This document shows, piece by piece, positions 1 to 64,000 of a stretch of DNA of 64,000 bases. Under the pieces are notes generated by a model. That model was not told where the DNA came from, made no database searches, and was given only the letters and a program-made list of their open reading frames with translations. Numbering within the stretch: position 1 is the first letter of the stretch; the number at the start of each line of letters is the position of its first letter. The DNA lies in the IMG/VR virus record IMGVR_UViG_3300049571_000258, positions 70,186 through 134,185 of that record. One strand, 5' to 3'. A program made the position numbers and the translations under genes. The stretch comes from a virus (Duplodnaviria > Heunggongvirae > Uroviricota > Caudoviricetes).

Positions 1-102
1 GTCGACCTCTACGTTCCACGGGTCGACCCCGAAGCGCCGGAGGAGATCTTGGCGCTGGCGAAGGTCCACGGGGACATCGTCTCCCGCTTCGGCGTCCTCT
101 AA
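1..102 (+). CDS. 3' end of an upstream gene (partial, C-terminal 33 aa)
   Basis: Open frame from window edge to TAA at 100-102; high GC3. Confidence 0.3.
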   Translation, partial: VDLYVPRVDPEAPEEILALAKVHGDIVSRFGVL

Positions 103-158
103 CTAGCCCCGACCGCGCACAAGACGTGTGCGGTCGGGTCCGACGGCGCGTCTAGGCT

Positions 159-449
159 GTGCTGGTGGCCAGGCACATCACAGCGAACGAGGCGCGCGCG
201 GCCTACTCCCCGAAGCTGCGTCGGGACCTCGCACAGGAGGACGTCACGTGTCCAGCGGGTACCGAGGTGGGGGGTTGCGGAGTCCACTGCGGGATCGAAC
301 GGCGCGTCGTGTCCGCAGAACACGAACCTACGTCGCTGCTGCTCTGGTGCTGTGGCTCCTATGTCGACTGCCCGACCTGGCGCGCAGCCAAGCACGCTAC
401 CTGGGCACAGCGGCACAAGCACTTCGTGCGGGAGATCGAGGGTCGCTGA
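159..449 (+). CDS. Cys-rich small hypothetical protein
   Basis: ORF track 159..449; strong GC3 bias; CxxG...C..C...CC...C pattern suggests metal binding. Confidence 0.5.
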   Translation: MLVARHITANEARAAYSPKLRRDLAQEDVTCPAGTEVGGCGVHCGIERRVVSAEHEPTSLLLWCCGSYVDCPTWRAAKHATWAQRHKHFVREIEGR

Positions 450-673
450 TGGTCGACGGCGTTAATCCCGCTGACCTGATCCCGGCTGAGGCTGTCTACC
501 TCACGGATGGCAAGCGCCTTGTCGAGGTGCTGCTACACGAGGAGGACGGCGACGTACGCGTGCACGACTGCCGCGACGCCGATGGGGCGACGTTCTTCCT
601 GATCCAGAGGTCCGAGATGAAGAAGTGGAAGCCGGTCATCCCGGCACGGGAGGCTGTTGATGGCACGGCGTAG
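449..673 (+). CDS. hypothetical protein
   Basis: ATG at 449 overlaps the TGA of the previous gene; in-frame tail of ORF 128..673; good GC3. Confidence 0.45.
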   Translation: MVDGVNPADLIPAEAVYLTDGKRLVEVLLHEEDGDVRVHDCRDADGATFFLIQRSEMKKWKPVIPAREAVDGTA

Positions 674-2729
674 CGGCGGCCTGGTGGGGCGCCTACAGGA
701 GGCCGTCGAGTCGGCCACGGGGATGACGCTGGCTGACCGCAACCAGCTGGAGATCCTGGAGGCAACCTACCGCGACCATCGCACGCTGTCGCGCGACCTG
801 GAGCTTCTGGGCTGGAACGTGCTCGACTACATGTCGGGCAACCCGCAGGAGTTGGACGCCAAGACGCGCCGCGAGTGGGCGCAGAAGGCGCGCAACGTGT
901 GGCTCCAGGACCCGCAGGCGGGCGCCGCCGTCGACCTGATGAACGACTTCGTCTTCGGCCGCGGCGTGCCCAAGCCGCGCGCGAAGGACGAGGACGTCCA
1001 GGAGGTCATCGACGAGGCCTGGGACGACCCCGACAACCGGCTGATCCTCACGAGCTACGAGGCGCAGTGCGCGCTGGGCACAGACCTGTCGCTCCAGTCC
1101 AACCTGTTCCTCCTCATGTTCGAGGCCGAGGACGGCAAGGTCAAGCTCGGCATCCTCAACCACGACGAGGTCGAGAACGTCGTCCGCGACCCGGACTTCC
1201 GCCAGCGCGTCCTCTACTACACCGCGCGCCACCGTCGCCAGGAGTGGGACTTCGAGCACGACCGACCGAAGGTCGACATGGCGAACCTCGACCAGCTGAA
1301 GGTCACCTACTACGAGCACTGGTGCAACGTCGAGCAGGCCGAGGAGGAGGACGCCGACGTCCCGAAGGCCCCGAAGTCGCGCGTCGGCGACGGCAGGGTC
1401 TACCACATCGCGATCAACCGCACCTCGGAGATGGCGTTCGGCGTTCCGACGATGCGGCGCCTGCTGCGCTGGTACTCGGCCTACAACGACTTCATGGCTG
1501 CGCGCGTCGACATGGCGCAGGCGGCGGCGGCGTTCATCATGCGCCGCAAGATCAAGGGCACGTCCAACCAGGTCGCGAGGATGGCGGCCAAGGCGATCTC
1601 GCGCAACTCGGAGTTGGCGGGCTTCACCGGCACTGGCGACTCCCCACCGCAGATGCCCCCGCGCGGCGGCTCGATCCTCACCGAGAACGAGAACGTCTCG
1701 CACGAGAACCTGTCGCTGAACTCCAACGCGGGCGCCGCGGCGCAGGACGCGCAGATGATCCGGGCGAACATCTCGGCGGGCACACGCTTCCCGCAGTCCT
1801 ACTACGGCGACGCCTCCAACTCGAACCTGGCGACAGCGACGTCGCTAGAGCTTCCGGTGCTCAAGGCGGTCGAGGCGCGCCAGGAGGTCTTCGAGGGCGT
1901 CTTCCGGTGGTTCCTGGACCGCGTCATCGAGAACGCCGTCGACTCGGGGCGCATCTCGAAGATGAAGGCCAACGACAAGAAGGAGGGCGAGGGCGGCGGC
2001 GACGACACCGGTCCGTACGGGCCTCCGGCGCTAGAGGATCCCACCGCCGACCTGGAGCAGGCCTACGAGGAGCAGGGCGACGACGAGGACATGGTCGAGC
2101 GCGACTTGGGCTACGACCTCTCGATGCCGTCGCCGCTGAAGCGCACCGCGACGGACCTGTCGACGATCATCTCGACGACGGCCAAGACGTTCGACCCCAA
2201 CGGGACGAACATGGAACTGTCGCGCATGCTGCTCACGATCCTGTTGGGCGAGGCGCTGGAGATCGACGACCCGGCGGGCGCCGTCGAGAAGATCTTCCCG
2301 GAGGGCTACGAGGACCCGATGATGGCGCAGGCGATGGGCGGCGCGGGCGGCTTCGCGCAGGACCCGTCCTTCCCGCAGGCGCCCCCACCACCCCCGACGC
2401 CGCCGGGCGCGCCGGGTGCACCGGAGGCGCAGAACCCGTATGGCGCGCCGGGCATGTCCTCGAACTACCAGAAGAACCAGGGCCAGATCCAGCAGGCGGT
2501 GTTCGTGCCGTCGGGCCGCTTCGGGCAGCCGCTCGTGGCGCCGCGCGAGCCGAACGACGGCGACGTCATCCGCGCGCTCATCGAGGCGCGCCTGTCGGAG
2601 ACGCAGCAGGTCGGCGTCCGCAACCACATCACCGAGGACGAGCAGGCCTTCGAGGAGGAGATCCTGCCCGTCGTCACCGATGTCCTCGCCACCGAGTTGC
2701 ACAGGACATTCCCGGCAGACGCTGACTAG
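657..2729 (+). CDS. phage portal protein (SPP1 gp6-like)
   Basis: 690 aa, the size and composition of a portal; acidic Pro/Gly-rich C-terminus; immediately followed by a MuF-domain gene, the canonical portal-MuF order. Confidence 0.75.
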   Translation: MMARRSGGLVGRLQEAVESATGMTLADRNQLEILEATYRDHRTLSRDLELLGWNVLDYMSGNPQELDAKTRREWAQKARNVWLQDPQAGAAVDLMNDFVFGRGVPKPRAKDEDVQEVIDEAWDDPDNRLILTSYEAQCALGTDLSLQSNLFLLMFEAEDGKVKLGILNHDEVENVVRDPDFRQRVLYYTARHRRQEWDFEHDRPKVDMANLDQLKVTYYEHWCNVEQAEEEDADVPKAPKSRVGDGRVYHIAINRTSEMAFGVPTMRRLLRWYSAYNDFMAARVDMAQAAAAFIMRRKIKGTSNQVARMAAKAISRNSELAGFTGTGDSPPQMPPRGGSILTENENVSHENLSLNSNAGAAAQDAQMIRANISAGTRFPQSYYGDASNSNLATATSLELPVLKAVEARQEVFEGVFRWFLDRVIENAVDSGRISKMKANDKKEGEGGGDDTGPYGPPALEDPTADLEQAYEEQGDDEDMVERDLGYDLSMPSPLKRTATDLSTIISTTAKTFDPNGTNMELSRMLLTILLGEALEIDDPAGAVEKIFPEGYEDPMMAQAMGGAGGFAQDPSFPQAPPPPPTPPGAPGAPEAQNPYGAPGMSSNYQKNQGQIQQAVFVPSGRFGQPLVAPREPNDGDVIRALIEARLSETQQVGVRNHITEDEQAFEEEILPVVTDVLATELHRTFPADAD

Positions 2730-2746
2730 CGCCGTACCATGTTGCT

Positions 2747-5700
2747 GTGCCGACGAAGCGCGCACAGCGTCCGACGGGCGCCTCACGCATCATCGCCGCG
2801 TTCGGCCGGTACTACAAGCGGTCACGCGCAGGCGCGTCTCGGCGCGTCCTGGCGCTCCTGAGGCGCGAGCACCCTGAGCAGTCTCCCGCCGCCCTGCGAG
2901 CGCTGTTGGCGCGTGAGCAGGTCTACGAGGCGGAGTTCCAGCGCAAGATGACGGCGCGTCTGGAACGCGACATCCCGGGGATCCTGGCTCACGACGACCC
3001 GGATCACCGCAACCAGGCGATCGCTGACGTGCTCGCACGCGAGCGTCGGTTCGTCCAGATGCGCGAGCAGGCGATGGCCGAGCGCGCACTGGCCGCCGCC
3101 GAGATCGTGACCCTAGAGAAGATCTCGCCGCAGGGCGCGTTCTGGACGCTCTCGCCAGACGTCCAGAACCACACGCTGGACTGCCTGGCGATGGCCAACC
3201 AGTTCTGGCCCTACGAGGTGCTGCACAACATCCACCCACCACTGCACGTCGGGTGCCAGTGCCGCCTGATCCCGCTGCGCGACGCGATCGCACAGGGCCT
3301 CATGCGCGCCGACCAGATCCCCGACGCCCGCGACGCCGTCGTTCGTGCGCAGGCGGCTATCAAGGCGGCGCAGTCACTGGAGGAGGCCGACGCCAAGGCG
3401 CTGATCGAGGCGGCTTTCGATGATCGCCTGCATCCCCGCGGGCGTGACGGCCGGTTCATCCGCAAGTTCTCCAACCTGATCCACACGAAGCCTCCGGCGC
3501 AGAGCAACGGCGGGCGCTGGACGTGGGTCGCCGGGCATCGCGTCTTCGTGCCGGAGGGCCGCACCTTCCAGCGCACGTTCGGCGGGCGGACGTACGTCTC
3601 TCCGGCGCAGTCGACGAACATCTACGCCGACGGCAAGCTCGTGCCCCCCTCGCGACGCTTCGCCCCATTGACGATGCCGGACGGCAAGCTGGACACCGGC
3701 ACGATCGAGCGCATCCGCTCGGAGGTCGGCGACTTCGCCAAGCCTCCGACGTCGGAGCCGAAGCCGGGTGGTCAGCTGATCGACCACACGTGGGCGAACT
3801 GGGGCGAGTTCCAGCAGGAGACCAACGCGCTGTCGGCTGCACTGGGGCGCGAGTTCCACGTCGATGCGCAGCAGGGCAACGTCGACTTCGACACGAGGAT
3901 GTTCGACCACGCCGGGGCCACGGACTACAGCGGCAACACGACCTTCGGCCCCGACGTCTTCAACACGATCGAGAAGGAAGCGACGCGCCCGACCACGGGC
4001 CTGCCGCCGACCGATCAGGAGTTGGCCGACATCTACAACACGTACCGCGTGCAGGCGCACGAGGTCTCCCATCGAGTCAACTGGGCCAATCACCACGCGT
4101 ACTCGATGCCCGGCGGAGCGGTGCTAGAGGAGGCGCTGTCAGAGGAGGTCGCGCATGCGCTGCTGAAGGCCAACCTCCAGCGCCACGGTCGCGAGGACGT
4201 GTTGCGCTGGGGCGAGCAGCACCCGAACGCTGACGAGGTGCTGGGCACGTACCGCGCCTACCGGCTGGCCCTGAAGACGGCCCTGGACCAGATGGGCGTA
4301 CCGGAGCGCGACCGCATCCCGATCCTGTTCAAGTTGAAGTTCCAGACCGACCCGGAGGATCGTCTCAACGAGATGGTCCGCATCGGGCGCGGCTACCTCG
4401 GCGATGCGGCCCCCGACCTTGACGACCTGCGCGAGACCCTGGACCGCAGCGACTACGACGCGGCGAAGTACCGCTCGATCATTCCGGGCGACACGGGCCT
4501 ACCGGACCCCGGGACGCCGCTGACCGAGCGCTCGCTGGTCACCTCGATGCTCGACGGCGCGCAGCTGCTCTCGCGGCAGCACGCCAACGCGTCGGTCCAC
4601 TTCTCCGGCGTCGACTGGGCGTCACCGGAGATCGAGTACCCCTTCAACGCGCGCTACTTCCCCGGGCGCGGGCGCGTGGAGACCGGCGCGGGGATCTACC
4701 CGGCGATCAAGCGTGCATGGGAGGCCGACCACGGCGGCCCACCGCTGTCTGACGACGAGGCGCGCGATGGGTGGATGGCGCTGGCCAACCTCCAGCACGA
4801 GTTCCAGCATGCGGTCAACCCGACGCCCCAGCTTCAGTACGGCCAGGGTTGGAAGCGCGTCCTGGAGGAGGGCATCAACGAGGAGATCGCTCGGCAGGAG
4901 GCGGTTGCGACGGCGCGGCGCTTGGGCATGCACTCGGTCGTCGGCTGGGCGGAGCGCAACCGCGACGACTTCGCCGTGGCTGGCACCTACCAGTCCTACC
5001 GCCAGGCGGTGCGCCAGGTGCTGGAGGACGCCAAGGTGCCCAAGGAGAACTGGCGCGACCTGCTGTACCGGATGAAGTTCGAGATGACGCAGGACGAGCG
5101 CATGGCGCTGCTGCGCGATCACATGGCCAAGGCCAACGGCTGGGGGCCGGACTATGCGCGCGACCTGACGGCGCTGGCGCTCTCGCGCGGCGACCACCCG
5201 CGCGAACTCAAGATCGACGACTTCGAGCCGATGTTGGGCTGGCCGGAGTCGATCGTCCGGCCGCCGAAGCGCGTGGGTAAGGCCGACCCCGGCACGAAGC
5301 CGCTGGGCGGGAGGCTGACGCCGGAGACCGAGGAGACGTTGAGCAACCCGTCGTGGAGCTTCGAGATCGACCACACGCGCCGCAACGCCTACTACGGGGA
5401 CACGCACGTGCTGCGCGTCGCGCCGCGGTCGACGCCGGGCACGCGCCGCGTCGGCTCCGGCGACGTGTTCACCTACGACACGAAGGTGGCCGACGTCTCG
5501 ATCGAGGACGGTCGCCCGACTCCGGCCTTCAAGGGCGGCGACGGCTGGTCGCTGGATCTGCCCGACGAGCCGCAGCGGGGCATCGTGTTCCGGGGCATGT
5601 CCCACGGCGAGATGGAGACGCTGCGCAAGACCGGGCAGATCCACTCTCGCGGGCGCTTCAACCTCGGTGAGTCGCAGGTCGGTCTGACCTTCTACTCGAC

Positions 5701-6943
5701 GCAGCCCGACGAGGCCGTGGCCTACGCGGGCAACTACGCGCCGTGGCAGTTCCGCCCGACCTTCGATCGCCCAGCCTACCTGGTCGGTGTTCGTCGCCCT
5801 CCGGCGGAGCGCACCCGTCAGACACCCGGCTCGCCCTTCGAGGTCGGCGTGGAGGGCGCGATCCCCGCGTCCGACATCGTCTCGGTGACCGAGGTGCGCC
5901 CGTACGCGATCTCGGACGGCAGGGTGACCGCGGCGCCGGGCACCGAGTACGGGCTGGACACCTCCGACTACGTCATCGGCGGGGCCAAGGCGCCCCGCAC
6001 GTACCTGGCCTACCGGTCGCTGACGCCTTCCGACGTGCTGGAGGAGGCCTACCTAGAGTCCCAGCACCCGCGCTCGCGCACGGGCCAGTGGAAGCAGAAG
6101 AATCAGGGGCACCCGGCGAAGCCGCGCAGGCGCAAGAAGCGCACGGCGCCGAGGGGTCGAGACGGCGGCGCCATCACGCTGACGCCTTCGACGCCAGCCA
6201 CACCCAAGCTGCCGGAGGTCCACCTCCCATCGCTGGCGCCCGAGGTTGCGGCGATCGACGGGCCGGAGGCAATGGACGCCTATCTGGCGTCGTTGGGGAT
6301 CGAGGGCCGCATGTCGCCGACGGAGGGCATCTCGTGGGGTCCGTACTCCGCGGAGTGGTACCAGGAGATCGCACAGGCGGTGCACGACGCCGTTGCCGAG
6401 TTTCCGGTGCTGCGTGAGGGGCCTGTGCCCCTTGGGCTGATCTCGCTGCGCTCGAAGGCCGACGACATCTCGCTGTCGGACGTCTCGCGCGCGAAGGGCA
6501 TCTATGCGGTGACGACGTTCGCGCCCGCCCGCGGCCAGGTTGGCATCGTCTTCAACGACTTGACGGCCCAGTTGAACCAGAGGCACAGCGGGCAGGGCGT
6601 GAGTCCGGCGGGCGTGCTCGACTATGGCTTGGTGATGCACGAGCTTGGCCACGCGGTCGCGGACGCATCGGGCCTGTCGTGGGCGATGGGCAAGGAGGAT
6701 GTCAGCGCGTACGGCACGCGTCTGGCGTCGGCCCTCGATGCGGTGGGCCTGACACCGGATGTTGTCGGCCAGCTGTCGGAGTATGGTGCGACGTCGCCGG
6801 TGGAGGCGTGGGCCGAGATCTTCTCGACGTTGCACACGCCGGGCGCGATGGAGCGGGTGGAGGAGACGAATCCAACCCTCGCCGGGATGCTGCGTAGGCT
6901 TCAGGCAGAGCATGGCACCTACAACGGGTATCGAGTCCTGTGA
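2747..6943 (+). CDS. MuF-domain minor head protein with giant C-terminal extension ending in an HExxH zincin-like domain
   Basis: GTG start. N-terminal ~190 aa ends with the MuF signature ...HVGCQCRL. Carries a LHPRGRDGRF peptide. Internal RG...STQ...E stretch. C-terminus is HELGHAV...EAWAEIF (HExxH plus downstream Glu). Confidence 0.85.
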   Translation: MPTKRAQRPTGASRIIAAFGRYYKRSRAGASRRVLALLRREHPEQSPAALRALLAREQVYEAEFQRKMTARLERDIPGILAHDDPDHRNQAIADVLARERRFVQMREQAMAERALAAAEIVTLEKISPQGAFWTLSPDVQNHTLDCLAMANQFWPYEVLHNIHPPLHVGCQCRLIPLRDAIAQGLMRADQIPDARDAVVRAQAAIKAAQSLEEADAKALIEAAFDDRLHPRGRDGRFIRKFSNLIHTKPPAQSNGGRWTWVAGHRVFVPEGRTFQRTFGGRTYVSPAQSTNIYADGKLVPPSRRFAPLTMPDGKLDTGTIERIRSEVGDFAKPPTSEPKPGGQLIDHTWANWGEFQQETNALSAALGREFHVDAQQGNVDFDTRMFDHAGATDYSGNTTFGPDVFNTIEKEATRPTTGLPPTDQELADIYNTYRVQAHEVSHRVNWANHHAYSMPGGAVLEEALSEEVAHALLKANLQRHGREDVLRWGEQHPNADEVLGTYRAYRLALKTALDQMGVPERDRIPILFKLKFQTDPEDRLNEMVRIGRGYLGDAAPDLDDLRETLDRSDYDAAKYRSIIPGDTGLPDPGTPLTERSLVTSMLDGAQLLSRQHANASVHFSGVDWASPEIEYPFNARYFPGRGRVETGAGIYPAIKRAWEADHGGPPLSDDEARDGWMALANLQHEFQHAVNPTPQLQYGQGWKRVLEEGINEEIARQEAVATARRLGMHSVVGWAERNRDDFAVAGTYQSYRQAVRQVLEDAKVPKENWRDLLYRMKFEMTQDERMALLRDHMAKANGWGPDYARDLTALALSRGDHPRELKIDDFEPMLGWPESIVRPPKRVGKADPGTKPLGGRLTPETEETLSNPSWSFEIDHTRRNAYYGDTHVLRVAPRSTPGTRRVGSGDVFTYDTKVADVSIEDGRPTPAFKGGDGWSLDLPDEPQRGIVFRGMSHGEMETLRKTGQIHSRGRFNLGESQVGLTFYSTQPDEAVAYAGNYAPWQFRPTFDRPAYLVGVRRPPAERTRQTPGSPFEVGVEGAIPASDIVSVTEVRPYAISDGRVTAAPGTEYGLDTSDYVIGGAKAPRTYLAYRSLTPSDVLEEAYLESQHPRSRTGQWKQKNQGHPAKPRRRKKRTAPRGRDGGAITLTPSTPATPKLPEVHLPSLAPEVAAIDGPEAMDAYLASLGIEGRMSPTEGISWGPYSAEWYQEIAQAVHDAVAEFPVLREGPVPLGLISLRSKADDISLSDVSRAKGIYAVTTFAPARGQVGIVFNDLTAQLNQRHSGQGVSPAGVLDYGLVMHELGHAVADASGLSWAMGKEDVSAYGTRLASALDAVGLTPDVVGQLSEYGATSPVEAWAEIFSTLHTPGAMERVEETNPTLAGMLRRLQAEHGTYNGYRVL

Positions 6944-8178
6944 CGACGATCATTGACCCAGCCCTGATCGAACAGGCGAAGCGCGACGCGCGCGAGCGCG
7001 GGCAGACGGGGACGACCTGGGTGCCCGAGCCACTGCCGGGGGTACTCCAGGAGGCCTTCGTGGAGCGTCTGCACCCGCGCGATCGCCTGGGTCGCTGGAT
7101 CGACAAGCCGGGTGAGAAGCGGCCGACGCGGCTCATGTGGGATCTCGCCGCGTCGCTCGAAAAGACCTTCATGACGGGCAGGTTGAACACGGTGAGGGCG
7201 CGCAATGACGACGGCGAGATCGAGACGTTCGAGCACGTCTCGATTGACCCCCCGAGCGGCGCGGCGCTGGCCAAGGTTTGGGGTACCTACGTCAAGGACG
7301 GGCAGGTGCTGAAGACCGGCTGGGACATCGACGAGATCGTCGACCTGACGCCCGAGGAGTCCAAGTCCAAGAGGCCGTCCATCGCCGACATCAAGTTCTC
7401 GCCGGAGGTGCAGAAGATCGCGACCGCGGAGGACGCGAATCGCTATCTGCGTAAGCTGGGCCTGGAGGATGCCGACCTGCGTCCCGGGGATCGCGCCCTG
7501 TCTGACCCATCGCCGTCGTTTTACCGGGGGGTGGTGCAGGCGGTGGCAGACGTCGCCGAGAAGTTCCCGGCGCTCCTCAACGGCAGGTACACCAAGCTGG
7601 GCGGCGTCCGGCTGACGTCGCAGTTCCCGGAGGACAAGCTCGACTCGGGGATCGAGCAGGCGTGGGCGGTCACCGGCCCGCTGCCATCCGATCGCTGGCG
7701 CTGGGACATGGTCGACTACGACCTAGAGGCCGACGGGGAACCACCGCTGCCGCCCGAGGCGATGCAGTACGTCGTCATCAACGACACGGTCCAGACCCAG
7801 TACGGCTTCGACAACGACGACGTCGACATGGCGCGGGGTGCGTCTGGACTTGCGGTCGCCGACCGCACGGTCTATGGGCGCACGGTGCACGAGCTTGGTC
7901 ATGCGCTCGCCTGGGCGTCGGGCCAGGACCCGGAGAACTCAGATGACGAGGCTTGGGGTGGGACGGAGCAGGCTCTCAACGAGGCGCGAGTCCCGATGAG
8001 CGGCATGGCGAAGATCTCCGGCTATGGCACCTCGAATGTGGTCGAGGCGTGGGCCGAGATCTTCACGACGCTCCACACGCCCGGTGCCTACGATTGGGTG
8101 GTGGAGCACGCGCCGGAAACCAAGAAGCCGCTGGACCGCCTGCGCGGGCACAAGTACAAGGGCCAGGTGATCATGTGA
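6940..8178 (+). CDS. HPRDR-motif / HExxH zincin-like protein, paralog 2
   Basis: ERLHPRDRLGRWIDKPG near the N-terminus; C-terminal HELGHALAW...VEAWAEIFTTLHTPGA is alignable to the C-terminus of 2747..6943. Confidence 0.8.
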   Translation: MTTIIDPALIEQAKRDARERGQTGTTWVPEPLPGVLQEAFVERLHPRDRLGRWIDKPGEKRPTRLMWDLAASLEKTFMTGRLNTVRARNDDGEIETFEHVSIDPPSGAALAKVWGTYVKDGQVLKTGWDIDEIVDLTPEESKSKRPSIADIKFSPEVQKIATAEDANRYLRKLGLEDADLRPGDRALSDPSPSFYRGVVQAVADVAEKFPALLNGRYTKLGGVRLTSQFPEDKLDSGIEQAWAVTGPLPSDRWRWDMVDYDLEADGEPPLPPEAMQYVVINDTVQTQYGFDNDDVDMARGASGLAVADRTVYGRTVHELGHALAWASGQDPENSDDEAWGGTEQALNEARVPMSGMAKISGYGTSNVVEAWAEIFTTLHTPGAYDWVVEHAPETKKPLDRLRGHKYKGQVIM

Positions 8179-9230
8179 CCCTGCCGATCAGCGAGGAGCA
8201 GCTGGCGCGTGCGCTGGAGCAGGCGCGCGAGAACGTCGCGCGCGGGTCGTTCCCGAAGGTCAAGAAGTCGCAGCTGCGCGAGTCCTTCGCCGAGCGCCTA
8301 CATCCGCGCGATCGGCTGGGCCGGTTCATCGACAAGCCGAACTTCGATCGCTACGAGACGATCGGCGACATGCTGGCGAAGACCGACTGGCACCAGTACA
8401 TGCCGACGAAGTTCGACCCCGACGTGGAGGCGATCAACTCGCCCGAAGACGCGACAAGGTTCCTTCAGGGTCTCGGCTTCCAGAAGTCCAGCATGACGCC
8501 GCCGGAGGGCTACGACACCCCGTCGGCGCACTGGTATCGCGAGGTCGCACAGGCGGTCAAGGACGCGTCGACGAAGTTCCCGGCGCTCAAGAACGGGGAG
8601 CATCCCCTGGCGGGTGTTGTGATCTTCGACCCCGACCTGATTGATCCTGACGAGTTCGACGACGACGCGCGCGGGGGTGTGTGGGCGTTCACGGGCAGCG
8701 ATCCAGCGGAAGGCCACGTCACCGTGGATAGGGTGAGGGATGGCACATCGGGCCTGTTCGTCGGAATCAACCCGGACGGCGAACCCTATAAGCGGGAGAT
8801 GGACGTCTCCAGCTTCGCGGCCCCGGCGGGCGGTTCGATCTACGGGCGCATGATGCACGAGATGGGCCACGCCGTCTCGCAGGCAAACGGCTTCTCGTTC
8901 GACGAGAAGATCATGCCTCAGGTCTTCAACGGGGTGCCCGAGTTTCGTGAGGGGTACGCCAACATCCTGCGCGACTACGAGTTCAGCCTCACCGACCCGG
9001 AGATCGCAATGTTCACGCTGGCCGACATCCGCCCGTCGGAGTTGGCGGCGGTGTCGAACTACTCGCAGAAGAACCCGGCCGAGGCGTTCGCGGAACTCTT
9101 CACGACCATGAACACGCCACACGGTGCCGACTTCCTCGACCCATCCCTACGCGACCACCTCTTCAAGGCGCGGGACGCGATCAATGCCGCCTGGGAGCGT
9201 CTGCGGCCCGGCAAGGGGGATCTGCTGTGA
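8175..9230 (+). CDS. HPRDR-motif / HExxH zincin-like protein, paralog 3
   Basis: GTG at 8175 in an ATGTGA overlap; ERLHPRDRLGRFIDKPN; C-terminal HEMGHAVSQ...AEAFAELFTTMNTP. Confidence 0.8.
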   Translation: MTLPISEEQLARALEQARENVARGSFPKVKKSQLRESFAERLHPRDRLGRFIDKPNFDRYETIGDMLAKTDWHQYMPTKFDPDVEAINSPEDATRFLQGLGFQKSSMTPPEGYDTPSAHWYREVAQAVKDASTKFPALKNGEHPLAGVVIFDPDLIDPDEFDDDARGGVWAFTGSDPAEGHVTVDRVRDGTSGLFVGINPDGEPYKREMDVSSFAAPAGGSIYGRMMHEMGHAVSQANGFSFDEKIMPQVFNGVPEFREGYANILRDYEFSLTDPEIAMFTLADIRPSELAAVSNYSQKNPAEAFAELFTTMNTPHGADFLDPSLRDHLFKARDAINAAWERLRPGKGDLL

Positions 9231-10294
9231 CCTGGTACAAGCCGAAGACCCCGTTCGAGGTCGCGCCCGATTGGATGTCGTTCCGCGGCAAGACGAAGCG
9301 CCTGCCCGACTTCCCTCATCTCGAAGATGTCCAGGAGGCCTTCGTCGAGCGCCTGCATCCCCGCAATCGTCTCGGCCGGTTCGTCGACAAGCCCGACGTG
9401 CTGGACGTGACCGCGACGCAGTCGACCGGCGCGGCGCACGGGGACCTCACCTTCAAGTACGACGACGACATCGCGAAGATCCACGACGCCAGCACCGCCT
9501 TTCGCGCGCTGATCGACATGGGTCTACCAGCGTCCGACCTGCGCCTCCCCGACGAGGTCGCCCGCGACCGGGGTGAGTCGAGCGACTACTACTGGCCCGC
9601 GCAGCAGCCCGACCCGGACTGGTATCGCCAGATCGTCCAGGCGGTGCGCGATGCGCAGCGCAGGTACCCCGTCCTCAAGGACGGCCCGCGGCCCTTCCGG
9701 GGCGTCATCGTGGCGCAGCCAGAGGACCCGGGTATGGAGACTTTCCGGCGGGCTGGCGATACCACCTGGGCGGTGACCGGACCCGATCCGCACGCCAACG
9801 AGATCGTGGGCTTCGGCCGGGCGGATCGCAACAAGCACGATCCGATCTACGTCACGATCAACCCCGGCGCCGTCGCGCTCGACGCGGCCATGGGCGGCGC
9901 GGGCGACCTGATGCCATCGTCGCGCACGTCGATCTACGGCCGCATGATGCACGAACTCGGACACGCCGTCTCGCAGTCGTCGGGGTTTCTGCTCGGCGAA
10001 GCCGATGGCGAATGGGGCGGTCCGCTGAAGGGGCGTGTCCCCTTCCAGTGGGGCATGCCCGAGATCGAGATGCTGAGCCACACCGACCTCACGCTCGACG
10101 ACGTCGCAGCGATGTCGAAGTATGGCGCCTCGAACGTCGCCGAGGCGTGGGCCGAGACCTTCTCGATGCTCAACACGCCGGGCGCGATGGAGCGCGTCAC
10201 CGACCCGACGATCAAGCAGCACATGCTCGACGCACGCGATACGATCAACAGGCTATGGCAGACAAGGCACCCAGGAACCGGCCCCCTGATGTGA
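9227..10294 (+). CDS. HPRDR-motif / HExxH zincin-like protein, paralog 4
   Basis: GTG in a GTGA overlap; ERLHPRNRLGRFVDKPD; C-terminal HELGHAVSQ...AEAWAETFSMLNTPGAMERV. Confidence 0.8.
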   Translation: MTWYKPKTPFEVAPDWMSFRGKTKRLPDFPHLEDVQEAFVERLHPRNRLGRFVDKPDVLDVTATQSTGAAHGDLTFKYDDDIAKIHDASTAFRALIDMGLPASDLRLPDEVARDRGESSDYYWPAQQPDPDWYRQIVQAVRDAQRRYPVLKDGPRPFRGVIVAQPEDPGMETFRRAGDTTWAVTGPDPHANEIVGFGRADRNKHDPIYVTINPGAVALDAAMGGAGDLMPSSRTSIYGRMMHELGHAVSQSSGFLLGEADGEWGGPLKGRVPFQWGMPEIEMLSHTDLTLDDVAAMSKYGASNVAEAWAETFSMLNTPGAMERVTDPTIKQHMLDARDTINRLWQTRHPGTGPLM

Positions 10295-10419
10295 TCCCCG
10301 CGTGGCCCGAGCGGGCGCGCGAGAACATCGAGCGCGGCGAGTGGGTTCCGTACGAGGGCGAGATCTGGCCGCCCGAGGCCGACCCCCGCACCGAGAAGAC
10401 CGACAAGCCTTCCCTGTAG
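10291..10419 (+). CDS. small hypothetical protein (42 aa)
   Basis: GTG in an ATGTGA overlap; good GC3; no recognisable motif. Confidence 0.3.
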   Translation: MIPAWPERARENIERGEWVPYEGEIWPPEADPRTEKTDKPSL

Positions 10420-10520
10420 GCCGCCGGTCTGCTACGCTGCGCGTCGTGTTCCTCCGAGAGCGAAATCCCGAGTCGGAAGCCAAGTAGGCGCGGCTAGTCG
10501 CCGCTGCCCGCTTTCGATCG

Positions 10521-10593
10521 GGGGACGTAGCTCAGAGGCCAGAGCAGGACTCTCTTAAAGTCACGCGCGTGGGTTCGACTCCCACCGTCCCCA
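10521..10593 (+). tRNA. tRNA-Lys: tRNA-Lys (CTT)
   Basis: Hand-folded cloverleaf: acceptor ggggacg/cgtcccc, D gctc/gagc, anticodon loop ctCTTaa, T-arm gtggg-ttcgact-cccac. Confidence 0.7.
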
Positions 10594-10607
10594 CCTCGTA
10601 GTACCCC

Positions 10608-10679
10608 GGCGCGTTCGACTAATCGGTAGGTCACCAGGCCCTCACCCTGGAAGCGCAGGTTCAAGTCCTGTACGCGTCA
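10608..10679 (+). tRNA. tRNA-Glu: tRNA, probably Glu (CTC); anticodon loop has C at position 33
   Basis: Acceptor ggcgcgt/acgcgtc (one GU), anticodon stem ccagg/cctgg, loop ccCTCac, T-arm gcagg-ttcaagt-cctgt. Confidence 0.5.
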
Positions 10680-10752
10680 TGGCCAGTAGCTCAGTCGGCA
10701 GAGCCATCGCCTGTTAAGCGAGGGGTCGCAGGTTCGAGTCCTGCCTGGCCAG
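10680..10752 (+). tRNA. tRNA-Asn: tRNA-Asn (GTT)
   Basis: Acceptor tggccag/ctggcca, D gctc/gagc, loop ctGTTaa, T-arm gcagg-ttcgagt-cctgc. Confidence 0.65.
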
Positions 10753-10802
10753 TCGCAGTACGTACCCTCCTAGCGTCCATCTACGCCTGGAGGGTTCTTC
10801 CC

Positions 10803-11114
10803 ATGGCACTCACATCGGTCGGAACGGCGCTCGCTGCGTCGAACCGCAACTCGCAGGTCGAGGTGCGCGCAGCTGTCAAGGAGCTTCAGGGCCTCAAGCA
10901 GGCCGTCGTCTCCGGCGCCGCGGCGAACACGAACATCGCGATCACCGGCATCTCCACCGCCGACAAGCTCGTCGGCGTCATCGAGGTCCCGGCGGCCACG
11001 ACCACTCTCGTCGACCGCACGTCGGTCGCGTCGATCACCTCGGCTGGCAACATCCAGCTGACGCAGTCGACGTCGGGCAACCAGCTGCTCGTGACGTACT
11101 TCGACGTCGCCTAG
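10803..11114 (+). CDS. hypothetical protein (103 aa, Ala/Thr/Ser-rich)
   Basis: ORF track; SD ggaggg upstream; followed by a GC hairpin. Confidence 0.55.
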   Translation: MALTSVGTALAASNRNSQVEVRAAVKELQGLKQAVVSGAAANTNIAITGISTADKLVGVIEVPAATTTLVDRTSVASITSAGNIQLTQSTSGNQLLVTYFDVA

Positions 11115-11121
11115 TGCACAA

Positions 11122-11149
11122 GCGGGCGGATCCTGTGCGGTCCGCCCGC
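11122..11149. terminator. GC-rich hairpin, likely terminator
   Basis: gcgggcgga / tccgcccgc 9-bp perfect stem directly after the stop of 10803..11114; weak U tail, as usual at high GC. Confidence 0.45.
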
Positions 11150-11174
11150 AAAGTGCGATGTTCCGTCGTCCGGT

Positions 11175-12371
11175 ATGTCTGCCAGTCTGTGCGACGTGGA
11201 CCTCACGGATGCAGACATCATCCAGACGGTCAGGCGCCACCGGGGGCAGATCCAGCCTGCCGCTCGTGCGCTCGGAATCGCTCCGTCCACACTACGCAGC
11301 CGGATCAACAACCGACCTGACGTGGTCGCGGCCATCGAGGCGATCCGTGCGGAGCACGGCTTCGGCGGCACGCCCACCGCGGCTCCCCTTGAGCCGACCG
11401 GCGCGCAGCAGGACGCGGACGAGTTCCATCACCGTCTGCACACACTCCTGAAGAAGCGCGGCGGCACGGTCGAGGAGATCGCCGACGCGCTCGACGTCGC
11501 GCCACGGCGCGTGCGGGAGGGCATCGAGCAGCTACAGCACAGGGGCTTCCGTGTCGGCAGCCCCACCGGCAACGACGAGCAGATCGTTCTGCATCGCGTC
11601 GCGCCGGACAAGCTAAACCTGCACAAGTCGCTGCTGGACGGCGACCATCTGCGGATCGGCGTCGTCTCCGACACGCACCTCGGCTCCAACGAGGAGGCGC
11701 TGGGCGAGCTTCACCTCGCCTACGACCGCTTCCAGGAGGAGGGGATCACCGAGGTCTATCACGCGGGCGACTTCGTCTGCGGCCTCGGGATCTTCCCGAC
11801 GCAGGGGTCCGAGATCCACGAGCACACCTTCGAGGACCAGGTCGAGTACCTGGTCGAGAACTACCCCAAGCGCGACGGCATCATCACACGCGGGATCTCC
11901 GGCAACCACGACATCGAGGGCCAGTTCGGGCGCATCGGTGCCGACCCGGTCGCCGCGGCTGCGCACCGGCGCGACGACATCGACTACCTGGGCGCGTACT
12001 CGGCCTGGGTGGAGCTTCCCAACGGGGCGTGGATGCATCTGCTCCACGGCAAGGGCGGGATGTCCTACGCGTATAGTTACAAAGCTCAGAAGCTAGTGGA
12101 CGGCTACCCGTCGGGCCGCAAGCCCGCGATCCTGTGCGTCGGCCACTGGCACGTGTCGGGCCACATCGAGGCGCGCGGCGTGCAGGTCATCTGGCCGGGG
12201 GCGTTCGAGTGGAAGTCGAAGTTCATGGAGCGCCTGGGCCTCTCGCCCTCGGTGGGCTTCCAGATCCTGGACATCGCTCTGGGCGAGGACGGGTCCCTGG
12301 TGCAGTTCACCCGCAACTGGTTCAGGTTCTGGGAGGGCCGAACCGTCGTCTCCACCCCCGATGCCTCATAA
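11175..12371 (+). CDS. N-terminal HTH fused to a calcineurin-like metallophosphoesterase
   Basis: N-terminus ALGIAPSTLRSRI (Fis-type HTH); phosphoesterase motifs DTHLG, GDFV, GNHD, GHWH. Confidence 0.7.
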   Translation: MSASLCDVDLTDADIIQTVRRHRGQIQPAARALGIAPSTLRSRINNRPDVVAAIEAIRAEHGFGGTPTAAPLEPTGAQQDADEFHHRLHTLLKKRGGTVEEIADALDVAPRRVREGIEQLQHRGFRVGSPTGNDEQIVLHRVAPDKLNLHKSLLDGDHLRIGVVSDTHLGSNEEALGELHLAYDRFQEEGITEVYHAGDFVCGLGIFPTQGSEIHEHTFEDQVEYLVENYPKRDGIITRGISGNHDIEGQFGRIGADPVAAAAHRRDDIDYLGAYSAWVELPNGAWMHLLHGKGGMSYAYSYKAQKLVDGYPSGRKPAILCVGHWHVSGHIEARGVQVIWPGAFEWKSKFMERLGLSPSVGFQILDIALGEDGSLVQFTRNWFRFWEGRTVVSTPDAS

Positions 12372-12777
12372 GGATCCGGCGGCGCGCAAGGCGTACATGG
12401 ACGCCTACAACGCGCGGCGACGCGCCGAGATGCGCGAGTATTGCCGCGAGTGGCGGCGCGAGCACCCGGAGAGGGCGAAGGCGGCGCACGACGCCTGGAA
12501 GGCGAAGTACCCCGATCGCGCGCGTGACCTGTGGCGACGGATGGCCCACCGGCGCGCGGGGGACCTCACGTCCGAGACACAGGAGTACGACACGATCCTG
12601 CGCGGCGACCCGTGCTGCTACTGCGGCGCGCCGACGAAGGAGGTCGACCACATCGTGCCCCTGGCGAGCGGTGGCGATGGGGCGTGGGACAACCTCACGG
12701 CGGCGTGCAGGCACTGCAACCGCTCGAAGCACGGTGCGCCCCTCTTGCACTTCCTCCTGCGCCGCGCTACGGTGTAG
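12361..12777 (+). CDS. HNH endonuclease
   Basis: CCYCG...EVDHIVPLASGG...DNL..ACRHCNRSK, the classic HNH zinc-finger nuclease motif. Confidence 0.8.
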   Translation: MPHKDPAARKAYMDAYNARRRAEMREYCREWRREHPERAKAAHDAWKAKYPDRARDLWRRMAHRRAGDLTSETQEYDTILRGDPCCYCGAPTKEVDHIVPLASGGDGAWDNLTAACRHCNRSKHGAPLLHFLLRRATV

Positions 12778-12846
12778 CCATGCGTCGAACCCGAACGCAA
12801 ACGCGACAGACTCAGCAGCGCTAGGCGCTGCACGTCGTCGTTCTAT

Positions 12847-12919
12847 TGCGGGTTCGTCTATCTGGCAAAGACACCGGGTCCTGGCCCCGGGAAGGTGGGT
12901 TCGAGTCCTACGCCCGCAG
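12847..12919 (+). tRNA. tRNA-Gln: tRNA, probably Gln (CTG); C at position 33, anticodon uncertain
   Basis: Acceptor tgcgggt/gcccgca, D gtct/agac, anticodon stem ccggg/cccgg, loop tcCTGgc, T-arm gtggg-ttcgagt-cctac. Confidence 0.45.
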
Positions 12920-12926
12920 CCTTCAA

Positions 12927-13000
12927 GCCGAAGTAGCTCACGCTGGTAGAGCAGCGCTCTTGTAAAGCGACGGTCGCGGGTTCGATTCCTGTCTTCGGCT
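12927..13000 (+). tRNA. tRNA-Thr: tRNA-Thr (TGT)
   Basis: Acceptor gccgaag/cttcggc perfect; loop ctTGTaa; T-arm gcggg-ttcgatt-cctgt. Confidence 0.7.
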
Positions 13001-13045
13001 CCTAGTCTGTGCATGCCTGTGCGCCCGCCCGGGTATCCCAGAATC

Positions 13046-13123
13046 ATGTCCCTTGAGCGCGCCATCGTCATCGTCATCCTCGTCGCGTTGGCCGTGTGGC
13101 TGCTGACGAGGATCTTCGGCTAG
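13046..13123 (+). CDS. small membrane peptide (25 aa)
   Basis: ATG...TAG; hydrophobic (IVIVILVALAVWLL); below the ORF-track cutoff. Confidence 0.3.
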   Translation: MSLERAIVIVILVALAVWLLTRIFG

Positions 13124-13252
13124 ATGCCCGTGAAGATCCTGTGCAGCTGCGGCCACTCGGCCGCGGCGCACGTCTACCACGCCCTGACGGGGATGTTCCC
13201 GTGCAAGCGTTGTCCGTGCCCGGCGTTCCAGCCGACGTCGCCGACGACTTGA
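13124..13252 (+). CDS. small Cys/His-rich zinc-finger-like protein (42 aa)
   Basis: CSCGH...H..H...CKRCPCP; high GC3; abuts the previous stop. Confidence 0.45.
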   Translation: MPVKILCSCGHSAAAHVYHALTGMFPCKRCPCPAFQPTSPTT

Positions 13253-13277
13253 CGTAGCACACGTCATGCGCTTTAAT
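13249..13277 (+). promoter_or_regulatory. promoter: TTGACG, 17 bp spacer containing palindrome gcacacgtcatgcgc, -10 TTTAAT; leaderless ATG 6 nt later
   Basis: Classic -35/-10 spacing; the spacer is one copy of the recurring GCACAC-N3-GTGTGC operator. Confidence 0.55.
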
Positions 13278-13283
13278 GGGTGC

Positions 13284-13388
13284 ATGACAAAGACCACTCC
13301 CATCCCAACCCCTTACCCCGAAATGGCGAAGCTGGAAGCCGCACACAAGGTGCGCATGACCGCGCTCGGCGTGAAGGGGGCCTACTAG
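13284..13388 (+). CDS. small hypothetical protein (34 aa), leaderless
   Basis: ATG 6 nt after the -10 box; GC3 only moderate. Confidence 0.3.
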   Translation: MTKTTPIPTPYPEMAKLEAAHKVRMTALGVKGAY

Positions 13389-13547
13389 TCGGTGCTCTAC
13401 ACGATCCTCCTGATCGTCGTCTTCCTGGCCGCGGTCGCCTGGGGGTGGGGCTGCCAGTGCCCGTACTGCGGCCACTCCAATCGCTGGCCGAAGTGGCTGT
13501 TCCCGGTGTGCCAGCGCTGCCTGCGCGACCGCACGCGCCACTCGTAG
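13389..13547 (+). CDS. small membrane plus zinc-ribbon protein (52 aa)
   Basis: GTG start; TM helix followed by CQCPYCGH...CQRC; strong GC3. Confidence 0.5.
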   Translation, partial: SVLYTILLIVVFLAAVAWGWGCQCPYCGHSNRWPKWLFPVCQRCLRDRTRHS

Positions 13548-13583
13548 TTGCACTCGCCGGAGGGACCCGCTAGTCTCTCCGGC

Positions 13584-13657
13584 GGGCCTGTAGCTCAGCT
13601 GGCGAGAGCGCCGCCCTTGCAAGGCGGAGGTCGGGGGTTCGAAGCCCCCTAGGTCCA
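13584..13657 (+). tRNA. tRNA-Ala: tRNA-Ala (TGC)
   Basis: Acceptor gggcctg/taggtcc (2 GU), anticodon stem ccgcc/ggcgg, loop ctTGCaa, T-arm ggggg-ttcgaag-ccccc. Confidence 0.65.
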
Positions 13658-13900
13658 CCTCACATAGCTGCGGGCCGAAGGGCCATCGGTTCTCTGACAC
13701 CTCCCGGGAGGTGGGACGCGAGTCCACACACCGGGTCTACCCGGGGATTCACGCGAGAGCGCCCCGTTCCGATCCCACCACATGACCGCAGCGCCCTCTT
13801 GGGGACGCGGGCCGAAGGGTCTGTCGGTTACCTGCTATTGGATCAGACGGGGCCTCTGGCCCCTTTCCGACTCCCGCACCACGACCGCGTCTCCTACTTT

Positions 13901-13973
13901 GCGCCGGTAGCTCATCGGGTAGAGCGACAGCCCCCCAAGCTGTAGGCGGTCGGTTCGAGACCGACTCGGCGCT
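13901..13973 (+). tRNA. tRNA-Gly: tRNA, probably Gly (CCC); C at position 33
   Basis: Acceptor gcgccgg/tcggcgc, anticodon stem acagc/gctgt perfect, loop ccCCCaa, T-arm gtcgg-ttcgaga-ccgac. Confidence 0.5.
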
Positions 13974-14042
13974 CCTGTTCGGTGTGGGCCGCTCAACGAT
14001 CCGCACTTGCGTGCGCGGGGAGTACGCGATATCGTCGGAGGC

Positions 14043-14116
14043 GCGCTAGTAGCTCACGCTGGCAGAGCGCCACCTTGCCATGGTGGAGGTAGCCGGATCG
14101 TCGCCGGTCTAGCGCT
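14043..14116 (+). tRNA. tRNA-Gly: tRNA-Gly (GCC) with non-canonical T-loop (atcgtcg)
   Basis: Acceptor gcgctag/ctagcgc perfect, anticodon stem ccacc/ggtgg, loop ttGCCat; T-loop lacks TTC. Confidence 0.55.
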
Positions 14117-14171
14117 TCTGGACGGGACAGGGGAGAGGCACAGGGGTGGTCTTCGGGCCGCCCCTTTGTGT

Positions 14172-14192
14172 GCTCACGTCGTGTGCTACCGT
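14172..14192 (+). promoter_or_regulatory. promoter/operator: gctcacgtcgtgtgc + TACCGT; leaderless ATG at 14201
   Basis: Member of the recurring palindrome plus extended -10 motif. Confidence 0.5.
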
Positions 14193-14200
14193 GCGCAGCC

Positions 14201-14464
14201 ATGGCCAGCATGTACGAGACGCAGGAGTGCCCGAAGTGTGGAGCGAGCCTCCGCGGGGACCCGATCCCGGAGAGGTCGCAGAGCATCTACGGCTCGACGC
14301 ACTTCTCGAACGTCATCGGCGTGCAGTACGCGTGGGACGACCCCAACCACTACGACGGGGTGTCGGAGTGGCGATGCCCTCACTGTGGGTATCGGGAGGG
14401 CCGGTGGTCGGGGCGCGCACTGGGACCGAACGAGACCGAGCCGCCCTTCGGGAGATCGCGGTGA
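14201..14464 (+). CDS. zinc-ribbon protein
   Basis: CPKCG...CPHCG; in-frame part of ORF 14168..14464; leaderless from the promoter at 14172. Confidence 0.55.
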   Translation: MASMYETQECPKCGASLRGDPIPERSQSIYGSTHFSNVIGVQYAWDDPNHYDGVSEWRCPHCGYREGRWSGRALGPNETEPPFGRSR

Positions 14465-14637
14465 TCTTCAGGGTGCTCTGGCACATCGTGTGGATCATGC
14501 TCGCCTGCGTGGCGGGCCTGAACCTCGGCTACGTGGCCAGCGGCCAGTGGGTCTACGCGCCGTTCGCGGTCATGTGGATCGCGCTGCTGATCCGACATAT
14601 CAGGGTGGGTATCAAGGGGGTAGGAGATGGGCAGTGA
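14461..14637 (+). CDS. small membrane protein (58 aa)
   Basis: GTG in a GTGA overlap; two hydrophobic helices. Confidence 0.35.
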   Translation: MIFRVLWHIVWIMLACVAGLNLGYVASGQWVYAPFAVMWIALLIRHIRVGIKGVGDGQ

Positions 14638-15439
14638 ACTGACGGTGCGCAAGGCTCAGGCGCGAGGACCGGTGATCATCTCGCGCGAGTTGTTGGGCAA
14701 GTCGAAGTTGACGCTCGGCGAGTGGGTGTGGGCGCATCACTACGCAGCCCGGGGCGTCGGCAGTCTCGCCGCCCTCCTGCTCGGTGTCGGGATCACCATC
14801 TTCGGCCCCCTGGTGCTCGGCGCCCTCATCATCACCGCGAGCGTGGTGGCGGCTGTCGTCGTGTGCATCCAGGCCGTCGACGCGTCCGACAATGGGATCA
14901 AGCCCCAGCTGCGCGTCGATGCTGTTCGACGCACGAAGCAGGCGCTCGGCGCCCCGCACGCCGCTGAGCGCATTGGACGCGCCAGGGACGTGCGTTACAG
15001 CGTGTACGTGCCCTACGTCTATCGGGACGGGTCATCGATCCTGGTGGCGATCAAGCGCATGTGGAACGCCGACGCGCGTCGGTCGGGCGACTATGGCCCG
15101 GTCATCAAGGGGGCGAACTGGCCGTACTTCTCCCACGAGGAGACGGTGCGCTTCGACTTCGACTCGGCTACCGGATCGTTCGGCCAGTACGAGGGCAAGC
15201 GCATCCGCATCTCCGAGCCGACGCTGGGGCGGGTCGACGCGGCCTACAGGGAGGTCGCGGAGGTCGCCGCGGCGCTGGAGCAGGCCTCCTACAACGAAGC
15301 CCTGCGCGAGCGCGAGATCCAGCGCCTGGCGTTGCTGTACTCACACCCGGAGGGGCCGAAGAAGGAGCGCGAGCGCATCGCGGCCGAGGAGACGAAGATG
15401 GACAAGGGGCTGGCCGATATCCTGCGGGGCAGGACGTGA
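14627..15439 (+). CDS. membrane-anchored hypothetical protein
   Basis: ORF track 270 aa; N-terminal TM helices (LAALLLGVGITIFGPLVLGALIITASVVAAVVV). Confidence 0.6.
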   Translation: MGSELTVRKAQARGPVIISRELLGKSKLTLGEWVWAHHYAARGVGSLAALLLGVGITIFGPLVLGALIITASVVAAVVVCIQAVDASDNGIKPQLRVDAVRRTKQALGAPHAAERIGRARDVRYSVYVPYVYRDGSSILVAIKRMWNADARRSGDYGPVIKGANWPYFSHEETVRFDFDSATGSFGQYEGKRIRISEPTLGRVDAAYREVAEVAAALEQASYNEALREREIQRLALLYSHPEGPKKERERIAAEETKMDKGLADILRGRT

Positions 15440-15975
15440 CCGAGCGCTCCTCCTACGACTTCGACCGGCTGTCGGACATCATGCTGCGCGCGATGCGTGA
15501 CAAGCCGCGCACGATGATGAACGACCACGCCACGCTCCGCCTCGATGACGGCGCGTACGATGCTGTGCGCGAACTGGTCGGCAACAAGATCCTGCCACCA
15601 CAGGGGTCCCCGTTCCCCGACAGCAAGCGCGACATGTGGGGCGGTGAGATCGAGCCTGTGCCGATCGAGGGCGGCAAGTGCATGGTGATGGCGGAGTTGT
15701 ACGGGCCGTTCTCGGACATGTCGGGCATGCTCGTCGTCAAGTTCGTCTACGGGACGCCGTCGCCGACGCGGACGATCGACGTCGGCGTGACGCGCTATCT
15801 CGGCGACTTCGGCTTCGAGCATGTGCGCATGCACCGCGGCGTCTACTTCTCGGACTTCTTCGAGACCGGCTACGAAGGCCATGGTGGGCGCGAGGTGAAG
15901 GCCGACCCCGACAAGTTCGCCGCGATCATCATGGCGCACATGCCGGAGAAGGACTTGAAGCGCTGCCGGTGGTGA
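15436..15975 (+). CDS. hypothetical protein (179 aa)
   Basis: GTG in a GTGA overlap; in frame with ORF 15061..15975; good GC3. Confidence 0.5.
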   Translation: MTERSSYDFDRLSDIMLRAMRDKPRTMMNDHATLRLDDGAYDAVRELVGNKILPPQGSPFPDSKRDMWGGEIEPVPIEGGKCMVMAELYGPFSDMSGMLVVKFVYGTPSPTRTIDVGVTRYLGDFGFEHVRMHRGVYFSDFFETGYEGHGGREVKADPDKFAAIIMAHMPEKDLKRCRW

Positions 15976-15990
15976 GCTAGGCTCCGCAGT

Positions 15991-16064
15991 GCCCCCGTAG
16001 CTCAGTGGTATAGAGCGCGACGCTGATAACGTCGAGGTCGGTGGTTCAATCCCACCCGGGTGCA
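15991..16064 (+). tRNA. tRNA-Ile: tRNA-Ile (GAT)
   Basis: D gctc/gagc, anticodon stem cgacg/cgtcg, loop ctGATaa, T-arm ggtgg-ttcaatc-ccacc; one mismatch in the acceptor. Confidence 0.6.
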
Positions 16065-16072
16065 CTGCACAA

Positions 16073-16144
16073 GCCCGCCTAGCTCAGAGGCAGAGCGCCG
16101 GTTCGACATACCGGAGGTCGGAGTCTCGGAATCTCCGGCGGGTA
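16073..16144 (+). tRNA. tRNA-Val: tRNA, probably Val (GAC); C at position 33
   Basis: Acceptor gcccgcc/ggcgggt, anticodon stem ccggt/accgg perfect, loop tcGACat. Confidence 0.45.
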
Positions 16145-16155
16145 CTTCACCCCTT

Positions 16156-16230
16156 GGGCGGGTAGCTCAGTCGGGAGAGCGCCGTGTTCACACCGCGGGT
16201 CCGTCGGAGGTTCGATCCCTCCTCCGCCTA
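16156..16230 (+). tRNA. tRNA-Val: tRNA-Val (CAC)
   Basis: Acceptor gggcggg/tccgcct (GU at both ends), loop ttCACac, T-arm ggagg-ttcgatc-cctcc. Confidence 0.55.
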
Positions 16231-16270
16231 CTGCTTCCGCCGCCGCGCGTGCGAACCTCACGTCGTGCGC

Positions 16271-16642
16271 ATGGGCGAGCGTCTATCCACCACGCGCGGC
16301 GAGCAGCAGCGCGTCGCCAACCAGCAGCGGATCGAGCCGTGGCCTGACGACGTGCCCGTGAACGGTCGCAACGCGCAGGATCTGCCGCCGCGGGTGCACC
16401 TGGGGCTGGGCGAGGACGAGGAGCAGCGCGCCCTGGTCGACCTGCGCGCGACGCTCGGCCACGCGCTGCCCGAGGCGGGCAAGAAGGGCCTCGCGACGGT
16501 CCTGCGCGACTACGCCTCCAAGAAGGAGAAGGGGTCGATGATCCAGGAGCGCGACGCGTGCGTGCGCGCGGCTGCGTGGTTCCTGCGCGAGGCGGTCCGC
16601 GTCGATCGTGTGCGACTGGCGAAGAGGGCCGACACCGAGTAG
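16271..16642 (+). CDS. hypothetical protein (123 aa)
   Basis: ATG at 16271, chosen downstream of tRNA-Val; in-frame tail of ORF 16184..16642. Confidence 0.45.
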   Translation: MGERLSTTRGEQQRVANQQRIEPWPDDVPVNGRNAQDLPPRVHLGLGEDEEQRALVDLRATLGHALPEAGKKGLATVLRDYASKKEKGSMIQERDACVRAAAWFLREAVRVDRVRLAKRADTE

Positions 16643-16652
16643 TCTTCCTGGC

Positions 16653-16723
16653 GGCGTGGTGCCGGAGCGGCCACGGGGCGGCCTGCAAAGCCGCAGACGA
16701 GGGTTCGAATCCCTCCCACGCCT
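16653..16723 (+). tRNA. tRNA-Cys: tRNA-Cys (GCA)
   Basis: Acceptor ggcgtgg/ccacgcc perfect, anticodon stem gcggc/gccgc, loop ctGCAaa, T-arm gaggg-ttcgaat-ccctc. Confidence 0.65.
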
Positions 16724-16732
16724 CTAGCGCCC

Positions 16733-16753
16733 GCACACGTCGTGTGCTACGGT
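16733..16753 (+). promoter_or_regulatory. promoter/operator: gcacacgtcgtgtgc + TACGGT, upstream of the Y-RNA-like element
   Basis: Perfect-half-site palindrome immediately followed by a TAnnnT -10 box. Confidence 0.5.
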
Positions 16754-16795
16754 GCATCCCGCCGGTTCGGAGTGACCCGGCAGACATAGACCTTA

Positions 16796-16933
16796 AGGCG
16801 GAGCGGGCCGACGGGCTGTCGGTTATCTCCTGTTAAGAGAGCGTTCCAGGTTCGAGTCCTGGCCCCCGCGCTCGTGGGGGTGGTGTAACGGCAACACGCT
16901 AACGGTCGACTCCCATTCCACGACCGCTCCGCC
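16796..16933 (+). ncRNA. yrlA: Y RNA (YrlA-like: tRNA-like module closed by a long terminal helix), the Rsr partner RNA
   Basis: 10-bp perfect long-range helix ggcggagcgg (16796-16805) with ccgctccgcc (16924-16933). It encloses a T-arm ccagg-TTCGAGT-cctgg, a D-arm-like gtgt-aacggca-acac and a GTT-loop hairpin, none of which folds as a normal tRNA. Sits between a promoter and the Ro60 gene. Confidence 0.55.
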
Positions 16934-16968
16934 CTTCGTCTTCGCACGCACGAGAGAAGAGGCCAGCC

Positions 16969-18735
16969 ATGTCGTACCTACACCAGGTCAGCACACGCCG
17001 CACGCCGCAGCGTGAGCGCATCCCGGGGCGCACCGACCAGGTGCAGAACTCCGAGGGCGGCTTCGTCTGGGCGGTCGACAAGTGGACGCGCCTGGAGCGC
17101 TTCCTGATCCTCGGCGCGGAGGGCGGCACCTACTACATCGGCGAGGCCGACCTGACGAAGCAGAACGTCGGCGTGCTCGACGACTGCCTGACGGACGACC
17201 CGGCGCGCACGGTCTCCACGATCGTCGCCGTGTCGGCTGCTGGGCGCAACGCGAAGCAGGAGCCGGTCGTCTTCGCCCTGGCGTACGCCGCCGGGTTCCG
17301 CACCGAGGCCGCTCGTCAGGCGGCGCTGCGCGCGCTGCCTGACGTTGTGCGCACCGGCTCGCACATGGGCCTGTTCCTGTCCTACGTGCAGAACTTCCGC
17401 GGCTGGGGCCGCTCGCTGCGCCGCGCCGTCGGCCAGTGGTACGTCTCGCGCGACCGCATCACGGTCGACGAGGAGACCGGCGAGGCGGTCGTCGCCGAGC
17501 GCGCCGTCGACCGGGTCGCCTTCCAGATGGTCAAGTACCGCTCGCGCTACGGGTTCTCGCAGCGCGACGCCCTGCGCAAGGCGCACCCGGCCAACCGGGT
17601 GTCGTCGCGCAACCCGACGGTCGAGGGCCTGACGGAGGACCACGAGCGGCTGTACAACTGGGTCGTCAACGGTGGGGCCGACGAGCGTCTGCCGCAGGTC
17701 GTGCACGCCTTCGAGGCGGCGCAGGCGTCCGAGTCGCCTGCGCAGACGGCGAAGCTGATCGAGCGCTACGGCAACCTGCTGACGCGCGAGATGCTGCACA
17801 CCGAGCACCTGACCGACCGGGACGTCAACCGCGCCCTGGTCGAGGCAGGCATGCCGATGGGCGCGCTCGTGCGCAACCTGGCCAATCTGACGCGCTACGG
17901 CGTCTTCGAGGACCGCGCCTACGTCAAGCAGGTCGTCGCACAGCTGACCAACCCGGACGCGGTGCGCCGGTCGCGCCTGCACCCGTACGCGGTGCTGACG
18001 GCGCTGTGCACGTACGCGGCGGGCTACTCGATGACCAACCCCGAGCAGCGCTGGAACCCGGTCGCGCAGATCGTGGACGCGCTCGACGCAGCGTTCTACC
18101 TGTCGTTCGGCAACGCCGAGCCGACGGGGAAGCGCATCCGCCTGGCGCTGGACGTGTCCGGCTCGATGGGCCACCCGATCATCACCGGCTACCGCAAGGG
18201 CCGCTACGGCATGGAGGCGGTCCCGTCAGCCGTGTCGTGCGCGGCGGGCGCGGGGGCGATGGCGCTCGTGACGGCGAACATCGAGGACGACTACGACATC
18301 GTCGCGTTCTCGGACGGCCAGACCGGCGGCAGGTACATCGGCGGGTCGTGGGGCTACAACGGGGACGCGTCGGGCGCGGTGCTGGCACCGTGCACGATCT
18401 CGCCGCGCCAGCGTCTCGACGACGTCGTCGGGCAGATGAACCGGCTGAACTTCGGGCGCACCGACTGCGCGCTACCGATCCTGGACGCGGCGCAGCGAGG
18501 CCTGGAGTTCGACGCGTTCGTGGTCTACACCGACAACGAGACGTGGTTCGGCAAGGTCCACCCGACGCAGGCGCTCGCGGAGTACCGCCAGAAGACCGGG
18601 ATCCCGGCGAAGCTGGTCGTCGTGTCGATGGAGGCCAACCAGTTCTCGATCGCTCACCCCGACGACCCGGGCATGCTCGACGTCGTCGGGTTCGACCCGG
18701 CTGCCCCGGCGGTGATCGCGGACTTCCTGCGATGA
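16969..18735 (+). CDS. rsr: Ro60 ortholog Rsr (TROVE domain plus C-terminal vWA/MIDAS domain)
   Basis: SEGGFVWAVDKWTRLERFLILGAEGGTYYI and GRNAKQEPVVFALAY match the Ro60 N-terminal signature (human [29 protein letters not shown] / GRTTKQEPMLFALAI); C-terminal LALDVSGSM...T...D MIDAS motif. Confidence 0.9.
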   Translation: MSYLHQVSTRRTPQRERIPGRTDQVQNSEGGFVWAVDKWTRLERFLILGAEGGTYYIGEADLTKQNVGVLDDCLTDDPARTVSTIVAVSAAGRNAKQEPVVFALAYAAGFRTEAARQAALRALPDVVRTGSHMGLFLSYVQNFRGWGRSLRRAVGQWYVSRDRITVDEETGEAVVAERAVDRVAFQMVKYRSRYGFSQRDALRKAHPANRVSSRNPTVEGLTEDHERLYNWVVNGGADERLPQVVHAFEAAQASESPAQTAKLIERYGNLLTREMLHTEHLTDRDVNRALVEAGMPMGALVRNLANLTRYGVFEDRAYVKQVVAQLTNPDAVRRSRLHPYAVLTALCTYAAGYSMTNPEQRWNPVAQIVDALDAAFYLSFGNAEPTGKRIRLALDVSGSMGHPIITGYRKGRYGMEAVPSAVSCAAGAGAMALVTANIEDDYDIVAFSDGQTGGRYIGGSWGYNGDASGAVLAPCTISPRQRLDDVVGQMNRLNFGRTDCALPILDAAQRGLEFDAFVVYTDNETWFGKVHPTQALAEYRQKTGIPAKLVVVSMEANQFSIAHPDDPGMLDVVGFDPAAPAVIADFLR

Positions 18736-18860
18736 CCTCGCTGCGCCACATCATCATCTGTCGCCTGCGCGGCTTCGGGACTCGTCCGTGTCGATGCTGG
18801 ATCTGCGCCGGTACGGACGAGCCGGGCACGGTCTGCGATCGCTGCGGGGTGATCCTGTGA
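18732..18860 (+). CDS. small zinc-ribbon protein (42 aa)
   Basis: ATG overlaps the rsr stop; CRLRGFGTRPCRCWICAG...CDRCG. Confidence 0.35.
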   Translation: MTSLRHIIICRLRGFGTRPCRCWICAGTDEPGTVCDRCGVIL

Positions 18861-19102
18861 GCGGGCCGCAGAACGTCGAGCAGCAGCCTGGTGAGTCCGA
18901 GGTCGAGTTCAGCGCGCGTCGCGCGAAGGCGCACGGCGCGATGCTCGAAGCCCTGCACGCCGATGACCGCCCGGCGAAGGAGAAGCGCCTGGAGGCGCTG
19001 AGCCGGGCGGTCGCGGTGTGGGGCGACGCCGCACCCGAGCCGCCGTACAAGGCCCCGCCGCTGCGCCGCAAGCGCAAGGCCAAGCGCACCCGCAAGAAGT
19101 GA
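18857..19102 (+). CDS. small basic hypothetical protein
   Basis: GTG in a GTGA overlap; Lys/Arg-rich C-terminus. Confidence 0.4.
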   Translation: MSGPQNVEQQPGESEVEFSARRAKAHGAMLEALHADDRPAKEKRLEALSRAVAVWGDAAPEPPYKAPPLRRKRKAKRTRKK

Positions 19103-19653
19103 CCCCTGAGGTGGTCATCTGGACCGACGGCTCGTGCCCGAAGCCGGACGGTCCCGGCGGGTGGGCGGCGATCCTTCAGCGGCGCAGCGCCGACGGTGAG
19201 GTGTTGGCCGAGCGCGAGATCACCGGCGGCTCGTCGCGCACGACGAACAACCGTGCCGAGTTGATGGCGGTGATCGTCGGCCTGGAGGCGCTGAAGCGCC
19301 CATGTCGCGTGAGGATCGTCATCGACTCGCAGTACGTGATGCACGGCTTCACGCGCGGCTGGGTCCAGCAGTGGAAGCGCAACGGCTGGCGCACGAAGGG
19401 TGAGGCGAACCTGCTGACGCACGCAGGGGACCCGACGAACGTGGTGAAGAACCGCGACCTGTGGGAGCGCCTGGACGCGCTCGTGGCTGAGCATCAGGTC
19501 GAGTGGCATCACGTGAAGGGGCACCTGAAGCCGTCGCATGCCGACTGGACGGAGTGGCACGCCAACAACATCCGCTGCGACGAGCTAGCCGGTGCCGAGA
19601 CGAAGCGCATCAAGGAGGCGCTGACCTTGGTCGAAGCACAAGCTGTGTGCTAG
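19099..19653 (+). CDS. rnhA: ribonuclease HI
   Basis: IWTDGSC...GGWAA...TNNRAELMAV...HHVKGH...N..DELA, the canonical RNase H1 catalytic motifs; GTG in a GTGA overlap. Confidence 0.85.
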   Translation: MTPEVVIWTDGSCPKPDGPGGWAAILQRRSADGEVLAEREITGGSSRTTNNRAELMAVIVGLEALKRPCRVRIVIDSQYVMHGFTRGWVQQWKRNGWRTKGEANLLTHAGDPTNVVKNRDLWERLDALVAEHQVEWHHVKGHLKPSHADWTEWHANNIRCDELAGAETKRIKEALTLVEAQAVC

Positions 19654-19656
19654 GGT
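19636..19656 (+). promoter_or_regulatory. promoter/operator: gcacaagctgtgtgc + TAGGGT
   Basis: Palindrome plus -10 motif overlapping the end of rnhA; SD ggaggtagg and ATG 19684 downstream. Confidence 0.45.
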
Positions 19657-19683
19657 CTGGCGTCCAACGACCGGAGGTAGGAG

Positions 19684-20091
19684 ATGTCTGAGGAGCAGCA
19701 GGTCGAGGTCGAGGTGGAGGAGCCTGCGGGGGCCTACGGCACGGAGGAGGCGGTGAGCACCCGCACGCTGCTGGTCAACCGCACCGGTGGCGAGCCGTTC
19801 GTCATCGAGATCCCGAAGAAGTGGCGCGTGACGTTCGCCGCGGTGAACCCAGCCGCCACGCAGGGCTATCGCGAGGGCCACTGTCTGCGCGTGTACGCCG
19901 GATCGAAGCTCGTCGCGGTCTACAGCAACGTCACCGAGTTCCGCGACTTGGCGATCCCGTACGCGCGCAAGGTCTCCTCGGAGACGGGCAACGCGGAGTG
20001 GAAGCGCGACTCGAACGGCACGTTCACCGAGAAGCGCTCGGTCAGCGTCGAGACGGCGTTCCTGCCCGAGGACACGGAGACGCCGTTCTGA
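19684..20091 (+). CDS. hypothetical protein (135 aa, acidic N-terminus)
   Basis: ORF track; SD ggaggtaggag. Confidence 0.6.
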   Translation: MSEEQQVEVEVEEPAGAYGTEEAVSTRTLLVNRTGGEPFVIEIPKKWRVTFAAVNPAATQGYREGHCLRVYAGSKLVAVYSNVTEFRDLAIPYARKVSSETGNAEWKRDSNGTFTEKRSVSVETAFLPEDTETPF

Positions 20092-20765
20092 TGTTCGAGC
20101 GATTCACGACGCGCGCCCGGATGGTGGTCACCCTCGCGCAGCAGGAGGCGTGGGAGTGCAGCCACGACTACATCGGGACCGAGCACGTCCTGCTCGGCCT
20201 ACTGCGCGAGGAGGACGGCGTCGCCGCACAGGTTCTTACCGGTCTCGGCGTCACCGTCGAGGAGGCGCGCAGGCGCATGGAGCAAGTGGTCGGCAAGGGC
20301 GCGCAGTCGCCCCCGTACCGCACTCCCCCCTTCACGCCGCGCACGAAGACGGTCTTCGACCTGTCGCTGCGCGAGGCCCTGAGCCTCGGCCACAACTACA
20401 TCGGCACCGAGCACCTGCTGCTCGGGATCCTCCGCGAGGGCCAGGGGCTGGGCTGCCGGATCCTCCGCGACATCGCCGGAGACGACCTCGATGGCGTGCG
20501 CACGGAGATCGCGCGCCGGGTCTCTCCTGGCCAGCCACAGACACACATCGTGGTGCCGGTGTTCTCTGGCAACCAGATGCCTCCCGGCGGCAACAAGTTC
20601 TTCACCATCCGCACGACCAACACCGATCCGGCGAAGATCGTCGAGATCGCGATCGGAACGGCCTACCAGGCGGTCCCCCGCTTCTTCGTGATCGACGTCA
20701 AGTCGGGGACGTGTGTGACGGTGGTCCGCAAGCCGTCGGTCCTCGTCGTCGAGGAGGCGGCATGA
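20091..20765 (+). CDS. protein made of a double Clp N-terminal (Clp_N) repeat
   Basis: Two repeats of F(T/R)xRA..V..LAQ.EA......YIGTEH(V/L)LLG(L/I)LRE..G.(A/G), the ClpA/B/C N-domain signature; ATG in a TGATG overlap. Confidence 0.75.
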   Translation: MFERFTTRARMVVTLAQQEAWECSHDYIGTEHVLLGLLREEDGVAAQVLTGLGVTVEEARRRMEQVVGKGAQSPPYRTPPFTPRTKTVFDLSLREALSLGHNYIGTEHLLLGILREGQGLGCRILRDIAGDDLDGVRTEIARRVSPGQPQTHIVVPVFSGNQMPPGGNKFFTIRTTNTDPAKIVEIAIGTAYQAVPRFFVIDVKSGTCVTVVRKPSVLVVEEAA

Positions 20766-21058
20766 GCCTCCCGCCGAGCCTGAAGCGCGGGTCGGCGCGC
20801 TCGACGGCAAACCGCGAGTCGGCGCTGCTGGACAACTTCGAGATGGTCCGCGAGATCGAGGCCGGGTGCCTGTCTAACCCGTCGGCCTACGACCTGATCG
20901 ACTCGGCGAAGAAGCTGGGGATGGAGGCCCACACCCTCGCCGCAGACGCGGAGGCCAACAAGCGCGTGTGGGCGATCCAGAACGGCGACGTCGTCGTGGC
21001 GATCCTCGTCTCGGTCGGCGGGTGCAACGACCTGTACCCGTCGGAGAACGCCTGGTGA
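20762..21058 (+). CDS. hypothetical protein (98 aa)
   Basis: ATG overlaps the previous stop; good GC3. Confidence 0.45.
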   Translation: MSLPPSLKRGSARSTANRESALLDNFEMVREIEAGCLSNPSAYDLIDSAKKLGMEAHTLAADAEANKRVWAIQNGDVVVAILVSVGGCNDLYPSENAW

Positions 21059-21270
21059 GTCGCCTCGCCTCGAACCTGCTGAGGGCGGCGTCGCATTGGC
21101 GCTTCCTGGCCGAGCACGACGACGAGGACGTGCACGTGCTTCCCCTCACGCACACAGAGGCGCGGCGCCTGCGTGCCTTCCTGCACGCCCACACTTCGCC
21201 GAGCGACACCGGCTCGGCCCTACGACGAATCTACAACCGGCTGGAGGAGATGTGCGGATCCAAGACCTGA
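21055..21270 (+). CDS. hypothetical protein (71 aa)
   Basis: GTG in a GTGA overlap; in frame with ORF 20968..21270. Confidence 0.4.
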   Translation: MSRLASNLLRAASHWRFLAEHDDEDVHVLPLTHTEARRLRAFLHAHTSPSDTGSALRRIYNRLEEMCGSKT

Positions 21271-21434
21271 TAGGCAAGTCGATCGCCGACATCAGGCTCA
21301 ACGAGGAGGAGGTGGAGTTCGTCTTCCGCGAGGCGGGCAAGCGCGACATCATCCTTCAGGTCGAGGCCGACATCAGTCCCTGGCCGCTCGACGACCCACG
21401 CCTGGTCGTCCGGCTCGACGGCCTGGCGATCTAG
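21252..21434 (+). CDS. hypothetical protein (60 aa)
   Basis: GTG start in frame with ORF 21096..21434; good GC3. Confidence 0.4.
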   Translation: MRIQDLIGKSIADIRLNEEEVEFVFREAGKRDIILQVEADISPWPLDDPRLVVRLDGLAI

Positions 21435-21435
21435 G

Positions 21436-21612
21436 TGGGCAACATCATCATCTGTCCGTGCGGGAGGCCATGGGTCTTCGACCCCTACAACGGGAGGGTT
21501 CGATGCCCAACGTGCGGATGTGCGCCAACGGGAGGTAGGAAGGGTGAGCAAGCCACACGAGTTGTCGGTCCGCCGCGTGCTTCGCGGCGCGCTGGCGAAG
21601 ATCCAAGATGAC
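21436..21612 (+). CDS. small zinc-ribbon protein; the 3' half overlaps the next gene in another frame
   Basis: CPCG...CPTCGC; no earlier stop; true extent uncertain. Confidence 0.3.
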
Positions 21613-21930
21613 GGGTGGACGCAGTACGAGTTGATCGACGCCGACGGCCAGGTGTGCGTCAACGGCGCGCTACTGGTCGGCCTGTACGGCGACCTGCCGA
21701 CGGGCAGGCGGGCTGAGTGGCCGAAGCCGGGCACGACCAACGCCGAGATCCTGACGGAGGCCGCGCTCCGCGTCTCCGACGCCGTCGGCGACACGTGGGT
21801 TCGCGCGCGGCACGATCGCCAGATGCACCTGTCGACGTTCCACCTGGCGCAGTGGAATAACAACCCGGAGCGCACACGCGAGGACGTTGAGGGCGCGCTG
21901 ACGGCTGCCCTTGATGTCCGGGGCGCCTGA
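21544..21930 (+). CDS. member of the small paralog family GWxQ...C..GAL...WN(N/D)
   Basis: SD gggaggtagg plus GTG; RGALAKIQDDGWTQYEL.DADGQVCVNGAL...AQWNNNPERTREDV, alignable to the 61371-63808 array. Confidence 0.55.
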   Translation: MSKPHELSVRRVLRGALAKIQDDGWTQYELIDADGQVCVNGALLVGLYGDLPTGRRAEWPKPGTTNAEILTEAALRVSDAVGDTWVRARHDRQMHLSTFHLAQWNNNPERTREDVEGALTAALDVRGA

Positions 21931-21964
21931 GAAGGTCTGACGGAACGAGACCTGGAGGTAGGTC

Positions 21965-22426
21965 ATGAGCAAGAAGTTGATCGTGCTGCGCGGGGCGCGC
22001 GCCCTACTGGACGACCCGGAGCGTTGGACTTGCGGCGCCCTCGGCCGCGATGACGGGTTCTCGCGCTCCTACTGCCTGATGGGCGCGCTGTGGAGTTCGT
22101 CGGGCGCCGACGTTGGGCGCTGGCTCGGTGGCGCCACGCTCACCGTCCGAGGGGGGGACTACTCGCGCTTCAAGCACATCGTGCATGCTGCGTCCGATGA
22201 GATCGAGCGCACCCTGATGTACCGCGGCGATCCCGGCATGTCGGTTGCGCAGTTCAACGACAGCCACGCGACACACCGCAAGGTGCTCGAAGTCCTCGAC
22301 GAGACGATCGCGCGCGTGGAGCGCGACGAGCGCGAGTTGGAGGAGGTCGACGTCGAGGAGGAGATCGAGGAGGCACGCGAGATCGACGAGGACGTCGAGA
22401 TCGTGCGCGAGGGGGCGGTGTCGTGA
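21965..22426 (+). CDS. member of the same small paralog family, with acidic C-terminal tail
   Basis: LRGARALLDDPERWTCGALGRDDG...YCLMGAL...AQFNDSHATHRKVLEVLDETIARVE. Confidence 0.55.
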   Translation: MSKKLIVLRGARALLDDPERWTCGALGRDDGFSRSYCLMGALWSSSGADVGRWLGGATLTVRGGDYSRFKHIVHAASDEIERTLMYRGDPGMSVAQFNDSHATHRKVLEVLDETIARVERDERELEEVDVEEEIEEAREIDEDVEIVREGAVS

Positions 22427-22986
22427 GGCGCGCGCTCGTGATCGTGGACGTGCAGCGCGACTTCTACTCCCCGGAGGGCGCGCTCTACGTCCCCGAGGGC
22501 TACCAGATCATCCCGGAGATCCAGCGCCTGGCGGCCGAGGGCGACTACGACGTCGTCGTCACCACGCAGGACTGGCACCCGCCGGAGGCCGACCACTTCG
22601 AGAAGTGGCCGGTGCACTGCGTCGCGGGGACGCCCGGCGCGCAACTGCACCCGGTCGTCCAGGCGTTCAACGTCCCGGCGTTCTACAAGGGGGTCGCCGG
22701 GGATGACGCCTACTCCGGCTTCGACGCGATCAACGACGACGGCGAGACGCTGGGCGACTTCCTGATCGAGCGCGGCGTTACACACGTCGACATCGTCGGC
22801 CTGGCGCTCGACTACTGCGTGGTGGAGACCGCCCTGGACTCCGCGACGCACTTCCGCACGACGGTGATGCACGAGGCGGTCCGGCCGGTCAACTGGGGCA
22901 CTGGGCGGGCGGCGATCGACCGCCTGGACGCCGGTGGTGTCTGCTACAAGATCCAGCGCCAGTGGGCGACAACCGCAGCGAGCTAG
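22423..22986 (+). CDS. pncA: nicotinamidase / isochorismatase-family hydrolase (PncA-like)
   Basis: ALVIVDVQRDF...DWHP.EADHF..WPVHCV.GTPGA..H...YSGF...GETL..FL...GVTHVDIVGLALDYCV, the PncA catalytic Asp/Lys/Cys pattern. Confidence 0.8.
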   Translation: MRRALVIVDVQRDFYSPEGALYVPEGYQIIPEIQRLAAEGDYDVVVTTQDWHPPEADHFEKWPVHCVAGTPGAQLHPVVQAFNVPAFYKGVAGDDAYSGFDAINDDGETLGDFLIERGVTHVDIVGLALDYCVVETALDSATHFRTTVMHEAVRPVNWGTGRAAIDRLDAGGVCYKIQRQWATTAAS

Positions 22987-23180
22987 CCCGCCTGGCGCAC
23001 ATCGCGGCCGGGATGACCGACGCCGTCGGTCTGCGCGACATCGCGCGGATGATGCGCGACCAGGCGACCCTGCATCGAGAGCAGGCGCGCAAGTACGAGA
23101 GGTACGCGGAGACGTACGAACAGCGGGCGGCCGAGGCGGCGCGCGATGCGCAGCCGCGACTGCCAGGGGCCGAAGGGTGA
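22962..23180 (+). CDS. hypothetical protein (72 aa)
   Basis: GTG start overlapping the pncA 3' end; helical, charged. Confidence 0.4.
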   Translation: MGDNRSELARLAHIAAGMTDAVGLRDIARMMRDQATLHREQARKYERYAETYEQRAAEAARDAQPRLPGAEG

Positions 23181-23201
23181 ATCGACCAGGAGGTAGCACC
23201 G

Positions 23202-23309
23202 ATGTTCTCCGCTGAGCAGGGGATGTCCTGGCCAGACGCGCTCGTCACGGTCGCGTTTCTCGCGCTTGTGGCGTTCGTGATCTGGGCCACGTTCGTGAGG
23301 GGGAAGTGA
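23202..23309 (+). CDS. small membrane peptide (35 aa)
   Basis: SD caggaggtag; TM segment LVTVAFLALVAFVIWATFV. Confidence 0.35.
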   Translation: MFSAEQGMSWPDALVTVAFLALVAFVIWATFVRGK

Positions 23310-23701
23310 TGCTGCGAAGGTTCAGGTCGGCGATCACCGGTCGGTTCGTGTCCAAGGGGGAGGCCTCGGCCTCTCCCGGCACGACGGTGTCGGAGGAGGT
23401 GAAGGTCGACGAGTTGGTCGACTTCCTGTCGAACTTCGTCTTCATCTACCCCGACCTCAGCGACACCTTCTCTTACGCCACGGCGGACGTGGAGAAGATC
23501 TACTTGGACGACTGGGAGGACCCCGACGTCGAGTGGACGAACATGCGCATGCTCGTGCGCATGTACCGCAAGCACGGCCGGGCGGGCATCCTCGCCTACG
23601 TCGGCCGCATGCGCAACGCCGACCCGATCCCGCCCTTGTGCACGGACGCCTACTATGCCGCGAAGGCGGACTTGGGCGCCTGGGCCTACGACCTGGGATA
23701 G
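23306..23701 (+). CDS. hypothetical protein (131 aa)
   Basis: ORF track; GTG/ATG start overlapping the previous stop. Confidence 0.5.
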   Translation: MMLRRFRSAITGRFVSKGEASASPGTTVSEEVKVDELVDFLSNFVFIYPDLSDTFSYATADVEKIYLDDWEDPDVEWTNMRMLVRMYRKHGRAGILAYVGRMRNADPIPPLCTDAYYAAKADLGAWAYDLG

Positions 23702-23761
23702 TTCCGTCCGGCGCACCTGAGAGGGTCTGCGCCGTTCAACGATCGAGGTAGGAGGCAACCC

Positions 23762-24118
23762 ATGGCGCGGGCCAGCGCGAGGGTTCCGGTTCACACACTG
23801 ACGTCCTACGAGCACGACGCAGTCGCGCTCTCGGAGTCAACGCTCCTCTCGCACCTTCTCGGTCTCGGTGGCGAGGCCGGGGAGGTGCAGGAGATCTTCA
23901 AGAAGCTGATGCGCAACGACGGGTGGCGCGAGGGCGACCCGATCCCGGAGGAGCGGCGGCAGAGGATCAAGCTGGAGTTGGGCGACCTGCTCTGGTACCT
24001 GGCCGCCGTCGGCCACCTGTGCGGCTTCTCGCTGGAGGAGATCGCGAACGCGAACCTCGACAAGCTCTACGCGCGGCGGGCGGAGGGCACGATCGCCGCC
24101 TACCGGGAGGACCGATGA
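23762..24118 (+). CDS. MazG-like nucleotide pyrophosphohydrolase
   Basis: GEAGEV.EI.KK......E...ELGDLLWYLA...L.G.SLEE....NL.KL, the MazG EExxE/D signature helices. Confidence 0.75.
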   Translation: MARASARVPVHTLTSYEHDAVALSESTLLSHLLGLGGEAGEVQEIFKKLMRNDGWREGDPIPEERRQRIKLELGDLLWYLAAVGHLCGFSLEEIANANLDKLYARRAEGTIAAYREDR

Positions 24119-24339
24119 TTGCACCGGCGATCGCGCGCGGCACGCTGTGGCGCGACGAAGGCTTCGGCGACGAGGACGTCGTCTTCGAGGTCGAGGCTGA
24201 CAACGGCCTGATCCATTTGCACGCGACGGTGGTCGGCAGGGAGAACGACGTTGTCACCTTCACGTTCCCCTGGCCCCAGGCGGCCGAGATGATGGCCCTG
24301 CGTCTACTGCGCGAGGCGTACCGCGGAGGCGAGGATTAG
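24115..24339 (+). CDS. hypothetical protein (74 aa)
   Basis: ATG in an ATGA overlap; good GC3. Confidence 0.45.
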   Translation: MIAPAIARGTLWRDEGFGDEDVVFEVEADNGLIHLHATVVGRENDVVTFTFPWPQAAEMMALRLLREAYRGGED

Positions 24340-24701
24340 TGCCGCATCCCGTAGTCACGACCTGCGTGAACGGCCATGTGATCGCCGAGGTCGGGCGCTA
24401 TCGCTCCGATCGGGACAGGTATGGCCCCTGCAAGGCGTGCAATCGGGAAGCTGTCCGCAAGCATCGCCGTCGTCGCGCCGACTACGTGCGCGCCCTGAAG
24501 CTAGAGCGGGGCTGCATGCGGTGTGGTTACGCGCGGTCTGCTGCGGCGCTCGATTTTCACCACCGCGATCCGTCGCTCAAGAAGTTCTCGATCAGCCAGG
24601 CGATCACGCGCCCGTGGGACGCGGTGCTCTCGGAGATCGAAAAGTGCGATGTCATTTGCCGTAACTGCCACGCCGAACTCCACGAAGGGGAGGATCGATG
24701 A
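24339..24701 (+). CDS. HNH-type zinc-finger nuclease-like protein
   Basis: C..GH...C..C...H..RC.YC...LDFHH.D...K....CRNCHAELH. Confidence 0.55.
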   Translation: MPHPVVTTCVNGHVIAEVGRYRSDRDRYGPCKACNREAVRKHRRRRADYVRALKLERGCMRCGYARSAAALDFHHRDPSLKKFSISQAITRPWDAVLSEIEKCDVICRNCHAELHEGEDR

Positions 24702-25483
24702 AGGTCTATGTCGCTGGCCCCATGTCGCATGTTCCACGTTTCAACTTCCCCGCCTTCGACGCCGCTGCGGCGGACCTGCGCGCGCGCGGCTACGACGTCG
24801 TCTCCCCGGCGGAGATCGACGACCCCGAGATCCGTGAGATGGCGCTCGCGTCGCCAGATGGCAACCCGACGGGCACGCGCGGCACGTGGGGCGACTTCCT
24901 CGCGCGCGACGTGAAGCTGATCGCCGACTCGGGTGTGGAGGCGGTCGTCGTGCTGCCGGGCTGGGATGGGTCGAAGGGCGCGCGCCTGGAGACGTTCATC
25001 GCGAAGCTGACGCAGCTGGGCGTCTACCACTACGGCCCGGACGACCCGTTGGCCGAGGTGCCCTACCGTGACCTCGTCAACGCGTGGGCCGAGGGCGAGC
25101 AGGTTCCCGCGGTCGACATGGGCGAGGTCCGGGTCGTCAACGAGAAGACCGGCGGGGCGAAGGGCCAGAAGATGATCCGCTGGTCGCTCGTGCCCGACGA
25201 GCAGATGGCGAAGGTCGCGCAGCTGTACGCCGTCGGCGCGATGAAGTACGCCGCACATAACTGGCGCAAAGGCTACGACTGGAGCCTGTCCTACGACGCG
25301 CTCCGGCGTCACCTGAGCGCGTTCTGGAACAACGGCGAGTCGCTGGACACCGAGCACGCCGACGGCATGACGACGCATCACCTCGCCGCGGTGATCTTCC
25401 ACGCGCTGGCGTTGATGCACTTCGAGGACCACTACCCGGAGGGCGACGACCGTCCGAAGCCGGGCCTGAATACGGAGGGCTGA
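24698..25483 (+). CDS. DUF4406-like (nucleoside 2-deoxyribosyltransferase-like) domain fused to a C-terminal domain resembling the N-terminal domain of dATP/dGTP diphosphohydrolases
   Basis: N-terminus MKVYVAGPMS..P.FNFP.F......L...GY.V.SPAE...LPGW..S.GA..E (DUF4406 pattern); C-terminus KYAAHNWRKG...THHLAAV.FHALALMHF. The C-terminal assignment is tentative. Confidence 0.6.
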   Translation: MKVYVAGPMSHVPRFNFPAFDAAAADLRARGYDVVSPAEIDDPEIREMALASPDGNPTGTRGTWGDFLARDVKLIADSGVEAVVVLPGWDGSKGARLETFIAKLTQLGVYHYGPDDPLAEVPYRDLVNAWAEGEQVPAVDMGEVRVVNEKTGGAKGQKMIRWSLVPDEQMAKVAQLYAVGAMKYAAHNWRKGYDWSLSYDALRRHLSAFWNNGESLDTEHADGMTTHHLAAVIFHALALMHFEDHYPEGDDRPKPGLNTEG

Positions 25484-25484
25484 G

Positions 25485-25739
25485 ATGATCAGGACATACC
25501 GCAAGAAGCCGGTCGTGATCCAGGCGGTGCAGTTCACCGGCACCAACGACGCGGAGGTGTTGGCGTTCACCGGCGATCACGCGTTCGATCCGCGCGACAA
25601 CCGACCGACGATCGTTGTGCGCGCACTGGGGGGCGACGTGACGGCGGAGGTCGGCGACTTCATCATCAAGGGGGTCGAGGGCGAGTTCTACCCGTGCAAG
25701 GCAGACGTCTTCTCCCGCACGTATGAGGCGGCGTCGTGA
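25485..25739 (+). CDS. hypothetical protein (84 aa)
   Basis: ORF track; ATG overlaps the previous stop. Confidence 0.5.
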   Translation: MIRTYRKKPVVIQAVQFTGTNDAEVLAFTGDHAFDPRDNRPTIVVRALGGDVTAEVGDFIIKGVEGEFYPCKADVFSRTYEAAS

Positions 25740-26002
25740 GCGACAACGTCGAGCACTACCTGTCGGCCGAGCAGGTCGTGGCGCTGTACACGATGATGAC
25801 GAAGGCGAACTGCCGGGGCGTGTACGTCGGCGAGGGTGTCGTCGGCCTCGCGCGCCTTCGCCTCGCGCACAGAGAGCACGAGAGCCTTTTCACCGGCGAG
25901 TACACCAGGAACGCCGCCTACACGACACACCTCTTCAACCGTGACGGCTTCGAGGTCCATCGACTGGGCGACAACCCGGCGCTGCCGGAGCGATCACGAT
26001 GA
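25736..26002 (+). CDS. hypothetical protein (88 aa)
   Basis: ORF track; overlap-coupled start. Confidence 0.5.
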   Translation: MSDNVEHYLSAEQVVALYTMMTKANCRGVYVGEGVVGLARLRLAHREHESLFTGEYTRNAAYTTHLFNRDGFEVHRLGDNPALPERSR

Positions 26003-26379
26003 TCGGCCCGCTGCTGGAGTGCGGTCACTTCTGCCACCAGGGCGATCAGTGTGACCCGCTCGACGAGCGTGAGGAAGCCTTCCTGCTGTGGTTGGGCGAG
26101 CACTGCCTGCGCGACGACCTGCGCGCGCCCTTCAGCGCCCACTCGACACACCGGGCCGACCAGGAGCCGTTCATGCGCGACGCGCCCAACCGGCGCCAGG
26201 ACGGCAACGCGTGGTTGATGCTGGACAAGAAGGGCGTCATAACCTGGGCCTACGACCACAAGGGCAAGGGCAACGCGACGATGCGCTACCGGCTGACGGC
26301 GCGCGGGGAGCAGCTGCTGCGTGCGCTGCGGCCGGAGCCGCCGGAGCAGCTGACGATCGAGGAGGGTGTTGATGGCTGA
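25999..26379 (+). CDS. hypothetical protein (126 aa)
   Basis: ORF track; overlap-coupled start. Confidence 0.5.
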   Translation: MIGPLLECGHFCHQGDQCDPLDEREEAFLLWLGEHCLRDDLRAPFSAHSTHRADQEPFMRDAPNRRQDGNAWLMLDKKGVITWAYDHKGKGNATMRYRLTARGEQLLRALRPEPPEQLTIEEGVDG

Positions 26380-26899
26380 CTGGGATGGGCGCTACCTGGC
26401 GATGGCGAAGCTCGTCGCCTCGTTCTCGAAGGATCCGAGCACGCAGTGCGGCGCGGTGATCGTGCGGCCAGACCGCACGCTGGCGAGCGTCGGCTTCAAC
26501 GGGTTCCCGATCGGTTGCGACGACGACGAAGCGCTGTACGCCGACCGCGAGACGAAGTACAGCCGGGTGGTGCACGCGGAGGTCAACGCTGTGCTGCTGG
26601 CGCGCGAGCCGGTGCACGGCTACACGCTGTACACGTACCCGGAGGGGTTCGGCCCGACGTGCGATCGCTGCGCGACGGTCGTGATCCAGGCGGGCATCAA
26701 GAGGGTCGTCCACGTCTTCGCTGACTCGCCGTTCGCGTCGCGCTGGCGCGAGGCCAACGAGCGCGGCCTGGCGATGTACGAGGAGGCGGGCGTCGAGGTT
26801 GTGCGCTACTGCTGGCACGACTACCAGATGCACCCCGGCTCCGACGACTTCGGCGTCTGCTCCCTGTGCGGCACGGAACGTTACGGGGACGAGCAGTAG
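26372..26899 (+). CDS. dCMP / cytidine deaminase-family zinc enzyme
   Basis: VHAEVNA (H-A-E zinc motif) and PTCDRCA (PCxxC) at canonical spacing; SD gaggag 8 nt upstream of ATG 26372. Confidence 0.8.
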   Translation: MADWDGRYLAMAKLVASFSKDPSTQCGAVIVRPDRTLASVGFNGFPIGCDDDEALYADRETKYSRVVHAEVNAVLLAREPVHGYTLYTYPEGFGPTCDRCATVVIQAGIKRVVHVFADSPFASRWREANERGLAMYEEAGVEVVRYCWHDYQMHPGSDDFGVCSLCGTERYGDEQ

Positions 26900-26945
26900 A
26901 TCAACCGGGTGCCGCGGATGGCGCGCCCAACGGGAGGTGGGACAC

Positions 26946-27077
26946 ATGAAGGTCACGAAGCCGGTCGCGGAGAAGTTCAAGGCGATGTTGGAGGAGTCCA
27001 CCGACAAGCGTCGCGACGAGTGGCTGACGGAGATGCTGACGATCTGCTACCCGAAGACGTCGATCCAGAACTCCTGA
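26946..27077 (+). CDS. small hypothetical protein (43 aa)
   Basis: SD gggaggtggg plus ATG; good GC3. Confidence 0.4.
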   Translation: MKVTKPVAEKFKAMLEESTDKRRDEWLTEMLTICYPKTSIQNS

Positions 27078-27490
27078 TGCTCTACCACAAGCAGTCCATC
27101 TGCAATGGGGAGACCGGCGACTGCCTGCGCACGGCAGTCGAGTGCATCCTGGAGCTTCCCCTGGCCACGCTGCGCAACTACACCGAGCCGGAGTACCGCG
27201 CCTTGTGGTTTTCGTACCTGTGCAACGACCTGTGGCGCCTGGGGAAGATCCGGACGTACACCTTCGAGGGCGGCGCCTTGTGGTGGCCCGAGGGGTATTG
27301 GGTCGCCACGGTGCCGTCGCTCAACGTGCCCAAGTCCCACCATGCCGTCGTGATGTACGGTGACCAGCTGGCGTGGGACGTGTCCCCCAACAAGCGCTAC
27401 GAGATGGTGCCGATGTGGCTCGTGTGCGACGGGATCGTCCTGCACGGCTACGAGGCCTACCTGGACAGTCGCTACCAGGAGGCGGCGTAG
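27077..27490 (+). CDS. hypothetical protein, possible papain-like Cys/His fold
   Basis: TGATG overlap start; CNGETGDC...HHAVVMYGD gives a Cys...His spacing typical of C39-like peptidases; weak. Confidence 0.45.
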   Translation: MLYHKQSICNGETGDCLRTAVECILELPLATLRNYTEPEYRALWFSYLCNDLWRLGKIRTYTFEGGALWWPEGYWVATVPSLNVPKSHHAVVMYGDQLAWDVSPNKRYEMVPMWLVCDGIVLHGYEAYLDSRYQEAA

Positions 27491-27545
27491 TTGGTAACGA
27501 TTTGTGCTAGCGTGGCGCGCGCAAATCCGTCCAGGAGGTAGAACC

Positions 27546-28175
27546 TTGCGAAAGACCATCGTCGCGTGTGCGGCGACGGCGGCGCTGCTGTTGGCCCCGG
27601 GCACCGCGTTGGCGGGTTGGGGCTACGGTCATCATCACGACTCGGGCGGGCACGAGTGCCATCCGACGCCGCCTCCGCCTCCTCCGCCACCCCCTCCGCC
27701 GCCACCGCCGCCGCCACCGCCCCCTCCGCCTCCTCCGCCGCCACCGCCGCCTCCTCCGGCTCCCCCGGAGACGCCGCCCGCGCCGCCGGAGACGCCACCG
27801 GTGTCGCCGGAGCAGCCTCCGGCTCTCCCGGAGGCCCCGCAGCCGCCACAGGCGCCGCCCGCGCCCCCGCAGAAGCCGAAGCAGCCCAAGGCCAAGCCGA
27901 AGCCCCCGAAGCGGCCGAAGTTCGTCGCTCGCGCGAACTGCGCGACGGCGACGTCGACCGTGAGGGTGCGCGGCACCGGCATCAAGTCGGTCCGGTTCTC
28001 AGTGAAGGGCAAGACGATCCAGTCCGGCAAGCGGCACACGCTGCGCATGTCGGCGCGGGACTTCGCCGACGGGTGGTACAAGGTCAAGGCCCACGTCCGG
28101 TTCGACGGCGGCCAGACCCGCACCTACACCGTGGACGTCTACGTGTGCGAGAAGTTCTGGCCCGGCACGGGCTAG
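27546..28175 (+). CDS. secreted protein with ~50-residue polyproline tract and a C-terminal beta-rich domain
   Basis: SD caggaggtag plus TTG; signal peptide KTIVACAATAALLLAPGTALA; His/Cys patch GHHHDSGGHECH; ccgcc/ccncc repeats 27661-27770 encode poly-Pro. Confidence 0.6.
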   Translation: MRKTIVACAATAALLLAPGTALAGWGYGHHHDSGGHECHPTPPPPPPPPPPPPPPPPPPPPPPPPPPPPPPAPPETPPAPPETPPVSPEQPPALPEAPQPPQAPPAPPQKPKQPKAKPKPPKRPKFVARANCATATSTVRVRGTGIKSVRFSVKGKTIQSGKRHTLRMSARDFADGWYKVKAHVRFDGGQTRTYTVDVYVCEKFWPGTG

Positions 28176-28222
28176 GTGCCAGACGTATCCAGAGGCCCGC
28201 TTCGGCGGGCCTCTCTCGTAAG

Positions 28223-28243
28223 CGCACGTCGTGCGCTAGCATG
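28223..28243 (+). promoter_or_regulatory. promoter/operator: gcgcacgtcgtgcgc + TAGCAT; leaderless ATG at 28249
   Basis: Perfect palindrome GCGCAC-gtc-GTGCGC abutting the -10 box; ATG 5 nt after the -10. Confidence 0.5.
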
Positions 28244-28248
28244 CGGGC

Positions 28249-28473
28249 ATGACGATCTGGAATACTACGAAGACGACATCCGCGGTGCTGCTCGGCGAGA
28301 AGGAGATCGCCTCCGCCGTCGCCTCCGCCAAGAAGGTATGCGCGAAGATCGCGCTCGACCAGAAGCTGACCGACGAGCAGCGCGCGATCCTGTTCGGGCG
28401 CGCGCTGGACGAGTGCCTGGGCCACGAGCGGCTGCGCATGCTCCGGGAGCAGGAGCACCGTGACGAGTCCTGA
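28249..28473 (+). CDS. hypothetical protein (74 aa)
   Basis: Leaderless ORF from the promoter at 28223; ORF track. Confidence 0.5.
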   Translation: MTIWNTTKTTSAVLLGEKEIASAVASAKKVCAKIALDQKLTDEQRAILFGRALDECLGHERLRMLREQEHRDES

Positions 28474-28804
28474 GGCGTACCTGACTCCTCGTGGCGTGGA
28501 GACGTTCGAGCGCGAGTTGAACGGGGTGCAGCAGCGCGCCCTCCTGCGCTACTTCGAGCAGCTGCACGGCTTCGCGTCGTACGAGGCGACGTACTACGAC
28601 GGGGTGCTCTACGCGGTTGTCGACCACAGCTACGAGGCGCCGGGCACGGCGGGCGCGCGGGCGAAGTTCTTCCGCAACTTCCTCGCCGTCTGCCAGGAGC
28701 GCCACCTGGATCCGAGCGACCCGAAGGTGCCGCTGGCGCTCCTCTATGACGCGGCGCTCGACATCACGCTCGACATCGTGCACGAGGCAGACGGCGGCGA
28801 GTGA
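28460..28804 (+). CDS. hypothetical protein (114 aa)
   Basis: ORF track; overlap-coupled. Confidence 0.5.
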   Translation: MTSPEAYLTPRGVETFERELNGVQQRALLRYFEQLHGFASYEATYYDGVLYAVVDHSYEAPGTAGARAKFFRNFLAVCQERHLDPSDPKVPLALLYDAALDITLDIVHEADGGE

Positions 28805-29106
28805 GCGAGTGGGAGTGCCCCAACTGTGGCCAGGGCCAGGGTGACCACCACTACGCCTGCGTGGTCGAACGAGTCCTCGCCGAACTGGAGGCGATGGGCC
28901 AGGGGCGGCCGACGTCGATCGTGGGCGAGGCGCAGGCCTATCACGAACACCTCATCCGCAAGATGATGATCCAGATGGGCTACGACACCGGCGAGGTCGT
29001 CAGGGCGACGTCGTCCGTCGTGGTTCGATCGTGCGACGGCGACCGGATCACGTGGGCCGCCGACCTGCCGCCCGCGGTGCAGGCGCGCATTCGTCGCTTG
29101 CAGTAG
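28801..29106 (+). CDS. hypothetical protein with N-terminal CPNCG zinc knuckle
   Basis: GTG in a GTGA overlap; ORF track. Confidence 0.5.
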   Translation: MSEWECPNCGQGQGDHHYACVVERVLAELEAMGQGRPTSIVGEAQAYHEHLIRKMMIQMGYDTGEVVRATSSVVVRSCDGDRITWAADLPPAVQARIRRLQ

Positions 29107-29136
29107 TTGACACAGCTGACAACGGTCGGCTAGGCT
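29107..29136 (+). promoter_or_regulatory. sigma70-like promoter TTGACA, 18 bp spacer, TAGGCT
   Basis: Consensus -35 and a TAnnnT -10 at near-canonical spacing, directly after a stop; 5'UTR hairpin gcgaggc/gcctcgc, then SD ggaggtagg. Confidence 0.5.
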
Positions 29137-29185
29137 GGCGACCGTGCGAGGCATGCACGCCTCGCTTCCGACCAGGAGGTAGGAG

Positions 29186-29419
29186 ATGTTGGATCGCGGC
29201 GAGTATGTGGACGCCCTCGCCGAGGCGTTCGAGACCGTCAAGGCCGCGCGGGAGAAGCCGGGTGCCGCGCTCTCCCCCGACATGGAGACGGCCGCCTTCG
29301 AGCGGATCTTGAACGACCTGCTCATGGAGAGGATCGTGCTGGCGGAGTCGCCACCCCCCCCGCCACCGACACAGGCGGACATCGTCGCGCAGCGCTTGCA
29401 GACCGGCTCCGTCCGCTAG
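29186..29419 (+). CDS. hypothetical protein (77 aa)
   Basis: SD ggaggtaggag plus ATG. Confidence 0.5.
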   Translation: MLDRGEYVDALAEAFETVKAAREKPGAALSPDMETAAFERILNDLLMERIVLAESPPPPPPTQADIVAQRLQTGSVR

Positions 29420-29427
29420 GTGTCGCC

Positions 29428-29631
29428 ATGCTCGACAACAAGGTGCTGCGGACGCCGTCCGGGCTGCTCGTGTACGACGACGAGCAGCTGGCCATTCGTC
29501 TCGCGCGGTCGCGCAACCTGACCATCACGGTCATCGACGCCAACATGCGCGTGTGCCCTCCGCCGGACTGGGATCGTCTCTACTGGTGCCATCCGAAGCG
29601 CGAGGCACACATCATGAGCGAAGTCTGCTAA
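29428..29631 (+). CDS. hypothetical protein (67 aa)
   Basis: ORF track. Confidence 0.45.
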   Translation: MLDNKVLRTPSGLLVYDDEQLAIRLARSRNLTITVIDANMRVCPPPDWDRLYWCHPKREAHIMSEVC

Positions 29632-29642
29632 CGTCTTGAGCT

Positions 29643-29840
29643 ATGGAGAGCGTGATCGACACGTCCAGCCCCTCGAAGGTGGCGAAGCTGATCGAGCAGT
29701 CCATCAACGACGGGCCGACGCTGCTGCGCCTGAGGCGTGCGATCACGAACTCCGGCGACCTGACGAGCGGGCAGAAGAACCTGCTGCTGAGCCGCGTTCA
29801 GCGGTTCCTGGACGACATCGACATCGAGGAGGTGTCCTAG
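29643..29840 (+). CDS. hypothetical protein (65 aa)
   Basis: ORF track; lower GC3 than neighbours. Confidence 0.4.
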   Translation: MESVIDTSSPSKVAKLIEQSINDGPTLLRLRRAITNSGDLTSGQKNLLLSRVQRFLDDIDIEEVS

Positions 29841-30080
29841 ATGGTGACGACAGCCGAGAACATCGCGCCGTACTTCCGGACCTGGGGCACCCTTCACGAG
29901 GGTCAGCGCCACCAGGTGGAGCGCATCTGGCGCGCCCTGCCGGGCACGCCGGAGGACAAGCGCGCGTGGTTCCTCGTGCGCAACGACGAGGGCATGACGC
30001 GCATCGGCCGGGTTGCGTCCGGCGAGGGCGATGCCGTCCTCGGTGACGCGATGACCGAGTTCGAGCTTCCGCGCGCCTGA
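29841..30080 (+). CDS. hypothetical protein (79 aa)
   Basis: ORF track; SD ggagg in the previous gene's tail. Confidence 0.45.
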   Translation: MVTTAENIAPYFRTWGTLHEGQRHQVERIWRALPGTPEDKRAWFLVRNDEGMTRIGRVASGEGDAVLGDAMTEFELPRA

Positions 30081-30328
30081 TGGCCTACTGCCGGTTCCTC
30101 GACGCCGACGCCTACTTCTACCTGGACGTCAACGGCTACTACACGTGCTGCGCGTGCACGATGGCCGAGGACCAGCGGTTCTACACGACCGACTCGGCCA
30201 TCGCGCACCTGCGCGCGCACGAGGCCGCGGGCGACCGCATCCCCGACTACGCGTTCTCCCGCCTGGAGGGCGACCGCGCCGAGAACGACCGGTGGATCGA
30301 GGAGCAGTCCATCCGGCCAGCCACGTAG
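30080..30328 (+). CDS. hypothetical protein with CCAC cluster (82 aa)
   Basis: ORF track; TGATG overlap. Confidence 0.45.
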   Translation: MAYCRFLDADAYFYLDVNGYYTCCACTMAEDQRFYTTDSAIAHLRAHEAAGDRIPDYAFSRLEGDRAENDRWIEEQSIRPAT

Positions 30329-30494
30329 GCTCACGACATGCGATTGGTAGAAGGGAGTTCCCCTTCGTAGCTGGCGGCCCGACGGCCTTAGACCGGCGGC
30401 GGCGTCGGGGACGGATCGGAGCTTCACGCACGCGACCTCGTGCCGATCCGGTAGTGACCACGCCAGCCGGTTCCCCTACTACCCCTACACGCAC

Positions 30495-30668
30495 ATGAGC
30501 AACGGCGTCCCCAACTGGTTCGCGAACGAGACCGACCAGCGCGGCTTCGAGCAGTTCCTGCGCGACCGCAACGAGCACCCTGAGCAGCTGAAGGCGCGCC
30601 GGGAGAAGAAGCGCGCGAAGCGACGCGCGGCGAAGAAGGCGCGCAAGACCACCGGGAGGAACCGATGA
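30495..30668 (+). CDS. small basic protein (57 aa)
   Basis: ATG...TGA; Lys/Arg-rich C-terminus; below the ORF-track cutoff. Confidence 0.35.
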   Translation: MSNGVPNWFANETDQRGFEQFLRDRNEHPEQLKARREKKRAKRRAAKKARKTTGRNR

Positions 30669-30952
30669 GCCGTGACGCATCGCAGGATCCGAGCAGCCCG
30701 GAGTTCGGGCGCACGTGGGCGGAGCCGACAGTGGAGGCGAACCTCTCCGACGTCCAGGATCTCGTGCACCAGATCAAGACGCTGACGGGGCGCGTGAGGC
30801 GCTATCAGGCGCAGATCGACGACCAGAATCAGGCGATCGCAGCGAAGAACGCGCGCATCGCCGAACTGGAGAAGACGATGGCCGCGATCGCCGACGGCGC
30901 GAACCACTCGATCGCCGCGGGCCTCGCCGCCGAGGCGCTGGAGACGCGATGA
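30665..30952 (+). CDS. coiled-coil hypothetical protein (95 aa)
   Basis: ATGA overlap; heptad-like QAQIDDQNQAIAAKNARIAELEK. Confidence 0.5.
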   Translation: MSRDASQDPSSPEFGRTWAEPTVEANLSDVQDLVHQIKTLTGRVRRYQAQIDDQNQAIAAKNARIAELEKTMAAIADGANHSIAAGLAAEALETR

Positions 30953-31233
30953 ACCCGGATGTCGACATCTTTGCGGTCGCGCGGGATCTGCGCGAGCAGA
31001 ACCGCAAGCACAACATCTGGCACGGCGAGCTTCAGGCGCAGATCGCGCGGCGCGATGGGGCGCTGTCGGCGATCAAGTCGGCGCTCTACCGGATCTTCGA
31101 CTTGGACGGCGTGAAGGGGTCGCCGGAGGAGGTCGAGGCGGCGATCGCCGACTGCATGCTTGCGCTCGGCGAGGTCGAGTTGGCGGAGATGTCCGACGCG
31201 CAGATCACCGCGGCGATCGAGAAGCACTCCTAG
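30949..31233 (+). CDS. hypothetical protein (94 aa)
   Basis: ATGA overlap; in frame with ORF 30715..31233. Confidence 0.45.
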   Translation: MNPDVDIFAVARDLREQNRKHNIWHGELQAQIARRDGALSAIKSALYRIFDLDGVKGSPEEVEAAIADCMLALGEVELAEMSDAQITAAIEKHS

Positions 31234-31242
31234 CGGATCCGC

Positions 31243-31282
31243 CATAGACTGTCATGGGGATGTGCTATGGTCTTTCCCCATG
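31243..31282 (+). promoter_or_regulatory. nested inverted repeats plus extended -10 TGcTATGGT overlapping the leaderless start of the XRE regulator gene
   Basis: ccatag...ctatgg and catgggga...tccccatg inverted repeats; TATGGT -10 lies 8 nt before ATG 31280. Confidence 0.45.
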
Positions 31283-31624
31283 AGCGATGAGTTCACAGAC
31301 CGCATCTCCGAGGCGCTGAAGCGCGCTCGCGAGACGGCGGGCATCTCTCAGACGGAGGCGGCGAAGCGGTCTGGCATCCACCAGACCACGATCTCCGACT
31401 ACGAGAACGGCCACTCCGAGCCACGGCTGCGGAACCTGGCCAGCCTCGCCGCTGCGTACGGCGCGAAGACCGGTGACCTGGTCGACGCGCTCAACCTCGA
31501 CCACACCTCCCTCGCGTCGGTCGCTGCGCGCATCGCGCCGGTCGCGTCGACCGAGGGGATGTCGCTGGAGGAGCGCTTGCGCTCCCTGGAGGCGCGCGTG
31601 GCCGACCTAGAGAACCGGAGGTAG
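31280..31624 (+). CDS. XRE-family HTH transcriptional regulator
   Basis: ISQTEAAKRSGIHQTTISDYENG, a Cro/C1-type HTH; C-terminal coiled coil. Confidence 0.7.
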   Translation: MSDEFTDRISEALKRARETAGISQTEAAKRSGIHQTTISDYENGHSEPRLRNLASLAAAYGAKTGDLVDALNLDHTSLASVAARIAPVASTEGMSLEERLRSLEARVADLENRR

Positions 31625-31628
31625 GCAC

Positions 31629-32441
31629 ATGTCCACCACCACCCGACGTCGCCCGAGCAAGGCGACAGGCAAGGGCCAGTCGTTCTACACGCTGGTCACG
31701 TTCGACACGTCAAGCAACCGCCCGAACGTGCGCTTTCTGCGCGAGGGCATCGCATTCGACGACGCGCCGGTGCTGACGTACGCCGACTACGCGCCGCACG
31801 GCGGCACGCCGCTGTACGACGCCACGAAGGCGACGATCTACGCGCTCGACAAGGCGGTCACCGAGAAGCCCGACGGCGTGCACTTCGCGATCGTGCTGGA
31901 CGAGTCCGGCTCGATGGGCCACCTGCGCCAGTCGGTCATCGATGGCGCGAACGAGTTCGTCAACGCCCTGCGTGGCCAGAAGCCCGAGGGCGAGGGCCGC
32001 GTGATGATGGTCCTGTTCACCGACGGCTACGAGAACGCCTCCGAGACGACCGCCGAGGAGATCCAGGGCCTCATCAAGGAGCGCGAGGCGATCGGCTGGG
32101 ACATCGTCTACATGGGGGCCAACCAGGACGCGCAGCAGGCGGCGCGCGGCATGGGGATCGACGTCTCCAAGCCGGGGTCCTACTTCAACTACACGGCGAC
32201 GCGCCGCGGGACGCAGGTGGCCAACGCCGCGATCTCCAGCCTGAGCGTCGGCTACCTGGCCGAGGACGGCAAGGCCAACCTGCGCTCGCAGGCGTCGGCG
32301 CTTGGCGACACGCTCGGTGGGGAGCCGGACATCCCGGTGGCGCCGTCGAACGTGGCGGCGGCCCCACGCGAGCAGGCCGGGTCGGCGTATGACCTCTCCG
32401 ACGTCCTGAAGAAGGCTCGCGGGGAGGGCGACAAGTCGTGA
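31629..32441 (+). CDS. von Willebrand factor A (vWA) domain protein
   Basis: MIDAS motif VLDESGSM...TPL...FTDGYEN; SD ggaggtagg. Confidence 0.7.
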   Translation: MSTTTRRRPSKATGKGQSFYTLVTFDTSSNRPNVRFLREGIAFDDAPVLTYADYAPHGGTPLYDATKATIYALDKAVTEKPDGVHFAIVLDESGSMGHLRQSVIDGANEFVNALRGQKPEGEGRVMMVLFTDGYENASETTAEEIQGLIKEREAIGWDIVYMGANQDAQQAARGMGIDVSKPGSYFNYTATRRGTQVANAAISSLSVGYLAEDGKANLRSQASALGDTLGGEPDIPVAPSNVAAAPREQAGSAYDLSDVLKKARGEGDKS

Positions 32442-32592
32442 CCTGTCCGAACTGCGGCTACTGCCCGGCGTGCGGCCGGGTCGGCTGGCCATACGCGCGA
32501 GACTGGCGTGTGCGGCCCTGCCTGCCTCCGAGGCCCTGGTATTGGGAGGCGCGCGACCGAGATTTCATGCCGGTCGGCGGAGCCATCGCTAG
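32438..32592 (+). CDS. small zinc-ribbon protein (51 aa)
   Basis: GTGA overlap; CPNCGYCPACG. Confidence 0.3.
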
Positions 32593-32618
32593 GGCACAAG
32601 AAGCCCTTCGGAGCTAAA

Positions 32619-32641
32619 AGCCCCGGAAACGGGCTGTTTGG
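32619..32641. terminator. hairpin plus U-rich tail (intrinsic terminator)
   Basis: agccc-cggaaac-gggct followed by gtttgg. Confidence 0.45.
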
Positions 32642-32901
32642 AAAGTGGGGGTTTGACCCTCAGCGAAGTGGGGTAGTGCGCGTGCATCACCATCCCTACT
32701 TCGCTAGCGTGGTGTGCGAAGCCGGAGCGTGCTGGCCCACCTTCCGGCTTCGCAGGAACACCGAACAGGGTTCCTACCTCCCCTGTTCGTGTGCGTGCAT
32801 AGGGCGGGGCGGCTCCAGGAAGGAGTCGTCCCCCCTCCTATCTCTCCTAACGTTCTCCTCCCGTATCGACACTCCTGCTCAGAACCTTGAGCGGGAGTTG
32901 T

Positions 32902-32922
32902 AGCACATGACATGTGCTACAG
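32902..32922 (+). promoter_or_regulatory. promoter/operator: gcacatgacatgtgc + TACAGT, upstream of the SPFH gene
   Basis: Palindrome GCACAT-gac-ATGTGC abutting a TAnnnT box; SD gaggaggg and TTG 32962 downstream. Confidence 0.5.
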
Positions 32923-32961
32923 TGCGCGCCGCACGCAACCTAATCCCAACGAGGAGGGACA

Positions 32962-33945
32962 TTGTCTAGCGGTGCGCAGCCTCTCAAGTGGCTCGGTGTA
33001 GCAATCGGCGCGCTCGTCGCGATCTTCGTCGTCATCTGGTTCTTCAGCTGGGTGACGGCCTTCAAGGGGACGGACGTCGGCCAGATCTGCGTCGTGCGCG
33101 AGGGCGGCCTTTTCGACGGGCGAGACATCGCCTACGTCCGCCAGCCGGGCGAGGGCGTGAAGAACATCGGCACCTGGAACCACCAGGACTGCCTGCCAGC
33201 CACGGAGCGCGACTCCAACGACGTGCTGGAGAAGGACCCGCAGTTCCCGACTCGTGACGGCGTGCTGCTGACCGCAGACGCTCAGGTGCTGTTCTCCCTG
33301 ACACGAGACGAGAGCAAGGTCAAGCAGTTCTACAAGTCGTACGGCCGTCGCAAGTGGGGTGACGCCCAGATGACGACCGACGCCGGGTGGCTCAACTTCC
33401 TGCGCGAGCGCTTCGCGCCGGTCGTGCTGGACGCCTACCGCGAGACGATCGGCGAGTACGACTGCGTCCAGCTGAACAACCTCTGCCAGTACGTGCTCGA
33501 CCCGACGAGGGTCGCGACCGAGGGCAAGGTCGACGAGGCCAACAACGACCAGAACCTCGCCGAGGCGCAGACGAAGATCCAGGAGACGCTGAAGGCGCGC
33601 CTGCGCGCCGCGTTCGGCGACGACTACTTCGAGAACGTCCGGGTGCAGAACCTCCGGGTGCGATTCGAGCCGGACGTCCAGGCGCAGATCACGCAGGCGC
33701 AGGCCAAGCGTGCCGAGGTCGCCAAGGCCAAGCTGGAGGCCGACCGGCAGGTCGAGGTGGCCGAGGGCCAGCGTCGCGCGGCGAAGGAACTCGCCGAGGC
33801 CCGCATCGAGGCCAAGCGCGGCTACGACAACAACCCCGTCCAGGCCGACATCGACAAGATCAAGGCCTTCTGCGGCGACGACGGGTGCGACCCGAAGGTC
33901 GTCGGCGGCGGGGACGTCATCACCTCCATCACGGGAGGCAAGTAG
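32962..33945 (+). CDS. SPFH/Band-7 (stomatin/prohibitin/HflK-like) domain protein
   Basis: N-terminal TM helix; SPFH core ...YVRQPGE...TRDGVLLTADAQVLFSL...; long Ala/Glu/Lys coiled coil. Confidence 0.7.
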   Translation: MSSGAQPLKWLGVAIGALVAIFVVIWFFSWVTAFKGTDVGQICVVREGGLFDGRDIAYVRQPGEGVKNIGTWNHQDCLPATERDSNDVLEKDPQFPTRDGVLLTADAQVLFSLTRDESKVKQFYKSYGRRKWGDAQMTTDAGWLNFLRERFAPVVLDAYRETIGEYDCVQLNNLCQYVLDPTRVATEGKVDEANNDQNLAEAQTKIQETLKARLRAAFGDDYFENVRVQNLRVRFEPDVQAQITQAQAKRAEVAKAKLEADRQVEVAEGQRRAAKELAEARIEAKRGYDNNPVQADIDKIKAFCGDDGCDPKVVGGGDVITSITGGK

Positions 33946-33948
33946 GAC

Positions 33949-34242
33949 ATGCGCGTCATCGGCCCCCTGATCCTCCTGTTGGTCGTCCTCGTGGTCGCCT
34001 TCGTGATCGTCTGGGTGCGTGGCGCCTGGCGAGAGTTCCGTCGGCGGCGCTACCAGGTCACGACGTTCGTGGATGGCGGGGGGTCGATGATCGTCGCCGT
34101 GGAGAAGGAGTTGCCCGGCGGCACCGCGCGACGCGTGGTGAAGACGCTGCCGCCCGGCATGGAGCCGATCGACTTCAAGGTCGAGCTACAGGAAGCTCTC
34201 GCTGAGGCGACGCAAGTCCGCGACAGTCTGAACGAGAGGTAG
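33949..34242 (+). CDS. small membrane protein following the SPFH gene (possible NfeD-like partner)
   Basis: N-terminal TM (LILLLVVLVVAFVIVWV), then a short soluble domain; the SPFH-partner position is the only argument. Confidence 0.45.
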   Translation: MRVIGPLILLLVVLVVAFVIVWVRGAWREFRRRRYQVTTFVDGGGSMIVAVEKELPGGTARRVVKTLPPGMEPIDFKVELQEALAEATQVRDSLNER

Positions 34243-34245
34243 GCC

Positions 34246-34731
34246 ATGAGGCTGCTGAAGGTCGAGCACACGCGCTGCGGCGAGGCCGCAGGCCACACCT
34301 ACGTGTGGATCGATGACGACGTCGATGCGCTGGCCGTTGTGGATGCCGCGAAGAGGGACTACTTGCGGGCGATCGCCGACCTGGCGGCGCAGCGCAAGCC
34401 GCCGAACGACTACCGCCCCTACGGTAGCCCGCCCTACGACAAGTTCCCCGACAAGACGGTGGCCGAGGTCAAGGCGGAGTGGGAGGCCAAGAAGGTCGAG
34501 TGGACGGCGTGGAACGAGAAGAGGATGGGGGCGAGGCTCGCCTTCGAGGACTTCCTCGCGCGCCAGGAGGGCGTTAAGACGTGGGCGTGGCACGAGAGCG
34601 AGGTCGTCGCCCTCGATTGGGGTCACCTCCACGGCACGAGCATTGACTACAGCCTGACCGACGTCGACACGATCCCCCGACCGGACGAGGTGCTGGGACT
34701 CGCCGAGGACGAGGACGAGTACCGCTTCTAG
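34246..34731 (+). CDS. hypothetical protein (161 aa)
   Basis: ORF track. Confidence 0.55.
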   Translation: MRLLKVEHTRCGEAAGHTYVWIDDDVDALAVVDAAKRDYLRAIADLAAQRKPPNDYRPYGSPPYDKFPDKTVAEVKAEWEAKKVEWTAWNEKRMGARLAFEDFLARQEGVKTWAWHESEVVALDWGHLHGTSIDYSLTDVDTIPRPDEVLGLAEDEDEYRF

Positions 34732-34785
34732 CCGTCCGGCGGCGGAGGTAGGTTTCCGCCGCTACCAACCCCCCGGAGGCCAGTC

Positions 34786-35775
34786 ATGGGGCTGAGCGAC
34801 GCGCTCACGCAGGTCGAGAAGACGTTCGGCAAGAACACCGTCATCCGCATGGGCGACAACTATGCGGACATGGAGATCCAGCGGAACCCGACCGGGGCAC
34901 TGTCGCTCGATCTTGCGCTCGGCGGCGGTGTCCCTCGCGGACGCATCGTCGAGATCTACGGGCCGCAGTCGGCGGGCAAGACGACGCTGCTGTACCACAT
35001 CATCGCCGAGGGCCAGCGACTCGGCGGCACGTGCGCGTTCGTTGACGCCGAGCACGCGATCGACCCGGTCTACGCGCGGGCGATCGGCGTGGACATCGAC
35101 GAGATGTTGGTCTGCCAGCCCGACTACGGCGAGCAGGGCCTGGAGGTTGCCGACATCCTGATCCGCTCCGGCGACGTCGGGATCGTCGTCGTCGACTCTG
35201 TCGCCGCCCTGACGCCGCGCGCCGAGCTTGAGGGCGCGATGGGTGACCAGACGGTCGGCCTCCAGGCGCGGATGATGTCGCAGGCCATGCGCAAGCTGGC
35301 GGGCAACACGCGCAAGGCGGGCACGCTGCTCGTGTTCACCAACCAGATCCGCGAGAAGGTCGGCGTGATCTATGGCTCGCCGGAGACGCAGCCGGGCGGG
35401 CGCGCGCTGCCGTTCTACGCGTCGCAGCGCATCGACATCCGGCGCAAGGAGACGCTGAAGGACGGCGCCGACAGCGTCGGCATCCGGGTGAAGGCGAAGG
35501 TCGTCAAGAACAAGACGGCCGCCCCCTACAAGGAGGCGGAGTTCGACATCGAGTTCGGCAAGGGCATCTCGAAGTCGGGCTGCCTGTTGGACATCGGCCT
35601 GGACCGCGACCTCGTGCAGAAGTCTGGCTCGTTCTACTCGTTCGCGGGCGATCGCCTGGGGCAGGGCCGCGGGAACGCGAAGGCCTACCTGGACGAGAAT
35701 CCCGAGGTGGCCCAGAAGCTGGAGGGGTGCATCCGGACCGGCGAGGTCCCGGCGGTCGAGGCCAAGGCGGCATGA
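34786..35775 (+). CDS. recA: RecA recombinase
   Basis: [10 protein letters not shown] (Walker A), [10 protein letters not shown]1/L2 loop regions and 329 aa length are all canonical RecA. Confidence 0.9.
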
Positions 35776-35776
35776 C

Positions 35777-36001
35777 GTGTACGCGCACCACTACGGCATG
35801 TGGTGCGAGCCGTGGATCCGCGAGGTCTGTCGGCGCGCCGGAGTCGAAGAGGTGTTTGTGAGTACGCCGGCACCCTTCGAGACGCACGTGCGCCTGTTCA
35901 CGCGCGACCTGGATCCAGTGCACCCGGCACTATGCCTGAAGGTGGAGCGTGTCCTGGACGCCTACCGGCCGGTCAACTTCTCGCTCACGGTGGAGACGTG
36001 A
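35777..36001 (+). CDS. hypothetical protein (74 aa)
   Basis: GTG 2 nt after the recA stop; ORF track. Confidence 0.45.
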   Translation: MYAHHYGMWCEPWIREVCRRAGVEEVFVSTPAPFETHVRLFTRDLDPVHPALCLKVERVLDAYRPVNFSLTVET

Positions 36002-36348
36002 GGGAGACCGACGGCCGACGCTTCCTGCTGCTGTACCCGGACGGCAGCGAGAAGTCCCTGCGCGACTTCCTGGCCGAGGCCGCGGAGGCGCACGGGCTGC
36101 CGCTTCAGGAGGGGTTCGAGATCGACGTGACCGACCTCTCTCACGACGGGACACTGCACGTCAAGGTCGATGGTCATCTGGCTCACACGATCGAGTGGGC
36201 GGACATGAAGGTGGTGAAGGTCGATGGGGTGGGCCGATCTCACGGTGAGGCAGCTACAGGACGGGATGGCGGTGACGTTGAGGCCGCCGGGCCGCTCGAT
36301 GGAGCCGACGATCAGGCACCGCGGCCTGGTTCACCTGGAGCCGTGTAG
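35998..36348 (+). CDS. hypothetical protein; 3' end uncertain (overlaps the next gene out of frame)
   Basis: GTG in a GTGA overlap; the first ~75 codons look real, the tail looks like read-through. Confidence 0.35.
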   Translation: MRETDGRRFLLLYPDGSEKSLRDFLAEAAEAHGLPLQEGFEIDVTDLSHDGTLHVKVDGHLAHTIEWADMKVVKVDGVGRSHGEAATGRDGGDVEAAGPLDGADDQAPRPGSPGAV

Positions 36349-36526
36349 TGCCGACGACGTCCAGAAGGGCGACATCGTCCTGTGCCGGGTGCACGGCACG
36401 ACGTTCCTACACCGCGTGAAGGGGCGCGACGCGCGCACTGGGCGTGTGCTGATCGGCTCAGACCGTGGGAGCATCAACGGGTGGACGAAGATGGTCTTCG
36501 GTCGAGTCACACGGGTGGAGAACTGA
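36224..36526 (+). CDS. S24 LexA/UmuD-like peptidase domain protein
   Basis: GRSMEPTI (Ser-nucleophile GDSMxP motif) and downstream KGDIVL...HRVKG (Lys general base region). Confidence 0.65.
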   Translation: MGWADLTVRQLQDGMAVTLRPPGRSMEPTIRHRGLVHLEPCSADDVQKGDIVLCRVHGTTFLHRVKGRDARTGRVLIGSDRGSINGWTKMVFGRVTRVEN

Positions 36527-36529
36527 GCG

Positions 36530-36715
36530 GTGACGCACTGGGTCTGCGTGTTCTGTCGCAACCGCCTGGACGACGTCGAGATCCGACCGACGGCTCAGGG
36601 GTCGAAGCGCGTCGTGGTCCTGCGTCAGCAGCCGGTGTGCACCTGTCGCCCGAACGGCTCGACCATGCGGCGTGTCACCGCGGGGGATCGGAATGCTGAA
36701 GCGCATCAAGCGTGA
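36530..36715 (+). CDS. small zinc-ribbon protein (61 aa)
   Basis: GTG start; CVFC...CTC. Confidence 0.4.
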   Translation: MTHWVCVFCRNRLDDVEIRPTAQGSKRVVVLRQQPVCTCRPNGSTMRRVTAGDRNAEAHQA

Positions 36716-36905
36716 CCCACGCCCGGCGCTGATCGGCGCGCTGGCGCGCCAGTATTGGATGACGGCCGACCAGGTCGCGTCCATCACCGGCTACCCGCCG
36801 ACCTTCGTCTCTGCGCAGCTGCGCATGCTGTGGAAGGACGGCAAGGTCGAGCGCATGAACGGGGACGGCAACAAGCTCGTCTACCGGAGGGTGAGGGCGA
36901 AGTGA
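36693..36905 (+). CDS. small winged-helix DNA-binding protein
   Basis: TADQVASITGYPPTFVSAQLRMLWKDGKVER, a MarR/wHTH-like recognition helix plus wing. Confidence 0.5.
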   Translation: MLKRIKRDPRPALIGALARQYWMTADQVASITGYPPTFVSAQLRMLWKDGKVERMNGDGNKLVYRRVRAK

Positions 36906-37105
36906 AGACGGCCCTCTCCGCTCGCTGTCGCCATTGCGGCGTCTCGAACCACCTATTCATGGTGGACCGCGAGCTTCGCCATGGCACCCCCTTCACGGAC
37001 GCCGAGCGCGAGATGGTCTTGGATCACGCCGACGACTCGTGCGTCGGCTGTGGCTACTCCCTGTGGGGCGCGACGATCGAGGCGGACATTCTGTCCGACG
37101 GGTAG
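36902..37105 (+). CDS. small zinc-ribbon protein (67 aa)
   Basis: GTGA overlap; CRHCG...CVGCG. Confidence 0.4.
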   Translation: MKTALSARCRHCGVSNHLFMVDRELRHGTPFTDAEREMVLDHADDSCVGCGYSLWGATIEADILSDG

Positions 37106-37153
37106 CGCACCATCCGCTGTGCCATCACCCGCAAACGACCGAGGAGGTTGGGG

Positions 37154-37537
37154 ATGAGCATCTACGACGAAGGCTCCCTTGCGGAGCAGAAGGTCCGGCG
37201 TCCGAACGTGACGGCCGCCGAGGAGCACCTGTTCTCCACCGACATGGCACCGGTAGTCCGGCTCGCGGGGAACGCGGTGGTCGAACTGCGGTCGGCGCTG
37301 AAGCTGCTGGCCGACATGGTCAACGAGTCGCGGGCGAACCGCACGGACGGCGCAGAGCTTCCCCTGTGGGCGAAGGAGTGGCTGGGCGCGTTCAGCGCGC
37401 TGTCCGAGCCACACGACAGGCTCATGGATGCCTACCGTGAGGTCGCGAAGATCGCGATGGACCAGGCCGAGGCGCAGACGGCGAACCCAAGGGTCGGCGA
37501 CGGGCGCGTCGGCTTCGTCCTGAGCCTGGACTCCTGA
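37154..37537 (+). CDS. hypothetical protein (127 aa)
   Basis: SD gaggagg plus ATG; helical. Confidence 0.5.
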   Translation: MSIYDEGSLAEQKVRRPNVTAAEEHLFSTDMAPVVRLAGNAVVELRSALKLLADMVNESRANRTDGAELPLWAKEWLGAFSALSEPHDRLMDAYREVAKIAMDQAEAQTANPRVGDGRVGFVLSLDS

Positions 37538-38064
37538 TGAGGTGGCGCATCCTCGCCGCGATCGCGTTGGTCGCGCTGCTGGCGGGCATCGTCGTCGCCA
37601 AGGCGCAGGCGCGCACGATGATCGTGGGCGACTCGCTTGCGGTGGGGATGTCGCCCTACCTGAAGGCACGGTTGCCGGGCCGGGTGGACGTGGACGCGCG
37701 CGTCGGCCGCCCGTTGCGCGAGGGCATGTGGCGCCTGGACTCGCTCGGCCGGGTGCGCGTCCTCGTGGTCTCGCTGTTCACCAACGACGATCCACACAAC
37801 ACGGCCGACCTGCGTCGGGCGATCGCCAACGCCAAGGGGCACGCTGACTGCGTCGTGTGGGGCACGGTGTCGCGCCCGCCGGTTGGCGGGAAGTCCTATG
37901 AGGCCGCCAACAGGATCATCCGGCGCAACACACACGAGGTGCGTTGGGCGCGCTACGTCCAGCGCCATCCCGGCGTTCTCGGGACGGATCGAGTGCACCC
38001 TGGCCCGTCCGGCTACCGGCAGCTGGCGAAGCTGTACCGCGCCGCCGTGCGCACTTGTGCGTAG
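37537..38064 (+). CDS. secreted SGNH/GDSL-family hydrolase
   Basis: Signal peptide; block I IVGDSLAVG (GDS); block V DRVHPGPSGY (DxxH). Confidence 0.7.
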   Translation: MRWRILAAIALVALLAGIVVAKAQARTMIVGDSLAVGMSPYLKARLPGRVDVDARVGRPLREGMWRLDSLGRVRVLVVSLFTNDDPHNTADLRRAIANAKGHADCVVWGTVSRPPVGGKSYEAANRIIRRNTHEVRWARYVQRHPGVLGTDRVHPGPSGYRQLAKLYRAAVRTCA

Positions 38065-38085
38065 CGCATGTCGTGTGCTATAGTC
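38065..38085 (+). promoter_or_regulatory. promoter/operator: gcgcatgtcgtgtgc + TATAGT
   Basis: Starts 1 nt after the SGNH stop; a hairpin terminator follows ~55 nt downstream. Confidence 0.5.
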
Positions 38086-38139
38086 CCTCGTGCGCATATA
38101 GCGCTCGTCCCTATCAACCGGGGCGGGGCACCAGAGAGA

Positions 38140-38167
38140 GACCCCGCTGAGATGCGGGGTCTTTCCA
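38140..38167 (+). terminator. intrinsic terminator (8-bp GC stem plus TTTCC)
   Basis: gaccccgc-tgagat-gcggggtc-tttcc. Confidence 0.55.
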
Positions 38168-38266
38168 CGACCATGACCGTTCGCTGATCGACACCTCATC
38201 CGCTGGTCGCCCGTGCGACCCGGCCAGCACAGCACTCCGTCCCTACGACCGGAGGCTCGATGAGCC

Positions 38267-38476
38267 ATGTCTGGAAGCAAGAACCGCTCTGCCGCCCGGC
38301 AGGCGGTCAAGACGGCGCGCCGGATCAAGCGCAAGGGCCGTCGCCGGTGGATGCAGGGTGACGACCTCGCCGAGGCGTCCAAGCTGCTGACCTACTCCGG
38401 CAACGGCGGCACCGACAAGTCCGGCTCGAAGAAGAAGTCGATCGTCTACTACAGCGACAAGCCCGCGCGGAAGTAG
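38267..38476 (+). CDS. small basic protein (69 aa)
   Basis: ORF track; Lys/Arg-rich. Confidence 0.45.
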   Translation: MSGSKNRSAARQAVKTARRIKRKGRRRWMQGDDLAEASKLLTYSGNGGTDKSGSKKKSIVYYSDKPARK

Positions 38477-38578
38477 TAGGATCACCGCAGGACGCCGACC
38501 CCTCTGACTCAAGTCGGCTTCAGCAAGTTGTGGACCCCCGAGCGGAGGGGTAGGGGGTTCACTCCGAGAGGTAGGAAC

Positions 38579-39874
38579 TTGGCCAGGGTTCGCGAGTCGT
38601 GCAAGGAGCGCATCCGCGAGGCTGTCGACTTCGCCGAGTTGGTCGGCAAGAAGGTGGAGCTTCGCCGGGTGTCGGCGCGCAACTACATCGGCCGGTGCCC
38701 GATCCACGAGGAGCGCACCGGGTCGTTCTCGATCGACATCGAGAAGAAGGTCTTCAACTGCTTCGGCTGCGGGGCGTCGGGAGACGTCTTCCGCTACATC
38801 GAGTTGACGGAGGGCGTCGACTTCAGGACGGCCATGGAGTTGCTGGCCGAGCGTCACGGCATCGAGTTGGAGTTGGAGGAGGAGGACCCGAGGGAGAAGG
38901 AGCGGCGCGAGCGCCACGGTCGCCTGACGGGCCTGCTGGAGCGCGCCGCGGAGTTCTACGTGCGCTGCCTGTGGTCGATGCCGGAGGCCGAACCGGCGCG
39001 GCGCTACCTGCTGGAGGAGCGCGGCTTCACCGAGGAGACGCTGCGGACGTTCCGCGTCGGGTGGTCGCCGTCGGGCTGGACGACGATGGTCGACGGCGCG
39101 ACCCGCTCCGGCTATAGCCCACAGGACTTGTACGCGGTCGGCCTGGCGGCGCGGCGCGACGACGGCCGCACCTACGACCGCTTCCGCGAGCGGATCATGT
39201 TCCCACTGGCGGAGGCGCGCGGGCGCATCGTCGGCTTCGGCGCTCGCGTGCTCGGCGACGCCAAGCCGAAGTACATCAACACCCGCGAGAGCGAGATCTT
39301 CCATAAGGGTCAGATCCTCTACGGCGCGCACCTGGCCCGCGAGGTCGCGGCCAAGCGCGACCAGGTGATCGTCTGCGAGGGCTACACCGACGTCCTCGCG
39401 CTACACCAGGCGGGCATCGTCGAGGTGGTCGCGTGCATGGGTACGTCGCTGACGGAGGAGCAGGTCCAGGCGCTGGCGAAGATGGCCCACACGGCGCACC
39501 TCGCATTCGACGCCGACGCCGCCGGGGCCGAGGCGATGATCCGCGCGCAGCGGATCGCGGCCGATGTCGGCGTGAACCTCAAGGTCATGCGCATGCCCGA
39601 GGGCAAGGACCCGGCCGACGTCGCGCAGGACGGCACGATCTCCGGGATCGCCTCGATGCCCTTCGCACGCTTCCACGTGGAGCACATCCTGGCGTCAGCG
39701 GACCTGTCGACGCCGGAGGGCTGTGACGCGGCGCTCGACGAGTTGAGGCCGGTCTTCAAGGTGTTGCGCCCTGGCGCGACGTGGGACGACCTGTTGCGCA
39801 AGGTCGCGGACGCGACGAACATCTCGCCGCGACTGGCACAGCTTGTGCTGTCCGGTGACCAGGTCTGGGCGTAG
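38579..39874 (+). CDS. DnaG-type DNA primase (CHC2 zinc finger plus TOPRIM)
   Basis: CPIHEERTGSFSID...CFGCGASGDVFRYI (CHC2 finger); VIVCEGYTDVLALHQAG (TOPRIM); start set at TTG 38579 after SD gagaggtagg (the ORF track allows ATG 38528). Confidence 0.8.
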   Translation: MARVRESCKERIREAVDFAELVGKKVELRRVSARNYIGRCPIHEERTGSFSIDIEKKVFNCFGCGASGDVFRYIELTEGVDFRTAMELLAERHGIELELEEEDPREKERRERHGRLTGLLERAAEFYVRCLWSMPEAEPARRYLLEERGFTEETLRTFRVGWSPSGWTTMVDGATRSGYSPQDLYAVGLAARRDDGRTYDRFRERIMFPLAEARGRIVGFGARVLGDAKPKYINTRESEIFHKGQILYGAHLAREVAAKRDQVIVCEGYTDVLALHQAGIVEVVACMGTSLTEEQVQALAKMAHTAHLAFDADAAGAEAMIRAQRIAADVGVNLKVMRMPEGKDPADVAQDGTISGIASMPFARFHVEHILASADLSTPEGCDAALDELRPVFKVLRPGATWDDLLRKVADATNISPRLAQLVLSGDQVWA

Positions 39875-39886
39875 TAGTCTTCGGCC

Positions 39887-40228
39887 ATGCACATCAAGGT
39901 GGGTGCCAGCGACGAGGTCACGACCGGCAACGAGGCGGTCGATCTGGGCCAGGTCATCGACGTGCGCAACATCGACCGCGGCGCGGTGATGGTCGAGAAC
40001 ACCGGCGACACGAACACCGCGAGCTTCACGGCGCTCGGCAGCTTCGACCGTGAGACCTGGAGCCAGATCGGCGACGCGGTCGAGGTCGACGCCGGGGAGA
40101 CGGGGGTCATCGAACTCGTCGGCAGCGGGATGACCCCGTTCGCGTTCGCGAAGGTGCAGGTGGCCAGCGCGGTCGAGGACTCCGACACCGACGCCCGCAT
40201 CGTCGGTGGCGGCCTCTCCAGCTTCTGA
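39887..40228 (+). CDS. hypothetical protein (113 aa)
   Basis: ORF track. Confidence 0.5.
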   Translation: MHIKVGASDEVTTGNEAVDLGQVIDVRNIDRGAVMVENTGDTNTASFTALGSFDRETWSQIGDAVEVDAGETGVIELVGSGMTPFAFAKVQVASAVEDSDTDARIVGGGLSSF

Positions 40229-40260
40229 GGATACGTCCGCGAGTGCCGTAGACTTGTGCC

Positions 40261-41814
40261 GTGGCCACCGGCACAGCTAACGCGCTGCGTGACGAGATCG
40301 AGAACGCCGCACAGGATGAGTCCATCGACCCGTCCGCGCGCCTGCGCATGCTCTCCGCGCTTCGCGGCGACCTCGTGTCTGTGCTCGGAGCGTGCGACCA
40401 GTACATCGGCGCGCTAGAGCGCCACGCACAGTCCCTCGCCGCGGCGCAGCGCGAGAACGTGGAGATCGCGCGCCGGTTCGCCTCGCTGCGCGAGGGCATG
40501 ATCGAGGAGGGTGTCGCGACGGGCGACGAACTCGATCTCGTGGGCATCCTCTCCGAGGCCGAGCTAGACCAGCTGGAGGAGGAGGGCCTGCTCCTGGAGG
40601 CCGTTGGATACCTGCGCAAGAAGTGGGATGAGGCGCTGCACCCGCGTGGTCGTGGCGGCCAGTTCGTTGCCAAGCCGGGGGCGCCCGAGGCGCCGAAGAT
40701 CCGCAAGTCCACCTACGGCACCGACTACCAGGCGGTCGGGCCGGGCGGCGAGATCGCGGTTCGTGGCACGCGCAAGGAGGCCGAGGACGCGCTGAAGGGG
40801 ATCCGCTCGACGCAAGTCAAGCGCGATCCGGGCACGGGCAAGGGCGACACGGGCACGAAGCCTTATCAGGACCCGACCACCACCGAACTGCTCACGGACC
40901 CGGAGACGGTGCGCGAGGCGCGCAAGATGATCCTGTCCGGCAACCCGACTACGCGTGACCGCTACGCCACGGTGAAGGACGGGAAGGTCGTCTACGACAG
41001 GTCTCGCCAGAAGCTGCACAAGGAGATCATCGAGAAGTTGCTCACCGAGGACGGCGAGCACCAGGCGCAGGAGCATCCGGTGGCGTTCTTCACCGGCGGC
41101 GGAATGGCCAGCGGCAAGGGTGGCGTCGTGGACGCCATGAACGGCGGCAAGGGTCACGAGTGGAAGCCGCAGGACGCCGTCACGATCGACCCCGACAAGG
41201 TCAAGGCGCTGATGCCCGAGTTCGCGCAGCTGACCAACGCGGGCGACCCGGAGGCCAACATTCGCGTCTCTGATGAGGCGTGGGACATCTCGCAGGCGCT
41301 GGCCGCGGAGGTCCGCAAGCGCAAGTACAACGTGATCGTGGACGGCGTCGGCAACACATCGGCCGACATGGTGAGGAAGCGCGTCGACTCCTACGTGAGC
41401 GCCGGGTACACCCCACGCGCGGTGTATGTTGCGACGCCCGCGCCGGTCGCGGTCCGCAACGCGCGGATGCGCATGCAGAAGGCGATCAAGGCCGGGAAGC
41501 TGGAGTCGATCCGCTACATCCCCGACGAGATCATGTACGACACGCACGCGCGCGTGTCGAAGGTGTTCCCCGACATCTTGAAGATGTGGCCCGGCGAGAT
41601 CGAGTTGTACGACACGAACACGTGGGATGAGGAGAAGAAGGTCTTCCACACCCCGCGCCTGCTGTTGAAGAAGTCGGGCAAGGGGGAGGAGCCGGAGATC
41701 TTGGACAACGACACCTACGAGAAGTTCCTGGAGAAGGCGCGCAACCCGTACGTCGAGTGGTTCGTGCCTCCGCCGGAGGGTTCTGACGACGAGGGTTCGG
41801 AGGTCGCGGTCTGA
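40261..41814 (+). CDS. HPR-motif protein with degenerate P-loop kinase-like domain (zeta-toxin / polynucleotide-kinase-like)
   Basis: WDEALHPRGRGGQFVAKPG peptide; FFTGGGMASGKGGV (Walker-A-like GxxxxGKG); ...IVDGVGNT...R....GY...VYVATP...R...R, as in the zeta/UNAG-kinase fold. GTG at 40261 preceded by TAGACT. Confidence 0.55.
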   Translation: MATGTANALRDEIENAAQDESIDPSARLRMLSALRGDLVSVLGACDQYIGALERHAQSLAAAQRENVEIARRFASLREGMIEEGVATGDELDLVGILSEAELDQLEEEGLLLEAVGYLRKKWDEALHPRGRGGQFVAKPGAPEAPKIRKSTYGTDYQAVGPGGEIAVRGTRKEAEDALKGIRSTQVKRDPGTGKGDTGTKPYQDPTTTELLTDPETVREARKMILSGNPTTRDRYATVKDGKVVYDRSRQKLHKEIIEKLLTEDGEHQAQEHPVAFFTGGGMASGKGGVVDAMNGGKGHEWKPQDAVTIDPDKVKALMPEFAQLTNAGDPEANIRVSDEAWDISQALAAEVRKRKYNVIVDGVGNTSADMVRKRVDSYVSAGYTPRAVYVATPAPVAVRNARMRMQKAIKAGKLESIRYIPDEIMYDTHARVSKVFPDILKMWPGEIELYDTNTWDEEKKVFHTPRLLLKKSGKGEEPEILDNDTYEKFLEKARNPYVEWFVPPPEGSDDEGSEVAV

Positions 41815-42080
41815 TGGCGTACGAGGACGACTATCCCGAGGCCCCCGACGGCACCGAGGAGAGCTTCCCGGCGCCGGACAACATGCGAGCACTGTGGGGC
41901 GAGGGCCTGGTGCTGGACACCGGCGACGAGTTCGCCGGTGCTGAGGAGATCACCTACGACGACCTGGGTGACGAGAAGCAGTACCACGAGGGAGATGAGG
42001 TAGAGGCGCAGTCCTTCGACGACGAGGATGACGCCGACGAGGATGGCGACGAGGGCGACGACGAGGAGGTCGACGCGTAG
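41814..42080 (+). CDS. highly acidic small protein (88 aa, ~40% Asp/Glu)
   Basis: ATG in a TGATG overlap; composition reminiscent of DNA-mimic anti-restriction proteins. Confidence 0.5.
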   Translation: MAYEDDYPEAPDGTEESFPAPDNMRALWGEGLVLDTGDEFAGAEEITYDDLGDEKQYHEGDEVEAQSFDDEDDADEDGDEGDDEEVDA

Positions 42081-42122
42081 GCCGGGTGTGTGCTCCGACC
42101 ATGACCACATCAAGGAGCACCC

Positions 42123-42488
42123 ATGGTCCCAGCGACGCTCGAAGCGGCACCCGCTGCCGTTGATCCCCCCGTTCAGGCGGCGGTCCCGCGCAAGAAGGCC
42201 TGCCCCGTCTGTCGTGCTATCCCCAACTGCAACCACACGCCCCCGCATCAACTGCGCGTGATGCTGGCGATCTCCCGGCGCCACGGGATCGTGTTCGACG
42301 ACGCCTGGGAGAAGGCGTGGATCCGCGTGCGCTGGCCGCACGACACCGAGCACCGGCGCGACTACAAGAAGATCCTGCTGGAGCAGTTGGACGTCTGGCG
42401 CAGTGCCTACGCCCGCATGGGCGCCGTGAACGAACGACTCAACGCCGTCTACTCGCTGCTGATCTACGCGTCGGGCGAGGGCGGCTGA
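42123..42488 (+). CDS. hypothetical protein (121 aa)
   Basis: ORF track. Confidence 0.5.
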   Translation: MVPATLEAAPAAVDPPVQAAVPRKKACPVCRAIPNCNHTPPHQLRVMLAISRRHGIVFDDAWEKAWIRVRWPHDTEHRRDYKKILLEQLDVWRSAYARMGAVNERLNAVYSLLIYASGEGG

Positions 42489-42862
42489 CCGGCGGGGTAC
42501 CACCGCAGCGGCGCGTGCGGTAGGGGGGCGTGACTCTCTAGCTCGCCGCGGTCGCGCAGTCGGCTGAGCGTCACGCGGGTGCTCTGCGCCGGGAAGCCGA
42601 GCGCCGCGGAGATGTCAGACGCGAGCGCACCGGGGTTGGCGGTGACGTAGTCGCGGATCGCGAGGGTCTTCTGGCCGGTCGACCGACCAGCCCCGCCGAC
42701 AGGACGCTTCTCGTCATTGCCTCGCAGCGCGCTCATGGCGGCGCGCACCTGGCGAGCCTGTGCGTGGAGGTCGGTCAAGGTCTTCTCGTGTGCCTTGATC
42801 TCCGCTTCGATCTCGGTGAGGTTGTCGGCGAGGTCTTGGACGTGCTCGGCGATGGTCTTCAC
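42464..42862 (-). CDS. winged-HTH regulator, candidate repressor; the only minus-strand gene in the window
   Basis: High GC3 in the minus frame; GTG at 42862; C-terminal KTLAIRDYVTANPGALASDISAALGFPAQSTRVTLSRLRDRGELE (wHTH); transcribed divergently from the shared operator at 42878-42892. Confidence 0.65.
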   Translation of the reverse strand: MKTIAEHVQDLADNLTEIEAEIKAHEKTLTDLHAQARQVRAAMSALRGNDEKRPVGGAGRSTGQKTLAIRDYVTANPGALASDISAALGFPAQSTRVTLSRLRDRGELESHAPLPHAPLRWYPAGQPPSPDA

Positions 42863-42870
42863 GCCGGTGC

Positions 42871-42898
42871 AGAGTAGCGCATGACGTGTGTTAGGATC
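42871..42898. promoter_or_regulatory. bidirectional promoter pair sharing one palindromic operator (TAGGAT on +, TACTCT on -)
   Basis: The + strand reads gcgcatgacgtgtgt-TAGGAT then GTG 42904. The - strand reads acacacgtcatgcgc-TACTCT then GTG 42862. Both are leaderless. Confidence 0.55.
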
Positions 42899-42903
42899 CC
42901 CCC

Positions 42904-43332
42904 GTGAGCGTGATCCCCCTTCGCCTGCGCCACGCGCTGACGTTCTACCACCTCCGCGCGAACCGCAGTCCCTCGTCGAAGTTGGCCATCTGCTCGTGCG
43001 GGTGGCGCTGCTGGCCGTTCCGCAAGACGAGGTGGAAGACACGCGTGCGCTCGCTCGTGTGCGCTGTGCACTTCGGGCACGTGTGGGACGAGCCGTCTCC
43101 GGTGATGGTCGGGCCGGTCGGCTTCGAGGCGACGCTGGAGAGCATCGTTGGCCTGCACAAGCAGTGCGAGCGCTGCTGGACGGTCGTCGAGGTCTCGGTC
43201 GACGACGCGGTCGAGCAGTGGGTCGACGAGCACACCGGGCAGCCGGGCTACTGGCAGCAGATCAGGGTCGGCGATGAGATGGCCGATCACTGGCGGCAGC
43301 TGTGGCTGGACCACGTCACGGAGGACGACTGA
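42904..43332 (+). CDS. Cys-rich hypothetical protein (142 aa)
   Basis: Leaderless GTG 5 nt after the -10; CSCGWRC...C..H...C..C; good GC3. Confidence 0.6.
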   Translation: MSVIPLRLRHALTFYHLRANRSPSSKLAICSCGWRCWPFRKTRWKTRVRSLVCAVHFGHVWDEPSPVMVGPVGFEATLESIVGLHKQCERCWTVVEVSVDDAVEQWVDEHTGQPGYWQQIRVGDEMADHWRQLWLDHVTEDD

Positions 43333-43461
43333 CGGTGCGGGTCGGCGAACGGCTTGATGTGCTGCGAGCGCCGAAGTACGACGTCGAGAAGCATGCGGCG
43401 TGGGACACTGCACGATCTGTGGCGAGGCGGGGCACAACAAGCGGACCTGTGGGAGGTCACG

Positions 43462-43878
43462 ATGACCGTCAAGCAGCGCAAGAAGAAGGCCCGGCGCGTC
43501 TACCGAGCGTGCAAGACCATGACGAAGATGAACCGCCCGTACGTCTACGGCGGCGGGCACAAGCCGTGGCGCTTCTGGCGAGCGCACGAGGGGGTCGACT
43601 GCTCGGCCTCTGTCTGCCGGGTGCTCGACAAGACGGGGATCATCAACATCGACATGCCCGCGACGTCCGGCGCGATGATGTCGTGGTTCGAGCCGGGGCC
43701 GGGCAGGTGGGTGACGATGTACGCGTCGCCGGAGCACGTGTGGCTGAAGTTCCGCGGCCTGGGGATCTACGTCCGCTTCGACACGTCGCCGTGGGGCTGG
43801 GGTCGACCGGGGCCGCGGCTGCGCATGGGCTGGCGCTCGACGGCGGGGTTCGTCGCACGACACCCGAAGGGGCTGTGA
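43462..43878 (+). CDS. NlpC/P60-family cysteine peptidase (cell-wall hydrolase-like)
   Basis: YVYGGG-x6-GVDCSASVCRVL (YxxGG...DCSG.V motif) and downstream His (PEHVW); SD gggagg plus ATG. Confidence 0.7.
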   Translation: MTVKQRKKKARRVYRACKTMTKMNRPYVYGGGHKPWRFWRAHEGVDCSASVCRVLDKTGIINIDMPATSGAMMSWFEPGPGRWVTMYASPEHVWLKFRGLGIYVRFDTSPWGWGRPGPRLRMGWRSTAGFVARHPKGL

Positions 43879-44207
43879 TGTCGGACATCGAGACCGAAGT
43901 TCTCGTACGTGCTCGGGAGATCTTCGAGGCGCGCCCATCCCACCACACGTCACAGCGCCACGCGCCCGGTGCCTATGGAGAGACCCCTCAAGAGGTCACG
44001 CCCGAGTGGGCGCTTGGGATGGCCGTGACAGAGGTCGACGGTGATCTGGACCTTCACGAGCGCGTTTTCAGGGACGCCTACCGACGCCTCATGAACGCGC
44101 TGCCGACCGATCCGCCCCATCGCGTGTGTCCGATCAACACCTACTGTGCCGCCCACACGACGGACGAGATGTTGCGGGTGTTCGACGTCGCGATCTCGAA
44201 GATCTAG
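43878..44207 (+). CDS. hypothetical protein (110 aa)
   Basis: ATG in a GTGATG overlap; in frame with ORF 43302..44207. Confidence 0.45.
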   Translation: MSDIETEVLVRAREIFEARPSHHTSQRHAPGAYGETPQEVTPEWALGMAVTEVDGDLDLHERVFRDAYRRLMNALPTDPPHRVCPINTYCAAHTTDEMLRVFDVAISKI

Positions 44208-44228
44208 CGCACGACATGTGCTAGAGTG
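44208..44228 (+). promoter_or_regulatory. promoter/operator: gcgcacgacatgtgc + TAGAGT
   Basis: Directly after a stop codon; SD agagaggtagag plus ATG 44297 downstream. Confidence 0.5.
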
Positions 44229-44296
44229 ATCGCGCGCGGCCAGAGCTTGAACCCACACCCAATGACGGTTCGCCGCGCACGACTAGAGAGGTAGAG

Positions 44297-44776
44297 ATGA
44301 CCCTACGAGAGCGAGTGCGTCAGTTCCTCGGCGAGACACGCATCCCCGATCCAGTGGACTGCGCCGAAGCGTTTCTAGAGACGCTGACCACCGAAGACTT
44401 GCGCGAGGCGCTACGCGAGTCCCTGCCGGATGTCTTCCGTGCGGAGATGAGCAAGGATCGCATGCGACCCGAGCCGCGCAACAGGAGCGCGAAGTGGAAG
44501 ATGGTCACACGCGGGTGGCTGGAGCGCCAGCACCTCCTCGCCGGTGGTGAGGCCGTGATGCTGTTGGACGCGACCGCTGAGCGCCTGCGCGCCGCGGCGG
44601 CCTACCACTTCGAGAAGGCCGCCCGCGAGGCGTCCACCGGTGACGCCTACGCCGAGATCGCCTCCGAGATGGAGTCGCGCGGCGTCAACACCGTGCGCGA
44701 CTTCGTGGAAGTCGTCGGCGAGGACGCGTTCATCGCCCTCTACAAGCCGCGCGTCGAGATGGAGGCCGCGGCATGA
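44297..44776 (+). CDS. hypothetical protein (159 aa)
   Basis: ORF track. Confidence 0.55.
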   Translation: MTLRERVRQFLGETRIPDPVDCAEAFLETLTTEDLREALRESLPDVFRAEMSKDRMRPEPRNRSAKWKMVTRGWLERQHLLAGGEAVMLLDATAERLRAAAAYHFEKAAREASTGDAYAEIASEMESRGVNTVRDFVEVVGEDAFIALYKPRVEMEAAA

Positions 44777-45699
44777 CCGCCTTGCTCGACCAGAAGCGAC
44801 GCGACACCCAAACGTCCGTTGTCGAGCGCGTCGCCGACCAAGGATCCCACGACGCCCCTGGAAGGATCGTCGGCGGCGCAAAATCTTCCCCCGGCCAGAC
44901 GCTGAGCGACACCCAATCACTTCCCGCCGGGGACCATCTTGGCGTCGGCCATGCTCACACCGACATCCAAAATTCGTTCGCCGACGCCTCGTACGCAGAC
45001 CTCCTGTTCTGGGCCGCCACGGTCGACGATCTGGAGAAGGCGCGCATCGCGGCCGAGAACCGCTTGCGCAGTTGGGAGGCCGAGCCGTCCAACGAGTTCG
45101 ACACCGCGAAGGCGCTCGCCGGTGACCCGAAGCTCGCTGCCGCGCAAGCAACGGTCGACGGCCTCCGTCTCCTGGAGGTCGACGCGATCAAGTCGCTGGA
45201 GAAGGCGATGAAGCAACACCCGCTCGGCGCGTTCGTGAAGGCGACGCCCGGCCTGGGGTTGAAGCAGACCGCCCGCCTCCTCGCTGCGATCGGGCCGGTC
45301 ACGCACTACGAGGACGACGAGGGCATCTACGAGCGCACCGTCGGCGGCTTGTGGCGCTACTGCGGGATGGACGTGCGCGACGGCGAAGCCCCGCGGCATC
45401 GCAAGGGCGAGTTCGGGGGCTGGAACGACGAGGCGCGCATGCGTGTCCGCCTGGTGGCCGAGTCGTGCATCAAGGCGCGCACTAGCCCCTACCGCGACGC
45501 CTACGACCGGGCGCGCGAGAAGTACGCCGACGCGAAGCACAAGGTCCCGTGCGTGCGCTGCGGTCCGGCCGGGAAGCCCGCGCAGCCGGGGTCTGACCTG
45601 AGCGATGGGCACAAGCACGCCCGCGCCCTGCGGATCGTCGCGAAGTCCGTCCTGCGTGACCTGTGGCGTGTGGCGAACGGGTACCCGCCGAAGTTCTGA
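44773..45699 (+). CDS. protein resembling the C-terminal Tnp domain of IS110-family recombinases, but lacking a recognisable RuvC/DEDD N-terminal domain and the SG catalytic serine
   Basis: Coiled coil, then HPLGAFVKATPGLGLKQTARLLAAIG...RTVGGLWRYCGM...RHRKGE...EARMRVRLVAESCIK, which follows the hP..l.siPGiG...aGl.P...G...R..l.. pattern of the IS110 C-terminal domain. Confidence 0.4.
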   Translation: MTALLDQKRRDTQTSVVERVADQGSHDAPGRIVGGAKSSPGQTLSDTQSLPAGDHLGVGHAHTDIQNSFADASYADLLFWAATVDDLEKARIAAENRLRSWEAEPSNEFDTAKALAGDPKLAAAQATVDGLRLLEVDAIKSLEKAMKQHPLGAFVKATPGLGLKQTARLLAAIGPVTHYEDDEGIYERTVGGLWRYCGMDVRDGEAPRHRKGEFGGWNDEARMRVRLVAESCIKARTSPYRDAYDRAREKYADAKHKVPCVRCGPAGKPAQPGSDLSDGHKHARALRIVAKSVLRDLWRVANGYPPKF

Positions 45700-45749
45700 A
45701 AGACCTGACCGCGACACCCAGATTCGCGCCGCCCCACCGTAGGGCACCG

Positions 45750-45778
45750 TTGACATCTCGTCGGCGGTGCCCTACACT
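45750..45778 (+). promoter_or_regulatory. sigma70-like promoter TTGACA, 17 bp spacer, TACACT, heading the second tRNA island
   Basis: Consensus -35/-10 at canonical spacing; followed by a leader hairpin and tRNA-Ser at 45934. Confidence 0.5.
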
Positions 45779-45812
45779 GCCGTCCCATGCGTGACCCGCG
45801 CCGATTTTATTC

Positions 45813-45853
45813 ATCCCCGCTGAGCTTGCTACTGCTTCGGTAGCGGCGGGGAT
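45813..45853 (+). other. long imperfect hairpin in the tRNA-operon leader
   Basis: atccccgc...gcggggat outer 8-bp stem with inner gctac-tgcttcg-gtagc stem-loop. Confidence 0.4.
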
Positions 45854-45933
45854 CGCGCACGGTCACATACTCACCGTCCCCCGCCGCCTAGCTCAGCGGG
45901 TGTCGTGCTTCGGCCAAGGCACTCGCTCTTCTC

Positions 45934-46021
45934 GGAGGGTGACCCTGGGCGACGGGCCTGGGACCGGATTCGAAACCCGGTGGTCTCTCACGAGGCAGGG
46001 GTTCGATTCCTCCGCCCTCCG
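45934..46021 (+). tRNA. tRNA-Ser: tRNA-Ser (CGA), type II (long variable arm)
   Basis: Acceptor ggagggt/gccctcc, anticodon loop ttCGAaa, 17-nt variable arm, T-loop ttcgatt. Confidence 0.55.
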
Positions 46022-46036
46022 CTTGCAGTACCTCAT

Positions 46037-46120
46037 GCCGAGGTGGCTGGAACGGTAGACGCGGGAGGCTCAGACCCTCCTGGGGGAGACCCCGTGCAGG
46101 TTCGACTCCTGTCCTCGGTA
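46037..46120 (+). tRNA. tRNA-Leu: tRNA-Leu (CAG), type II
   Basis: Resembles bacterial tRNA-Leu: gccgagg-tg-gc...ggtagacgc; anticodon stem ggagg/cctcc, loop ctCAGac; variable hairpin ggggg-aga-ccccg; T-arm gcagg-ttcgact-cctgt. Confidence 0.7.
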
Positions 46121-46124
46121 CTTC

Positions 46125-46214
46125 GGGCGGTGTCCGTGGTGGCACGAGGGGCGGCGTTGCTAGCGCCGTAGCGCCGGTCCTCCGGCGTCCAGGGTTCGAA
46201 GCCCTGACCGCCCG
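46125..46214 (+). tRNA. tRNA-Ser: tRNA-Ser (GCT), type II
   Basis: Acceptor gggcggt/accgccc perfect; anticodon stem cggcg/cgccg, loop ttGCTag; variable hairpin gccgg-tcct-ccggc; T-arm caggg-ttcgaag-ccctg. Confidence 0.65.
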
Positions 46215-46273
46215 CTCCAGCGGAGGACCCGTGGGTGTCGCCGCTCTCCTGGCTGAAGCGGGCGGTCTTTCTC

Positions 46274-46348
46274 GGAACGGTAGCTCAGTCGTGGTCAGAG
46301 CGCGGGCTTGAAACACCCGAGGTCGTCGGTTCAACTCCGACCCGTTCC
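46274..46348 (+). tRNA. tRNA-Phe: tRNA-Phe (GAA)
   Basis: Acceptor ggaacgg/ccgttcc perfect, D gctc/gagc, loop ttGAAac, T-arm gtcgg-ttcaact-ccgac. Confidence 0.65.
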
Positions 46349-46354
46349 GCTCGT

Positions 46355-46435
46355 GTCGGGGATGCCCCCTGGGAGGTGGCAGCTGCCTGTAAAGCAGTGG
46401 CCTCGTGCGTGTGGGTTCGAATCCCTCCCCCGGCA
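46355..46435 (+). tRNA. tRNA-Tyr: tRNA-Tyr (GTA), long variable region
   Basis: Acceptor gtcgggg/ccccggc, anticodon stem gctgc/gcagt, loop ctGTAaa, T-loop ttcgaat. Confidence 0.55.
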
Positions 46436-46439
46436 CCTA

Positions 46440-46460
46440 GCTCACAACGTGTGCTATAGT
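46440..46460 (+). promoter_or_regulatory. promoter/operator: gctcacaacgtgtgc + TATAGT
   Basis: Immediately after tRNA-Tyr; followed ~80 nt later by a strong terminator; no ORF in between. Confidence 0.5.
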
Positions 46461-46544
46461 GCCCGGCACATACTGATCCTCGTGATGTAGCCCATCGCGG
46501 GCGGAGGTCAGGCACGAGAGCACAGCCGCATCTGAGTAGGCTGA

Positions 46545-46576
46545 GCGCCCCGGCATCCGTCGGGGCGCTTCTTGTT
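46545..46576 (+). terminator. intrinsic terminator (8-bp GC stem plus TTCTTGTT)
   Basis: gcgccccg-gcatccgt-cggggcgc-ttcttgtt. Confidence 0.6.
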
Positions 46577-46593
46577 GAGCGCCGAGAAGATCT

Positions 46594-46602
46594 CTGCTAC
46601 GC
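46594..46602 (+). promoter_or_regulatory. extended -10 TGcTACGCT placing the TSS at the 5' end of the tRNA (CAT)
   Basis: The -10 ends 7 nt before the first tRNA nucleotide. Confidence 0.4.
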
Positions 46603-46609
46603 TCTCGCG

Positions 46610-46683
46610 AGCGCGGTGGAGCAGTCCGGTAGCTCGTCTGGCTCATAACCAGAAGGTCGCGGGTTCGAATCCCGCTCGCGCCA
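46610..46683 (+). tRNA. tRNA-Met: tRNA with CAT anticodon (Met; initiator-like 1:72 mismatch, or Ile2)
   Basis: Closely resembles E. coli tRNA-fMet (tggagcag.c.ggtagctcgtc.ggctcataacc.gaaggtcg.gggttcaaatcc); A1/C72 unpaired; only 2 GC pairs at anticodon stem 29-31. Confidence 0.65.
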
Positions 46684-46830
46684 CCTCTCATGCAGAAGCG
46701 ACCCGACACCTCGGCCGTCCTGACGGCTGCGCGACGACCGCGCAGGCGACGGCCAGTTGTGCTCTAGGGTCGCTCCCACCTCACGGGAGCCATCCCCGCC
46801 GTCGACCGTAGGGTCCATGGGCGGGCGCTC

Positions 46831-46902
46831 CCGGGTGTAGCTCAATGGCAGAGCGCGTGGTTTGGGACCACGAGGCCGCAGGATCGGTACCTGCCTCCCG
46901 GA
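46831..46902 (+). tRNA. tRNA-Pro: tRNA-Pro (TGG), non-canonical T-loop
   Basis: D gctc/gagc, anticodon stem cgtgg/ccacg, loop ttTGGga, T-arm gcagg-atcggta-cctgc; one T-T mismatch in the acceptor. Confidence 0.55.
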
Positions 46903-46909
46903 CTGACTT

Positions 46910-47116
46910 GCCCTCTCCGCGGGATTGCGGCTCCGGGTCTACGAAGCCTGGCAGGGTGGTTCGACTCCATCAGGGGGTACTCCCTCATCGGCGGTCCGAC
47001 GCCGGGTGTCCGAAGCCTGGACGGGCGGTTCAACTCCGCCTGGGGGCATGCCCTGCGGATGGATCCCGGCTGGCCTCCTAAGCTGGCAACGCGTCGTTCG
47101 ACTCGGCGGCGGGGTA
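46910..47116 (+). repeat. three tandem ~68-70 nt tRNA-like units, each with a T-arm and acceptor-like closing stem but no canonical D/anticodon arms
   Basis: R1 46910-46979, R2 46981-47048, R3 47050-47116. Each carries a stem-TTCGACT/TTCAACT-stem T-arm followed by a 7-nt 3' strand complementary to its own 5' end, and shares ..cgaagcctgg.. in the middle. Confidence 0.4.
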
Positions 47117-47119
47117 CCT

Positions 47120-47140
47120 GCTCACGATGTGTGCTACGGT
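47120..47140 (+). promoter_or_regulatory. promoter/operator: gctcacgatgtgtgc + TACGGT
   Basis: Followed by SD ggagaggtaggtag plus ATG 47181. Confidence 0.5.
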
Positions 47141-47180
47141 GTCCGGCGTGTGTAGTGCCAACGACCGGAGAGGTAGGTAG

Positions 47181-47522
47181 ATGGAAACCATGACGGAGTC
47201 GCCGACGGGGACCTACAAGCTGATCCCCGACTTCGACGCGGCGATCCTGGCCCGGCTTCAGGACGAGGGCGCGAAGGTCGGCTTCCGGCCGCGCGCGAAG
47301 CAGGTCCGGCAGCTGGTCAAGGAGCTTCAGCCGTTCGACCCGGAGATCACGTCGGCGGAGGTGCAGACGCGTCTGCGCGTCATGCATCACCACAAGCTCG
47401 TGACGAAGGTCGTCGTGCAGCCGGTGTCGCACGGCGCGGGCTGGCAGCGGACGGCCGATGGTCGCCAGTTCGCCATCGACAACGGAGCGCTGACCGAGTC
47501 CGGCGCGCTCCCCAACGCGTAG
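47181..47522 (+). CDS. hypothetical protein (113 aa)
   Basis: ORF track; strong SD. Confidence 0.55.
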   Translation: METMTESPTGTYKLIPDFDAAILARLQDEGAKVGFRPRAKQVRQLVKELQPFDPEITSAEVQTRLRVMHHHKLVTKVVVQPVSHGAGWQRTADGRQFAIDNGALTESGALPNA

Positions 47523-47535
47523 GAGGTAGGTACGC

Positions 47536-48465
47536 ATGGCTACCGCAGCAGCGGAGACCACTCAGGGTCCGAACGTGTCCGGCCTGGGTGACGCGCCGCA
47601 GTACGACACGGATCTGATCGGCGAGGTCGTCGGGTACGGCAAGATCGAGGTGGTGCGCTGCGCCGACCTCAACGTCGACCCGAAGTACCAGCGCGAACTC
47701 TCGCGTGCCCTGGTCGACCGCATCAAGGACGACTGGAACACCGCGGGCGCGGGCTACATCACCGTGTCGAGGCGTTCCAACGGCGCGCTGTACATCGTCA
47801 ACGGCCAGCACCGCGTCGCGGCCCGCATGGACCTGGCGCTGGAGCAGGGCGACGAGACCGGCGGCGAGATCGTCGCGCAGGTCTTCGAGGGCCTGACGCC
47901 GCAGCAGGAGGCGCAGCTGCGCCTTATCGGCAACACGAAGCGCACGGACTCCTCGCAGGAGCGGTTCCGCGCGCAGCTGGCGGCCGGTGACCCGACGTCG
48001 GTCGCGATCCAGTCGACGCTGCGCGAGTTCGGCACTCGGATCAACCCGGCACCCGACGTCAACACCGGCATCAACGCGGTGTCGGCGGTCGAGGCGATCT
48101 ACGAGATCGACAACGGGCGCACCCTCCAGCGCGTGCTGGAGACGCTGAAGGACGCGTTCGGGGAGATCGGCGGCAAGTCGGCCACGGTCGGCATGCTCAA
48201 GGGGGCGACGTGGTTCGTCGCCCGCCATGCCCGCGAGGCGGACATCCGCCGGTTCGTTGACCGTCTGGCCGCGGTCGGCGAGGATCACATCGAACGCTTG
48301 GCGCGCAACTACAAGGCTGCCGCCGGTGGCGCGCTGTGGCTCAACTACTACCGGGCCATGATCGAGGTCTACAACTACCGACTGGGCGACGGCGCCAAGC
48401 TGGAGCCGCGCGCTGGCGGCTGGTCGAAGTCGAGCCTCCGCACCGGCGACGGCGGCACCTGGTAG
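47536..48465 (+). CDS. ParB-like nuclease domain protein
   Basis: DPKYQRELS...IKDDWN...GYITVSRRSNGALYIVNGQHRVAA (ParB/Srx N-domain with DGxHR-like NGQHR); SD ggaggtagg. Confidence 0.65.
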   Translation: MATAAAETTQGPNVSGLGDAPQYDTDLIGEVVGYGKIEVVRCADLNVDPKYQRELSRALVDRIKDDWNTAGAGYITVSRRSNGALYIVNGQHRVAARMDLALEQGDETGGEIVAQVFEGLTPQQEAQLRLIGNTKRTDSSQERFRAQLAAGDPTSVAIQSTLREFGTRINPAPDVNTGINAVSAVEAIYEIDNGRTLQRVLETLKDAFGEIGGKSATVGMLKGATWFVARHAREADIRRFVDRLAAVGEDHIERLARNYKAAAGGALWLNYYRAMIEVYNYRLGDGAKLEPRAGGWSKSSLRTGDGGTW

Positions 48466-48479
48466 TTCAATCAAGCTGG

Positions 48480-48507
48480 GGGGCCGAGGACTGGGAGGCT
48501 CGGCCCC
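48480..48507. terminator. 9-bp GC hairpin after the ParB-like gene
   Basis: ggggccgag-gactgggagg-ctcggcccc. Confidence 0.4.
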
Positions 48508-48536
48508 TCACCCATTCATCGACTAGGGGTAGGACG

Positions 48537-48926
48537 ATGCTGAGCAGGAAAGAGATCGAGGAGATCGTCGCGCGCGTCGAGTTCGACGGCTTCAACTTCC
48601 GGGTCCACGAGGAAGTGACCTTCGTCAACGAGGCGCAGGAGATGACCACGGGCCTGTACCTCCAGCTGCACTGGCGCGCGCCAGACAACGTCACCGGCGA
48701 GCCGGATACGTACCAGTCGTCGCGCAAGTGGCGGCTGTCGCCGTTCATGACCCGCAGCGAGATCGTGTCGACTTGCTTCAAGGCGGTCATGACCGCGATC
48801 GAGCACGAGGCCCGCGAGCAGTTCACCTACCGGGGGGCTGCGATCTACGGGCCGCACTTCGACGTCGAGGCGCTGGTCGACCTGGCGACCACCGGTCACG
48901 AGGACGTGCGGGAGGTGGCCGCGTGA
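48537..48926 (+). CDS. hypothetical protein (129 aa)
   Basis: SD ggggtagg plus ATG; in frame with ORF 48336..48926. Confidence 0.5.
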   Translation: MLSRKEIEEIVARVEFDGFNFRVHEEVTFVNEAQEMTTGLYLQLHWRAPDNVTGEPDTYQSSRKWRLSPFMTRSEIVSTCFKAVMTAIEHEAREQFTYRGAAIYGPHFDVEALVDLATTGHEDVREVAA

Positions 48927-49210
48927 ACGGGATCGTCGCGGTCGCAGCACTTGCGTCGCTGGGCGTCCTGATCTTCATCGCGACGAAGCTGACGGTCCGC
49001 CCGGCCCCTGAGCATGAGCCGGAGGCGCGCTTGCGGGTGCGCCGGGAGCCGGAACTGTTCGTCGAGGGCGATCTGGAGGCGATCGAGCACCTGCGCCTGA
49101 TCGTGCATACCGCCGACCAGATGCGCGCCGAGTTGGGGATGGTGCATCGCTCGTCGTTCGCGGCGCGCGCGTACGACCGGATCCGTGGCGAGCGGGAGAC
49201 GTCGACATGA
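48923..49210 (+). CDS. membrane-anchored hypothetical protein (95 aa)
   Basis: GTGA overlap; N-terminal TM helix. Confidence 0.45.
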   Translation: MNGIVAVAALASLGVLIFIATKLTVRPAPEHEPEARLRVRREPELFVEGDLEAIEHLRLIVHTADQMRAELGMVHRSSFAARAYDRIRGERETST

Positions 49211-49416
49211 CCGGCTACGAGCGCCAGTGGGACTGCCTTGTGTGCGGCCGGTCGCAGCGATCCATCGACCGCCCGAAGGTCGAGGTCTGCGATACATGCG
49301 TCGGGGCCGAGAACATCCTTCTGAACCAGTACCCGTCGCTGACCGACGCGCTGCGCAGGGTCGCCACACGCGCCTATGAGCGTGGATTCGAGCACGGCCG
49401 GAGGGTCCAGCGATGA
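49207..49416 (+). CDS. zinc-ribbon protein (69 aa)
   Basis: ORF track; CLVCG...CDTC. Confidence 0.5.
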   Translation: MTGYERQWDCLVCGRSQRSIDRPKVEVCDTCVGAENILLNQYPSLTDALRRVATRAYERGFEHGRRVQR

Positions 49417-49967
49417 AGATGGCCGAGCGCATCGAGCAGCTGAAGCGCAGCCGCGCGATCGCCGCCCAAATGAAGCCGAAGGGCGCTGCGGCGGCCAGGC
49501 GCCGAGCGCAGGCCGAGCGACGCGCGGAGCGCGAGGCGGAGATCGTCGCGGCGCGCGCCCGACTGACTCCCGAGGATCGGCTGTTGGCGGCGACGTTCCG
49601 CTGCCCGGACGACCCCATGGGGAAGCGGCGCGTCGCGCACGAGTTGCTGGCCGGGCCGGGCGGTCGCCGACGTCGCCAGTGGGAGATCGCGGCGATCATG
49701 GGCGTGCCGGTCGGCAGCGTCTCGTTCTACATGAGGGACCCCGACGGCACCTATCACGACGAGTTGCGGGCGCGACGCGTCGACCAGGAGCCTCATCCAG
49801 ACATGCCGTTCGCCGAATGGGTGAAGCGGCAGCGGCGCACGCACGGCCTGTCGCAGGCGGCGTTCGATCGCAAGCTGGGCTGGGAGTCGGGCACGACGAA
49901 GCGCCTAGAGGCACGTAAGCGGTGGGACTTCGCGAAGGCTGACGAGGTCCGCCGGGCGCTGGCCTAG
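49413..49967 (+). CDS. putative DNA-binding regulator with two HTH-like segments
   Basis: QWEIAAIMGVPVGSVSFYM (sigma-region-4-like HTH) and THGLSQAAFDRKLGWESGTTKRLE (XRE-like HTH). Confidence 0.5.
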   Translation: MKMAERIEQLKRSRAIAAQMKPKGAAAARRRAQAERRAEREAEIVAARARLTPEDRLLAATFRCPDDPMGKRRVAHELLAGPGGRRRRQWEIAAIMGVPVGSVSFYMRDPDGTYHDELRARRVDQEPHPDMPFAEWVKRQRRTHGLSQAAFDRKLGWESGTTKRLEARKRWDFAKADEVRRALA

Positions 49968-50020
49968 CACGGGACAAGCTCGGCTGCGGAGGCGACGGGC
50001 ATCGCCGGTACCCTTCGCGC

Positions 50021-53000
50021 ATGCCTGGGGCCTCCATTCGCCTACGCCACGACGCGGGTGCCACCGGCACGGGGCTTGTCGTCGCCGAAGGCCTCCTCCT
50101 CACGCTCACCGACCCGCGCTCGAAGAAGCAGCACATCACTCGCGCGGCCGACACGGCACGCCAGCTGCTGAGTCTCGACGAAGCAGACACGACGAAGGTC
50201 GCGCGCGCCCTGGCGGAGCACATCGAGAAGATCCGCCCGGCGGTCCAGGAGGCGGCCACGATGCCGTCGATCTCGGTCAAGAAGGGCGGGGGCCAGGTCG
50301 GCGCCGCAACCGGCGCACAGGGCGCGCAGGTGCGCATGGAGACCAAGTCGAAGGCCAAGCCGAAGACGCGCGGTGGCGTGGCGGGCGAGGTCGGCGCGAA
50401 GGGCGCGCCAGCGGCCAGCAACCCCAACTTCGAGAAGCTGCACCCACGCGATCGCACCGGCCGGTGGGTCAAGGCGGGCGACGGCTACGATCAGCCCAAC
50501 CCGACGGTCTCGCAGCTTCAGCGTCGCCTGGCGCAGCTGGGCTACGGTCCCGGCGCGCCGGACGGCAAGTTCGGCCCGTTGACACAGCAGGCGCTCGCCA
50601 AGTTCCAGGCCGACTACGGCCTCCAGGGCGACGGTTCGCACGTCGACCCCGCTACGCTCCAGGTGCTCCAGAACCCTCCGGCGCAGAAGCTGCGCCAGAT
50701 CCAGGCCGAGCAGCAGGCGCTGGCCAACGTGCCGGACGCCAACGGCAAGGTGGCTGGCGCCACCGGCGGATCTACTGGCGGTACGGGTAGCAGCACTAGC
50801 GCGGGTGCCAGCGGGTCGGCCACGACGACGCTGGATACCACCGATCCCGAGGCGGTCAAGAAGTTCCAGCAGGCGCACGGCCTGAAGCCGGACGGCGTCG
50901 TCGGCCCCAACACCGAGGCACTGATGAAGGGGCTTGGCGTCCACCCCAAGGGCGACTACGTCAACCCGGACGGCACGGTGACGAGCGTCGATCACGCGGC
51001 CGAGGAGAGGGACAATGCGAAGAAGGACTCCTCCAAGTCGTCGTCCTCCTCGTCGGGCACTGGCAGCGCCAGCGGCAGCGCGAGCGGGGCGGCGTCGAAG
51101 GGCGCGAACTCCGAGACGCTGGCGCCGGGTGACGGGCTGAAGGAGCCGAGCGCCGACGTCAAGGCGCTTCAGCAGGTGCTCGACGCGCTGGGCTATGACC
51201 TGGGTGAGAGCGGCATCGACGGCCGCTACGGCAGCGATACCGAGAAGGCGATCCGCAAGCTCCAGAAGCGCTACGGCCTGAAGGTCGACGGTGTTGCCGG
51301 ACCGCGCACGATGCGCCTGCTCAAGCGGCTGGGCGAGCAGGCCAAGAAGAAGGCCAAGGACGACGACATCAAGTCGGGTGACGAGGTCACCGAGGCGCAG
51401 ATCGTCGCGGCGGTCGAGAAGCGCAAGCTGGCCGAGGCCGCGGGCGACGTGGACGCGTTCATTGCGGCGCGCGCCGCGGAGGTTCACCTGCGCGAGAACT
51501 TCATCGAGCGCCTGCATCCACGTGACCGACTGGGCAAGTTCGCGGACGTGCCGGGTGGCTCGAAGGGTTCCTCGTTCAAGTACGGCCCCGGCGACCGGGT
51601 CGTCATCGAGCCTGCGACGAGGCACTACGGCGACCGGGTGCACCCTGGTCGGGTCCACGATCGCTACGTCGACAAGTTCGGCGGGCGCTGGTACACGGTC
51701 GCGACCGGCAACGGCAACGAGGATGTGCTGGAGGATCAGCTGCGCAGGCCTTCCGAGCGCGAGGGTGTGAAGATGGACCCGGGCACGGGGTCGAAGCCGA
51801 AGAAGTCGCGCATCATCCTCACCGACGAGGATCGCGCGTTCCCCGAGACGGCGATGTGGCCCGAGGCGATCGCCGAGCGTCGCCGGGCGCAGGGCAAGCG
51901 GAGGTTCGGCATGAGGTCTGTTCTGGATCGGCTCACCGAGGCGGCAGAGATCCGTGAGTCCGCGACGCCGGGCACGCCCGAGCACATCGAGGCGCGTGCC
52001 CGTGAGGTCGAACTGGCTCGCCAGGTCATGGAGGAGGGCGTGCTGAACGCCGCGGCGCGCAAGGCGTCGGCGACGGTCGTGCGCCAGAAGGGCGGCAAGA
52101 CCGAGTACAAGTTCCCGATCCCCGACAAGGCGCACGCGAAGGCGGCGCTGGCCTACCTGAACTCCAGCGACCTGACGCCCGAGGAGAAGGCGAAGGTGCG
52201 CGCGCGGGCGATGGCGGTGCTGGCCGAGGCGCGGCGCGCCGAGCGCGAGGCGGAGATGGTCGCGGCGCTCGACGAGGCCGAGGTGCTGATGATCGCCGAG
52301 GCGGTGGACTCCCTGCGCAAGGCGTCCACGCACAAGCACGGGCTGGAGTCCAAGAAGGGGCCGAACGACAACTGGATCGAGCGCTCCAGCGCCGACGGGC
52401 GTGGCCAGCTGCCCGCCTACATTCAGCACATCGCACTGGCGCTCGTGCGCAAGCGCGGGATGCCGAAGTCACGCGCGATCGCCATCGCGATCGGCACGGT
52501 CAAGCGCTGGGCGCGCGGTGGCGGCGACGTGGACGCCAACACGCGTGCGGCGGCGGCCAAGGCGGTCGCCGAGTGGGAGGCGCTGAAGGCCAAGAACAAG
52601 GCCAAGAAGGTCACCGAGGCGTGGGACTCCGACTTGATCGACACGGTGTTCGAGTGCGGCCTGATGGAGGCCGACACGAAGGCCGACTACGACGACATGA
52701 CCTGCACGGCGCACGGGCGCAAGAAGTGCAAGTCCTGCCTGATGGAGGCGGTGTTCGAGGATCGCCTGCACCCGCGCAACCGCTTCGGTCGGTTCATCCA
52801 CAGCTTCGGCGGGCGCCGCAACGGCGGCGGTGCTATGGATGGGTTCGTGCACAACGGCAAGCGGGAGCGGATCGACAGCCGCATCGGCGACGGCGGGTCC
52901 TTCGAGGCGCGTACGCGGCGCACGCAGCGCTACGCCGAGCACATGGCTCGCGTGCCCGAGACGCCGCAGGAGCGGGGCCAGCGCGAGGCGGATGAGCGCT

Positions 53001-53503
53001 ATCAGGCCGCGCTGCTGGGCAAGCGCGACCCCGGCACAGCGTCGCCGCAGGCGGTGCAGCGAGTCGCCTACAGCGCCTTCACCGGCGAACCAGCCGAACG
53101 TCGAGCGTCCTTCGATGCGATGGACCTGATGACCAACGATCAGCTGAACACGCTCGACGACACGAACCTCATCACGATCCACACGGCCACCCTGCCCGGC
53201 GGGGAGCGCGGCGCCTATTCGTCGCTGCACAGCCGCGTGGCGCAGATCCTCAAGGGTCGCGACAGCGATCAGGCCTCGCGCTACATGCGTGGGCTGAACA
53301 TCTTCGAGTCGTTGACCGACGCGGCGCTGGCGTTGCGCGAGTCCTGGACGCCGACGTTCGAGGCGCGCCCGTACGTGGACGCGCTGGCCGAGGGCGTGAC
53401 CGACGCTGTGATCGTGCGCGCGCTGCTGAGCGCGATGGGGCAGGCGAGCGGCCCCGACGTCGCGAAGGTCCGCCGCACGCTGCGCGCCCACCTGGAGGGC
53501 TAG
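50021..53503 (+). CDS. very large (1160 aa) protein with three peptidoglycan-binding (PG_binding_1-like) repeats and three HPRDR peptide motifs
   Basis: PG-binding repeats LQRRLAQLGYGPGAPDGKFGPLTQQALAKFQ, VKKFQQAHGLKPDGVVGPNTEALMKGLG and LQKRYGLKVDGVAGPRTMRLLKRLG; motifs FEKLHPRDRTGRW, FIERLHPRDRLGKF and FEDRLHPRNRFGRF; Ser/Gly-rich linkers. N-terminal start uncertain. Confidence 0.65.
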   Translation: MPGASIRLRHDAGATGTGLVVAEGLLLTLTDPRSKKQHITRAADTARQLLSLDEADTTKVARALAEHIEKIRPAVQEAATMPSISVKKGGGQVGAATGAQGAQVRMETKSKAKPKTRGGVAGEVGAKGAPAASNPNFEKLHPRDRTGRWVKAGDGYDQPNPTVSQLQRRLAQLGYGPGAPDGKFGPLTQQALAKFQADYGLQGDGSHVDPATLQVLQNPPAQKLRQIQAEQQALANVPDANGKVAGATGGSTGGTGSSTSAGASGSATTTLDTTDPEAVKKFQQAHGLKPDGVVGPNTEALMKGLGVHPKGDYVNPDGTVTSVDHAAEERDNAKKDSSKSSSSSSGTGSASGSASGAASKGANSETLAPGDGLKEPSADVKALQQVLDALGYDLGESGIDGRYGSDTEKAIRKLQKRYGLKVDGVAGPRTMRLLKRLGEQAKKKAKDDDIKSGDEVTEAQIVAAVEKRKLAEAAGDVDAFIAARAAEVHLRENFIERLHPRDRLGKFADVPGGSKGSSFKYGPGDRVVIEPATRHYGDRVHPGRVHDRYVDKFGGRWYTVATGNGNEDVLEDQLRRPSEREGVKMDPGTGSKPKKSRIILTDEDRAFPETAMWPEAIAERRRAQGKRRFGMRSVLDRLTEAAEIRESATPGTPEHIEARAREVELARQVMEEGVLNAAARKASATVVRQKGGKTEYKFPIPDKAHAKAALAYLNSSDLTPEEKAKVRARAMAVLAEARRAEREAEMVAALDEAEVLMIAEAVDSLRKASTHKHGLESKKGPNDNWIERSSADGRGQLPAYIQHIALALVRKRGMPKSRAIAIAIGTVKRWARGGGDVDANTRAAAAKAVAEWEALKAKNKAKKVTEAWDSDLIDTVFECGLMEADTKADYDDMTCTAHGRKKCKSCLMEAVFEDRLHPRNRFGRFIHSFGGRRNGGGAMDGFVHNGKRERIDSRIGDGGSFEARTRRTQRYAEHMARVPETPQERGQREADERYQAALLGKRDPGTASPQAVQRVAYSAFTGEPAERRASFDAMDLMTNDQLNTLDDTNLITIHTATLPGGERGAYSSLHSRVAQILKGRDSDQASRYMRGLNIFESLTDAALALRESWTPTFEARPYVDALAEGVTDAVIVRALLSAMGQASGPDVAKVRRTLRAHLEG

Positions 53504-55999
53504 GTGTCGCTGGAGGGGATGGCAGCCGGGCGCCGCATGGCCGCGGCGCTGATCTTGCAGGAGGCCAAGGGAGCCATCCCCGAGGGCTACTTTGTCACGC
53601 GCCTGGTGGACGCTGGCGCCACCGAGGAGCAGGCGCAGGAGATCGCCGACAAGTTCATCGAGATCGGCAAGGTCATCCCCGACAAGAAGTTCAACAAGGT
53701 GGCCAAGAAGATCACCGAGAAGGACCGCGACGCGCAGCACTTCATCAACATCGAGGAGGGGGTCATCGCCGACTTCCTCGCGCCCGGCGCGCTGGCTGTC
53801 CACGCCAACATGAAGGCCTACAAGGAGTGGGAGCCAGACAAGCACCCTCGCGATCGAGAGGGCAAGTTCCTCAAGGTGCTCAAGTCGCTCGACGTCGGCC
53901 AGGCCGAGACCCATGAGGGCGTGACGATCACGCGCAACTCGCGCAAGGAGTTCCACCTCAGCGGCGGCGTCGACCGCGGTGAGCGGACGATCGTCGGGCA
54001 CCGGGCCGCCGCGCGCGACGCGGCCGAGCGCGCGGAAGTGGCGGCCAAGGCGAAGGCCAGCGGCGTCAAGATGGATCCTGGCACCTTCCCGAAGGAGGAG
54101 GGGAAGTCGACGCACTTCTCGCGCGCAAAGGCGATGGCCTACACCGTGGGCGTCCCCGGGTTCGTCGCCTGGGATCACGACGAGGTCGATACGTGGTTCC
54201 CCTTCAACGGCTACGGCGACACACACGGCGTGCTGTGGGCGCCGGTGACCGACAAGATCGAGCACGCGTCTGTCGACCTGGCCACGACGCTGATCTCGCA
54301 GCTGCACCTGATCCCTCAGGTGGCCGAGTCGCTGCTGCATCTCATCGCCGCGCGCGAGGACCGGCGTGCGGCGCAGCTGGCCAACGACCCTGACGCGCTG
54401 GTACGTGCACACGCACTAGAGACCGCCCTGATCTCGCATCTGCGCGCCGCCGGACTGCACGACGACACGCTGCGCGAGGCGGTCAGCTACGCGGAGGCAC
54501 TGCACCCGCGTGACCGCAACGGCAAGTGGATCCGCAAGCTAACCGGCGGGAACTCCAAGGGTCTGCGCGCGCTGCCTCAGGGCAAGCGCGTCCAGGTGCC
54601 CGGCACGCACGTCAACGTGACGCGCGTCGGGCGCGACGAGTACGACATCGCCGACTCGCGGTCGGGGCGCGGCAAGCGCCGGATCCAGGGCCACGAGCAC
54701 GCGGCCAACGAGATCCACGAGCGTGCCCGCACGAGCGACGTCGCCAAGCGCGACCCGGGCATCGACAGCGACGCCTACGAGAAGGGCTTCACCCCGAAGG
54801 AGACACACGAGCGCACGCGCTGGTTCAGGCGCAAGGAGCGCAACGAGGCGGCCGAGAGGTTCGAGGAGGTGCTGCCTGGCCACGTCGCGGACGCCATCGG
54901 CTACAGCGCCCTGAAGGTGTCCAGCGAGACACCCGGCCTCAACAAGCTGGGCAAGCCTGCCTACAACGCCTACGAGTGGATCATCAACGGTGGCAAGATC
55001 CCCGACGAGCACGCCACGGCTGCGACTGGGCACGCGTCGCAGCACATCACGTCGGCGGCCGACCACCTAGCCGCCGCGGCGCCGCAACTTGATGATCGGG
55101 TGGCGCACGCCGCGATCAGTGTCGCTGACACCCTCGTGAACTTCATCTCCAGTGGTGGTGGCGACGTCGCACAGGCGCTGATCCACCTGATTGCGTCGCG
55201 CTGGGATGGGGCGCGGGCCGCACGCATCGAGGCCGAGCGCACCGGCGACACGACGGCATGGGCGCGCGCTCGCGCGATCGAGGAGGCGGCGCTGGCGCAG
55301 CTGCTGGAGGTCAAGTACGACCCGCGCAAGCACCCGCGCGACCGGAACGGCAAGTGGATCGACACGCCGGACATCACGCACGCGATCAAGGCGATGATCT
55401 CCGGCGAGTTCCACGGCGACGACCCGAGGCCCCAGACGCCGACGAAGCTGGGCGTCACGCCGTACTACAAGACGAACGACCCCAACTACCCGCAGCGCAC
55501 GTACGCGTCGGCCAAGGCGCTGTTCAACGAGCCGGACTGGCGCAAGACGTTCCGCGAGTTCGAGCGTGACGTCCACCGGCTGGCCAAGGAGCACAACGTC
55601 GAGGTCGTGCACAGCGAGCGCGGCGTGGGCGTGTTCGAGGGCGAGTTCGAGCCGAGCTACAGCATCGACGTCACGGGCGACCCGAAGGACATCTCGGCCT
55701 ACAACACGGCGCTGGGCAAGAAGTGGAAGCAGGACGCCGTGGTGTCCTTCAAGCGCGACAAGCGAGGCAAGGACACCGAGGTGCACGTGCCGGTGAAGAA
55801 TCCGGAGGCGTTCCTGGCGGCGCTGCGCAAGCGCTCCAAGGGCGAGGTCGGCGCGACCTTCGAGGACGGGATGGCGCGCGTGTTCGTGTACGCCTCCGAC
55901 GCGGCGGGCATCAAGGCGGTGGCCAAGGCGGCGGAGGACGTCGGCGCGAAGGCGCGCGCGTTCCGCGGCACCGGTGAGTACATCGAGACGAAGGCCTAG
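53504..55999 (+). CDS. large (831 aa) hypothetical protein with three HPRDR peptide motifs
   Basis: GTG after TAG; DKHPRDREGKF, EALHPRDRNGKW and RKHPRDRNGKW; otherwise no recognisable domain. Confidence 0.6.
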   Translation: MSLEGMAAGRRMAAALILQEAKGAIPEGYFVTRLVDAGATEEQAQEIADKFIEIGKVIPDKKFNKVAKKITEKDRDAQHFINIEEGVIADFLAPGALAVHANMKAYKEWEPDKHPRDREGKFLKVLKSLDVGQAETHEGVTITRNSRKEFHLSGGVDRGERTIVGHRAAARDAAERAEVAAKAKASGVKMDPGTFPKEEGKSTHFSRAKAMAYTVGVPGFVAWDHDEVDTWFPFNGYGDTHGVLWAPVTDKIEHASVDLATTLISQLHLIPQVAESLLHLIAAREDRRAAQLANDPDALVRAHALETALISHLRAAGLHDDTLREAVSYAEALHPRDRNGKWIRKLTGGNSKGLRALPQGKRVQVPGTHVNVTRVGRDEYDIADSRSGRGKRRIQGHEHAANEIHERARTSDVAKRDPGIDSDAYEKGFTPKETHERTRWFRRKERNEAAERFEEVLPGHVADAIGYSALKVSSETPGLNKLGKPAYNAYEWIINGGKIPDEHATAATGHASQHITSAADHLAAAAPQLDDRVAHAAISVADTLVNFISSGGGDVAQALIHLIASRWDGARAARIEAERTGDTTAWARARAIEEAALAQLLEVKYDPRKHPRDRNGKWIDTPDITHAIKAMISGEFHGDDPRPQTPTKLGVTPYYKTNDPNYPQRTYASAKALFNEPDWRKTFREFERDVHRLAKEHNVEVVHSERGVGVFEGEFEPSYSIDVTGDPKDISAYNTALGKKWKQDAVVSFKRDKRGKDTEVHVPVKNPEAFLAALRKRSKGEVGATFEDGMARVFVYASDAAGIKAVAKAAEDVGAKARAFRGTGEYIETKA

Positions 56000-56014
56000 T
56001 AGACTGGCCCGGTC

Positions 56015-56179
56015 ATGACCTTCTCGCGCGACCCCAAGGACTTCGAGGACGGCTTCCTGGAGAAGCTGTCGCCGTCGCAGCGTGCTGCGTGGGAAGCGGG
56101 CATCCCGTTCGCGACCGACGACGAGTACACCGACGAGGTCACGACTCTGGTCTTCACACCGAAGCCGCAGAAGAAGTGA
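56015..56179 (+). CDS. small hypothetical protein (54 aa)
   Basis: ATG...TGA; below the ORF-track cutoff; good GC3. Confidence 0.35.
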   Translation: MTFSRDPKDFEDGFLEKLSPSQRAAWEAGIPFATDDEYTDEVTTLVFTPKPQKK

Positions 56180-56239
56180 AGCCCCCCGGCTCCGTCGTCA
56201 CGCTCAGGTACGGTCCTACCCCAGGGGATCAACGGTCAG

Positions 56240-56914
56240 ATGCAGAGCACAGTTGAACTAGAGTTCTGTTCGCGTACTGATCCGCGTTACGTGGAGATGC
56301 GCGATCGACACTACATTCCCAATCGAGGCTCCCAGGGACAGCAGCTGCACTTCATCGTATGGGATGGTCCTATCCGTGCGGGCATCATCTCGGCTGGCTC
56401 TGGCGTCTACGCAGTCAAGAGCCGGGACGAGTTCTTTGGCATTCCCAGCGACAAGCGCGAGCGCGAAACGCTGTGGCTGCCAGCGATCGTGAACAACACG
56501 GTGTTTCGGCTAGAGAAGACTCGTCCCAACCTCGGGACTCAAGTGCTGTCACGCTGGCAGCGCGTGACTCGAAAGCTCTGGCCGCTGCTGTACAACGTGG
56601 ATGTGATCGGGTTCGAGACGTTCATCGTCGAGAACCCTACGCGTCGAGGAGCGCTGTACAAGGCGGCGAACTGGACCCATGTCGGCACAACTGTGGGGCG
56701 CACCAAGTCGCACTCGACCGCAGGAGGCATGAAGGACAAGCGCGATCATCTTGACACGGAGCCAAAGATGGTCTACTGCGCTGTGGCAGGCAAGAAGTTG
56801 CGCGTTCCTTCGCGGGAGTACGTTTCTAGCTGGAGGCGGTCTACTCCCGAGGAGCGTGCGGCAGACAAGCGGCTACGCGATCTGCGTAGCGAACTCAACG
56901 GTAGGAGGTTCTGA
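56240..56914 (+). CDS. hypothetical protein on a low-GC (~55%) island
   Basis: ORF track 224 aa; base composition clearly differs from its flanks; no confident motif. Confidence 0.55.
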   Translation: MQSTVELEFCSRTDPRYVEMRDRHYIPNRGSQGQQLHFIVWDGPIRAGIISAGSGVYAVKSRDEFFGIPSDKRERETLWLPAIVNNTVFRLEKTRPNLGTQVLSRWQRVTRKLWPLLYNVDVIGFETFIVENPTRRGALYKAANWTHVGTTVGRTKSHSTAGGMKDKRDHLDTEPKMVYCAVAGKKLRVPSREYVSSWRRSTPEERAADKRLRDLRSELNGRRF

Positions 56915-56960
56915 GCCACGTCACGCGCTCCAGCAGGTAGCGATGGTTCTGGACACCGCG

Positions 56961-56989
56961 TTGACGCAGCACACGACGTTAGCTATACT
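56961..56989 (+). promoter_or_regulatory. promoter TTGACG, 17 bp spacer with gcacacgacgttagc, TATACT
   Basis: Canonical -35/-10; the spacer carries the left half-site GCACAC of the recurring operator. Confidence 0.5.
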
Positions 56990-57047
56990 TCTCTCTGTGC
57001 AAGGGACCCGACACCGGTCCCCAGACCAAAGAGAGGTAGAGGTAGGA

Positions 57048-57365
57048 ATGGCTGCTGTTTATGGGCGGTTGCAGGGCAATCGCGGCGAGGTGACCCGCAC
57101 GGGTTCCTCTTCGAGCGGCGTGAGCACGAGCGCGGAGATGTGGCGCTCCAGCGTCAAGACGATGATGGAGGCGGACGGCACGGCGACGGTGCGCCTGGGC
57201 GAGAAGGGCTACGCCAACACGCTCAAGTTCACGGTCAACGCCGACGATCTGGTGGCCCACCGGGATCACCCGACCGTGGCCGAGGCCGTGCTGGACGTGG
57301 AGGCCGCGGTCAAGGCGCTCCAGGACGCCCTGGACAGGCTCAGCGCTGAGGCGGTGGTCGCGTGA
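57048..57365 (+). CDS. hypothetical protein (105 aa)
   Basis: SD gagaggtagaggtagg plus ATG. Confidence 0.5.
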   Translation: MAAVYGRLQGNRGEVTRTGSSSSGVSTSAEMWRSSVKTMMEADGTATVRLGEKGYANTLKFTVNADDLVAHRDHPTVAEAVLDVEAAVKALQDALDRLSAEAVVA

Positions 57366-57784
57366 CCCCCGACTGCGATTGCGGGCGCTGTAGGCACCGC
57401 GGCAACGGTCCCCAGTTCCGGGGGATCGTCAACAGGAAGGAGTTCCGTCGGCTGTGCAACCGGCTGGGCGTGACCCTGCCGGTGAAGGTGTACCTCGGAA
57501 GCGAGGTGGAGACCGCAGTCGGTCACCACCGCTTCAACTACGCCGAGGCGTGCCACGAGATCCACCTGATCGACAACGACTGCACGTGCGCCGGTGCGAA
57601 CGAGGTGCTGATCCACGAACTCACGCACGCGGCGCAGTTCGAGCAGATCGACGACTTCTCCAACGCCTACTGGGAGGAGAACGAGCGCGTCGGCTACCGC
57701 AACAACCGCTACGAGCATGAGGCCAACCGCAACGCACTCACGCTCGGCCCGCTGTTCGACATCTGCCCGGCGGTGGCCGCATGA
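57362..57784 (+). CDS. small HExxH metallopeptidase-like protein with N-terminal Cys cluster
   Basis: CDCGRCRHRG... then VLIHELTHAAQFEQ (HExxH plus downstream E). Confidence 0.6.
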   Translation: MTPDCDCGRCRHRGNGPQFRGIVNRKEFRRLCNRLGVTLPVKVYLGSEVETAVGHHRFNYAEACHEIHLIDNDCTCAGANEVLIHELTHAAQFEQIDDFSNAYWEENERVGYRNNRYEHEANRNALTLGPLFDICPAVAA

Positions 57785-57966
57785 CGACTGTGACGATCGA
57801 CCACGAGGCGGTCCTGGCGGCGGCGGCAACCGGGAAGCGGTCGAGGCGGTCGAGTGTGCGCTGTCGGTCCAGTCCATCTGGGCGGAGGTCGGACAGGGGC
57901 TACGCGCTCGCGACTGGTACCTGCCTGCACCCGAGGTCGTGCCAGACACACCACAGGAGGAGCACC

Positions 57967-58227
57967 ATGCCTGACCCGGCGATGGCCAAGCACTACCTGC
58001 CCGGCCCGACGCGGTCCCTGATGGCCGTCGAGTCGTCGGCCTACCTGATGAACCGCGTCAAGTGGCTCAGCACGTGGATCGGCGACGAGCGACCGGCGCC
58101 GGAGCCGCCTGAGAGCCTGTCGCGCGACATCATCACGATGCTCGACGACATCGCGCAGAACATCTGCGAGCACTCGCCGACGCTGGCCCAGGAGGAAGCG
58201 CTGCTGCGTGCGGCGCGCCCCTCGTGA
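57967..58227 (+). CDS. hypothetical protein (86 aa)
   Basis: SD caggaggagcacc plus ATG; same frame as ORF 57781..58227, whose upstream part has poor GC3. Confidence 0.45.
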   Translation: MPDPAMAKHYLPGPTRSLMAVESSAYLMNRVKWLSTWIGDERPAPEPPESLSRDIITMLDDIAQNICEHSPTLAQEEALLRAARPS

Positions 58228-58442
58228 GTACATCCGACGGCGGCGAGAGGATGCCCAGCATGCACGGCAGTGAGCGCCCGATGGATCGGCTCGACGCTGA
58301 GGCCGCCGACGCGGTCACCGAGGGCCTGGACATGGACGACGTCGACATGTGGTCGGGCATGGCCATGACGATCGAGGACTACCTGAAGATGCGCGCCGAC
58401 CTGGCGGGCATGACCGTGGAGGAGTACCTAGATGCCTCGTGA
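58224..58442 (+). CDS. hypothetical acidic protein (72 aa)
   Basis: GTGA overlap; ORF track. Confidence 0.45.
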   Translation: MSTSDGGERMPSMHGSERPMDRLDAEAADAVTEGLDMDDVDMWSGMAMTIEDYLKMRADLAGMTVEEYLDAS

Positions 58443-58896
58443 GGCGTTGCCCTGCATTGTGTGCGGGCGCGAGCTACGCAACATCTTCGACGACGCGACC
58501 AACCAGCCGGGTGACGGCACCACGTTCGAGACGCACGGCCACTACGGCTCGACGGCGTTCGACCCGATGGACGGCACCTACCTGGAGATCAACGTCTGCG
58601 ACCCATGCCTGACCGCCGCGCGCGAGAGGGGCGTGGTGCTGCACGGCATGGACCGCAAGGTGGTCGTCTGTGAGGGGGTCGGCGTGGGCTGGACGAAGGC
58701 GCTGCGACCCCTGTTGCCGTGGACGGGCGACGAGCCGGAGCAGGACTACCAGCGCCCCGGCGAGAACGTCCTGGAGGTCGACCTAGACGACGTCGGCAAC
58801 CATACGTTGTATCCCGAGATCGAGTGGCATCACGGCGCGGTCATCTGGGCGCAAGACGAGCGCAAGGCGCGCGCCGGAGAGGATGAGGGCGAATGA
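58432..58896 (+). CDS. zinc-ribbon hypothetical protein (154 aa)
   Basis: ORF track; CIVCG...CDPC. Confidence 0.5.
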   Translation: MPREALPCIVCGRELRNIFDDATNQPGDGTTFETHGHYGSTAFDPMDGTYLEINVCDPCLTAARERGVVLHGMDRKVVVCEGVGVGWTKALRPLLPWTGDEPEQDYQRPGENVLEVDLDDVGNHTLYPEIEWHHGAVIWAQDERKARAGEDEGE

Positions 58897-59140
58897 GGAC
58901 GGCTGGCGCGACGCCAGTCCTGCGGCGGAACCCGAGGAGGACGATGTGCCCGAGGACATGAAGATGATCGCGATGCACCCGGCGCTCGTGCCAGCGTTCG
59001 AGGAGTGGCTGGCGTCGCGTCACCTGCACTTGTTTCGGATCCCTGGCGGGTTCGAGGCCGATCCCGTGTTCGCCGTCGGCATCTCCGACAGCCACCCTGT
59101 CCTGCGTCTCGCTGACGCGCTCGACCCGGACATCGACTGA
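58883..59140 (+). CDS. hypothetical protein (85 aa)
   Basis: ORF track. Confidence 0.45.
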   Translation: MRANEDGWRDASPAAEPEEDDVPEDMKMIAMHPALVPAFEEWLASRHLHLFRIPGGFEADPVFAVGISDSHPVLRLADALDPDID

Positions 59141-59210
59141 TGCTGAAGCTGTACTGGGCGATCCGGTGGTGGTGGTGGGACCGGCGAGAGGCGATCGAGG
59201 AGGCGATGCG

Positions 59211-59513
59211 GTGAGCCTGCACTACGAGATGCGCGAGCCGCGCCCAAGGCCCCAGGAGCACGTCCTGACCGGCGCGACATGCGACGCCTGCGGTGGCGAC
59301 GCGTACTACCCGGCGCACCGAAGCCCGGACGCCACCCTGACCTACGTGCGGGACGACGGCAAGTCCAACATGGACATCTGGCAGCTAGACCTGTGCACGA
59401 CTTGCAAAGACGCCGTGATGCAGCTGCTGGCTTCGATCGCCAAGCGCGAGGGACACGACATGCCGATGACGCGCAGGGAGACCTTCGCGGCAACGCTGGA
59501 GATCGACGGATGA
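59211..59513 (+). CDS. hypothetical protein with CxxC...CxxC (100 aa)
   Basis: GTG start in frame with ORF 59166..59513. Confidence 0.45.
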   Translation: MSLHYEMREPRPRPQEHVLTGATCDACGGDAYYPAHRSPDATLTYVRDDGKSNMDIWQLDLCTTCKDAVMQLLASIAKREGHDMPMTRRETFAATLEIDG

Positions 59514-59646
59514 CCGCCTGGGAGATCGTGCCGCGCGACAAGGGCAAGGTCCAGGTCATCATGGAGGCCACCACCTGGATCCTGGACGTCGACTGGTACC
59601 TCGTGACGGTGCGCGAGAGGTGCGGGCGCTGTGGGGCGTCGCGATG
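59510..59646 (+). CDS. small hypothetical protein (45 aa)
   Basis: ATGA overlap; ends CGRCG. Confidence 0.35.
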
Positions 59647-59886
59647 AGGTCCACCTACCGCGGCTACGACATCAACGTGGAGCGCGCGCGGTGCCTGGGT
59701 GGCTGGGATCTCATCTACTACCAGATCGTGCGCAAGTCCGACGGGTGGTTCGCGCTCGACGCGTTCACGGACTCCGACGAGACGGTGCGCGAGGTCATGC
59801 GCTCGATGAAGATCCGCATCGACAACGAGCACAACGAGGAGGACCCATGGGGCGAGAGGGCGGAAGCCGAGGAGTGGGGTCGGTGA
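59644..59886 (+). CDS. hypothetical protein (80 aa)
   Basis: ATGA overlap; in frame with ORF 59620..59886. Confidence 0.45.
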   Translation: MRSTYRGYDINVERARCLGGWDLIYYQIVRKSDGWFALDAFTDSDETVREVMRSMKIRIDNEHNEEDPWGERAEAEEWGR

Positions 59887-59890
59887 AGCG

Positions 59891-60115
59891 ATGAGCGACC
59901 GGACGATCCATGCCACGACGCCAGACGGCGGCATGATCGTGCGCTACGAGAGGGCGGGCAAGTGGTACGTCGAGTGGCCCGCCGACCGGATGGTCCCGCG
60001 GCGCGCGATCTCGCTGAACGAGGCGGTGCGCCTGGCGACGCAGCGGGGCGCGTACGTGTATCTCGGCCAGCCCGGCGGGAGGGCGTTCGACGCCAAGGTC
60101 AGGGCGGCAGCGTGA
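59891..60115 (+). CDS. hypothetical protein (74 aa)
   Basis: ORF track. Confidence 0.45.
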   Translation: MSDRTIHATTPDGGMIVRYERAGKWYVEWPADRMVPRRAISLNEAVRLATQRGAYVYLGQPGGRAFDAKVRAAA

Positions 60116-60351
60116 GCGCGCTAGACGATGCGCGTCGCCTGATGGCGAGACGCGCACAACGCAAGGTGGCGATCCGGCGACTGGAGGAGGTCGCCTCGAT
60201 CGTGCACACGCTTCACGACAACCCGGTGTCCAAGGCCACCTTCGGCACAGAGCTAGACGAGGATGTGCGCGAGCGTCTGCGTGCGGTGGAGGATGAGGTG
60301 CGCGCGATCGCTCTCACGCTCGACAGCTACAACGAGGGCGAGGCCGTTTGA
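60112..60351 (+). CDS. hypothetical protein (79 aa)
   Basis: GTGA overlap; helical. Confidence 0.45.
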   Translation: MSALDDARRLMARRAQRKVAIRRLEEVASIVHTLHDNPVSKATFGTELDEDVRERLRAVEDEVRAIALTLDSYNEGEAV

Positions 60352-60373
60352 AGCACACGACGTGTGCTATCAT
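60348..60373 (+). promoter_or_regulatory. promoter/operator: TTGAAG ... gcacacgacgtgtgc + TATCAT
   Basis: Perfect half-sites GCACAC/GTGTGC; SD gagaggtag plus ATG 60433 downstream. Confidence 0.5.
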
Positions 60374-60432
60374 GCATCTCAGCAAATGACCCACGACCAG
60401 GGTCACGACCAAACAACCGAGAGAGGTAGACG

Positions 60433-61050
60433 ATGGACGTCATGGAGCAGGTGGCACAGACCGGCACCGACGAGCAGAAGAACGCGCTCGTGCAGGCCGC
60501 GCGCACCGTGCTGCGCGAGAAGCGCAAGCGCGACACGCTGGAGCAGCTGGCGGTCGACGAGTTCGAGAAGGACCAGACGCCCGACACCGCGCGACGACTG
60601 ATCGACGAGATCATCGAGACCAACGCCAACTACGCCGACAAGGTCAAGGCGGCGTACGTGGGTTTCCAGAAGGAGATCACCGGCCTGGACCCCGAGGAGA
60701 CCGAGCGCCGGTTCGCGATGGCGATCATGCAGTCCGGCATCACCGGCTTCACGATGACCCCCGACGGCGTGCGCCCGCTGGGCCAGGACGGCGAGCCGAT
60801 GGAGGCCGACGCGCTGGGCACCGACCTCCTCGCGGCGATGCGCGACATGATCGCCTCGCACCCCGGGGCGCTGCCCGACGAGATCGCCGAGGCGATCCAG
60901 ACCCTGATCGACGAACGGCTCGGCGACGAGATCGCGCCGCTGGCCGAGGCCGACCTGACCGGCGCGTTCGACGACCTGCCGGTCATGGAGAAGCCGTCCG
61001 ACGCGCACGAGGCGTTCGAGCGCTACCTGGACGACACCGGGAGGCGGTAG
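60433..61050 (+). CDS. hypothetical acidic protein (205 aa)
   Basis: ORF track. Confidence 0.55.
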   Translation: MDVMEQVAQTGTDEQKNALVQAARTVLREKRKRDTLEQLAVDEFEKDQTPDTARRLIDEIIETNANYADKVKAAYVGFQKEITGLDPEETERRFAMAIMQSGITGFTMTPDGVRPLGQDGEPMEADALGTDLLAAMRDMIASHPGALPDEIAEAIQTLIDERLGDEIAPLAEADLTGAFDDLPVMEKPSDAHEAFERYLDDTGRR

Positions 61051-61052
61051 AC

Positions 61053-61367
61053 GTGGATCACGGCAACGTCCGTGTCAAGGCGACCCGTAGCGAGGTGCTG
61101 CGGGTCGCCAGTGAGGTGACGAAGCTCCACCCGCTCCCACCCGAGGCGGAGCGTCAGCTGGAGGAGTACCTGACGACCGCGCCGCGGGTGGCGCGCGGCG
61201 CCACGAGGGCCTGGGCCGGGCCGGGCCTCACGTGCATGTGCCCGATGCGCGCCGTGTTCGGCGACGACTGGACCGACTACGAGAAGTGGGCGCACGAGTG
61301 GGACCGGGAGACGCGCTACGCGTTCCGCTCCATGCTCGCGACCATCATCGAGATCGAGGAGGACTGA
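61053..61367 (+). CDS. hypothetical protein, possibly a distant member of the small paralog family
   Basis: GTG start; ...WAGPGLTCMCPMRAVFGDDWTDYEKW... Confidence 0.45.
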   Translation: MDHGNVRVKATRSEVLRVASEVTKLHPLPPEAERQLEEYLTTAPRVARGATRAWAGPGLTCMCPMRAVFGDDWTDYEKWAHEWDRETRYAFRSMLATIIEIEED

Positions 61368-61370
61368 AGG

Positions 61371-61661
61371 GTGAAGACGTCAGAGGTCCTGCGCGCCGCG
61401 CGCGAGCAGCTGTCAGACCCGGCGAAGTGGTGGAAGGGCGAGCGCCCGCAGGCGGAGGGGACCGAGTGCGCGTTCACGGTGATGTACGGCGGCGGCCACG
61501 GCCTGGAGGCGTCACGGCATCTGCGTGACGCACTGGGCGTGACGAGCCTCGGTGCCCTGTTTCGCTGGAACGACGACCCGGCGACCACGCACGACGACCT
61601 GATGGCGCTCTACGATCGAGCCATCGAGATCGCCGAGGCCGAGGAGGGGGTGGCGGCATGA
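61371..61661 (+). CDS. small paralog family member (GWxQ...C..GAL...WND)
   Basis: VLRAAREQLSDPAKWWKGE...TECAFTVMYGG...RWNDDPATTHDDLMALYDRAIEIAE. Confidence 0.55.
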   Translation: MKTSEVLRAAREQLSDPAKWWKGERPQAEGTECAFTVMYGGGHGLEASRHLRDALGVTSLGALFRWNDDPATTHDDLMALYDRAIEIAEAEEGVAA

Positions 61662-61930
61662 AGACGGCGCGCGAGATCTTGCGCGAGGCGGCGGACCTGA
61701 TCGAGCGGGACGGCTGGGTGCAGGGCGTCTACCACTCCGAAGACGGGCGTCACTGCGCGGCCGGTGCGCTGAGTCGCGCACTGGCCGACGTGGACGACCC
61801 CGTCGCCTACGAGACGTACTCACTGCTGCTGGACGAGATCGGGTGGGTGGGCGTCCCGATGTGGAACGACACGGTCGCGACGTCGGGCCAGCAGGTGGTC
61901 GACACTCTGCGCAGGGCGGCGGAGCGATGA
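61658..61930 (+). CDS. small paralog family member
   Basis: AREILREAADLIERDGWVQGVYHSEDGRHCAAGALSRAL...MWNDTVATSGQQVVDTLRRAAE. Confidence 0.6.
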   Translation: MKTAREILREAADLIERDGWVQGVYHSEDGRHCAAGALSRALADVDDPVAYETYSLLLDEIGWVGVPMWNDTVATSGQQVVDTLRRAAER

Positions 61931-62337
61931 TCGACCTGCTGAGGGCGCGACGCGACGCGAGGAGGGCGCAGCGACAGGCGCGCGAGGCGCAAGCTACTGC
62001 GCGCCTCGCGGAGATCGCTGCCGACGAGGCGGAGGAGGCCCGTGACCGGGCGCTCGACGCAGCGGCTCGGACGGCGCTGCTGCTGGCGGCTGAGTACATC
62101 GAGCGCCACGGCTGGATCCAGGGCAGGATGGCGTCTCCCGAGGGCCTGTGCGCGATCGGGGCGCTGTCGAAGGCGTGCGACTCTTCAGCGCTCCGCAACG
62201 ACATCTACTTCGCGGCGGTGCGGCGTCTGCGCGGCGAGATCGACGAGGGCAACGTCGGGCAGTGGAACGACCAGCCGGGCATGCGCAAGGAGTTTGTGGT
62301 GGCGGCGCTGCGCAAGGCCGCCAGACTCACGACGTGA
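61927..62337 (+). CDS. small paralog family member with N-terminal coiled-coil extension
   Basis: ATGA overlap; ...AAEYIERHGWIQGRMASPEGLCAIGALSKA...QWNDQPGMRKEFVVAALRKAA. Confidence 0.55.
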   Translation: MIDLLRARRDARRAQRQAREAQATARLAEIAADEAEEARDRALDAAARTALLLAAEYIERHGWIQGRMASPEGLCAIGALSKACDSSALRNDIYFAAVRRLRGEIDEGNVGQWNDQPGMRKEFVVAALRKAARLTT

Positions 62338-62373
62338 GCTAGACTGCCTGAACGAAACGACTAGGAGGTAGGC

Positions 62374-62697
62374 ATGAGCATGAGGGAGTTGGACGAGGCC
62401 GAGAAGGTTCGCTCCGGGCGTCGGCTGCTCTCCGACGCAGCCGACGCGATCGAGCGCAACGGCTGGACGCAAGGCGAGACGATCAGTTCGACGGGCGGGG
62501 TGTGTGCGCTCGGCGCGATCGGTCTGGCGGCGGCCGAGCTGCCCGACCGCGACGCGCGATGCTGGGCGATCGTCGTCACGGCCAAGCGCATACTGCGCAA
62601 CGCGCTGCATGGGCCGATCGCCGAGTGGAACGACGCGCCGCGCCGCACGAAGGACGAGGTCGTGGCGAAGCTGCGGGAGGTGGCACAGAGTGGCTGA
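62374..62697 (+). CDS. small paralog family member
   Basis: SD ctaggaggtagg; ...DAADAIERNGWTQGETISSTGGVCALGAIGLA...EWNDAPRRTKDEVVAKLREVA. Confidence 0.6.
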   Translation: MSMRELDEAEKVRSGRRLLSDAADAIERNGWTQGETISSTGGVCALGAIGLAAAELPDRDARCWAIVVTAKRILRNALHGPIAEWNDAPRRTKDEVVAKLREVAQSG

Positions 62698-63133
62698 GAC
62701 GAAGAAGGCGCGTCGGTTGCGCTGGGCGCGCGCGCTGGAGTCGGGTGAGTTCCAGCAGGGCCGGTCGGCGCTGTCGGAGGATGACCGCTACTGCTGCCTA
62801 GGGGTAGCGTGCGAACTCATGGCGCGCGACGGTCTCCTGGAGCGCGAGGTGTCGTCGTGGGGCGGCGTGACGTACACGGACCCCAACGACCCGAACGACT
62901 ACGAAGTCGCGAACCTGCCGAAGGTCGTACAGGACTACTATGGGCTGAGCGGCGAGGACCCACGGGTCGACCTGCTCCATCTGCCCGAGGGCGCGATCCA
63001 CCCACGCTCGTCCGTGGACCGGAGGCTGCGCAACGCCAATTCGCTCGTGTCGCTCAACGACGGCTATGAGGCCTCGTTCGCGACGATCGCGCGCGTCATC
63101 CGCCTGGAGCCGGAAGGGATGGTGAAGCGATGA
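62690..63133 (+). CDS. small paralog family member (divergent)
   Basis: GTG start; ...GEFQQGRSALSEDDRYCCLGVACEL... Confidence 0.5.
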   Translation: MAETKKARRLRWARALESGEFQQGRSALSEDDRYCCLGVACELMARDGLLEREVSSWGGVTYTDPNDPNDYEVANLPKVVQDYYGLSGEDPRVDLLHLPEGAIHPRSSVDRRLRNANSLVSLNDGYEASFATIARVIRLEPEGMVKR

Positions 63134-63450
63134 GGGCGCGCGAGATCCTGAATGGCGCCGCCGACGTCCTGGAGAGCGCCGGGTGGTGCCAGCACGCGTA
63201 CGCGCGCACGGCGGATGGCGTGCCGGTCGCCTCCGGTCACGACGAGGCGGTCGAGTTCTGCGCCGTCGGCGCGATGAACCGCACCATCAAGGACACGTCG
63301 CCCGACGCTGGCGAGTACGGCGTCGCGCTCGACATGCTGGAGATCGCGATCGGCGGCTCGTACACGATCACGGAGTGGAACGACCGCGAAGGTCAGACCG
63401 CGCGGAACGTGATCTCGACGCTGAGGAGGGCGGCGGGGTGGCCGTCGTGA
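63130..63450 (+). CDS. small paralog family member
   Basis: AREILNGAADVLESAGWCQHAYARTADG...EFCAVGAMNRT...TEWNDREGQTARNVISTLRRAAG. Confidence 0.6.
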   Translation: MRAREILNGAADVLESAGWCQHAYARTADGVPVASGHDEAVEFCAVGAMNRTIKDTSPDAGEYGVALDMLEIAIGGSYTITEWNDREGQTARNVISTLRRAAGWPS

Positions 63451-63490
63451 CGAAGATGCATCAGACGGCCGAGTGGTTGGAGTTGAAGTC

Positions 63491-63808
63491 ATGACCCGCC
63501 GGACGATCACGCGCGAGCAGGCGATCGCGATGATGGAGCAGGCGCTCGAACTGACCTGGGTGAAGTACGGGGTGTGGTTGCCGCCGGAGGTGGCCGAGGC
63601 GCTGCGCGAGCATGCGCGCACCGCGCCGGTGCTCCTGCGCTCGATGTGGCAGGCGACCGACCCGAAGACGGGCGAGAAGTGCTACTGCCCGGCGGGGTCG
63701 ATCGGCGCCCCGATGGCCGCGAGGACGATGTTCGCGTGGGCGTGGGACGACGTGACGCCGTACGTGGAGCGGGGCGACATCGTGAGGCTGCTCGATGTCG
63801 TCGACTGA
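63491..63808 (+). CDS. small paralog family member (divergent)
   Basis: ...GEKCYCPAGSIGAPMAA...WAWDDVTP... Confidence 0.5.
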   Translation: MTRRTITREQAIAMMEQALELTWVKYGVWLPPEVAEALREHARTAPVLLRSMWQATDPKTGEKCYCPAGSIGAPMAARTMFAWAWDDVTPYVERGDIVRLLDVVD

Positions 63809-64000
63809 GCCGACGTACACCCTGCTGTACGACCCGGTGCAGCGGCGGCCGGGCTGCGTGTTGCTCCAGGCGGTGGCCGGGGCCGACATGGCGTTCTTCA
63901 ACGAGGTGTTCGGCGGCGCCGACAACTGGATCATCAACATGACCCCGGGCCTGCGTCGCGGGACCGCGACGCGCGCGGAGTGGGAAGCGGCGATAAGAGA
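63795..64000 (+). CDS. hypothetical protein, 5' part (runs off the window end)
   Basis: ATG 63795, open to the last base. Confidence 0.4.
   Translation, partial: MSSTEPTYTLLYDPVQRRPGCVLLQAVAGADMAFFNEVFGGADNWIINMTPGLRRGTATRAEWEAAIR

Follow-up and report, generated by a model that had tools for sequence, protein, structure and literature searches.

Depletion of NAD+ is among the commonest bacterial strategies against phages, and a gene with the features of a nicotinamidase in a phage genome raises the question of what its product does for the phage, and in particular whether it could help to keep NAD+ available during infection. Such a gene, referred to here as pncA, lies in the 64,000-nucleotide stretch of viral DNA that we analysed (the window). 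We consider it probable, at roughly 0.6, that its product acts as a metal-dependent nicotinamidase (EC 3.5.1.19) and keeps NAD+ available for the phage by way of the Preiss-Handler enzymes of the host. The gene and the features directly upstream of it are as follows:

21520-21930, plus strand: first DUF6197 paralogue (Pfam PF19698), upstream of pncA and co-oriented with it
21965-22426, plus strand: second DUF6197 paralogue (Pfam PF19698), overlapping the pncA start
22410..22415, plus strand: AGGGGG, a putative Shine-Dalgarno-like run noted in the sequence itself, ending 7 nt before the GTG
22423..22986, plus strand: pncA-like gene, with a predicted 187-residue nicotinamidase/pyrazinamidase product of the isochorismatase-like hydrolase fold

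The reading frame begins with a GTG and ends with a TAG, and its GC3 of 0.95 is typical of real genes in a window of 67.8% GC. The TGA of the second DUF6197 gene overlaps the GTG of pncA (GTGA, 22423-22426), which suggests that the two are translationally coupled, and the AGGGGG run may function in the manner of a Shine-Dalgarno sequence; a scan around the gene found no promoter or terminator consensus between its neighbouring genes. We would treat the DUF6197 pair directly upstream as context alone. Independent gene calls give an identical 187-residue product on a Logan contig and a 187-residue product with 99% identity on a JGI contig from an independent source, where the same DUF6197-pncA arrangement is seen. 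These two concordant calls, together with alignment of the N-terminus to Mycobacterium tuberculosis PncA from residue 2-3, rule out a mis-called reading frame or start.

The preliminary description placed a PncA-like nicotinamidase at exactly these coordinates, and the Pfam, PDB and Foldseek matches all concur. The product matches Pfam PF00857 (Isochorismatase) at 1.2e-15 (58.5 bits, the cut-off being 27); its best solved relative in a PDB sequence search is M. tuberculosis PncA (3PL1, 1.7e-30), and the top seven matches in that search are nicotinamidases or PncA/PNC1-type proteins. There are 2568 homologues at E<=1e-5, and at the level of sequence the similarity is far beyond chance. An AF2 model (pLDDT 94.9, pTM 0.91) gives the same picture, with Foldseek ranks 1-11 against the PDB occupied entirely by nicotinamidases (TM 0.77-0.86); a protein of another kind first appears at rank 12, its E-value weaker by about five orders, and CSHase, RutB, the biuret and triuret hydrolases and isochorismatase all stand clearly lower. 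The best structural matches are thus nicotinamidases, and this ranking, together with the metal site described below, argues against a non-nicotinamidase member of the isochorismatase family, a reading that we rejected. The NCBIfam equivalog NF008623 (PRK11609, bifunctional nicotinamidase/pyrazinamidase) gives 91.2 bits, short of its cut-off of 174. By that model the product is no equivalog, although its assignment to the enzyme class is not thereby weakened; the 213-position profile is matched in two separate stretches, and the low score probably reflects a model of a longer, enterobacterial type. Among cellular proteins, the closest relatives (about 50% identity) adjoin genes with a QRPTase_N domain, which we read as pncB and thus as the canonical pncA-pncB arrangement, supporting orthology to the PncA of NAD+ salvage.

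Alignment to M. tuberculosis PncA locates the residues expected to carry out catalysis and metal binding:

22447..22449, plus strand: codon of the catalytic aspartate D9 (M. tuberculosis PncA D8, by alignment to 3PL1)
22570..22617, plus strand: metal-binding segment D50-W-H52...H58...W62-P-V-H65 (M. tuberculosis D49, H51, H57, W68 and H71)
22687..22689, plus strand: codon of the catalytic lysine K89 (M. tuberculosis K96), invariant and in an FYKG context
22816..22818, plus strand: codon of the nucleophilic cysteine C132 (M. tuberculosis C138), within VGLALDYC

The Asp/Lys/Cys triad is present in this alignment and the metal site is intact. Of the catalytic pattern reported in the preliminary description, the aspartate segment (IVDVQRDF, residues 7-14), the lysine and the cysteine are borne out, and only the 'GxC' form of the cysteine motif has to be replaced, by A-x-D-x-C; the segment A128-L-D130-Y-C132 corresponds at the sequence level to the conserved oxyanion/cis-peptide segment of that form. 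D9, K89 and C132 are invariant in 57 homologues, and of 67 viral homologues 65-67 keep each catalytic residue (D9 in all 67, C132 in 65). D50, H52, W62 and H65 are likewise invariant among homologues and H58 is variable, as expected of a fourth ligand. A metal site of the form DxH...H...H (an Asp with two or three His residues) separates nicotinamidases from most other members of the family. The pocket aromatics F14, W62 and Y97 are conserved and equivalent to F13, W68 and Y103 of the M. tuberculosis enzyme, and A128 to its A134. Sequence and structural model thus agree that reading frame 22423..22986 is a predicted canonical PncA-type nicotinamidase. In such an enzyme C132, helped by D9 and K89, would attack the amide of nicotinamide, with the pyridine nitrogen of the substrate held on a metal ion bound by D50, H52, H58 and H65; ammonia would be released, and the thioester would then be hydrolysed to give nicotinic acid.

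That the gene is phage-encoded, as had been proposed, is evident from the terminase (with an intein), portal, 20 tRNAs, RecA, DnaG and Ro60 found with it, and the terminase, portal and tRNA arrays rule out a non-phage origin. The only megablast match to cultured phages is a 130 nt segment of the Clp gene, shared with phages Myrna and Phabba, and no cultured phage has a portal more than 26% identical to this one; a RecA comparison was uninformative on relatedness. By these comparisons the phage is very distant from any cultured phage, so annotation cannot be transferred from a close relative, and we regard it as a deep-branching, high-GC phage that is probably an actinophage. The gene was also said to sit among auxiliary genes, which agrees with its surroundings: besides the DUF6197 pair these include MazG, a gene with DUF4406 and dGTP_diPhyd_N domains, dCMP deaminase, a Clp_N protein, RNase H and Ro60, the last lying 3.7 kb upstream. 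Immediately beside pncA are genes for nucleotide-pool enzymes and unknown genes; none of them is an NAD gene or a known anti-defence gene.

We searched the window for NAD partner genes by Pfam analysis of its approximately 100 reading frames, with custom HMMs and with tblastn, and also covered the 6.2 kb upstream of it (about 70 kb in all). PncB, NadD, NadE, NadV/Namat, Adps, NadR and PnuC were not found anywhere in this region, nor was a NUDIX domain in the 64-kb window, where HMMs of viral PncB, NadE and Nudix proteins gave E>5 and tblastn E>=0.007. The NadV, Namat and PncB homologues that the preliminary description had in mind as partners are thus missing from the window and its upstream flank, and the same holds for a Preiss-Handler module of PncB, NadD and NadE. 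As to the known phage pathways, there is no Pribosyl_synth or NAPRTase domain in the window or the 6.2 kb upstream, as expected of the NARP1 components (PRPS-like Adps and NAPRTase-family Namat), no NAPRTase-family, CTP_transf_like or NUDIX match in the window for those of NARP2 (NadV/Nampt and Nmnat), and no Pfam match in the window for those of NARP3 (PnuC and a NadR-like protein). Because none of their components is present in the window, the gene is distinct from NARP1 and NARP2, as had been claimed, and from NARP3 too. The Logan contigs stop at the 3' end of the window and reach 6.2 kb past its 5' end, and a metagenome scan for more of the phage returned only an unrelated match at 30%. 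PncA is therefore an orphan NAD gene within the approximately 70 kb examined.

How might a single enzyme of this type serve the phage? PncA would supply the entry step of the Preiss-Handler route in the infected cell, and PncB, NadD and NadE of the host would convert the nicotinic acid to NAD+. The likely benefit would be that NAD+ is kept available for phage replication, and this would be greatest when NADase-type defences or toxins cleave NAD+ to nicotinamide, or in a host that itself makes little nicotinamidase or none. An NAD-restoring or counter-defence role is plausible in view of pathway logic and precedent; it is weakened by the orphan state of PncA, since with no partner genes found a single entry enzyme may add little. 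The Preiss-Handler route also costs PRPP and about three ATP, and Escherichia coli, although equipped with PncA, PncB, NadD and NadE, is still protected by NADase defences, so that a host-dependent route is not obviously fast enough. To our knowledge, three phage pathways for rebuilding NAD+ have been proven so far, none of which uses the deamidating (Preiss-Handler) branch. A more far-reaching interpretation, which we offer tentatively and consider doubtful, is that the gene represents a minimal, single-gene fourth route, in which a phage-encoded entry step and host PncB, NadD and NadE recycle the nicotinamide released by NADases, and of which the viral PncA-PncB-NadE(-NadD) clusters would be the full-length form, serving the same counter-defence strategy. 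If true, such a route would matter most in hosts without PncA and NadV.

These clusters are a habitual feature of PncA in other viruses. We identified 161 IMG/VR contigs encoding PncA relatives. Among 55 dereplicated groups, PncB/NAPRTase lies within 8 kb of PncA in 28, NadE in 26, and both in 22. A NadD-like family is present in 7 of 80 viral PncA loci, and loci L013, L065/66 and L078 have all four genes, as a PncB-NadE-NadD-PncA module in L013; the contigs with NadD too would encode a predicted complete Preiss-Handler set. With about half of viral PncA loci carrying PncB and/or NadE, the PncA described here could similarly be part of a complete phage-encoded pathway, with PncB, NadD and NadE in some 60 kb lying beyond the window and its upstream extension; a PncA of 99% identity (P0001), also read on a 2.5-kb contig of sample 3300056388, has its record on a contig of 134,185 bp, which places much of the genome outside the region examined. 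We think this unlikely, since the partners, where present in other phages, are within about 5 kb of PncA, a neighbourhood that is fully visible here and contains none, and since high-GC viral loci mostly have an orphan PncA, PncB being present in L007 only.

An orphan gene would fit better with the removal of nicotinamide for its own sake, relieving the product or feedback inhibition of NAD+ consumers such as sirtuins, ADP-ribosyltransferases or Tpt1-type RNA repair enzymes. Yeast Pnc1, to which the fold match is strong, activates Sir2 by nicotinamide removal, and RNA-repair genes (Ro60, RtcB, RNA ligase, PNKP and CCA-adding enzyme) are repeated neighbours of PncA in unrelated phages, with Ro60 in its vicinity here also. 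However, no Sir2, ART, macro or Tpt1 domain was detected by Pfam in the window, nicotinamide removal would also de-inhibit host SIR2 and TIR NADases to the harm of the phage, and the frequent PncB and NadE linkage points to NAD+ synthesis, so that we regard this explanation as decidedly unlikely.

We also considered whether pncA was captured recently from a host and serves the phage in no specific way, as a neutral passenger or a moron. Its nearest relatives are actinobacterial cellular PncAs (47-54% identity; the best viral copies reach 41-44%), and there is no PncA among the cultured actinophages of INPHARED. An identity of only about 50% to the nearest cellular protein is nevertheless not that of a recent capture from any sampled donor; the catalytic, metal and pocket residues are all intact; and the GC3 and the stop/start overlap resemble those of resident phage genes. 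Furthermore, gene and neighbours are conserved together in an independent sample, and a 50%-identical copy is found on another phage-like, high-GC contig. Capture without function is quite improbable in our view. Finally, action on a different amide (a modified base, a nucleotide precursor or a host metabolite) within a nucleotide-pool module of MazG, the dGTP/dATP diphosphohydrolase-like protein and dCMP deaminase would suit the immediate neighbours, the dCMP deaminase that recurs close to viral PncA (13 of 55 groups) and the unreached NCBIfam equivalog cut-off, but is very improbable given the conserved nicotinamide-specific metal site, the F14/W62/Y97 pocket and the low fold-search ranks of the hydrolases with other substrates.

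The reading that we prefer, a nicotinamidase feeding the Preiss-Handler enzymes of the host, can be set against several known systems. Among solved enzymes the closest is M. tuberculosis PncA, with 186 residues as against 187, 36% identity, a Foldseek E-value of 1.9e-17 (TM 0.83), and the same triad, all four metal ligands and the pocket residues; the present protein differs from this enzyme and its actinobacterial clade in being phage-encoded, in having no adjacent pncB, and in being only about 50% identical to its nearest cellular relatives. Yeast Pnc1 has the same fold and catalytic machinery (TM 0.84-0.86), but has extra insertions and 216 residues, and its known role includes the Sir2 activation noted above.

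Phage pathways that counter NADase defences are known as NARP1 and NARP2 (bioRxiv 10.1101/2024.02.11.579819) and NARP3 (PMC13464706). NARP2 (NadV/Nampt and Nmnat, as in Vibrio phage KVP40) likewise starts from nicotinamide and uses classical salvage chemistry, but it makes NAD+ from nicotinamide via NMN, both steps being phage-encoded, and its counter-defence effect has been shown experimentally, whereas the PncA described here is predicted to deamidate nicotinamide and would need three further host steps. NARP1 (Adps and Namat) and NARP3 (PnuC and a NadR-like protein) also rebuild NAD+ for the phage, but with entirely different chemistry and protein families. We find neither an experimentally tested phage PncA in the literature, nor a 'NARP4' in the sense of a PncA-based phage route.

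The idea of a phage PncA is less novel than the preliminary description implied. Bacillus phage G gp275 is annotated as PncA-like (PMC12484599), and this protein and the 'ydjB' product of Acinetobacter phage MD-2021a are homologous PncA-like proteins, 31-38% identical to the one described here, although they belong to other phage lineages and hosts, and the present gene is closer to PncA of the M. tuberculosis type. Phage Preiss-Handler clusters have been described computationally in the 'NAD-jumbo phages' (Microbiome 2024, PMC11662467). The enzyme family is a textbook one and phage copies have been annotated before, so the advance is incremental; what is added is that a deep-branching, high-GC phage now joins those with NAD-salvage genes, and the gene and the viral PncA-PncB-NadE(-NadD) linkage provide concrete candidates with which to ask whether the deamidating branch serves as a countermeasure and whether a lone entry enzyme is enough. 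The closest parallels are these NAD-jumbo and IMG/VR modules, which likewise have a PncA-family gene in a large phage, within an auxiliary region containing Ro60 and dCMP deaminase, and for which the role proposed in the NAD-jumbo phages is also the supply of NAD+, from nicotinamide or nicotinate. Relatedness of the IMG/VR loci to this phage is ruled out, as the genes in common are only PncA, dCMP deaminase or Ro60, and the phage-like contig L086 has PncA alone in common with it. In those mostly low-GC jumbo phages PncB, NadE and sometimes NadD adjoin PncA, whereas in this phage, of 68% GC and with no other genes in common, PncA stands alone in about 70 kb.

The pncA gene occupies positions 22423..22986 on the plus strand; the open reading frame proposed in the preliminary description was borne out, and it has a GTG start and a 187-residue product. 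Its third-position GC is 0.95, a mark of genuine genes in this window, whose GC content is 67.8%. The GTG shares bases with the TGA stop of the gene before it (GTGA), the stretch AGGGGG occurs 7 nt 5′ of the GTG, and the called start is correct because the N-terminus, MRRALVIVDVQRDF, aligns from residue 2–3 with that of M. tuberculosis PncA, MRALIIVDVQNDF. An identical 187-residue product is encoded on a Logan contig, and a 99% identical one of the same length on a JGI contig. Two copies of an expanded DUF6197 paralogue family lie immediately 5′ of pncA and five stand in tandem close to the window end; the copies, at least seven within 21520-22426 and 61371-63808, have in common the motif GW.QG...C(A)xGA...WND.

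The protein matches the Isochorismatase family (Pfam PF00857, 1.2e-15) and phrog_19305, of unknown function, and its sole NCBIfam match is the PncA equivalog model, under cut-off (91 vs 174 bits). Among solved structures, the closest by sequence are without exception nicotinamidases or proteins of PncA/PNC1 type: M. tuberculosis PncA (3PL1, 1.7e-30), P. horikoshii 1ILW, Leishmania PNC1 (3R2J), A. baumannii 2WT9 and yeast Pnc1 (2H0R). With a confident AlphaFold2 model (pLDDT 94.9, pTM 0.91), the top eleven Foldseek matches in the PDB are all nicotinamidases (TM 0.77–0.86), and other isochorismatase-family enzymes (CSHase, RutB, and biuret and triuret hydrolases) rank lower; this ranking and the metal site speak against a non-nicotinamidase isochorismatase hydrolase. 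Alignment with 56 homologues shows D9, D50, H52, H65, K89 and C132 to be invariant, as are F14, W62, P63, Y97, S98 and F100. Residues D9, K89 and C132 align with the established catalytic triad of M. tuberculosis PncA (D8, K96 and C138), and D50, H52, H58 and H65 with its Fe/Mn/Zn ligands (D49, H51, H57 and H71), and we assign the same roles here; by PncA precedent, A128..C132 is the oxyanion/cis-peptide segment, and F14, W62 and Y97 line the nicotinamide pocket. The preliminary description had read the protein as PncA-like; neither of the two findings that it named as counting against this was obtained, the best structural matches being nicotinamidases and the Asp/Lys/Cys triad complete, and a PncA-type nicotinamidase is strongly supported. 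The phage thus encodes an intact PncA active site, and the protein is very probably an active nicotinamidase.

The window is a segment of a phage genome. Its landmarks, together with one on L087, a Logan contig reaching 6.2 kb 5′ of the window, are:

657-2729, portal gene (PHROG 3.7e-35)
16969-18735, Ro60 orthologue (TROVE + vWA)
L087 2613-5150, about 3.6–6.1 kb upstream of window position 1, terminase large subunit (GpA_ATPase, 845 aa)

The terminase gene is apparently split by an intein (Intein_splicing, weak match). Nearly all window genes lie on a single strand. Besides 20 tRNA genes, grouped in two arrays, they include RecA, DnaG primase, Ro60, RNase H, a Clp_N protein, MazG, a DUF4406+dGTP_diPhyd_N gene, dCMP deaminase and a protein of 1160 aa in which the PG_binding_1 repeat occurs three times. 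A transposase-like gene (phrog_4285, 2.8e-73) lies directly 5′ of the second array (seven tRNAs, 46037-46980; region 44773-46980). Five large ORFs have no Pfam or PHROG match (1398, 412, 351, 355 and 831 aa; 2747-10294 and 53504-55999), and the four 3′ of the portal presumably encode novel virion proteins of a phage lineage that branches deeply. Shortly 3′ of the DnaG primase, a 517-aa protein (40261-41814) carries a Zeta_toxin/AAA_33 kinase domain (9e-25) at its C-terminal end and may act as a PNK-like or UNAG-kinase-like enzyme. A 224-aa ORF (56240-56914) has a weak, above-threshold Pfam match to Druantia DruA (PF14236, 8e-8, 32 vs cut-off 27 bits), a domain also present in the precomputed annotation of the Logan contig. 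In the product of the ORF at 27504-28175, a signal-peptide-like N-terminus leads into some 35 prolines in a row and PE/PA/PQ repeats; an out-of-frame Arg-rich shadow ORF overlaps this ORF. Ro60 is preceded by a 'tRNA-Asn' (16798-16871) called by ARAGORN, to which the Rfam tRNA model gives no match even at E<=0.1; in the MFE fold of 16725-16968, a long-range stem of about 10 bp (GGCGGAGCGG/CCGCUCCGCC; z-score not significant) encloses a tRNA-like T-arm, and this predicted layout 5′ of Ro60 is the architecture of the bacterial YrlA/Y-RNA partners of Ro60.

No close cultured relative of the phage was found: no cultured phage has a portal more than 26% identical to this one, and the nucleotide match to cultured phages is only 130 nt, in the Clp gene (Mycobacterium phages Myrna and Phabba). 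An actinobacterial host is suggested by composition and by the nearest cellular PncA homologues (Corynebacterium, Pseudonocardiaceae, Acidimicrobiia and Actinomyces), and tblastn found PncA-like genes in only 11 of 50,697 phage records, none of them an actinophage. The nearest PncA relatives are 47–54% identical; two of them, on long cellular contigs, adjoin genes with a QRPTase_N domain, which we read as pncB and thus as a classical pncA-pncB salvage pair. A further relative, 50% identical, comes from a small high-GC contig of phage-like character that also carries Ku and DUF932 and has nothing else in common with the window.

At least 161 IMG/VR viral contigs, many of 200–580 kb, carry PncA relatives; these contigs do not come from relatives of the phage described here. 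In 80 retrieved loci, every ORF lying no more than 8 kb from PncA was clustered and recurrent clusters were annotated; dereplication of PncA at 90% identity gave 55 groups.

Genes near PncA in the retrieved viral loci
NAPRTase/PncB: 41/80 loci, 28/55 groups
NAD synthase/NadE: 40/80 loci, 26/55 groups
PncB and NadE together: 22/55 groups
NUDIX-NrtR: 18/80 loci, 11/55 groups
dCMP deaminase: 17/80 loci, 13/55 groups
Ro60/TROVE: 16/80 loci, 11/55 groups
NadD-like adenylyltransferase: 7/80 loci

On the 212-kb contig L013, PncB, NadE, NadD and PncA are consecutive, and all four genes also occur at L065/66 and L078. From this linkage, viral PncA habitually lies in a Preiss-Handler NAD+ module; a lone viral PncA is also recurrent, and at high-GC viral loci PncA is mostly alone, as in the window. 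Catalytic residues are kept in 65–67 of 67 distinct viral PncAs. The IMG/VR loci carry phage genes for RNA repair in their flanks, namely RtcB, RNA ligase, PNKP, PTH2 and CCA-adding enzyme. Islands around PncA in unrelated phage contigs (for example L011 1382-16235 and L013 1146-18242) bring together NAD+-synthesis genes (PncB, NadE, NadD and NUDIX-NrtR), genes for RNA repair or surveillance (Ro60 and the five just named), a radical-SAM protein and dCMP deaminase; the trio of Ro60, dCMP deaminase and PncA lies within 10 kb in the window too.

The preliminary description had pointed to NadV, Namat or PncB as possible partners, and none was found in the window or the 6.2 kb upstream. The approximately 100 called window ORFs, all scanned against Pfam, gave no NAPRTase-family, CTP_transf_like, NAD_synthase, PRPP-synthetase-like, NUDIX, NadR or PnuC match; viral PncB/NadE/Nudix HMMs and tblastn found nothing in the window (E>5; E>=0.007), and no NAD partner domains are on record in the 6.2 kb 5′ of it. 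PncA is thus an orphan within about 70 kb. As P0001, the 99% identical copy, is recorded on a JGI contig of 134,185 bp, this is roughly half of the genome.

In the proposed reaction, following established PncA chemistry, a metal ion would hold the pyridine nitrogen of nicotinamide. Cys132 would be the nucleophile towards the amide, Asp9 would serve as base, and Lys89 and the backbone at A128 would give stabilisation; NH3 would be released and the thioester hydrolysed by water to nicotinate, which host PncB, NadD and NadE would convert to NAD+. We consider that PncA probably serves NAD+ maintenance through this host Preiss-Handler pathway (probability roughly 0.6). The SIR2, TIR and DSR defences yield nicotinamide, as do several NAD-targeting toxins of actinobacteria, and the gene would therefore recycle exactly their product. 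This maintenance role and the counter to NAD-depleting defences proposed in the preliminary description are plausible, and are weakened because no partner genes were found in about 70 kb; PncA is a single entry enzyme with three ATP-consuming host steps after it, E. coli-type hosts already own the Preiss-Handler route and NADase defences are effective in them regardless, and no recognised anti-defence gene is found among the pncA neighbours. Selection specifically against such immunity is less likely than not. That partner genes sit in the other half of the phage genome, as linkage elsewhere might suggest, is unlikely, and slightly more doubtful is a Pnc1-like role in which nicotinamide clearance de-inhibits NAD-consuming enzymes. 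A neutral passenger gene is improbable; another amide substrate, tied to the nucleotide-pool neighbours, is the least probable. Maintenance of NAD+ through the host pathway is the reading we prefer.

Known phage NAD+ reconstitution pathways are built otherwise: NARP1 comprises Adps and Namat, NARP2 Nampt and Nmnat (bioRxiv 10.1101/2024.02.11.579819), and NARP3 PnuC and a NadR-like protein (PMC13464706); none includes PncA, which neither source mentions. PncA, PncB and NadE are absent from the list of a systematic viral NAD+-ADPr survey (PMC9503650), and for mycobacteriophages only orphan NAMPT is discussed (PMC12363180). Clusters of pncB-nadD-nadE are described in 'NAD-jumbo phages', with mention of phage-encoded pncA genes (PMC11662467), and phage G gp275 has a PncA-like annotation, function unknown (PMC12484599). 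The PncA step in a phage is without experimental precedent in the literature. Since phage NAD-salvage genes including pncA have been reported, the gene described here is an auxiliary gene of an already known class, and what is new is the lineage and the orphan form.

What the first reader, a model, noticed from the sequence alone, without database searches (positions are those of the whole stretch)
42464..43332. Divergent, operator-sharing leaderless promoter pair with the window's only minus-strand gene (a wHTH protein): a candidate genetic switch
A single copy of the palindrome at 42878-42892 is flanked by a -10 on each strand. TAGGAT drives a Cys-rich 142-aa protein on the + strand (GTG 42904). 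TACTCT drives a 132-aa winged-helix protein on the - strand (GTG 42862). Both start codons sit 5-8 nt from their -10 boxes. This back-to-back arrangement around one operator is the textbook layout of a repressor/antirepressor or CI/Cro-type decision point. The wHTH protein is the obvious candidate for the factor that recognises the palindrome present at the other 13 or more promoters.
Basis: partly seen in the sequence, partly recalled or inferred. Interest (0 to 1): 0.8.

Follow-up and report, generated by a model that had tools for sequence, protein, structure and literature searches.

The report
Two back-to-back phage promoters sharing one operator
An uncultured high-GC phage has a real pair of divergent promoters built around one copy of its genome-wide 15-bp dyad, but the reverse-strand DNA-binding gene it drives is a recent, lineage-specific insertion, so it is probably not the master regulator of that dyad.

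Summary
The dyad GCGCATGACGTGTGT lies at 42877-42891, one base left of the stated coordinates. It is flanked by TACTCT on the minus strand (42876..42871) and TAGGAT on the plus strand (42892-42897). GTG starts follow 8 and 6 nt downstream, and neither has a Shine-Dalgarno sequence. The dyad plus -10 composite occurs 14 times on the plus strand against 0.09 expected. This is the only copy with a proper -10 on both sides, and it abuts the window's only minus-strand gene. That gene has coding-type codon composition. It encodes an N-terminal coiled coil and a weak MarR/ArsR-like winged helix.

The same dyad promoters occur in a family of uncultured 110-134 kb, 68-69% GC phage contigs. In four related lineages the upstream 121-aa gene is followed directly by a dyad promoter and a forward gene, with no reverse gene. 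The winged-helix protein has no homologue in billions of proteins or in 285 kb of dyad-bearing relatives. The window also encodes a much clearer XRE-type HTH protein.

Most likely an ancestral dyad promoter was joined by an inserted orphan regulator gene that uses the dyad's other face. The two promoters are then mutually exclusive and co-regulated. There is no evidence for lysogeny or a CI/Cro-type switch.

The parts
42464..42862 (-). The window's only minus-strand gene. It encodes a 132-aa orphan protein with an N-terminal coiled coil (about residues 4-51) and a C-terminal MarR/ArsR-like winged helix (about residues 62-111). It starts at GTG 42862.
   Evidence: GC-frame plot. Pfam, PHROG and PDB hits. 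Exhaustive phmmer search. AF2 secondary structure H4-51, H62-75, H77-88, H94-104. The sources' gene calls. Only identical copies exist elsewhere.
42871..42876 (-). Minus-strand -10 hexamer TACTCT, 8 nt upstream of GTG 42862.
   Evidence: Sequence. It is the only minus-strand dyad match in the window that keeps TAnnnT. It is retained in relative L001, whose contig begins CAGAGTA.
42877..42891 (.). Single shared dyad or operator, GCGCATGACGTGTGT. With the flanking TA on each side it spans 19 bp, 42875-42893.
   Evidence: The 32-nt core 42870-42901 is identical in L001, while the adjacent coding DNA differs at many positions.
42892..42897 (+). Plus-strand -10 hexamer TAGGAT with an extended -10 (TGT), 6 nt upstream of GTG 42904.
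   Evidence: Relative L003 has the equivalent TAGCGCACGCCGTGTGC-TACGGT-N7-GTG.
42904..43332 (+). Gene for a 142-aa protein with a basic N-terminal half and conserved Cys/His residues (C30, C32, C53, H59, C88, C91). Function unknown.
   Evidence: GC3 of 0.94. Alignment with the L001 and L003 homologues. No Pfam, PHROG or NCBIfam family. AF2 model unusable, pLDDT 42.6.
42123..42488 (+). Conserved 121-aa gene that converges on the wHTH gene and overlaps its 3' end by 25 nt. No terminator lies between them.
   Evidence: ORF list. Folding shows no significant hairpin. Homologues occur in L003, L017, L019 and L034, each followed directly by a dyad promoter.
13257..13277 (+). Dyad promoter. -35 TTGACG, 17-bp spacer, -10 TTTAAT. 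Leaderless, with ATG 6 nt downstream.
14172..14192 (+). Dyad promoter. Leaderless, with ATG 8 nt downstream.
16733..16753 (+). Dyad promoter 9 nt after tRNA-Cys. It drives tRNA-Asn and the Ro60-like gene.
19636..19656 (+). Dyad promoter with a leader and Shine-Dalgarno sequence.
28222..28242 (+). Dyad promoter, leaderless. It heads the gene run that contains the XRE gene.
32903..32923 (+). Dyad promoter with a leader.
38064..38084 (+). Dyad promoter heading the primase / zeta-kinase / 121-aa gene run that reads toward the wHTH gene in antisense.
44207..44227 (+). Next dyad promoter downstream. It is conserved in L001 and L002, with changes only at degenerate positions.
46440..46460 (+). Dyad promoter 3 nt after tRNA-Tyr.
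47120..47140 (+). Dyad promoter ahead of the 47190-55999 gene block.
56969..56989 (+). Dyad promoter. -35 TTGACG, 17-bp spacer, -10 TATACT.
60353..60373 (+). Dyad promoter with a perfect dyad.
62325..62345 (+). Dyad promoter with a leader.
31280..31624 (+). Rival candidate dyad binder. A 114-aa XRE-family HTH_3 protein with a C-terminal coiled coil, encoded downstream of the 28222 dyad promoter.
   Evidence: Pfam HTH_3 at 3.7e-17 among the window proteins. Identified by phmmer against 434 repressor, P22 C2, SinR and ClgR sequences written from memory. Sequence.

Best explanation
This is an ancestral dyad-type promoter to which a reverse gene has been added.

The phage belongs to an uncultured family of about 110-134 kb genomes with 68-69% GC. 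It transcribes its operons from host sigma-A-type promoters of the form TGn-TAnnnT. Some of these also carry TTGACG 17 bp upstream. A 15-bp dyad, GCnCAY-N3-RTGnGC, fills the spacer up to the -10. That is the position where a bound dimer would occlude RNA polymerase.

At 42877 this promoter drives the conserved Cys/His-rich gene without a leader. In the window's lineage only, a 386-bp segment (42489-42874) lies between the conserved 121-aa gene and the dyad. It carries an orphan coiled-coil/wHTH gene and ends in TACTCT. The same place in relative L003 holds a short spacer with a terminator hairpin.

The result is two -10 boxes 15 bp apart. Each -10 sits in the other promoter's -35 zone. The predicted transcription starts are about 40 bp apart.

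Four consequences are inferred, not shown:
1. RNA polymerase can occupy only one of the two promoters at a time.
2. Whatever dimer binds the dyad controls both promoters together.
3. wHTH transcription meets read-through from the upstream plus-strand operon head-on, because no terminator intervenes.
4. The wHTH protein is an accessory, lineage-specific regulator expressed with the dyad regulon. It is not the family's dyad-binding factor. That factor is unidentified. It could be the XRE protein at 31280-31624, a protein encoded outside the window, or another conserved small protein.
For: Anatomy and statistics of the pair.

The element is a true dyad and not only an extended -10. The -10-distal half carries 8.5 bits and the proximal half 9.2 bits. 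Some copies have TTGACG at a 17-bp spacer.

The same motif is dense in IMG/VR contigs of 110-125 kb. These share a portal at 52% identity, the zeta-toxin-domain protein at 35% and the 121-aa protein at 35-41%.

In L003, L017, L019 and L034 the 121-aa homologue is followed by hairpins and/or a dyad promoter and a forward gene, with no reverse gene. In L003 the reverse-side hexamer TACGCG does not fit TAnnnT.

The wHTH protein has only identical copies among 5.8 billion proteins. The exhaustive search gave only generic marginal wHTH hits. There were no hits in IMG/VR or in 285 kb of relatives.

The Cys-rich gene and its leaderless start are conserved. No significant hairpin lies at the convergent gene junction. 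The exact dyad variants searched, with TAnnnT, are absent from actinobacterial genomes, which gives no support for a host operator.
Against: A reverse-oriented DNA-binding gene abutting an operator is the classic signature of an autoregulated repressor. A coiled-coil dimer with two wHTH domains also suits a dyad.

Only part of each related contig could be sampled. A very divergent wHTH analogue could escape phmmer or tblastn.

The relatives closest to the window, L001 and L002, keep the TACTCT box, but their contigs end there, so the wHTH gene could not be checked in them.

The XRE protein also has no detectable homologue in the sampled relatives, so no candidate binder is positively supported.

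There are no transcript or binding data of any kind.
Confidence: 0.5

Rival explanations
1. The wHTH protein is the dimeric repressor that recognises the dyad at all promoters. It autoregulates from the shared copy and forms a repressor/antirepressor or CI/Cro-like decision switch with the Cys-rich gene.
For: It is the only reverse gene in the window and it starts 8 nt from a -10 fused to the dyad. A coiled coil plus wHTH fits a two-fold symmetric site. The switch copy is the only window copy with T rather than C at the last dyad base. A weaker site would suit late self-repression. The 32-nt core is identical in L001.
Against: The dyad system is conserved in four related lineages that lack the gene at this locus. 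No homologue exists anywhere, including in 285 kb of dyad-bearing relatives. A symmetric site centred about -20 for both promoters would shut off the repressor's own gene as strongly as its partner. There is no integrase or prophage evidence. The Cys-rich partner shows no Cro or antirepressor features.
Confidence: 0.2
2. The dyad is not a repressor operator. It is a positive promoter-specificity element, bound by a phage activator or polymerase-appropriating dimer that recruits host polymerase to promoters lacking a -35. Under this model the divergent pair is co-activated rather than co-repressed.
For: Most copies lack a recognisable -35. The motif precedes every operon type seen in the window, including tRNA, replication and large structural or lysis genes. 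It is conserved across very divergent phages.
Against: Copies with TTGACG-N17-TAnnnT and an extended -10 should already be strong promoters without help. A dimer lying across -13 to -27 on a 17-bp spacer is the usual geometry for occlusion. MerR-type activation in that position normally goes with 19-20 bp spacers; this rests on established knowledge and was not tested here.
Confidence: 0.2
3. The reverse -10 is a coincidence of the TA-flanked dyad. The minus ORF is either transcribed from elsewhere or is not a functional gene.
For: Dyads with TAnnnT on both sides but no reverse gene do occur in relatives, at L011 9816-9842 and in L017. Six of the window's dyads carry a reverse-side TA. The protein is an orphan with only sub-threshold domain hits.
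Against: The coding-type GC1/2/3 pattern is confined to 42464-42862 and stops exactly at the GTG. Consistent wHTH signals come from four independent searches. The start lies 8 nt from the -10, like other leaderless genes of this phage. It is the only reverse -10 in the window and coincides with the only reverse gene. The sequence is identical in independent assemblies.
Confidence: 0.1

Closest known systems
Divergent regulator/target gene pairs with overlapping promoters and a shared dyad operator. Examples are tetR/tetA of Tn10 and the many actinobacterial TetR- or MarR-family regulators with leaderless divergent transcripts (own knowledge).
   Same: Back-to-back promoters. One symmetric site overlaps both core promoters. 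One partner is a small wHTH or HTH protein. Transcripts are leaderless, as is usual in Actinobacteria.
   Different: Here the dyad is not private to the pair. It is one of at least 15 copies of a genome-wide promoter element. The regulator gene is absent from related phages that keep the dyad, so regulator-operator cognacy is doubtful.
Genome-wide repressor sites of temperate actinophages. These are the L5/Bxb1 cluster A stoperators (PMC9283540, PMC6550527) and the conserved inverted repeats at phiC31 early promoters (own knowledge).
   Same: Many copies of one short motif are spread over the genome in one orientation relative to transcription. The motif is tied to promoters or intergenic regions of an actinophage.
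   Different: Stoperators are asymmetric sequences bound by a monomeric repressor, and they also stop elongation (PMC9283540). Here the site is a 15-bp dyad fixed in the promoter spacer. The genome is about 134 kb with no sign of lysogeny, and no cognate repressor is identified.
CI/Cro-type switches, such as lambda OR, and single-operator variants in telomere phages (PMC4488713, title and abstract only).
   Same: Divergent promoters around operator DNA, with a reverse-oriented DNA-binding gene.
   Different: There is one operator copy rather than an array of graded sites. The second gene is a Cys/His-rich protein with no HTH. There is no integrase or prophage context. The 'repressor' gene is dispensable in relatives.
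Symmetric bidirectional promoters of bacteria (Warman et al. 2021, as summarised in PMC10268837; see also PMC12825309).
   Same: Divergent initiation arises from sequence symmetry, and the two polymerase binding modes exclude each other.
   Different: In those promoters a single near-symmetric -10 serves both strands and the TSSs are 18 bp apart (PMC10268837). Here two separate -10 hexamers flank a 15-bp dyad and the predicted TSSs are about 40 bp apart.

Membership tests
CI/Cro-type lysis-lysogeny switch | Temperate genome with an integrase or partition module, and occurrence as a prophage. | tested here: not met
   No integrase family appears among the 102 window proteins in the Pfam summaries shown. 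PHROG 4285, annotated as a transposase, at 44773-45699 is the only mobility-type hit. The dyad plus -10 is absent from 185,579 species genomes except for 5 single hits in non-actinobacterial MAGs. The other half of the roughly 134-kb genome could not be read.
CI/Cro-type lysis-lysogeny switch | Two divergently transcribed DNA-binding regulators that compete for shared operators. | tested here: inconclusive
   The minus-strand gene has a weak wHTH. The plus-strand gene has no recognisable DNA-binding family, and its AF2 model is unusable.
CI/Cro-type lysis-lysogeny switch | Multiple adjacent operators of graded affinity between the two promoters. | tested here: not met
   One dyad lies in the 41-bp intergenic space. 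The other 3-mismatch matches nearby, at 42743 and 43155, are at chance frequency.
MarR/ArsR-type winged-helix regulators | A significant match to a wHTH family model. | tested here: inconclusive
   MarR_2 scores 18.8 bits against a cut-off of 27, and PaaX 19.9 against 24.8. PHROG 1687 scores 2.8e-5. YgaV (3cuo) scores E = 0.1. AF2 predicts three helices after the coiled coil but with pLDDT near 50. Foldseek finds nothing below E = 1.
Autoregulated repressor with cognate operator | The regulator gene co-occurs with its operator across related genomes. | tested here: not met
   The dyad is present in L003, L017, L019, L034 and many IMG/VR loci. The gene is absent at the syntenic site and undetected elsewhere.
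Autoregulated repressor with cognate operator | The protein binds the operator. | not testable with these tools
   This needs EMSA, footprinting or ChIP.
Genome-wide phage operator regulon (stoperator / phiC31 CIR-like) | Many oriented copies of one motif tied to transcription units. | tested here: met
   There are 14 plus-strand composite sites against 0.09 expected. All lie upstream of genes or tRNAs.
Genome-wide phage operator regulon (stoperator / phiC31 CIR-like) | A phage-encoded repressor that recognises the motif. | not tested
   The candidates are the wHTH protein, the XRE protein at 31280-31624 and proteins encoded outside the window. None could be discriminated.
Symmetric bidirectional promoter (Warman type) | A single shared, near-symmetric -10 with divergent TSSs about 18 bp apart. 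| tested here: not met
   There are two separate -10 hexamers 15 bp apart, and the start codons are 41 bp apart. The definition is taken from PMC10268837.

The most novel reading that the evidence does not exclude
The orphan coiled-coil/wHTH protein is a recently captured repressor that targets the family-wide promoter dyad. That would give this one lineage of an otherwise lytic 110-134 kb phage family a way to silence its whole genome, as pseudolysogeny or a carrier state. It could also shut down superinfecting relatives that use the same promoters. The shared-dyad divergent promoter would then be its self-limiting expression point.
Probability: 0.12. Interest if true: 0.75.

Novelty: new member of a known kind. 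Interest (0 to 1): 0.42.

Why it matters
Divergent promoter pairs with a shared operator are common, so the locus alone is not surprising.

Three things are useful.
1. It is a clean natural example of a gene gaining a promoter by landing on the back side of a symmetric operator. It needs only four more bases to complete a -10.
2. It exposes a conserved dyad-in-spacer promoter type. This type defines a previously undescribed family of uncultured high-GC phages of about 110-134 kb, and its binding factor is unknown.
3. It shows that 'the only reverse gene next to the palindrome' is not sufficient evidence for a master regulator. Comparative absence of the gene argues against that reading.

If the wHTH protein did bind the dyad, it would be a tractable case of a lytic phage family acquiring global self-silencing.

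Tried and rejected
These attempts led nowhere or were rejected:
- Near-identity DNA and protein searches against cultured phages gave no relatives. The window is from a novel uncultured phage.
- Searching metagenome contigs for the exact switch core gave 0 hits. The Cys-rich protein alignment found no relative in viral or metagenome collections.
- The AF2 model of the wHTH protein has mean pLDDT 64, with the C-terminal domain near 50. Foldseek against the PDB gave nothing below E = 1, so the model is not informative.
- The AF2 model of the Cys-rich protein has pLDDT 42.6 and is unusable.
- Looking for the XRE protein in IMG/VR returned only an unrelated 41% GC phage without the dyad.
- A host-operator hypothesis was tested by scanning 185,579 species genomes for four dyad variants plus TAnnnT. 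Only 5 scattered single hits in non-actinobacterial MAGs came back, so it has no support. A degenerate host site is not excluded.
- An RNA-structure role for the palindrome was considered. The 37-nt fold has a z-score of -0.13, and Rfam finds only tRNAs.
- An antitoxin role for the wHTH protein, paired with the nearby zeta-toxin-domain protein, was considered. The AbiEi_4 hit is only E = 0.097. The genes are on opposite strands and separated by two genes. It was not pursued.
- My first PWM iteration mixed the two strands because the motif is palindromic. It was replaced by the explicit composite pattern.
- Literature searches found no description of this motif.
Full report
**What is in the sequence**

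The window has 67.8% GC and about 100 genes, all on the plus strand. It carries 20 tRNA genes. It also encodes a portal, a RecA-like recombinase, a DnaG primase, a Ro60/TROVE protein and a zeta-toxin-domain protein. Its proteins are recorded in a JGI metagenome on a contig of 134,185 bp. Cultured phages give no DNA match and only remote protein matches. It is therefore an uncultured, novel, large, actinophage-like genome.

At the finding's coordinates the sequence reads cagagTA-GCGCATGACGTGTGT-TAGGATccccccGTG.
- On the plus strand, TAGGAT (42892-42897) is followed after 6 nt by GTG 42904.
- On the minus strand, TACTCT (42876..42871) is followed after 8 nt by GTG 42862.
- Neither start has a Shine-Dalgarno sequence.

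**Is it more than chance?**

GCACAC-N3-GTGTGC with up to one mismatch occurs 8 times against 0.4 expected.

The empirical composite GCNCAYNNYRTGNGYTANNNT, which joins the dyad to a TAnnnT -10, gives 14 plus-strand sites with up to 1 mismatch. Shuffles give 0.09. The palindrome also produces six minus-strand matches. Five of them fail exactly at the last T of the -10. Only 42871-42891 keeps TAnnnT.

The -10-distal half of the dyad carries as much information (8.5 bits) as the proximal half (9.2 bits). The element is therefore a true dyad and not only an extended -10, although its right arm does supply the TGn of an extended -10.

Where a -35 is visible, it is TTGACG at a 17-bp spacer (sites 13257 and 56969). 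The dyad therefore fills the promoter spacer.

Four of the 15 plus-strand promoters are leaderless, with starts 6-8 nt after the -10. The others have leaders with GGAGG-type ribosome-binding sites or drive tRNAs.

**The two genes**

The minus ORF 42464-42862 shows the coding pattern of this genome in its own frame: GC3 of 0.80-0.90 and low GC2. The pattern ends at the GTG. No other coding-like minus-strand ORF lies in any gap of the window.

The protein has a long N-terminal helix (residues 4-51, pLDDT about 90) followed by three short helices. Residues 65-111 give weak but concordant wHTH signals:
- MarR_2 and PaaX below the Pfam cut-offs.
- PHROG 1687 at 2.8e-5.
- ArsR-type YgaV at E = 0.1.
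- Marginal exhaustive-search hits that are MarR/IclR/TrmB proteins.

The 142-aa plus-strand protein has no family. It is conserved in two other lineages from its first residues, with C30, C32, C53, H59, C88 and C91 invariant. That supports the GTG start and the leaderless layout.

**Comparative evidence**

Contigs L001 and L002 encode a Cys-rich protein 81% identical to the window's. They begin inside the switch core. The 32 nt CAGAGTAGCGCATGACGTGTGTTAGGATCCCC are identical to the window, while the adjacent coding DNA differs at many positions. The reverse -10 is thus retained, but the contigs end there.

L003 encodes a 121-aa protein homologue at 65% identity and a Cys-rich homologue at 37%. 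After the upstream gene's stop comes a strong hairpin (z = -3.3). Then comes TAGCGCACGCCGTGTGC-TACGGT-N7-GTG, which starts the Cys-rich homologue. There is no reverse gene. The reverse-side hexamer, TACGCG, does not fit TAnnnT.

Searching IMG/VR with exact dyad variants recovered many loci from contigs of 110-125 kb with 68-69% GC. The composite motif is dense and oriented with the genes in these loci. They are distant relatives: portal 52%, zeta-toxin-domain protein 35%, 121-aa protein 35-41%.

In L017, L019 and L034 the 121-aa homologue is again followed by hairpins and/or a dyad promoter and a forward gene. The reverse gene is therefore missing from four lineages that keep the dyad system.

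The wHTH protein has only identical copies among 5.8 billion proteins. It has no specific hit in an exhaustive search of 1.84 billion representatives. It has none in IMG/VR and none in 285 kb of dyad-bearing relatives.

Four dyad variants with TAnnnT gave five isolated hits in non-actinobacterial MAGs among 185,579 species genomes. There is thus no evidence for a host regulon or for prophages carrying the motif.

**Other candidate binders**

A scan of all window proteins found one strong classical regulator. It is the 114-aa XRE/HTH_3 protein at 31280-31624 (E = 3.7e-17), which has a C-terminal coiled coil and lies downstream of the 28222 dyad promoter. It too has no detectable homologue in the sampled relatives. 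No candidate is positively supported, and half of the genome was not available.

**Most likely mechanism**

Shown:
- One dyad with two -10 boxes 15 bp apart.
- Start codons 41 bp apart.
- Each -10 lies where the other promoter's -35 would be.
- The wHTH gene converges on the upstream 121-aa gene and overlaps it by 25 nt, with no significant hairpin between them.

Inferred:
- RNA polymerase can use only one of the two promoters at a time.
- A dimer bound to the dyad would occlude both.
- Read-through from the 38064 operon collides with wHTH transcription.
- The plus-strand promoter is ancestral.
- The segment 42489-42874, which carries the wHTH gene, is a lineage-specific insertion. It completed a second promoter by supplying TACTCT next to the TA-flanked dyad.

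I therefore read the wHTH protein as an accessory regulator expressed with the dyad regulon, not as the family's dyad-binding factor. My confidence in this is about 0.5.

The dyad might instead be an activator site, also about 0.2. That changes the sign of control but not the architecture.

The reverse -10 might be fortuitous, about 0.1. Dyads with TAnnnT on both sides and no reverse gene do exist in relatives, in L011 and L017. Here, however, the reverse -10 coincides with the only reverse gene.

**Comparison with known systems**

The layout works like overlapping divergent regulator/target promoters with a shared dyad, such as tetR/tetA and actinobacterial MarR or TetR pairs (own knowledge). 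It fails the co-occurrence test expected of a cognate regulator-operator pair.

It resembles the genome-wide repressor sites of temperate actinophages. Those stoperators are asymmetric sequences bound by a monomeric repressor (PMC9283540, PMC6550527). Here there is no sign of lysogeny.

It is not the 18-bp symmetric bidirectional promoter type (PMC10268837).

It does not meet the defining features of a CI/Cro switch.

**Verdict**

This is a new member of a known kind. Interest is moderate (0.42), mainly for two reasons: the evolutionary route by which the reverse gene gained a promoter, and the unexplained conserved dyad promoter of an undescribed phage family.

Noticed in passing
IMG/VR loci L006, L008, L009, L011, L017-L027, L029-L047 (contigs 3300036832_001166, 3300036832_000855, 3300036846_000555, 3300021560_000013 and others): The same dyad plus -10 promoter (most often GCGCACGATGTGTGC-TAnnnT) is dense in uncultured viral contigs of 110-125 kb with 68-69% GC. 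These share only a few distant proteins with the window. It looks like a family-wide promoter type whose binding factor is unknown.
   Followed up: partly
window 117-131 (context 97-165): A dyad copy, GCACAAGACGTGTGC, has no adjacent -10. It sits inside a longer inverted repeat (cccgaccgc...ggtcggg) about 19 nt upstream of TAGGCT-N6-GTG at 159. The dyad is therefore near -35 rather than in the spacer.
   Followed up: no
L001 1-40, L002 1-20, and the 2486-bp contig of sample 3300056388: Three independent assemblies of the P0003-type variant all begin within about 20 nt of the dyad, while their right ends differ. This suggests an assembly-graph branch, meaning strain-level variation, immediately left of the switch core.
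   Followed up: partly
window 31280-31624: An XRE-family HTH_3 protein of 114 aa with a C-terminal coiled coil. It is the only strong classical DNA-binding regulator found among the window's proteins.
   Followed up: partly
window 43333-43461: A 127-129 nt segment absent from L001 and L002. It contains a micro-ORF ending ...GHCTICGEAGHNKRTCGRSR*, a CX2CX4HX4C zinc-knuckle pattern. Its stop overlaps the ATG of the next gene.
   Followed up: partly
window 43878-44207: A 109-aa gene that is deleted in L001 and L002 except for its last 40 or so nt. Its TAG stop supplies the TA that flanks the 44207 dyad.
   Followed up: partly
L011 9816-9842; L017 229-251: Dyads with TAnnnT on both sides but no reverse gene. 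In L017 the full dyad lies 8 bp further upstream, and only a right half-site abuts the -10 (TAGCACACATCGTGCGCATGTGTGCTATCCT).
   Followed up: yes
window 16969-18735, next to the tRNA cluster 15991-16871: A Ro60/TROVE plus vWA protein lies beside a tRNA cluster and downstream of a dyad promoter. A Y-RNA-like partner might be present. Rfam at gathering threshold found only tRNAs.
   Followed up: partly
window, positions not mapped (candidates 61371-61661, 61658-61930, 63130-63450): Seven window proteins match DUF6197 (best E = 3e-21), which suggests a paralogous small-gene family. Which ORFs match was not determined; the listed candidates rest only on similar N-terminal sequences.
   Followed up: no
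window 36224-36526: A 100-aa protein carrying an S24-peptidase-type motif (GRSMEP ... K) and no DNA-binding domain. One window protein matches Peptidase_S24 at E = 4.9e-5, and this ORF was picked by motif search.
   Followed up: no
window 56240-56914: A 224-aa plus-strand ORF with unusually low GC3 (0.71 against about 0.92 elsewhere). It lies in an 889-bp stretch where the GC3-based gene caller found no gene, just upstream of the 56969 promoter. It may be a recent acquisition.
   Followed up: no
window 42123-42488 and homologues in L003, L017, L019, L034: A small protein with the motifs CPVC...C.H and RVRWPHDxEHR. It is among the few window proteins with a detectable homologue in the sampled relatives. 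In each lineage it lies immediately upstream of a dyad promoter. Function unknown.
   Followed up: partly
window 40261-41814: A 517-aa protein with a coiled-coil N-terminus and a zeta-toxin/AAA_33 kinase domain (E = 9e-25). A homologue at 35% identity occurs in L017.
   Followed up: no
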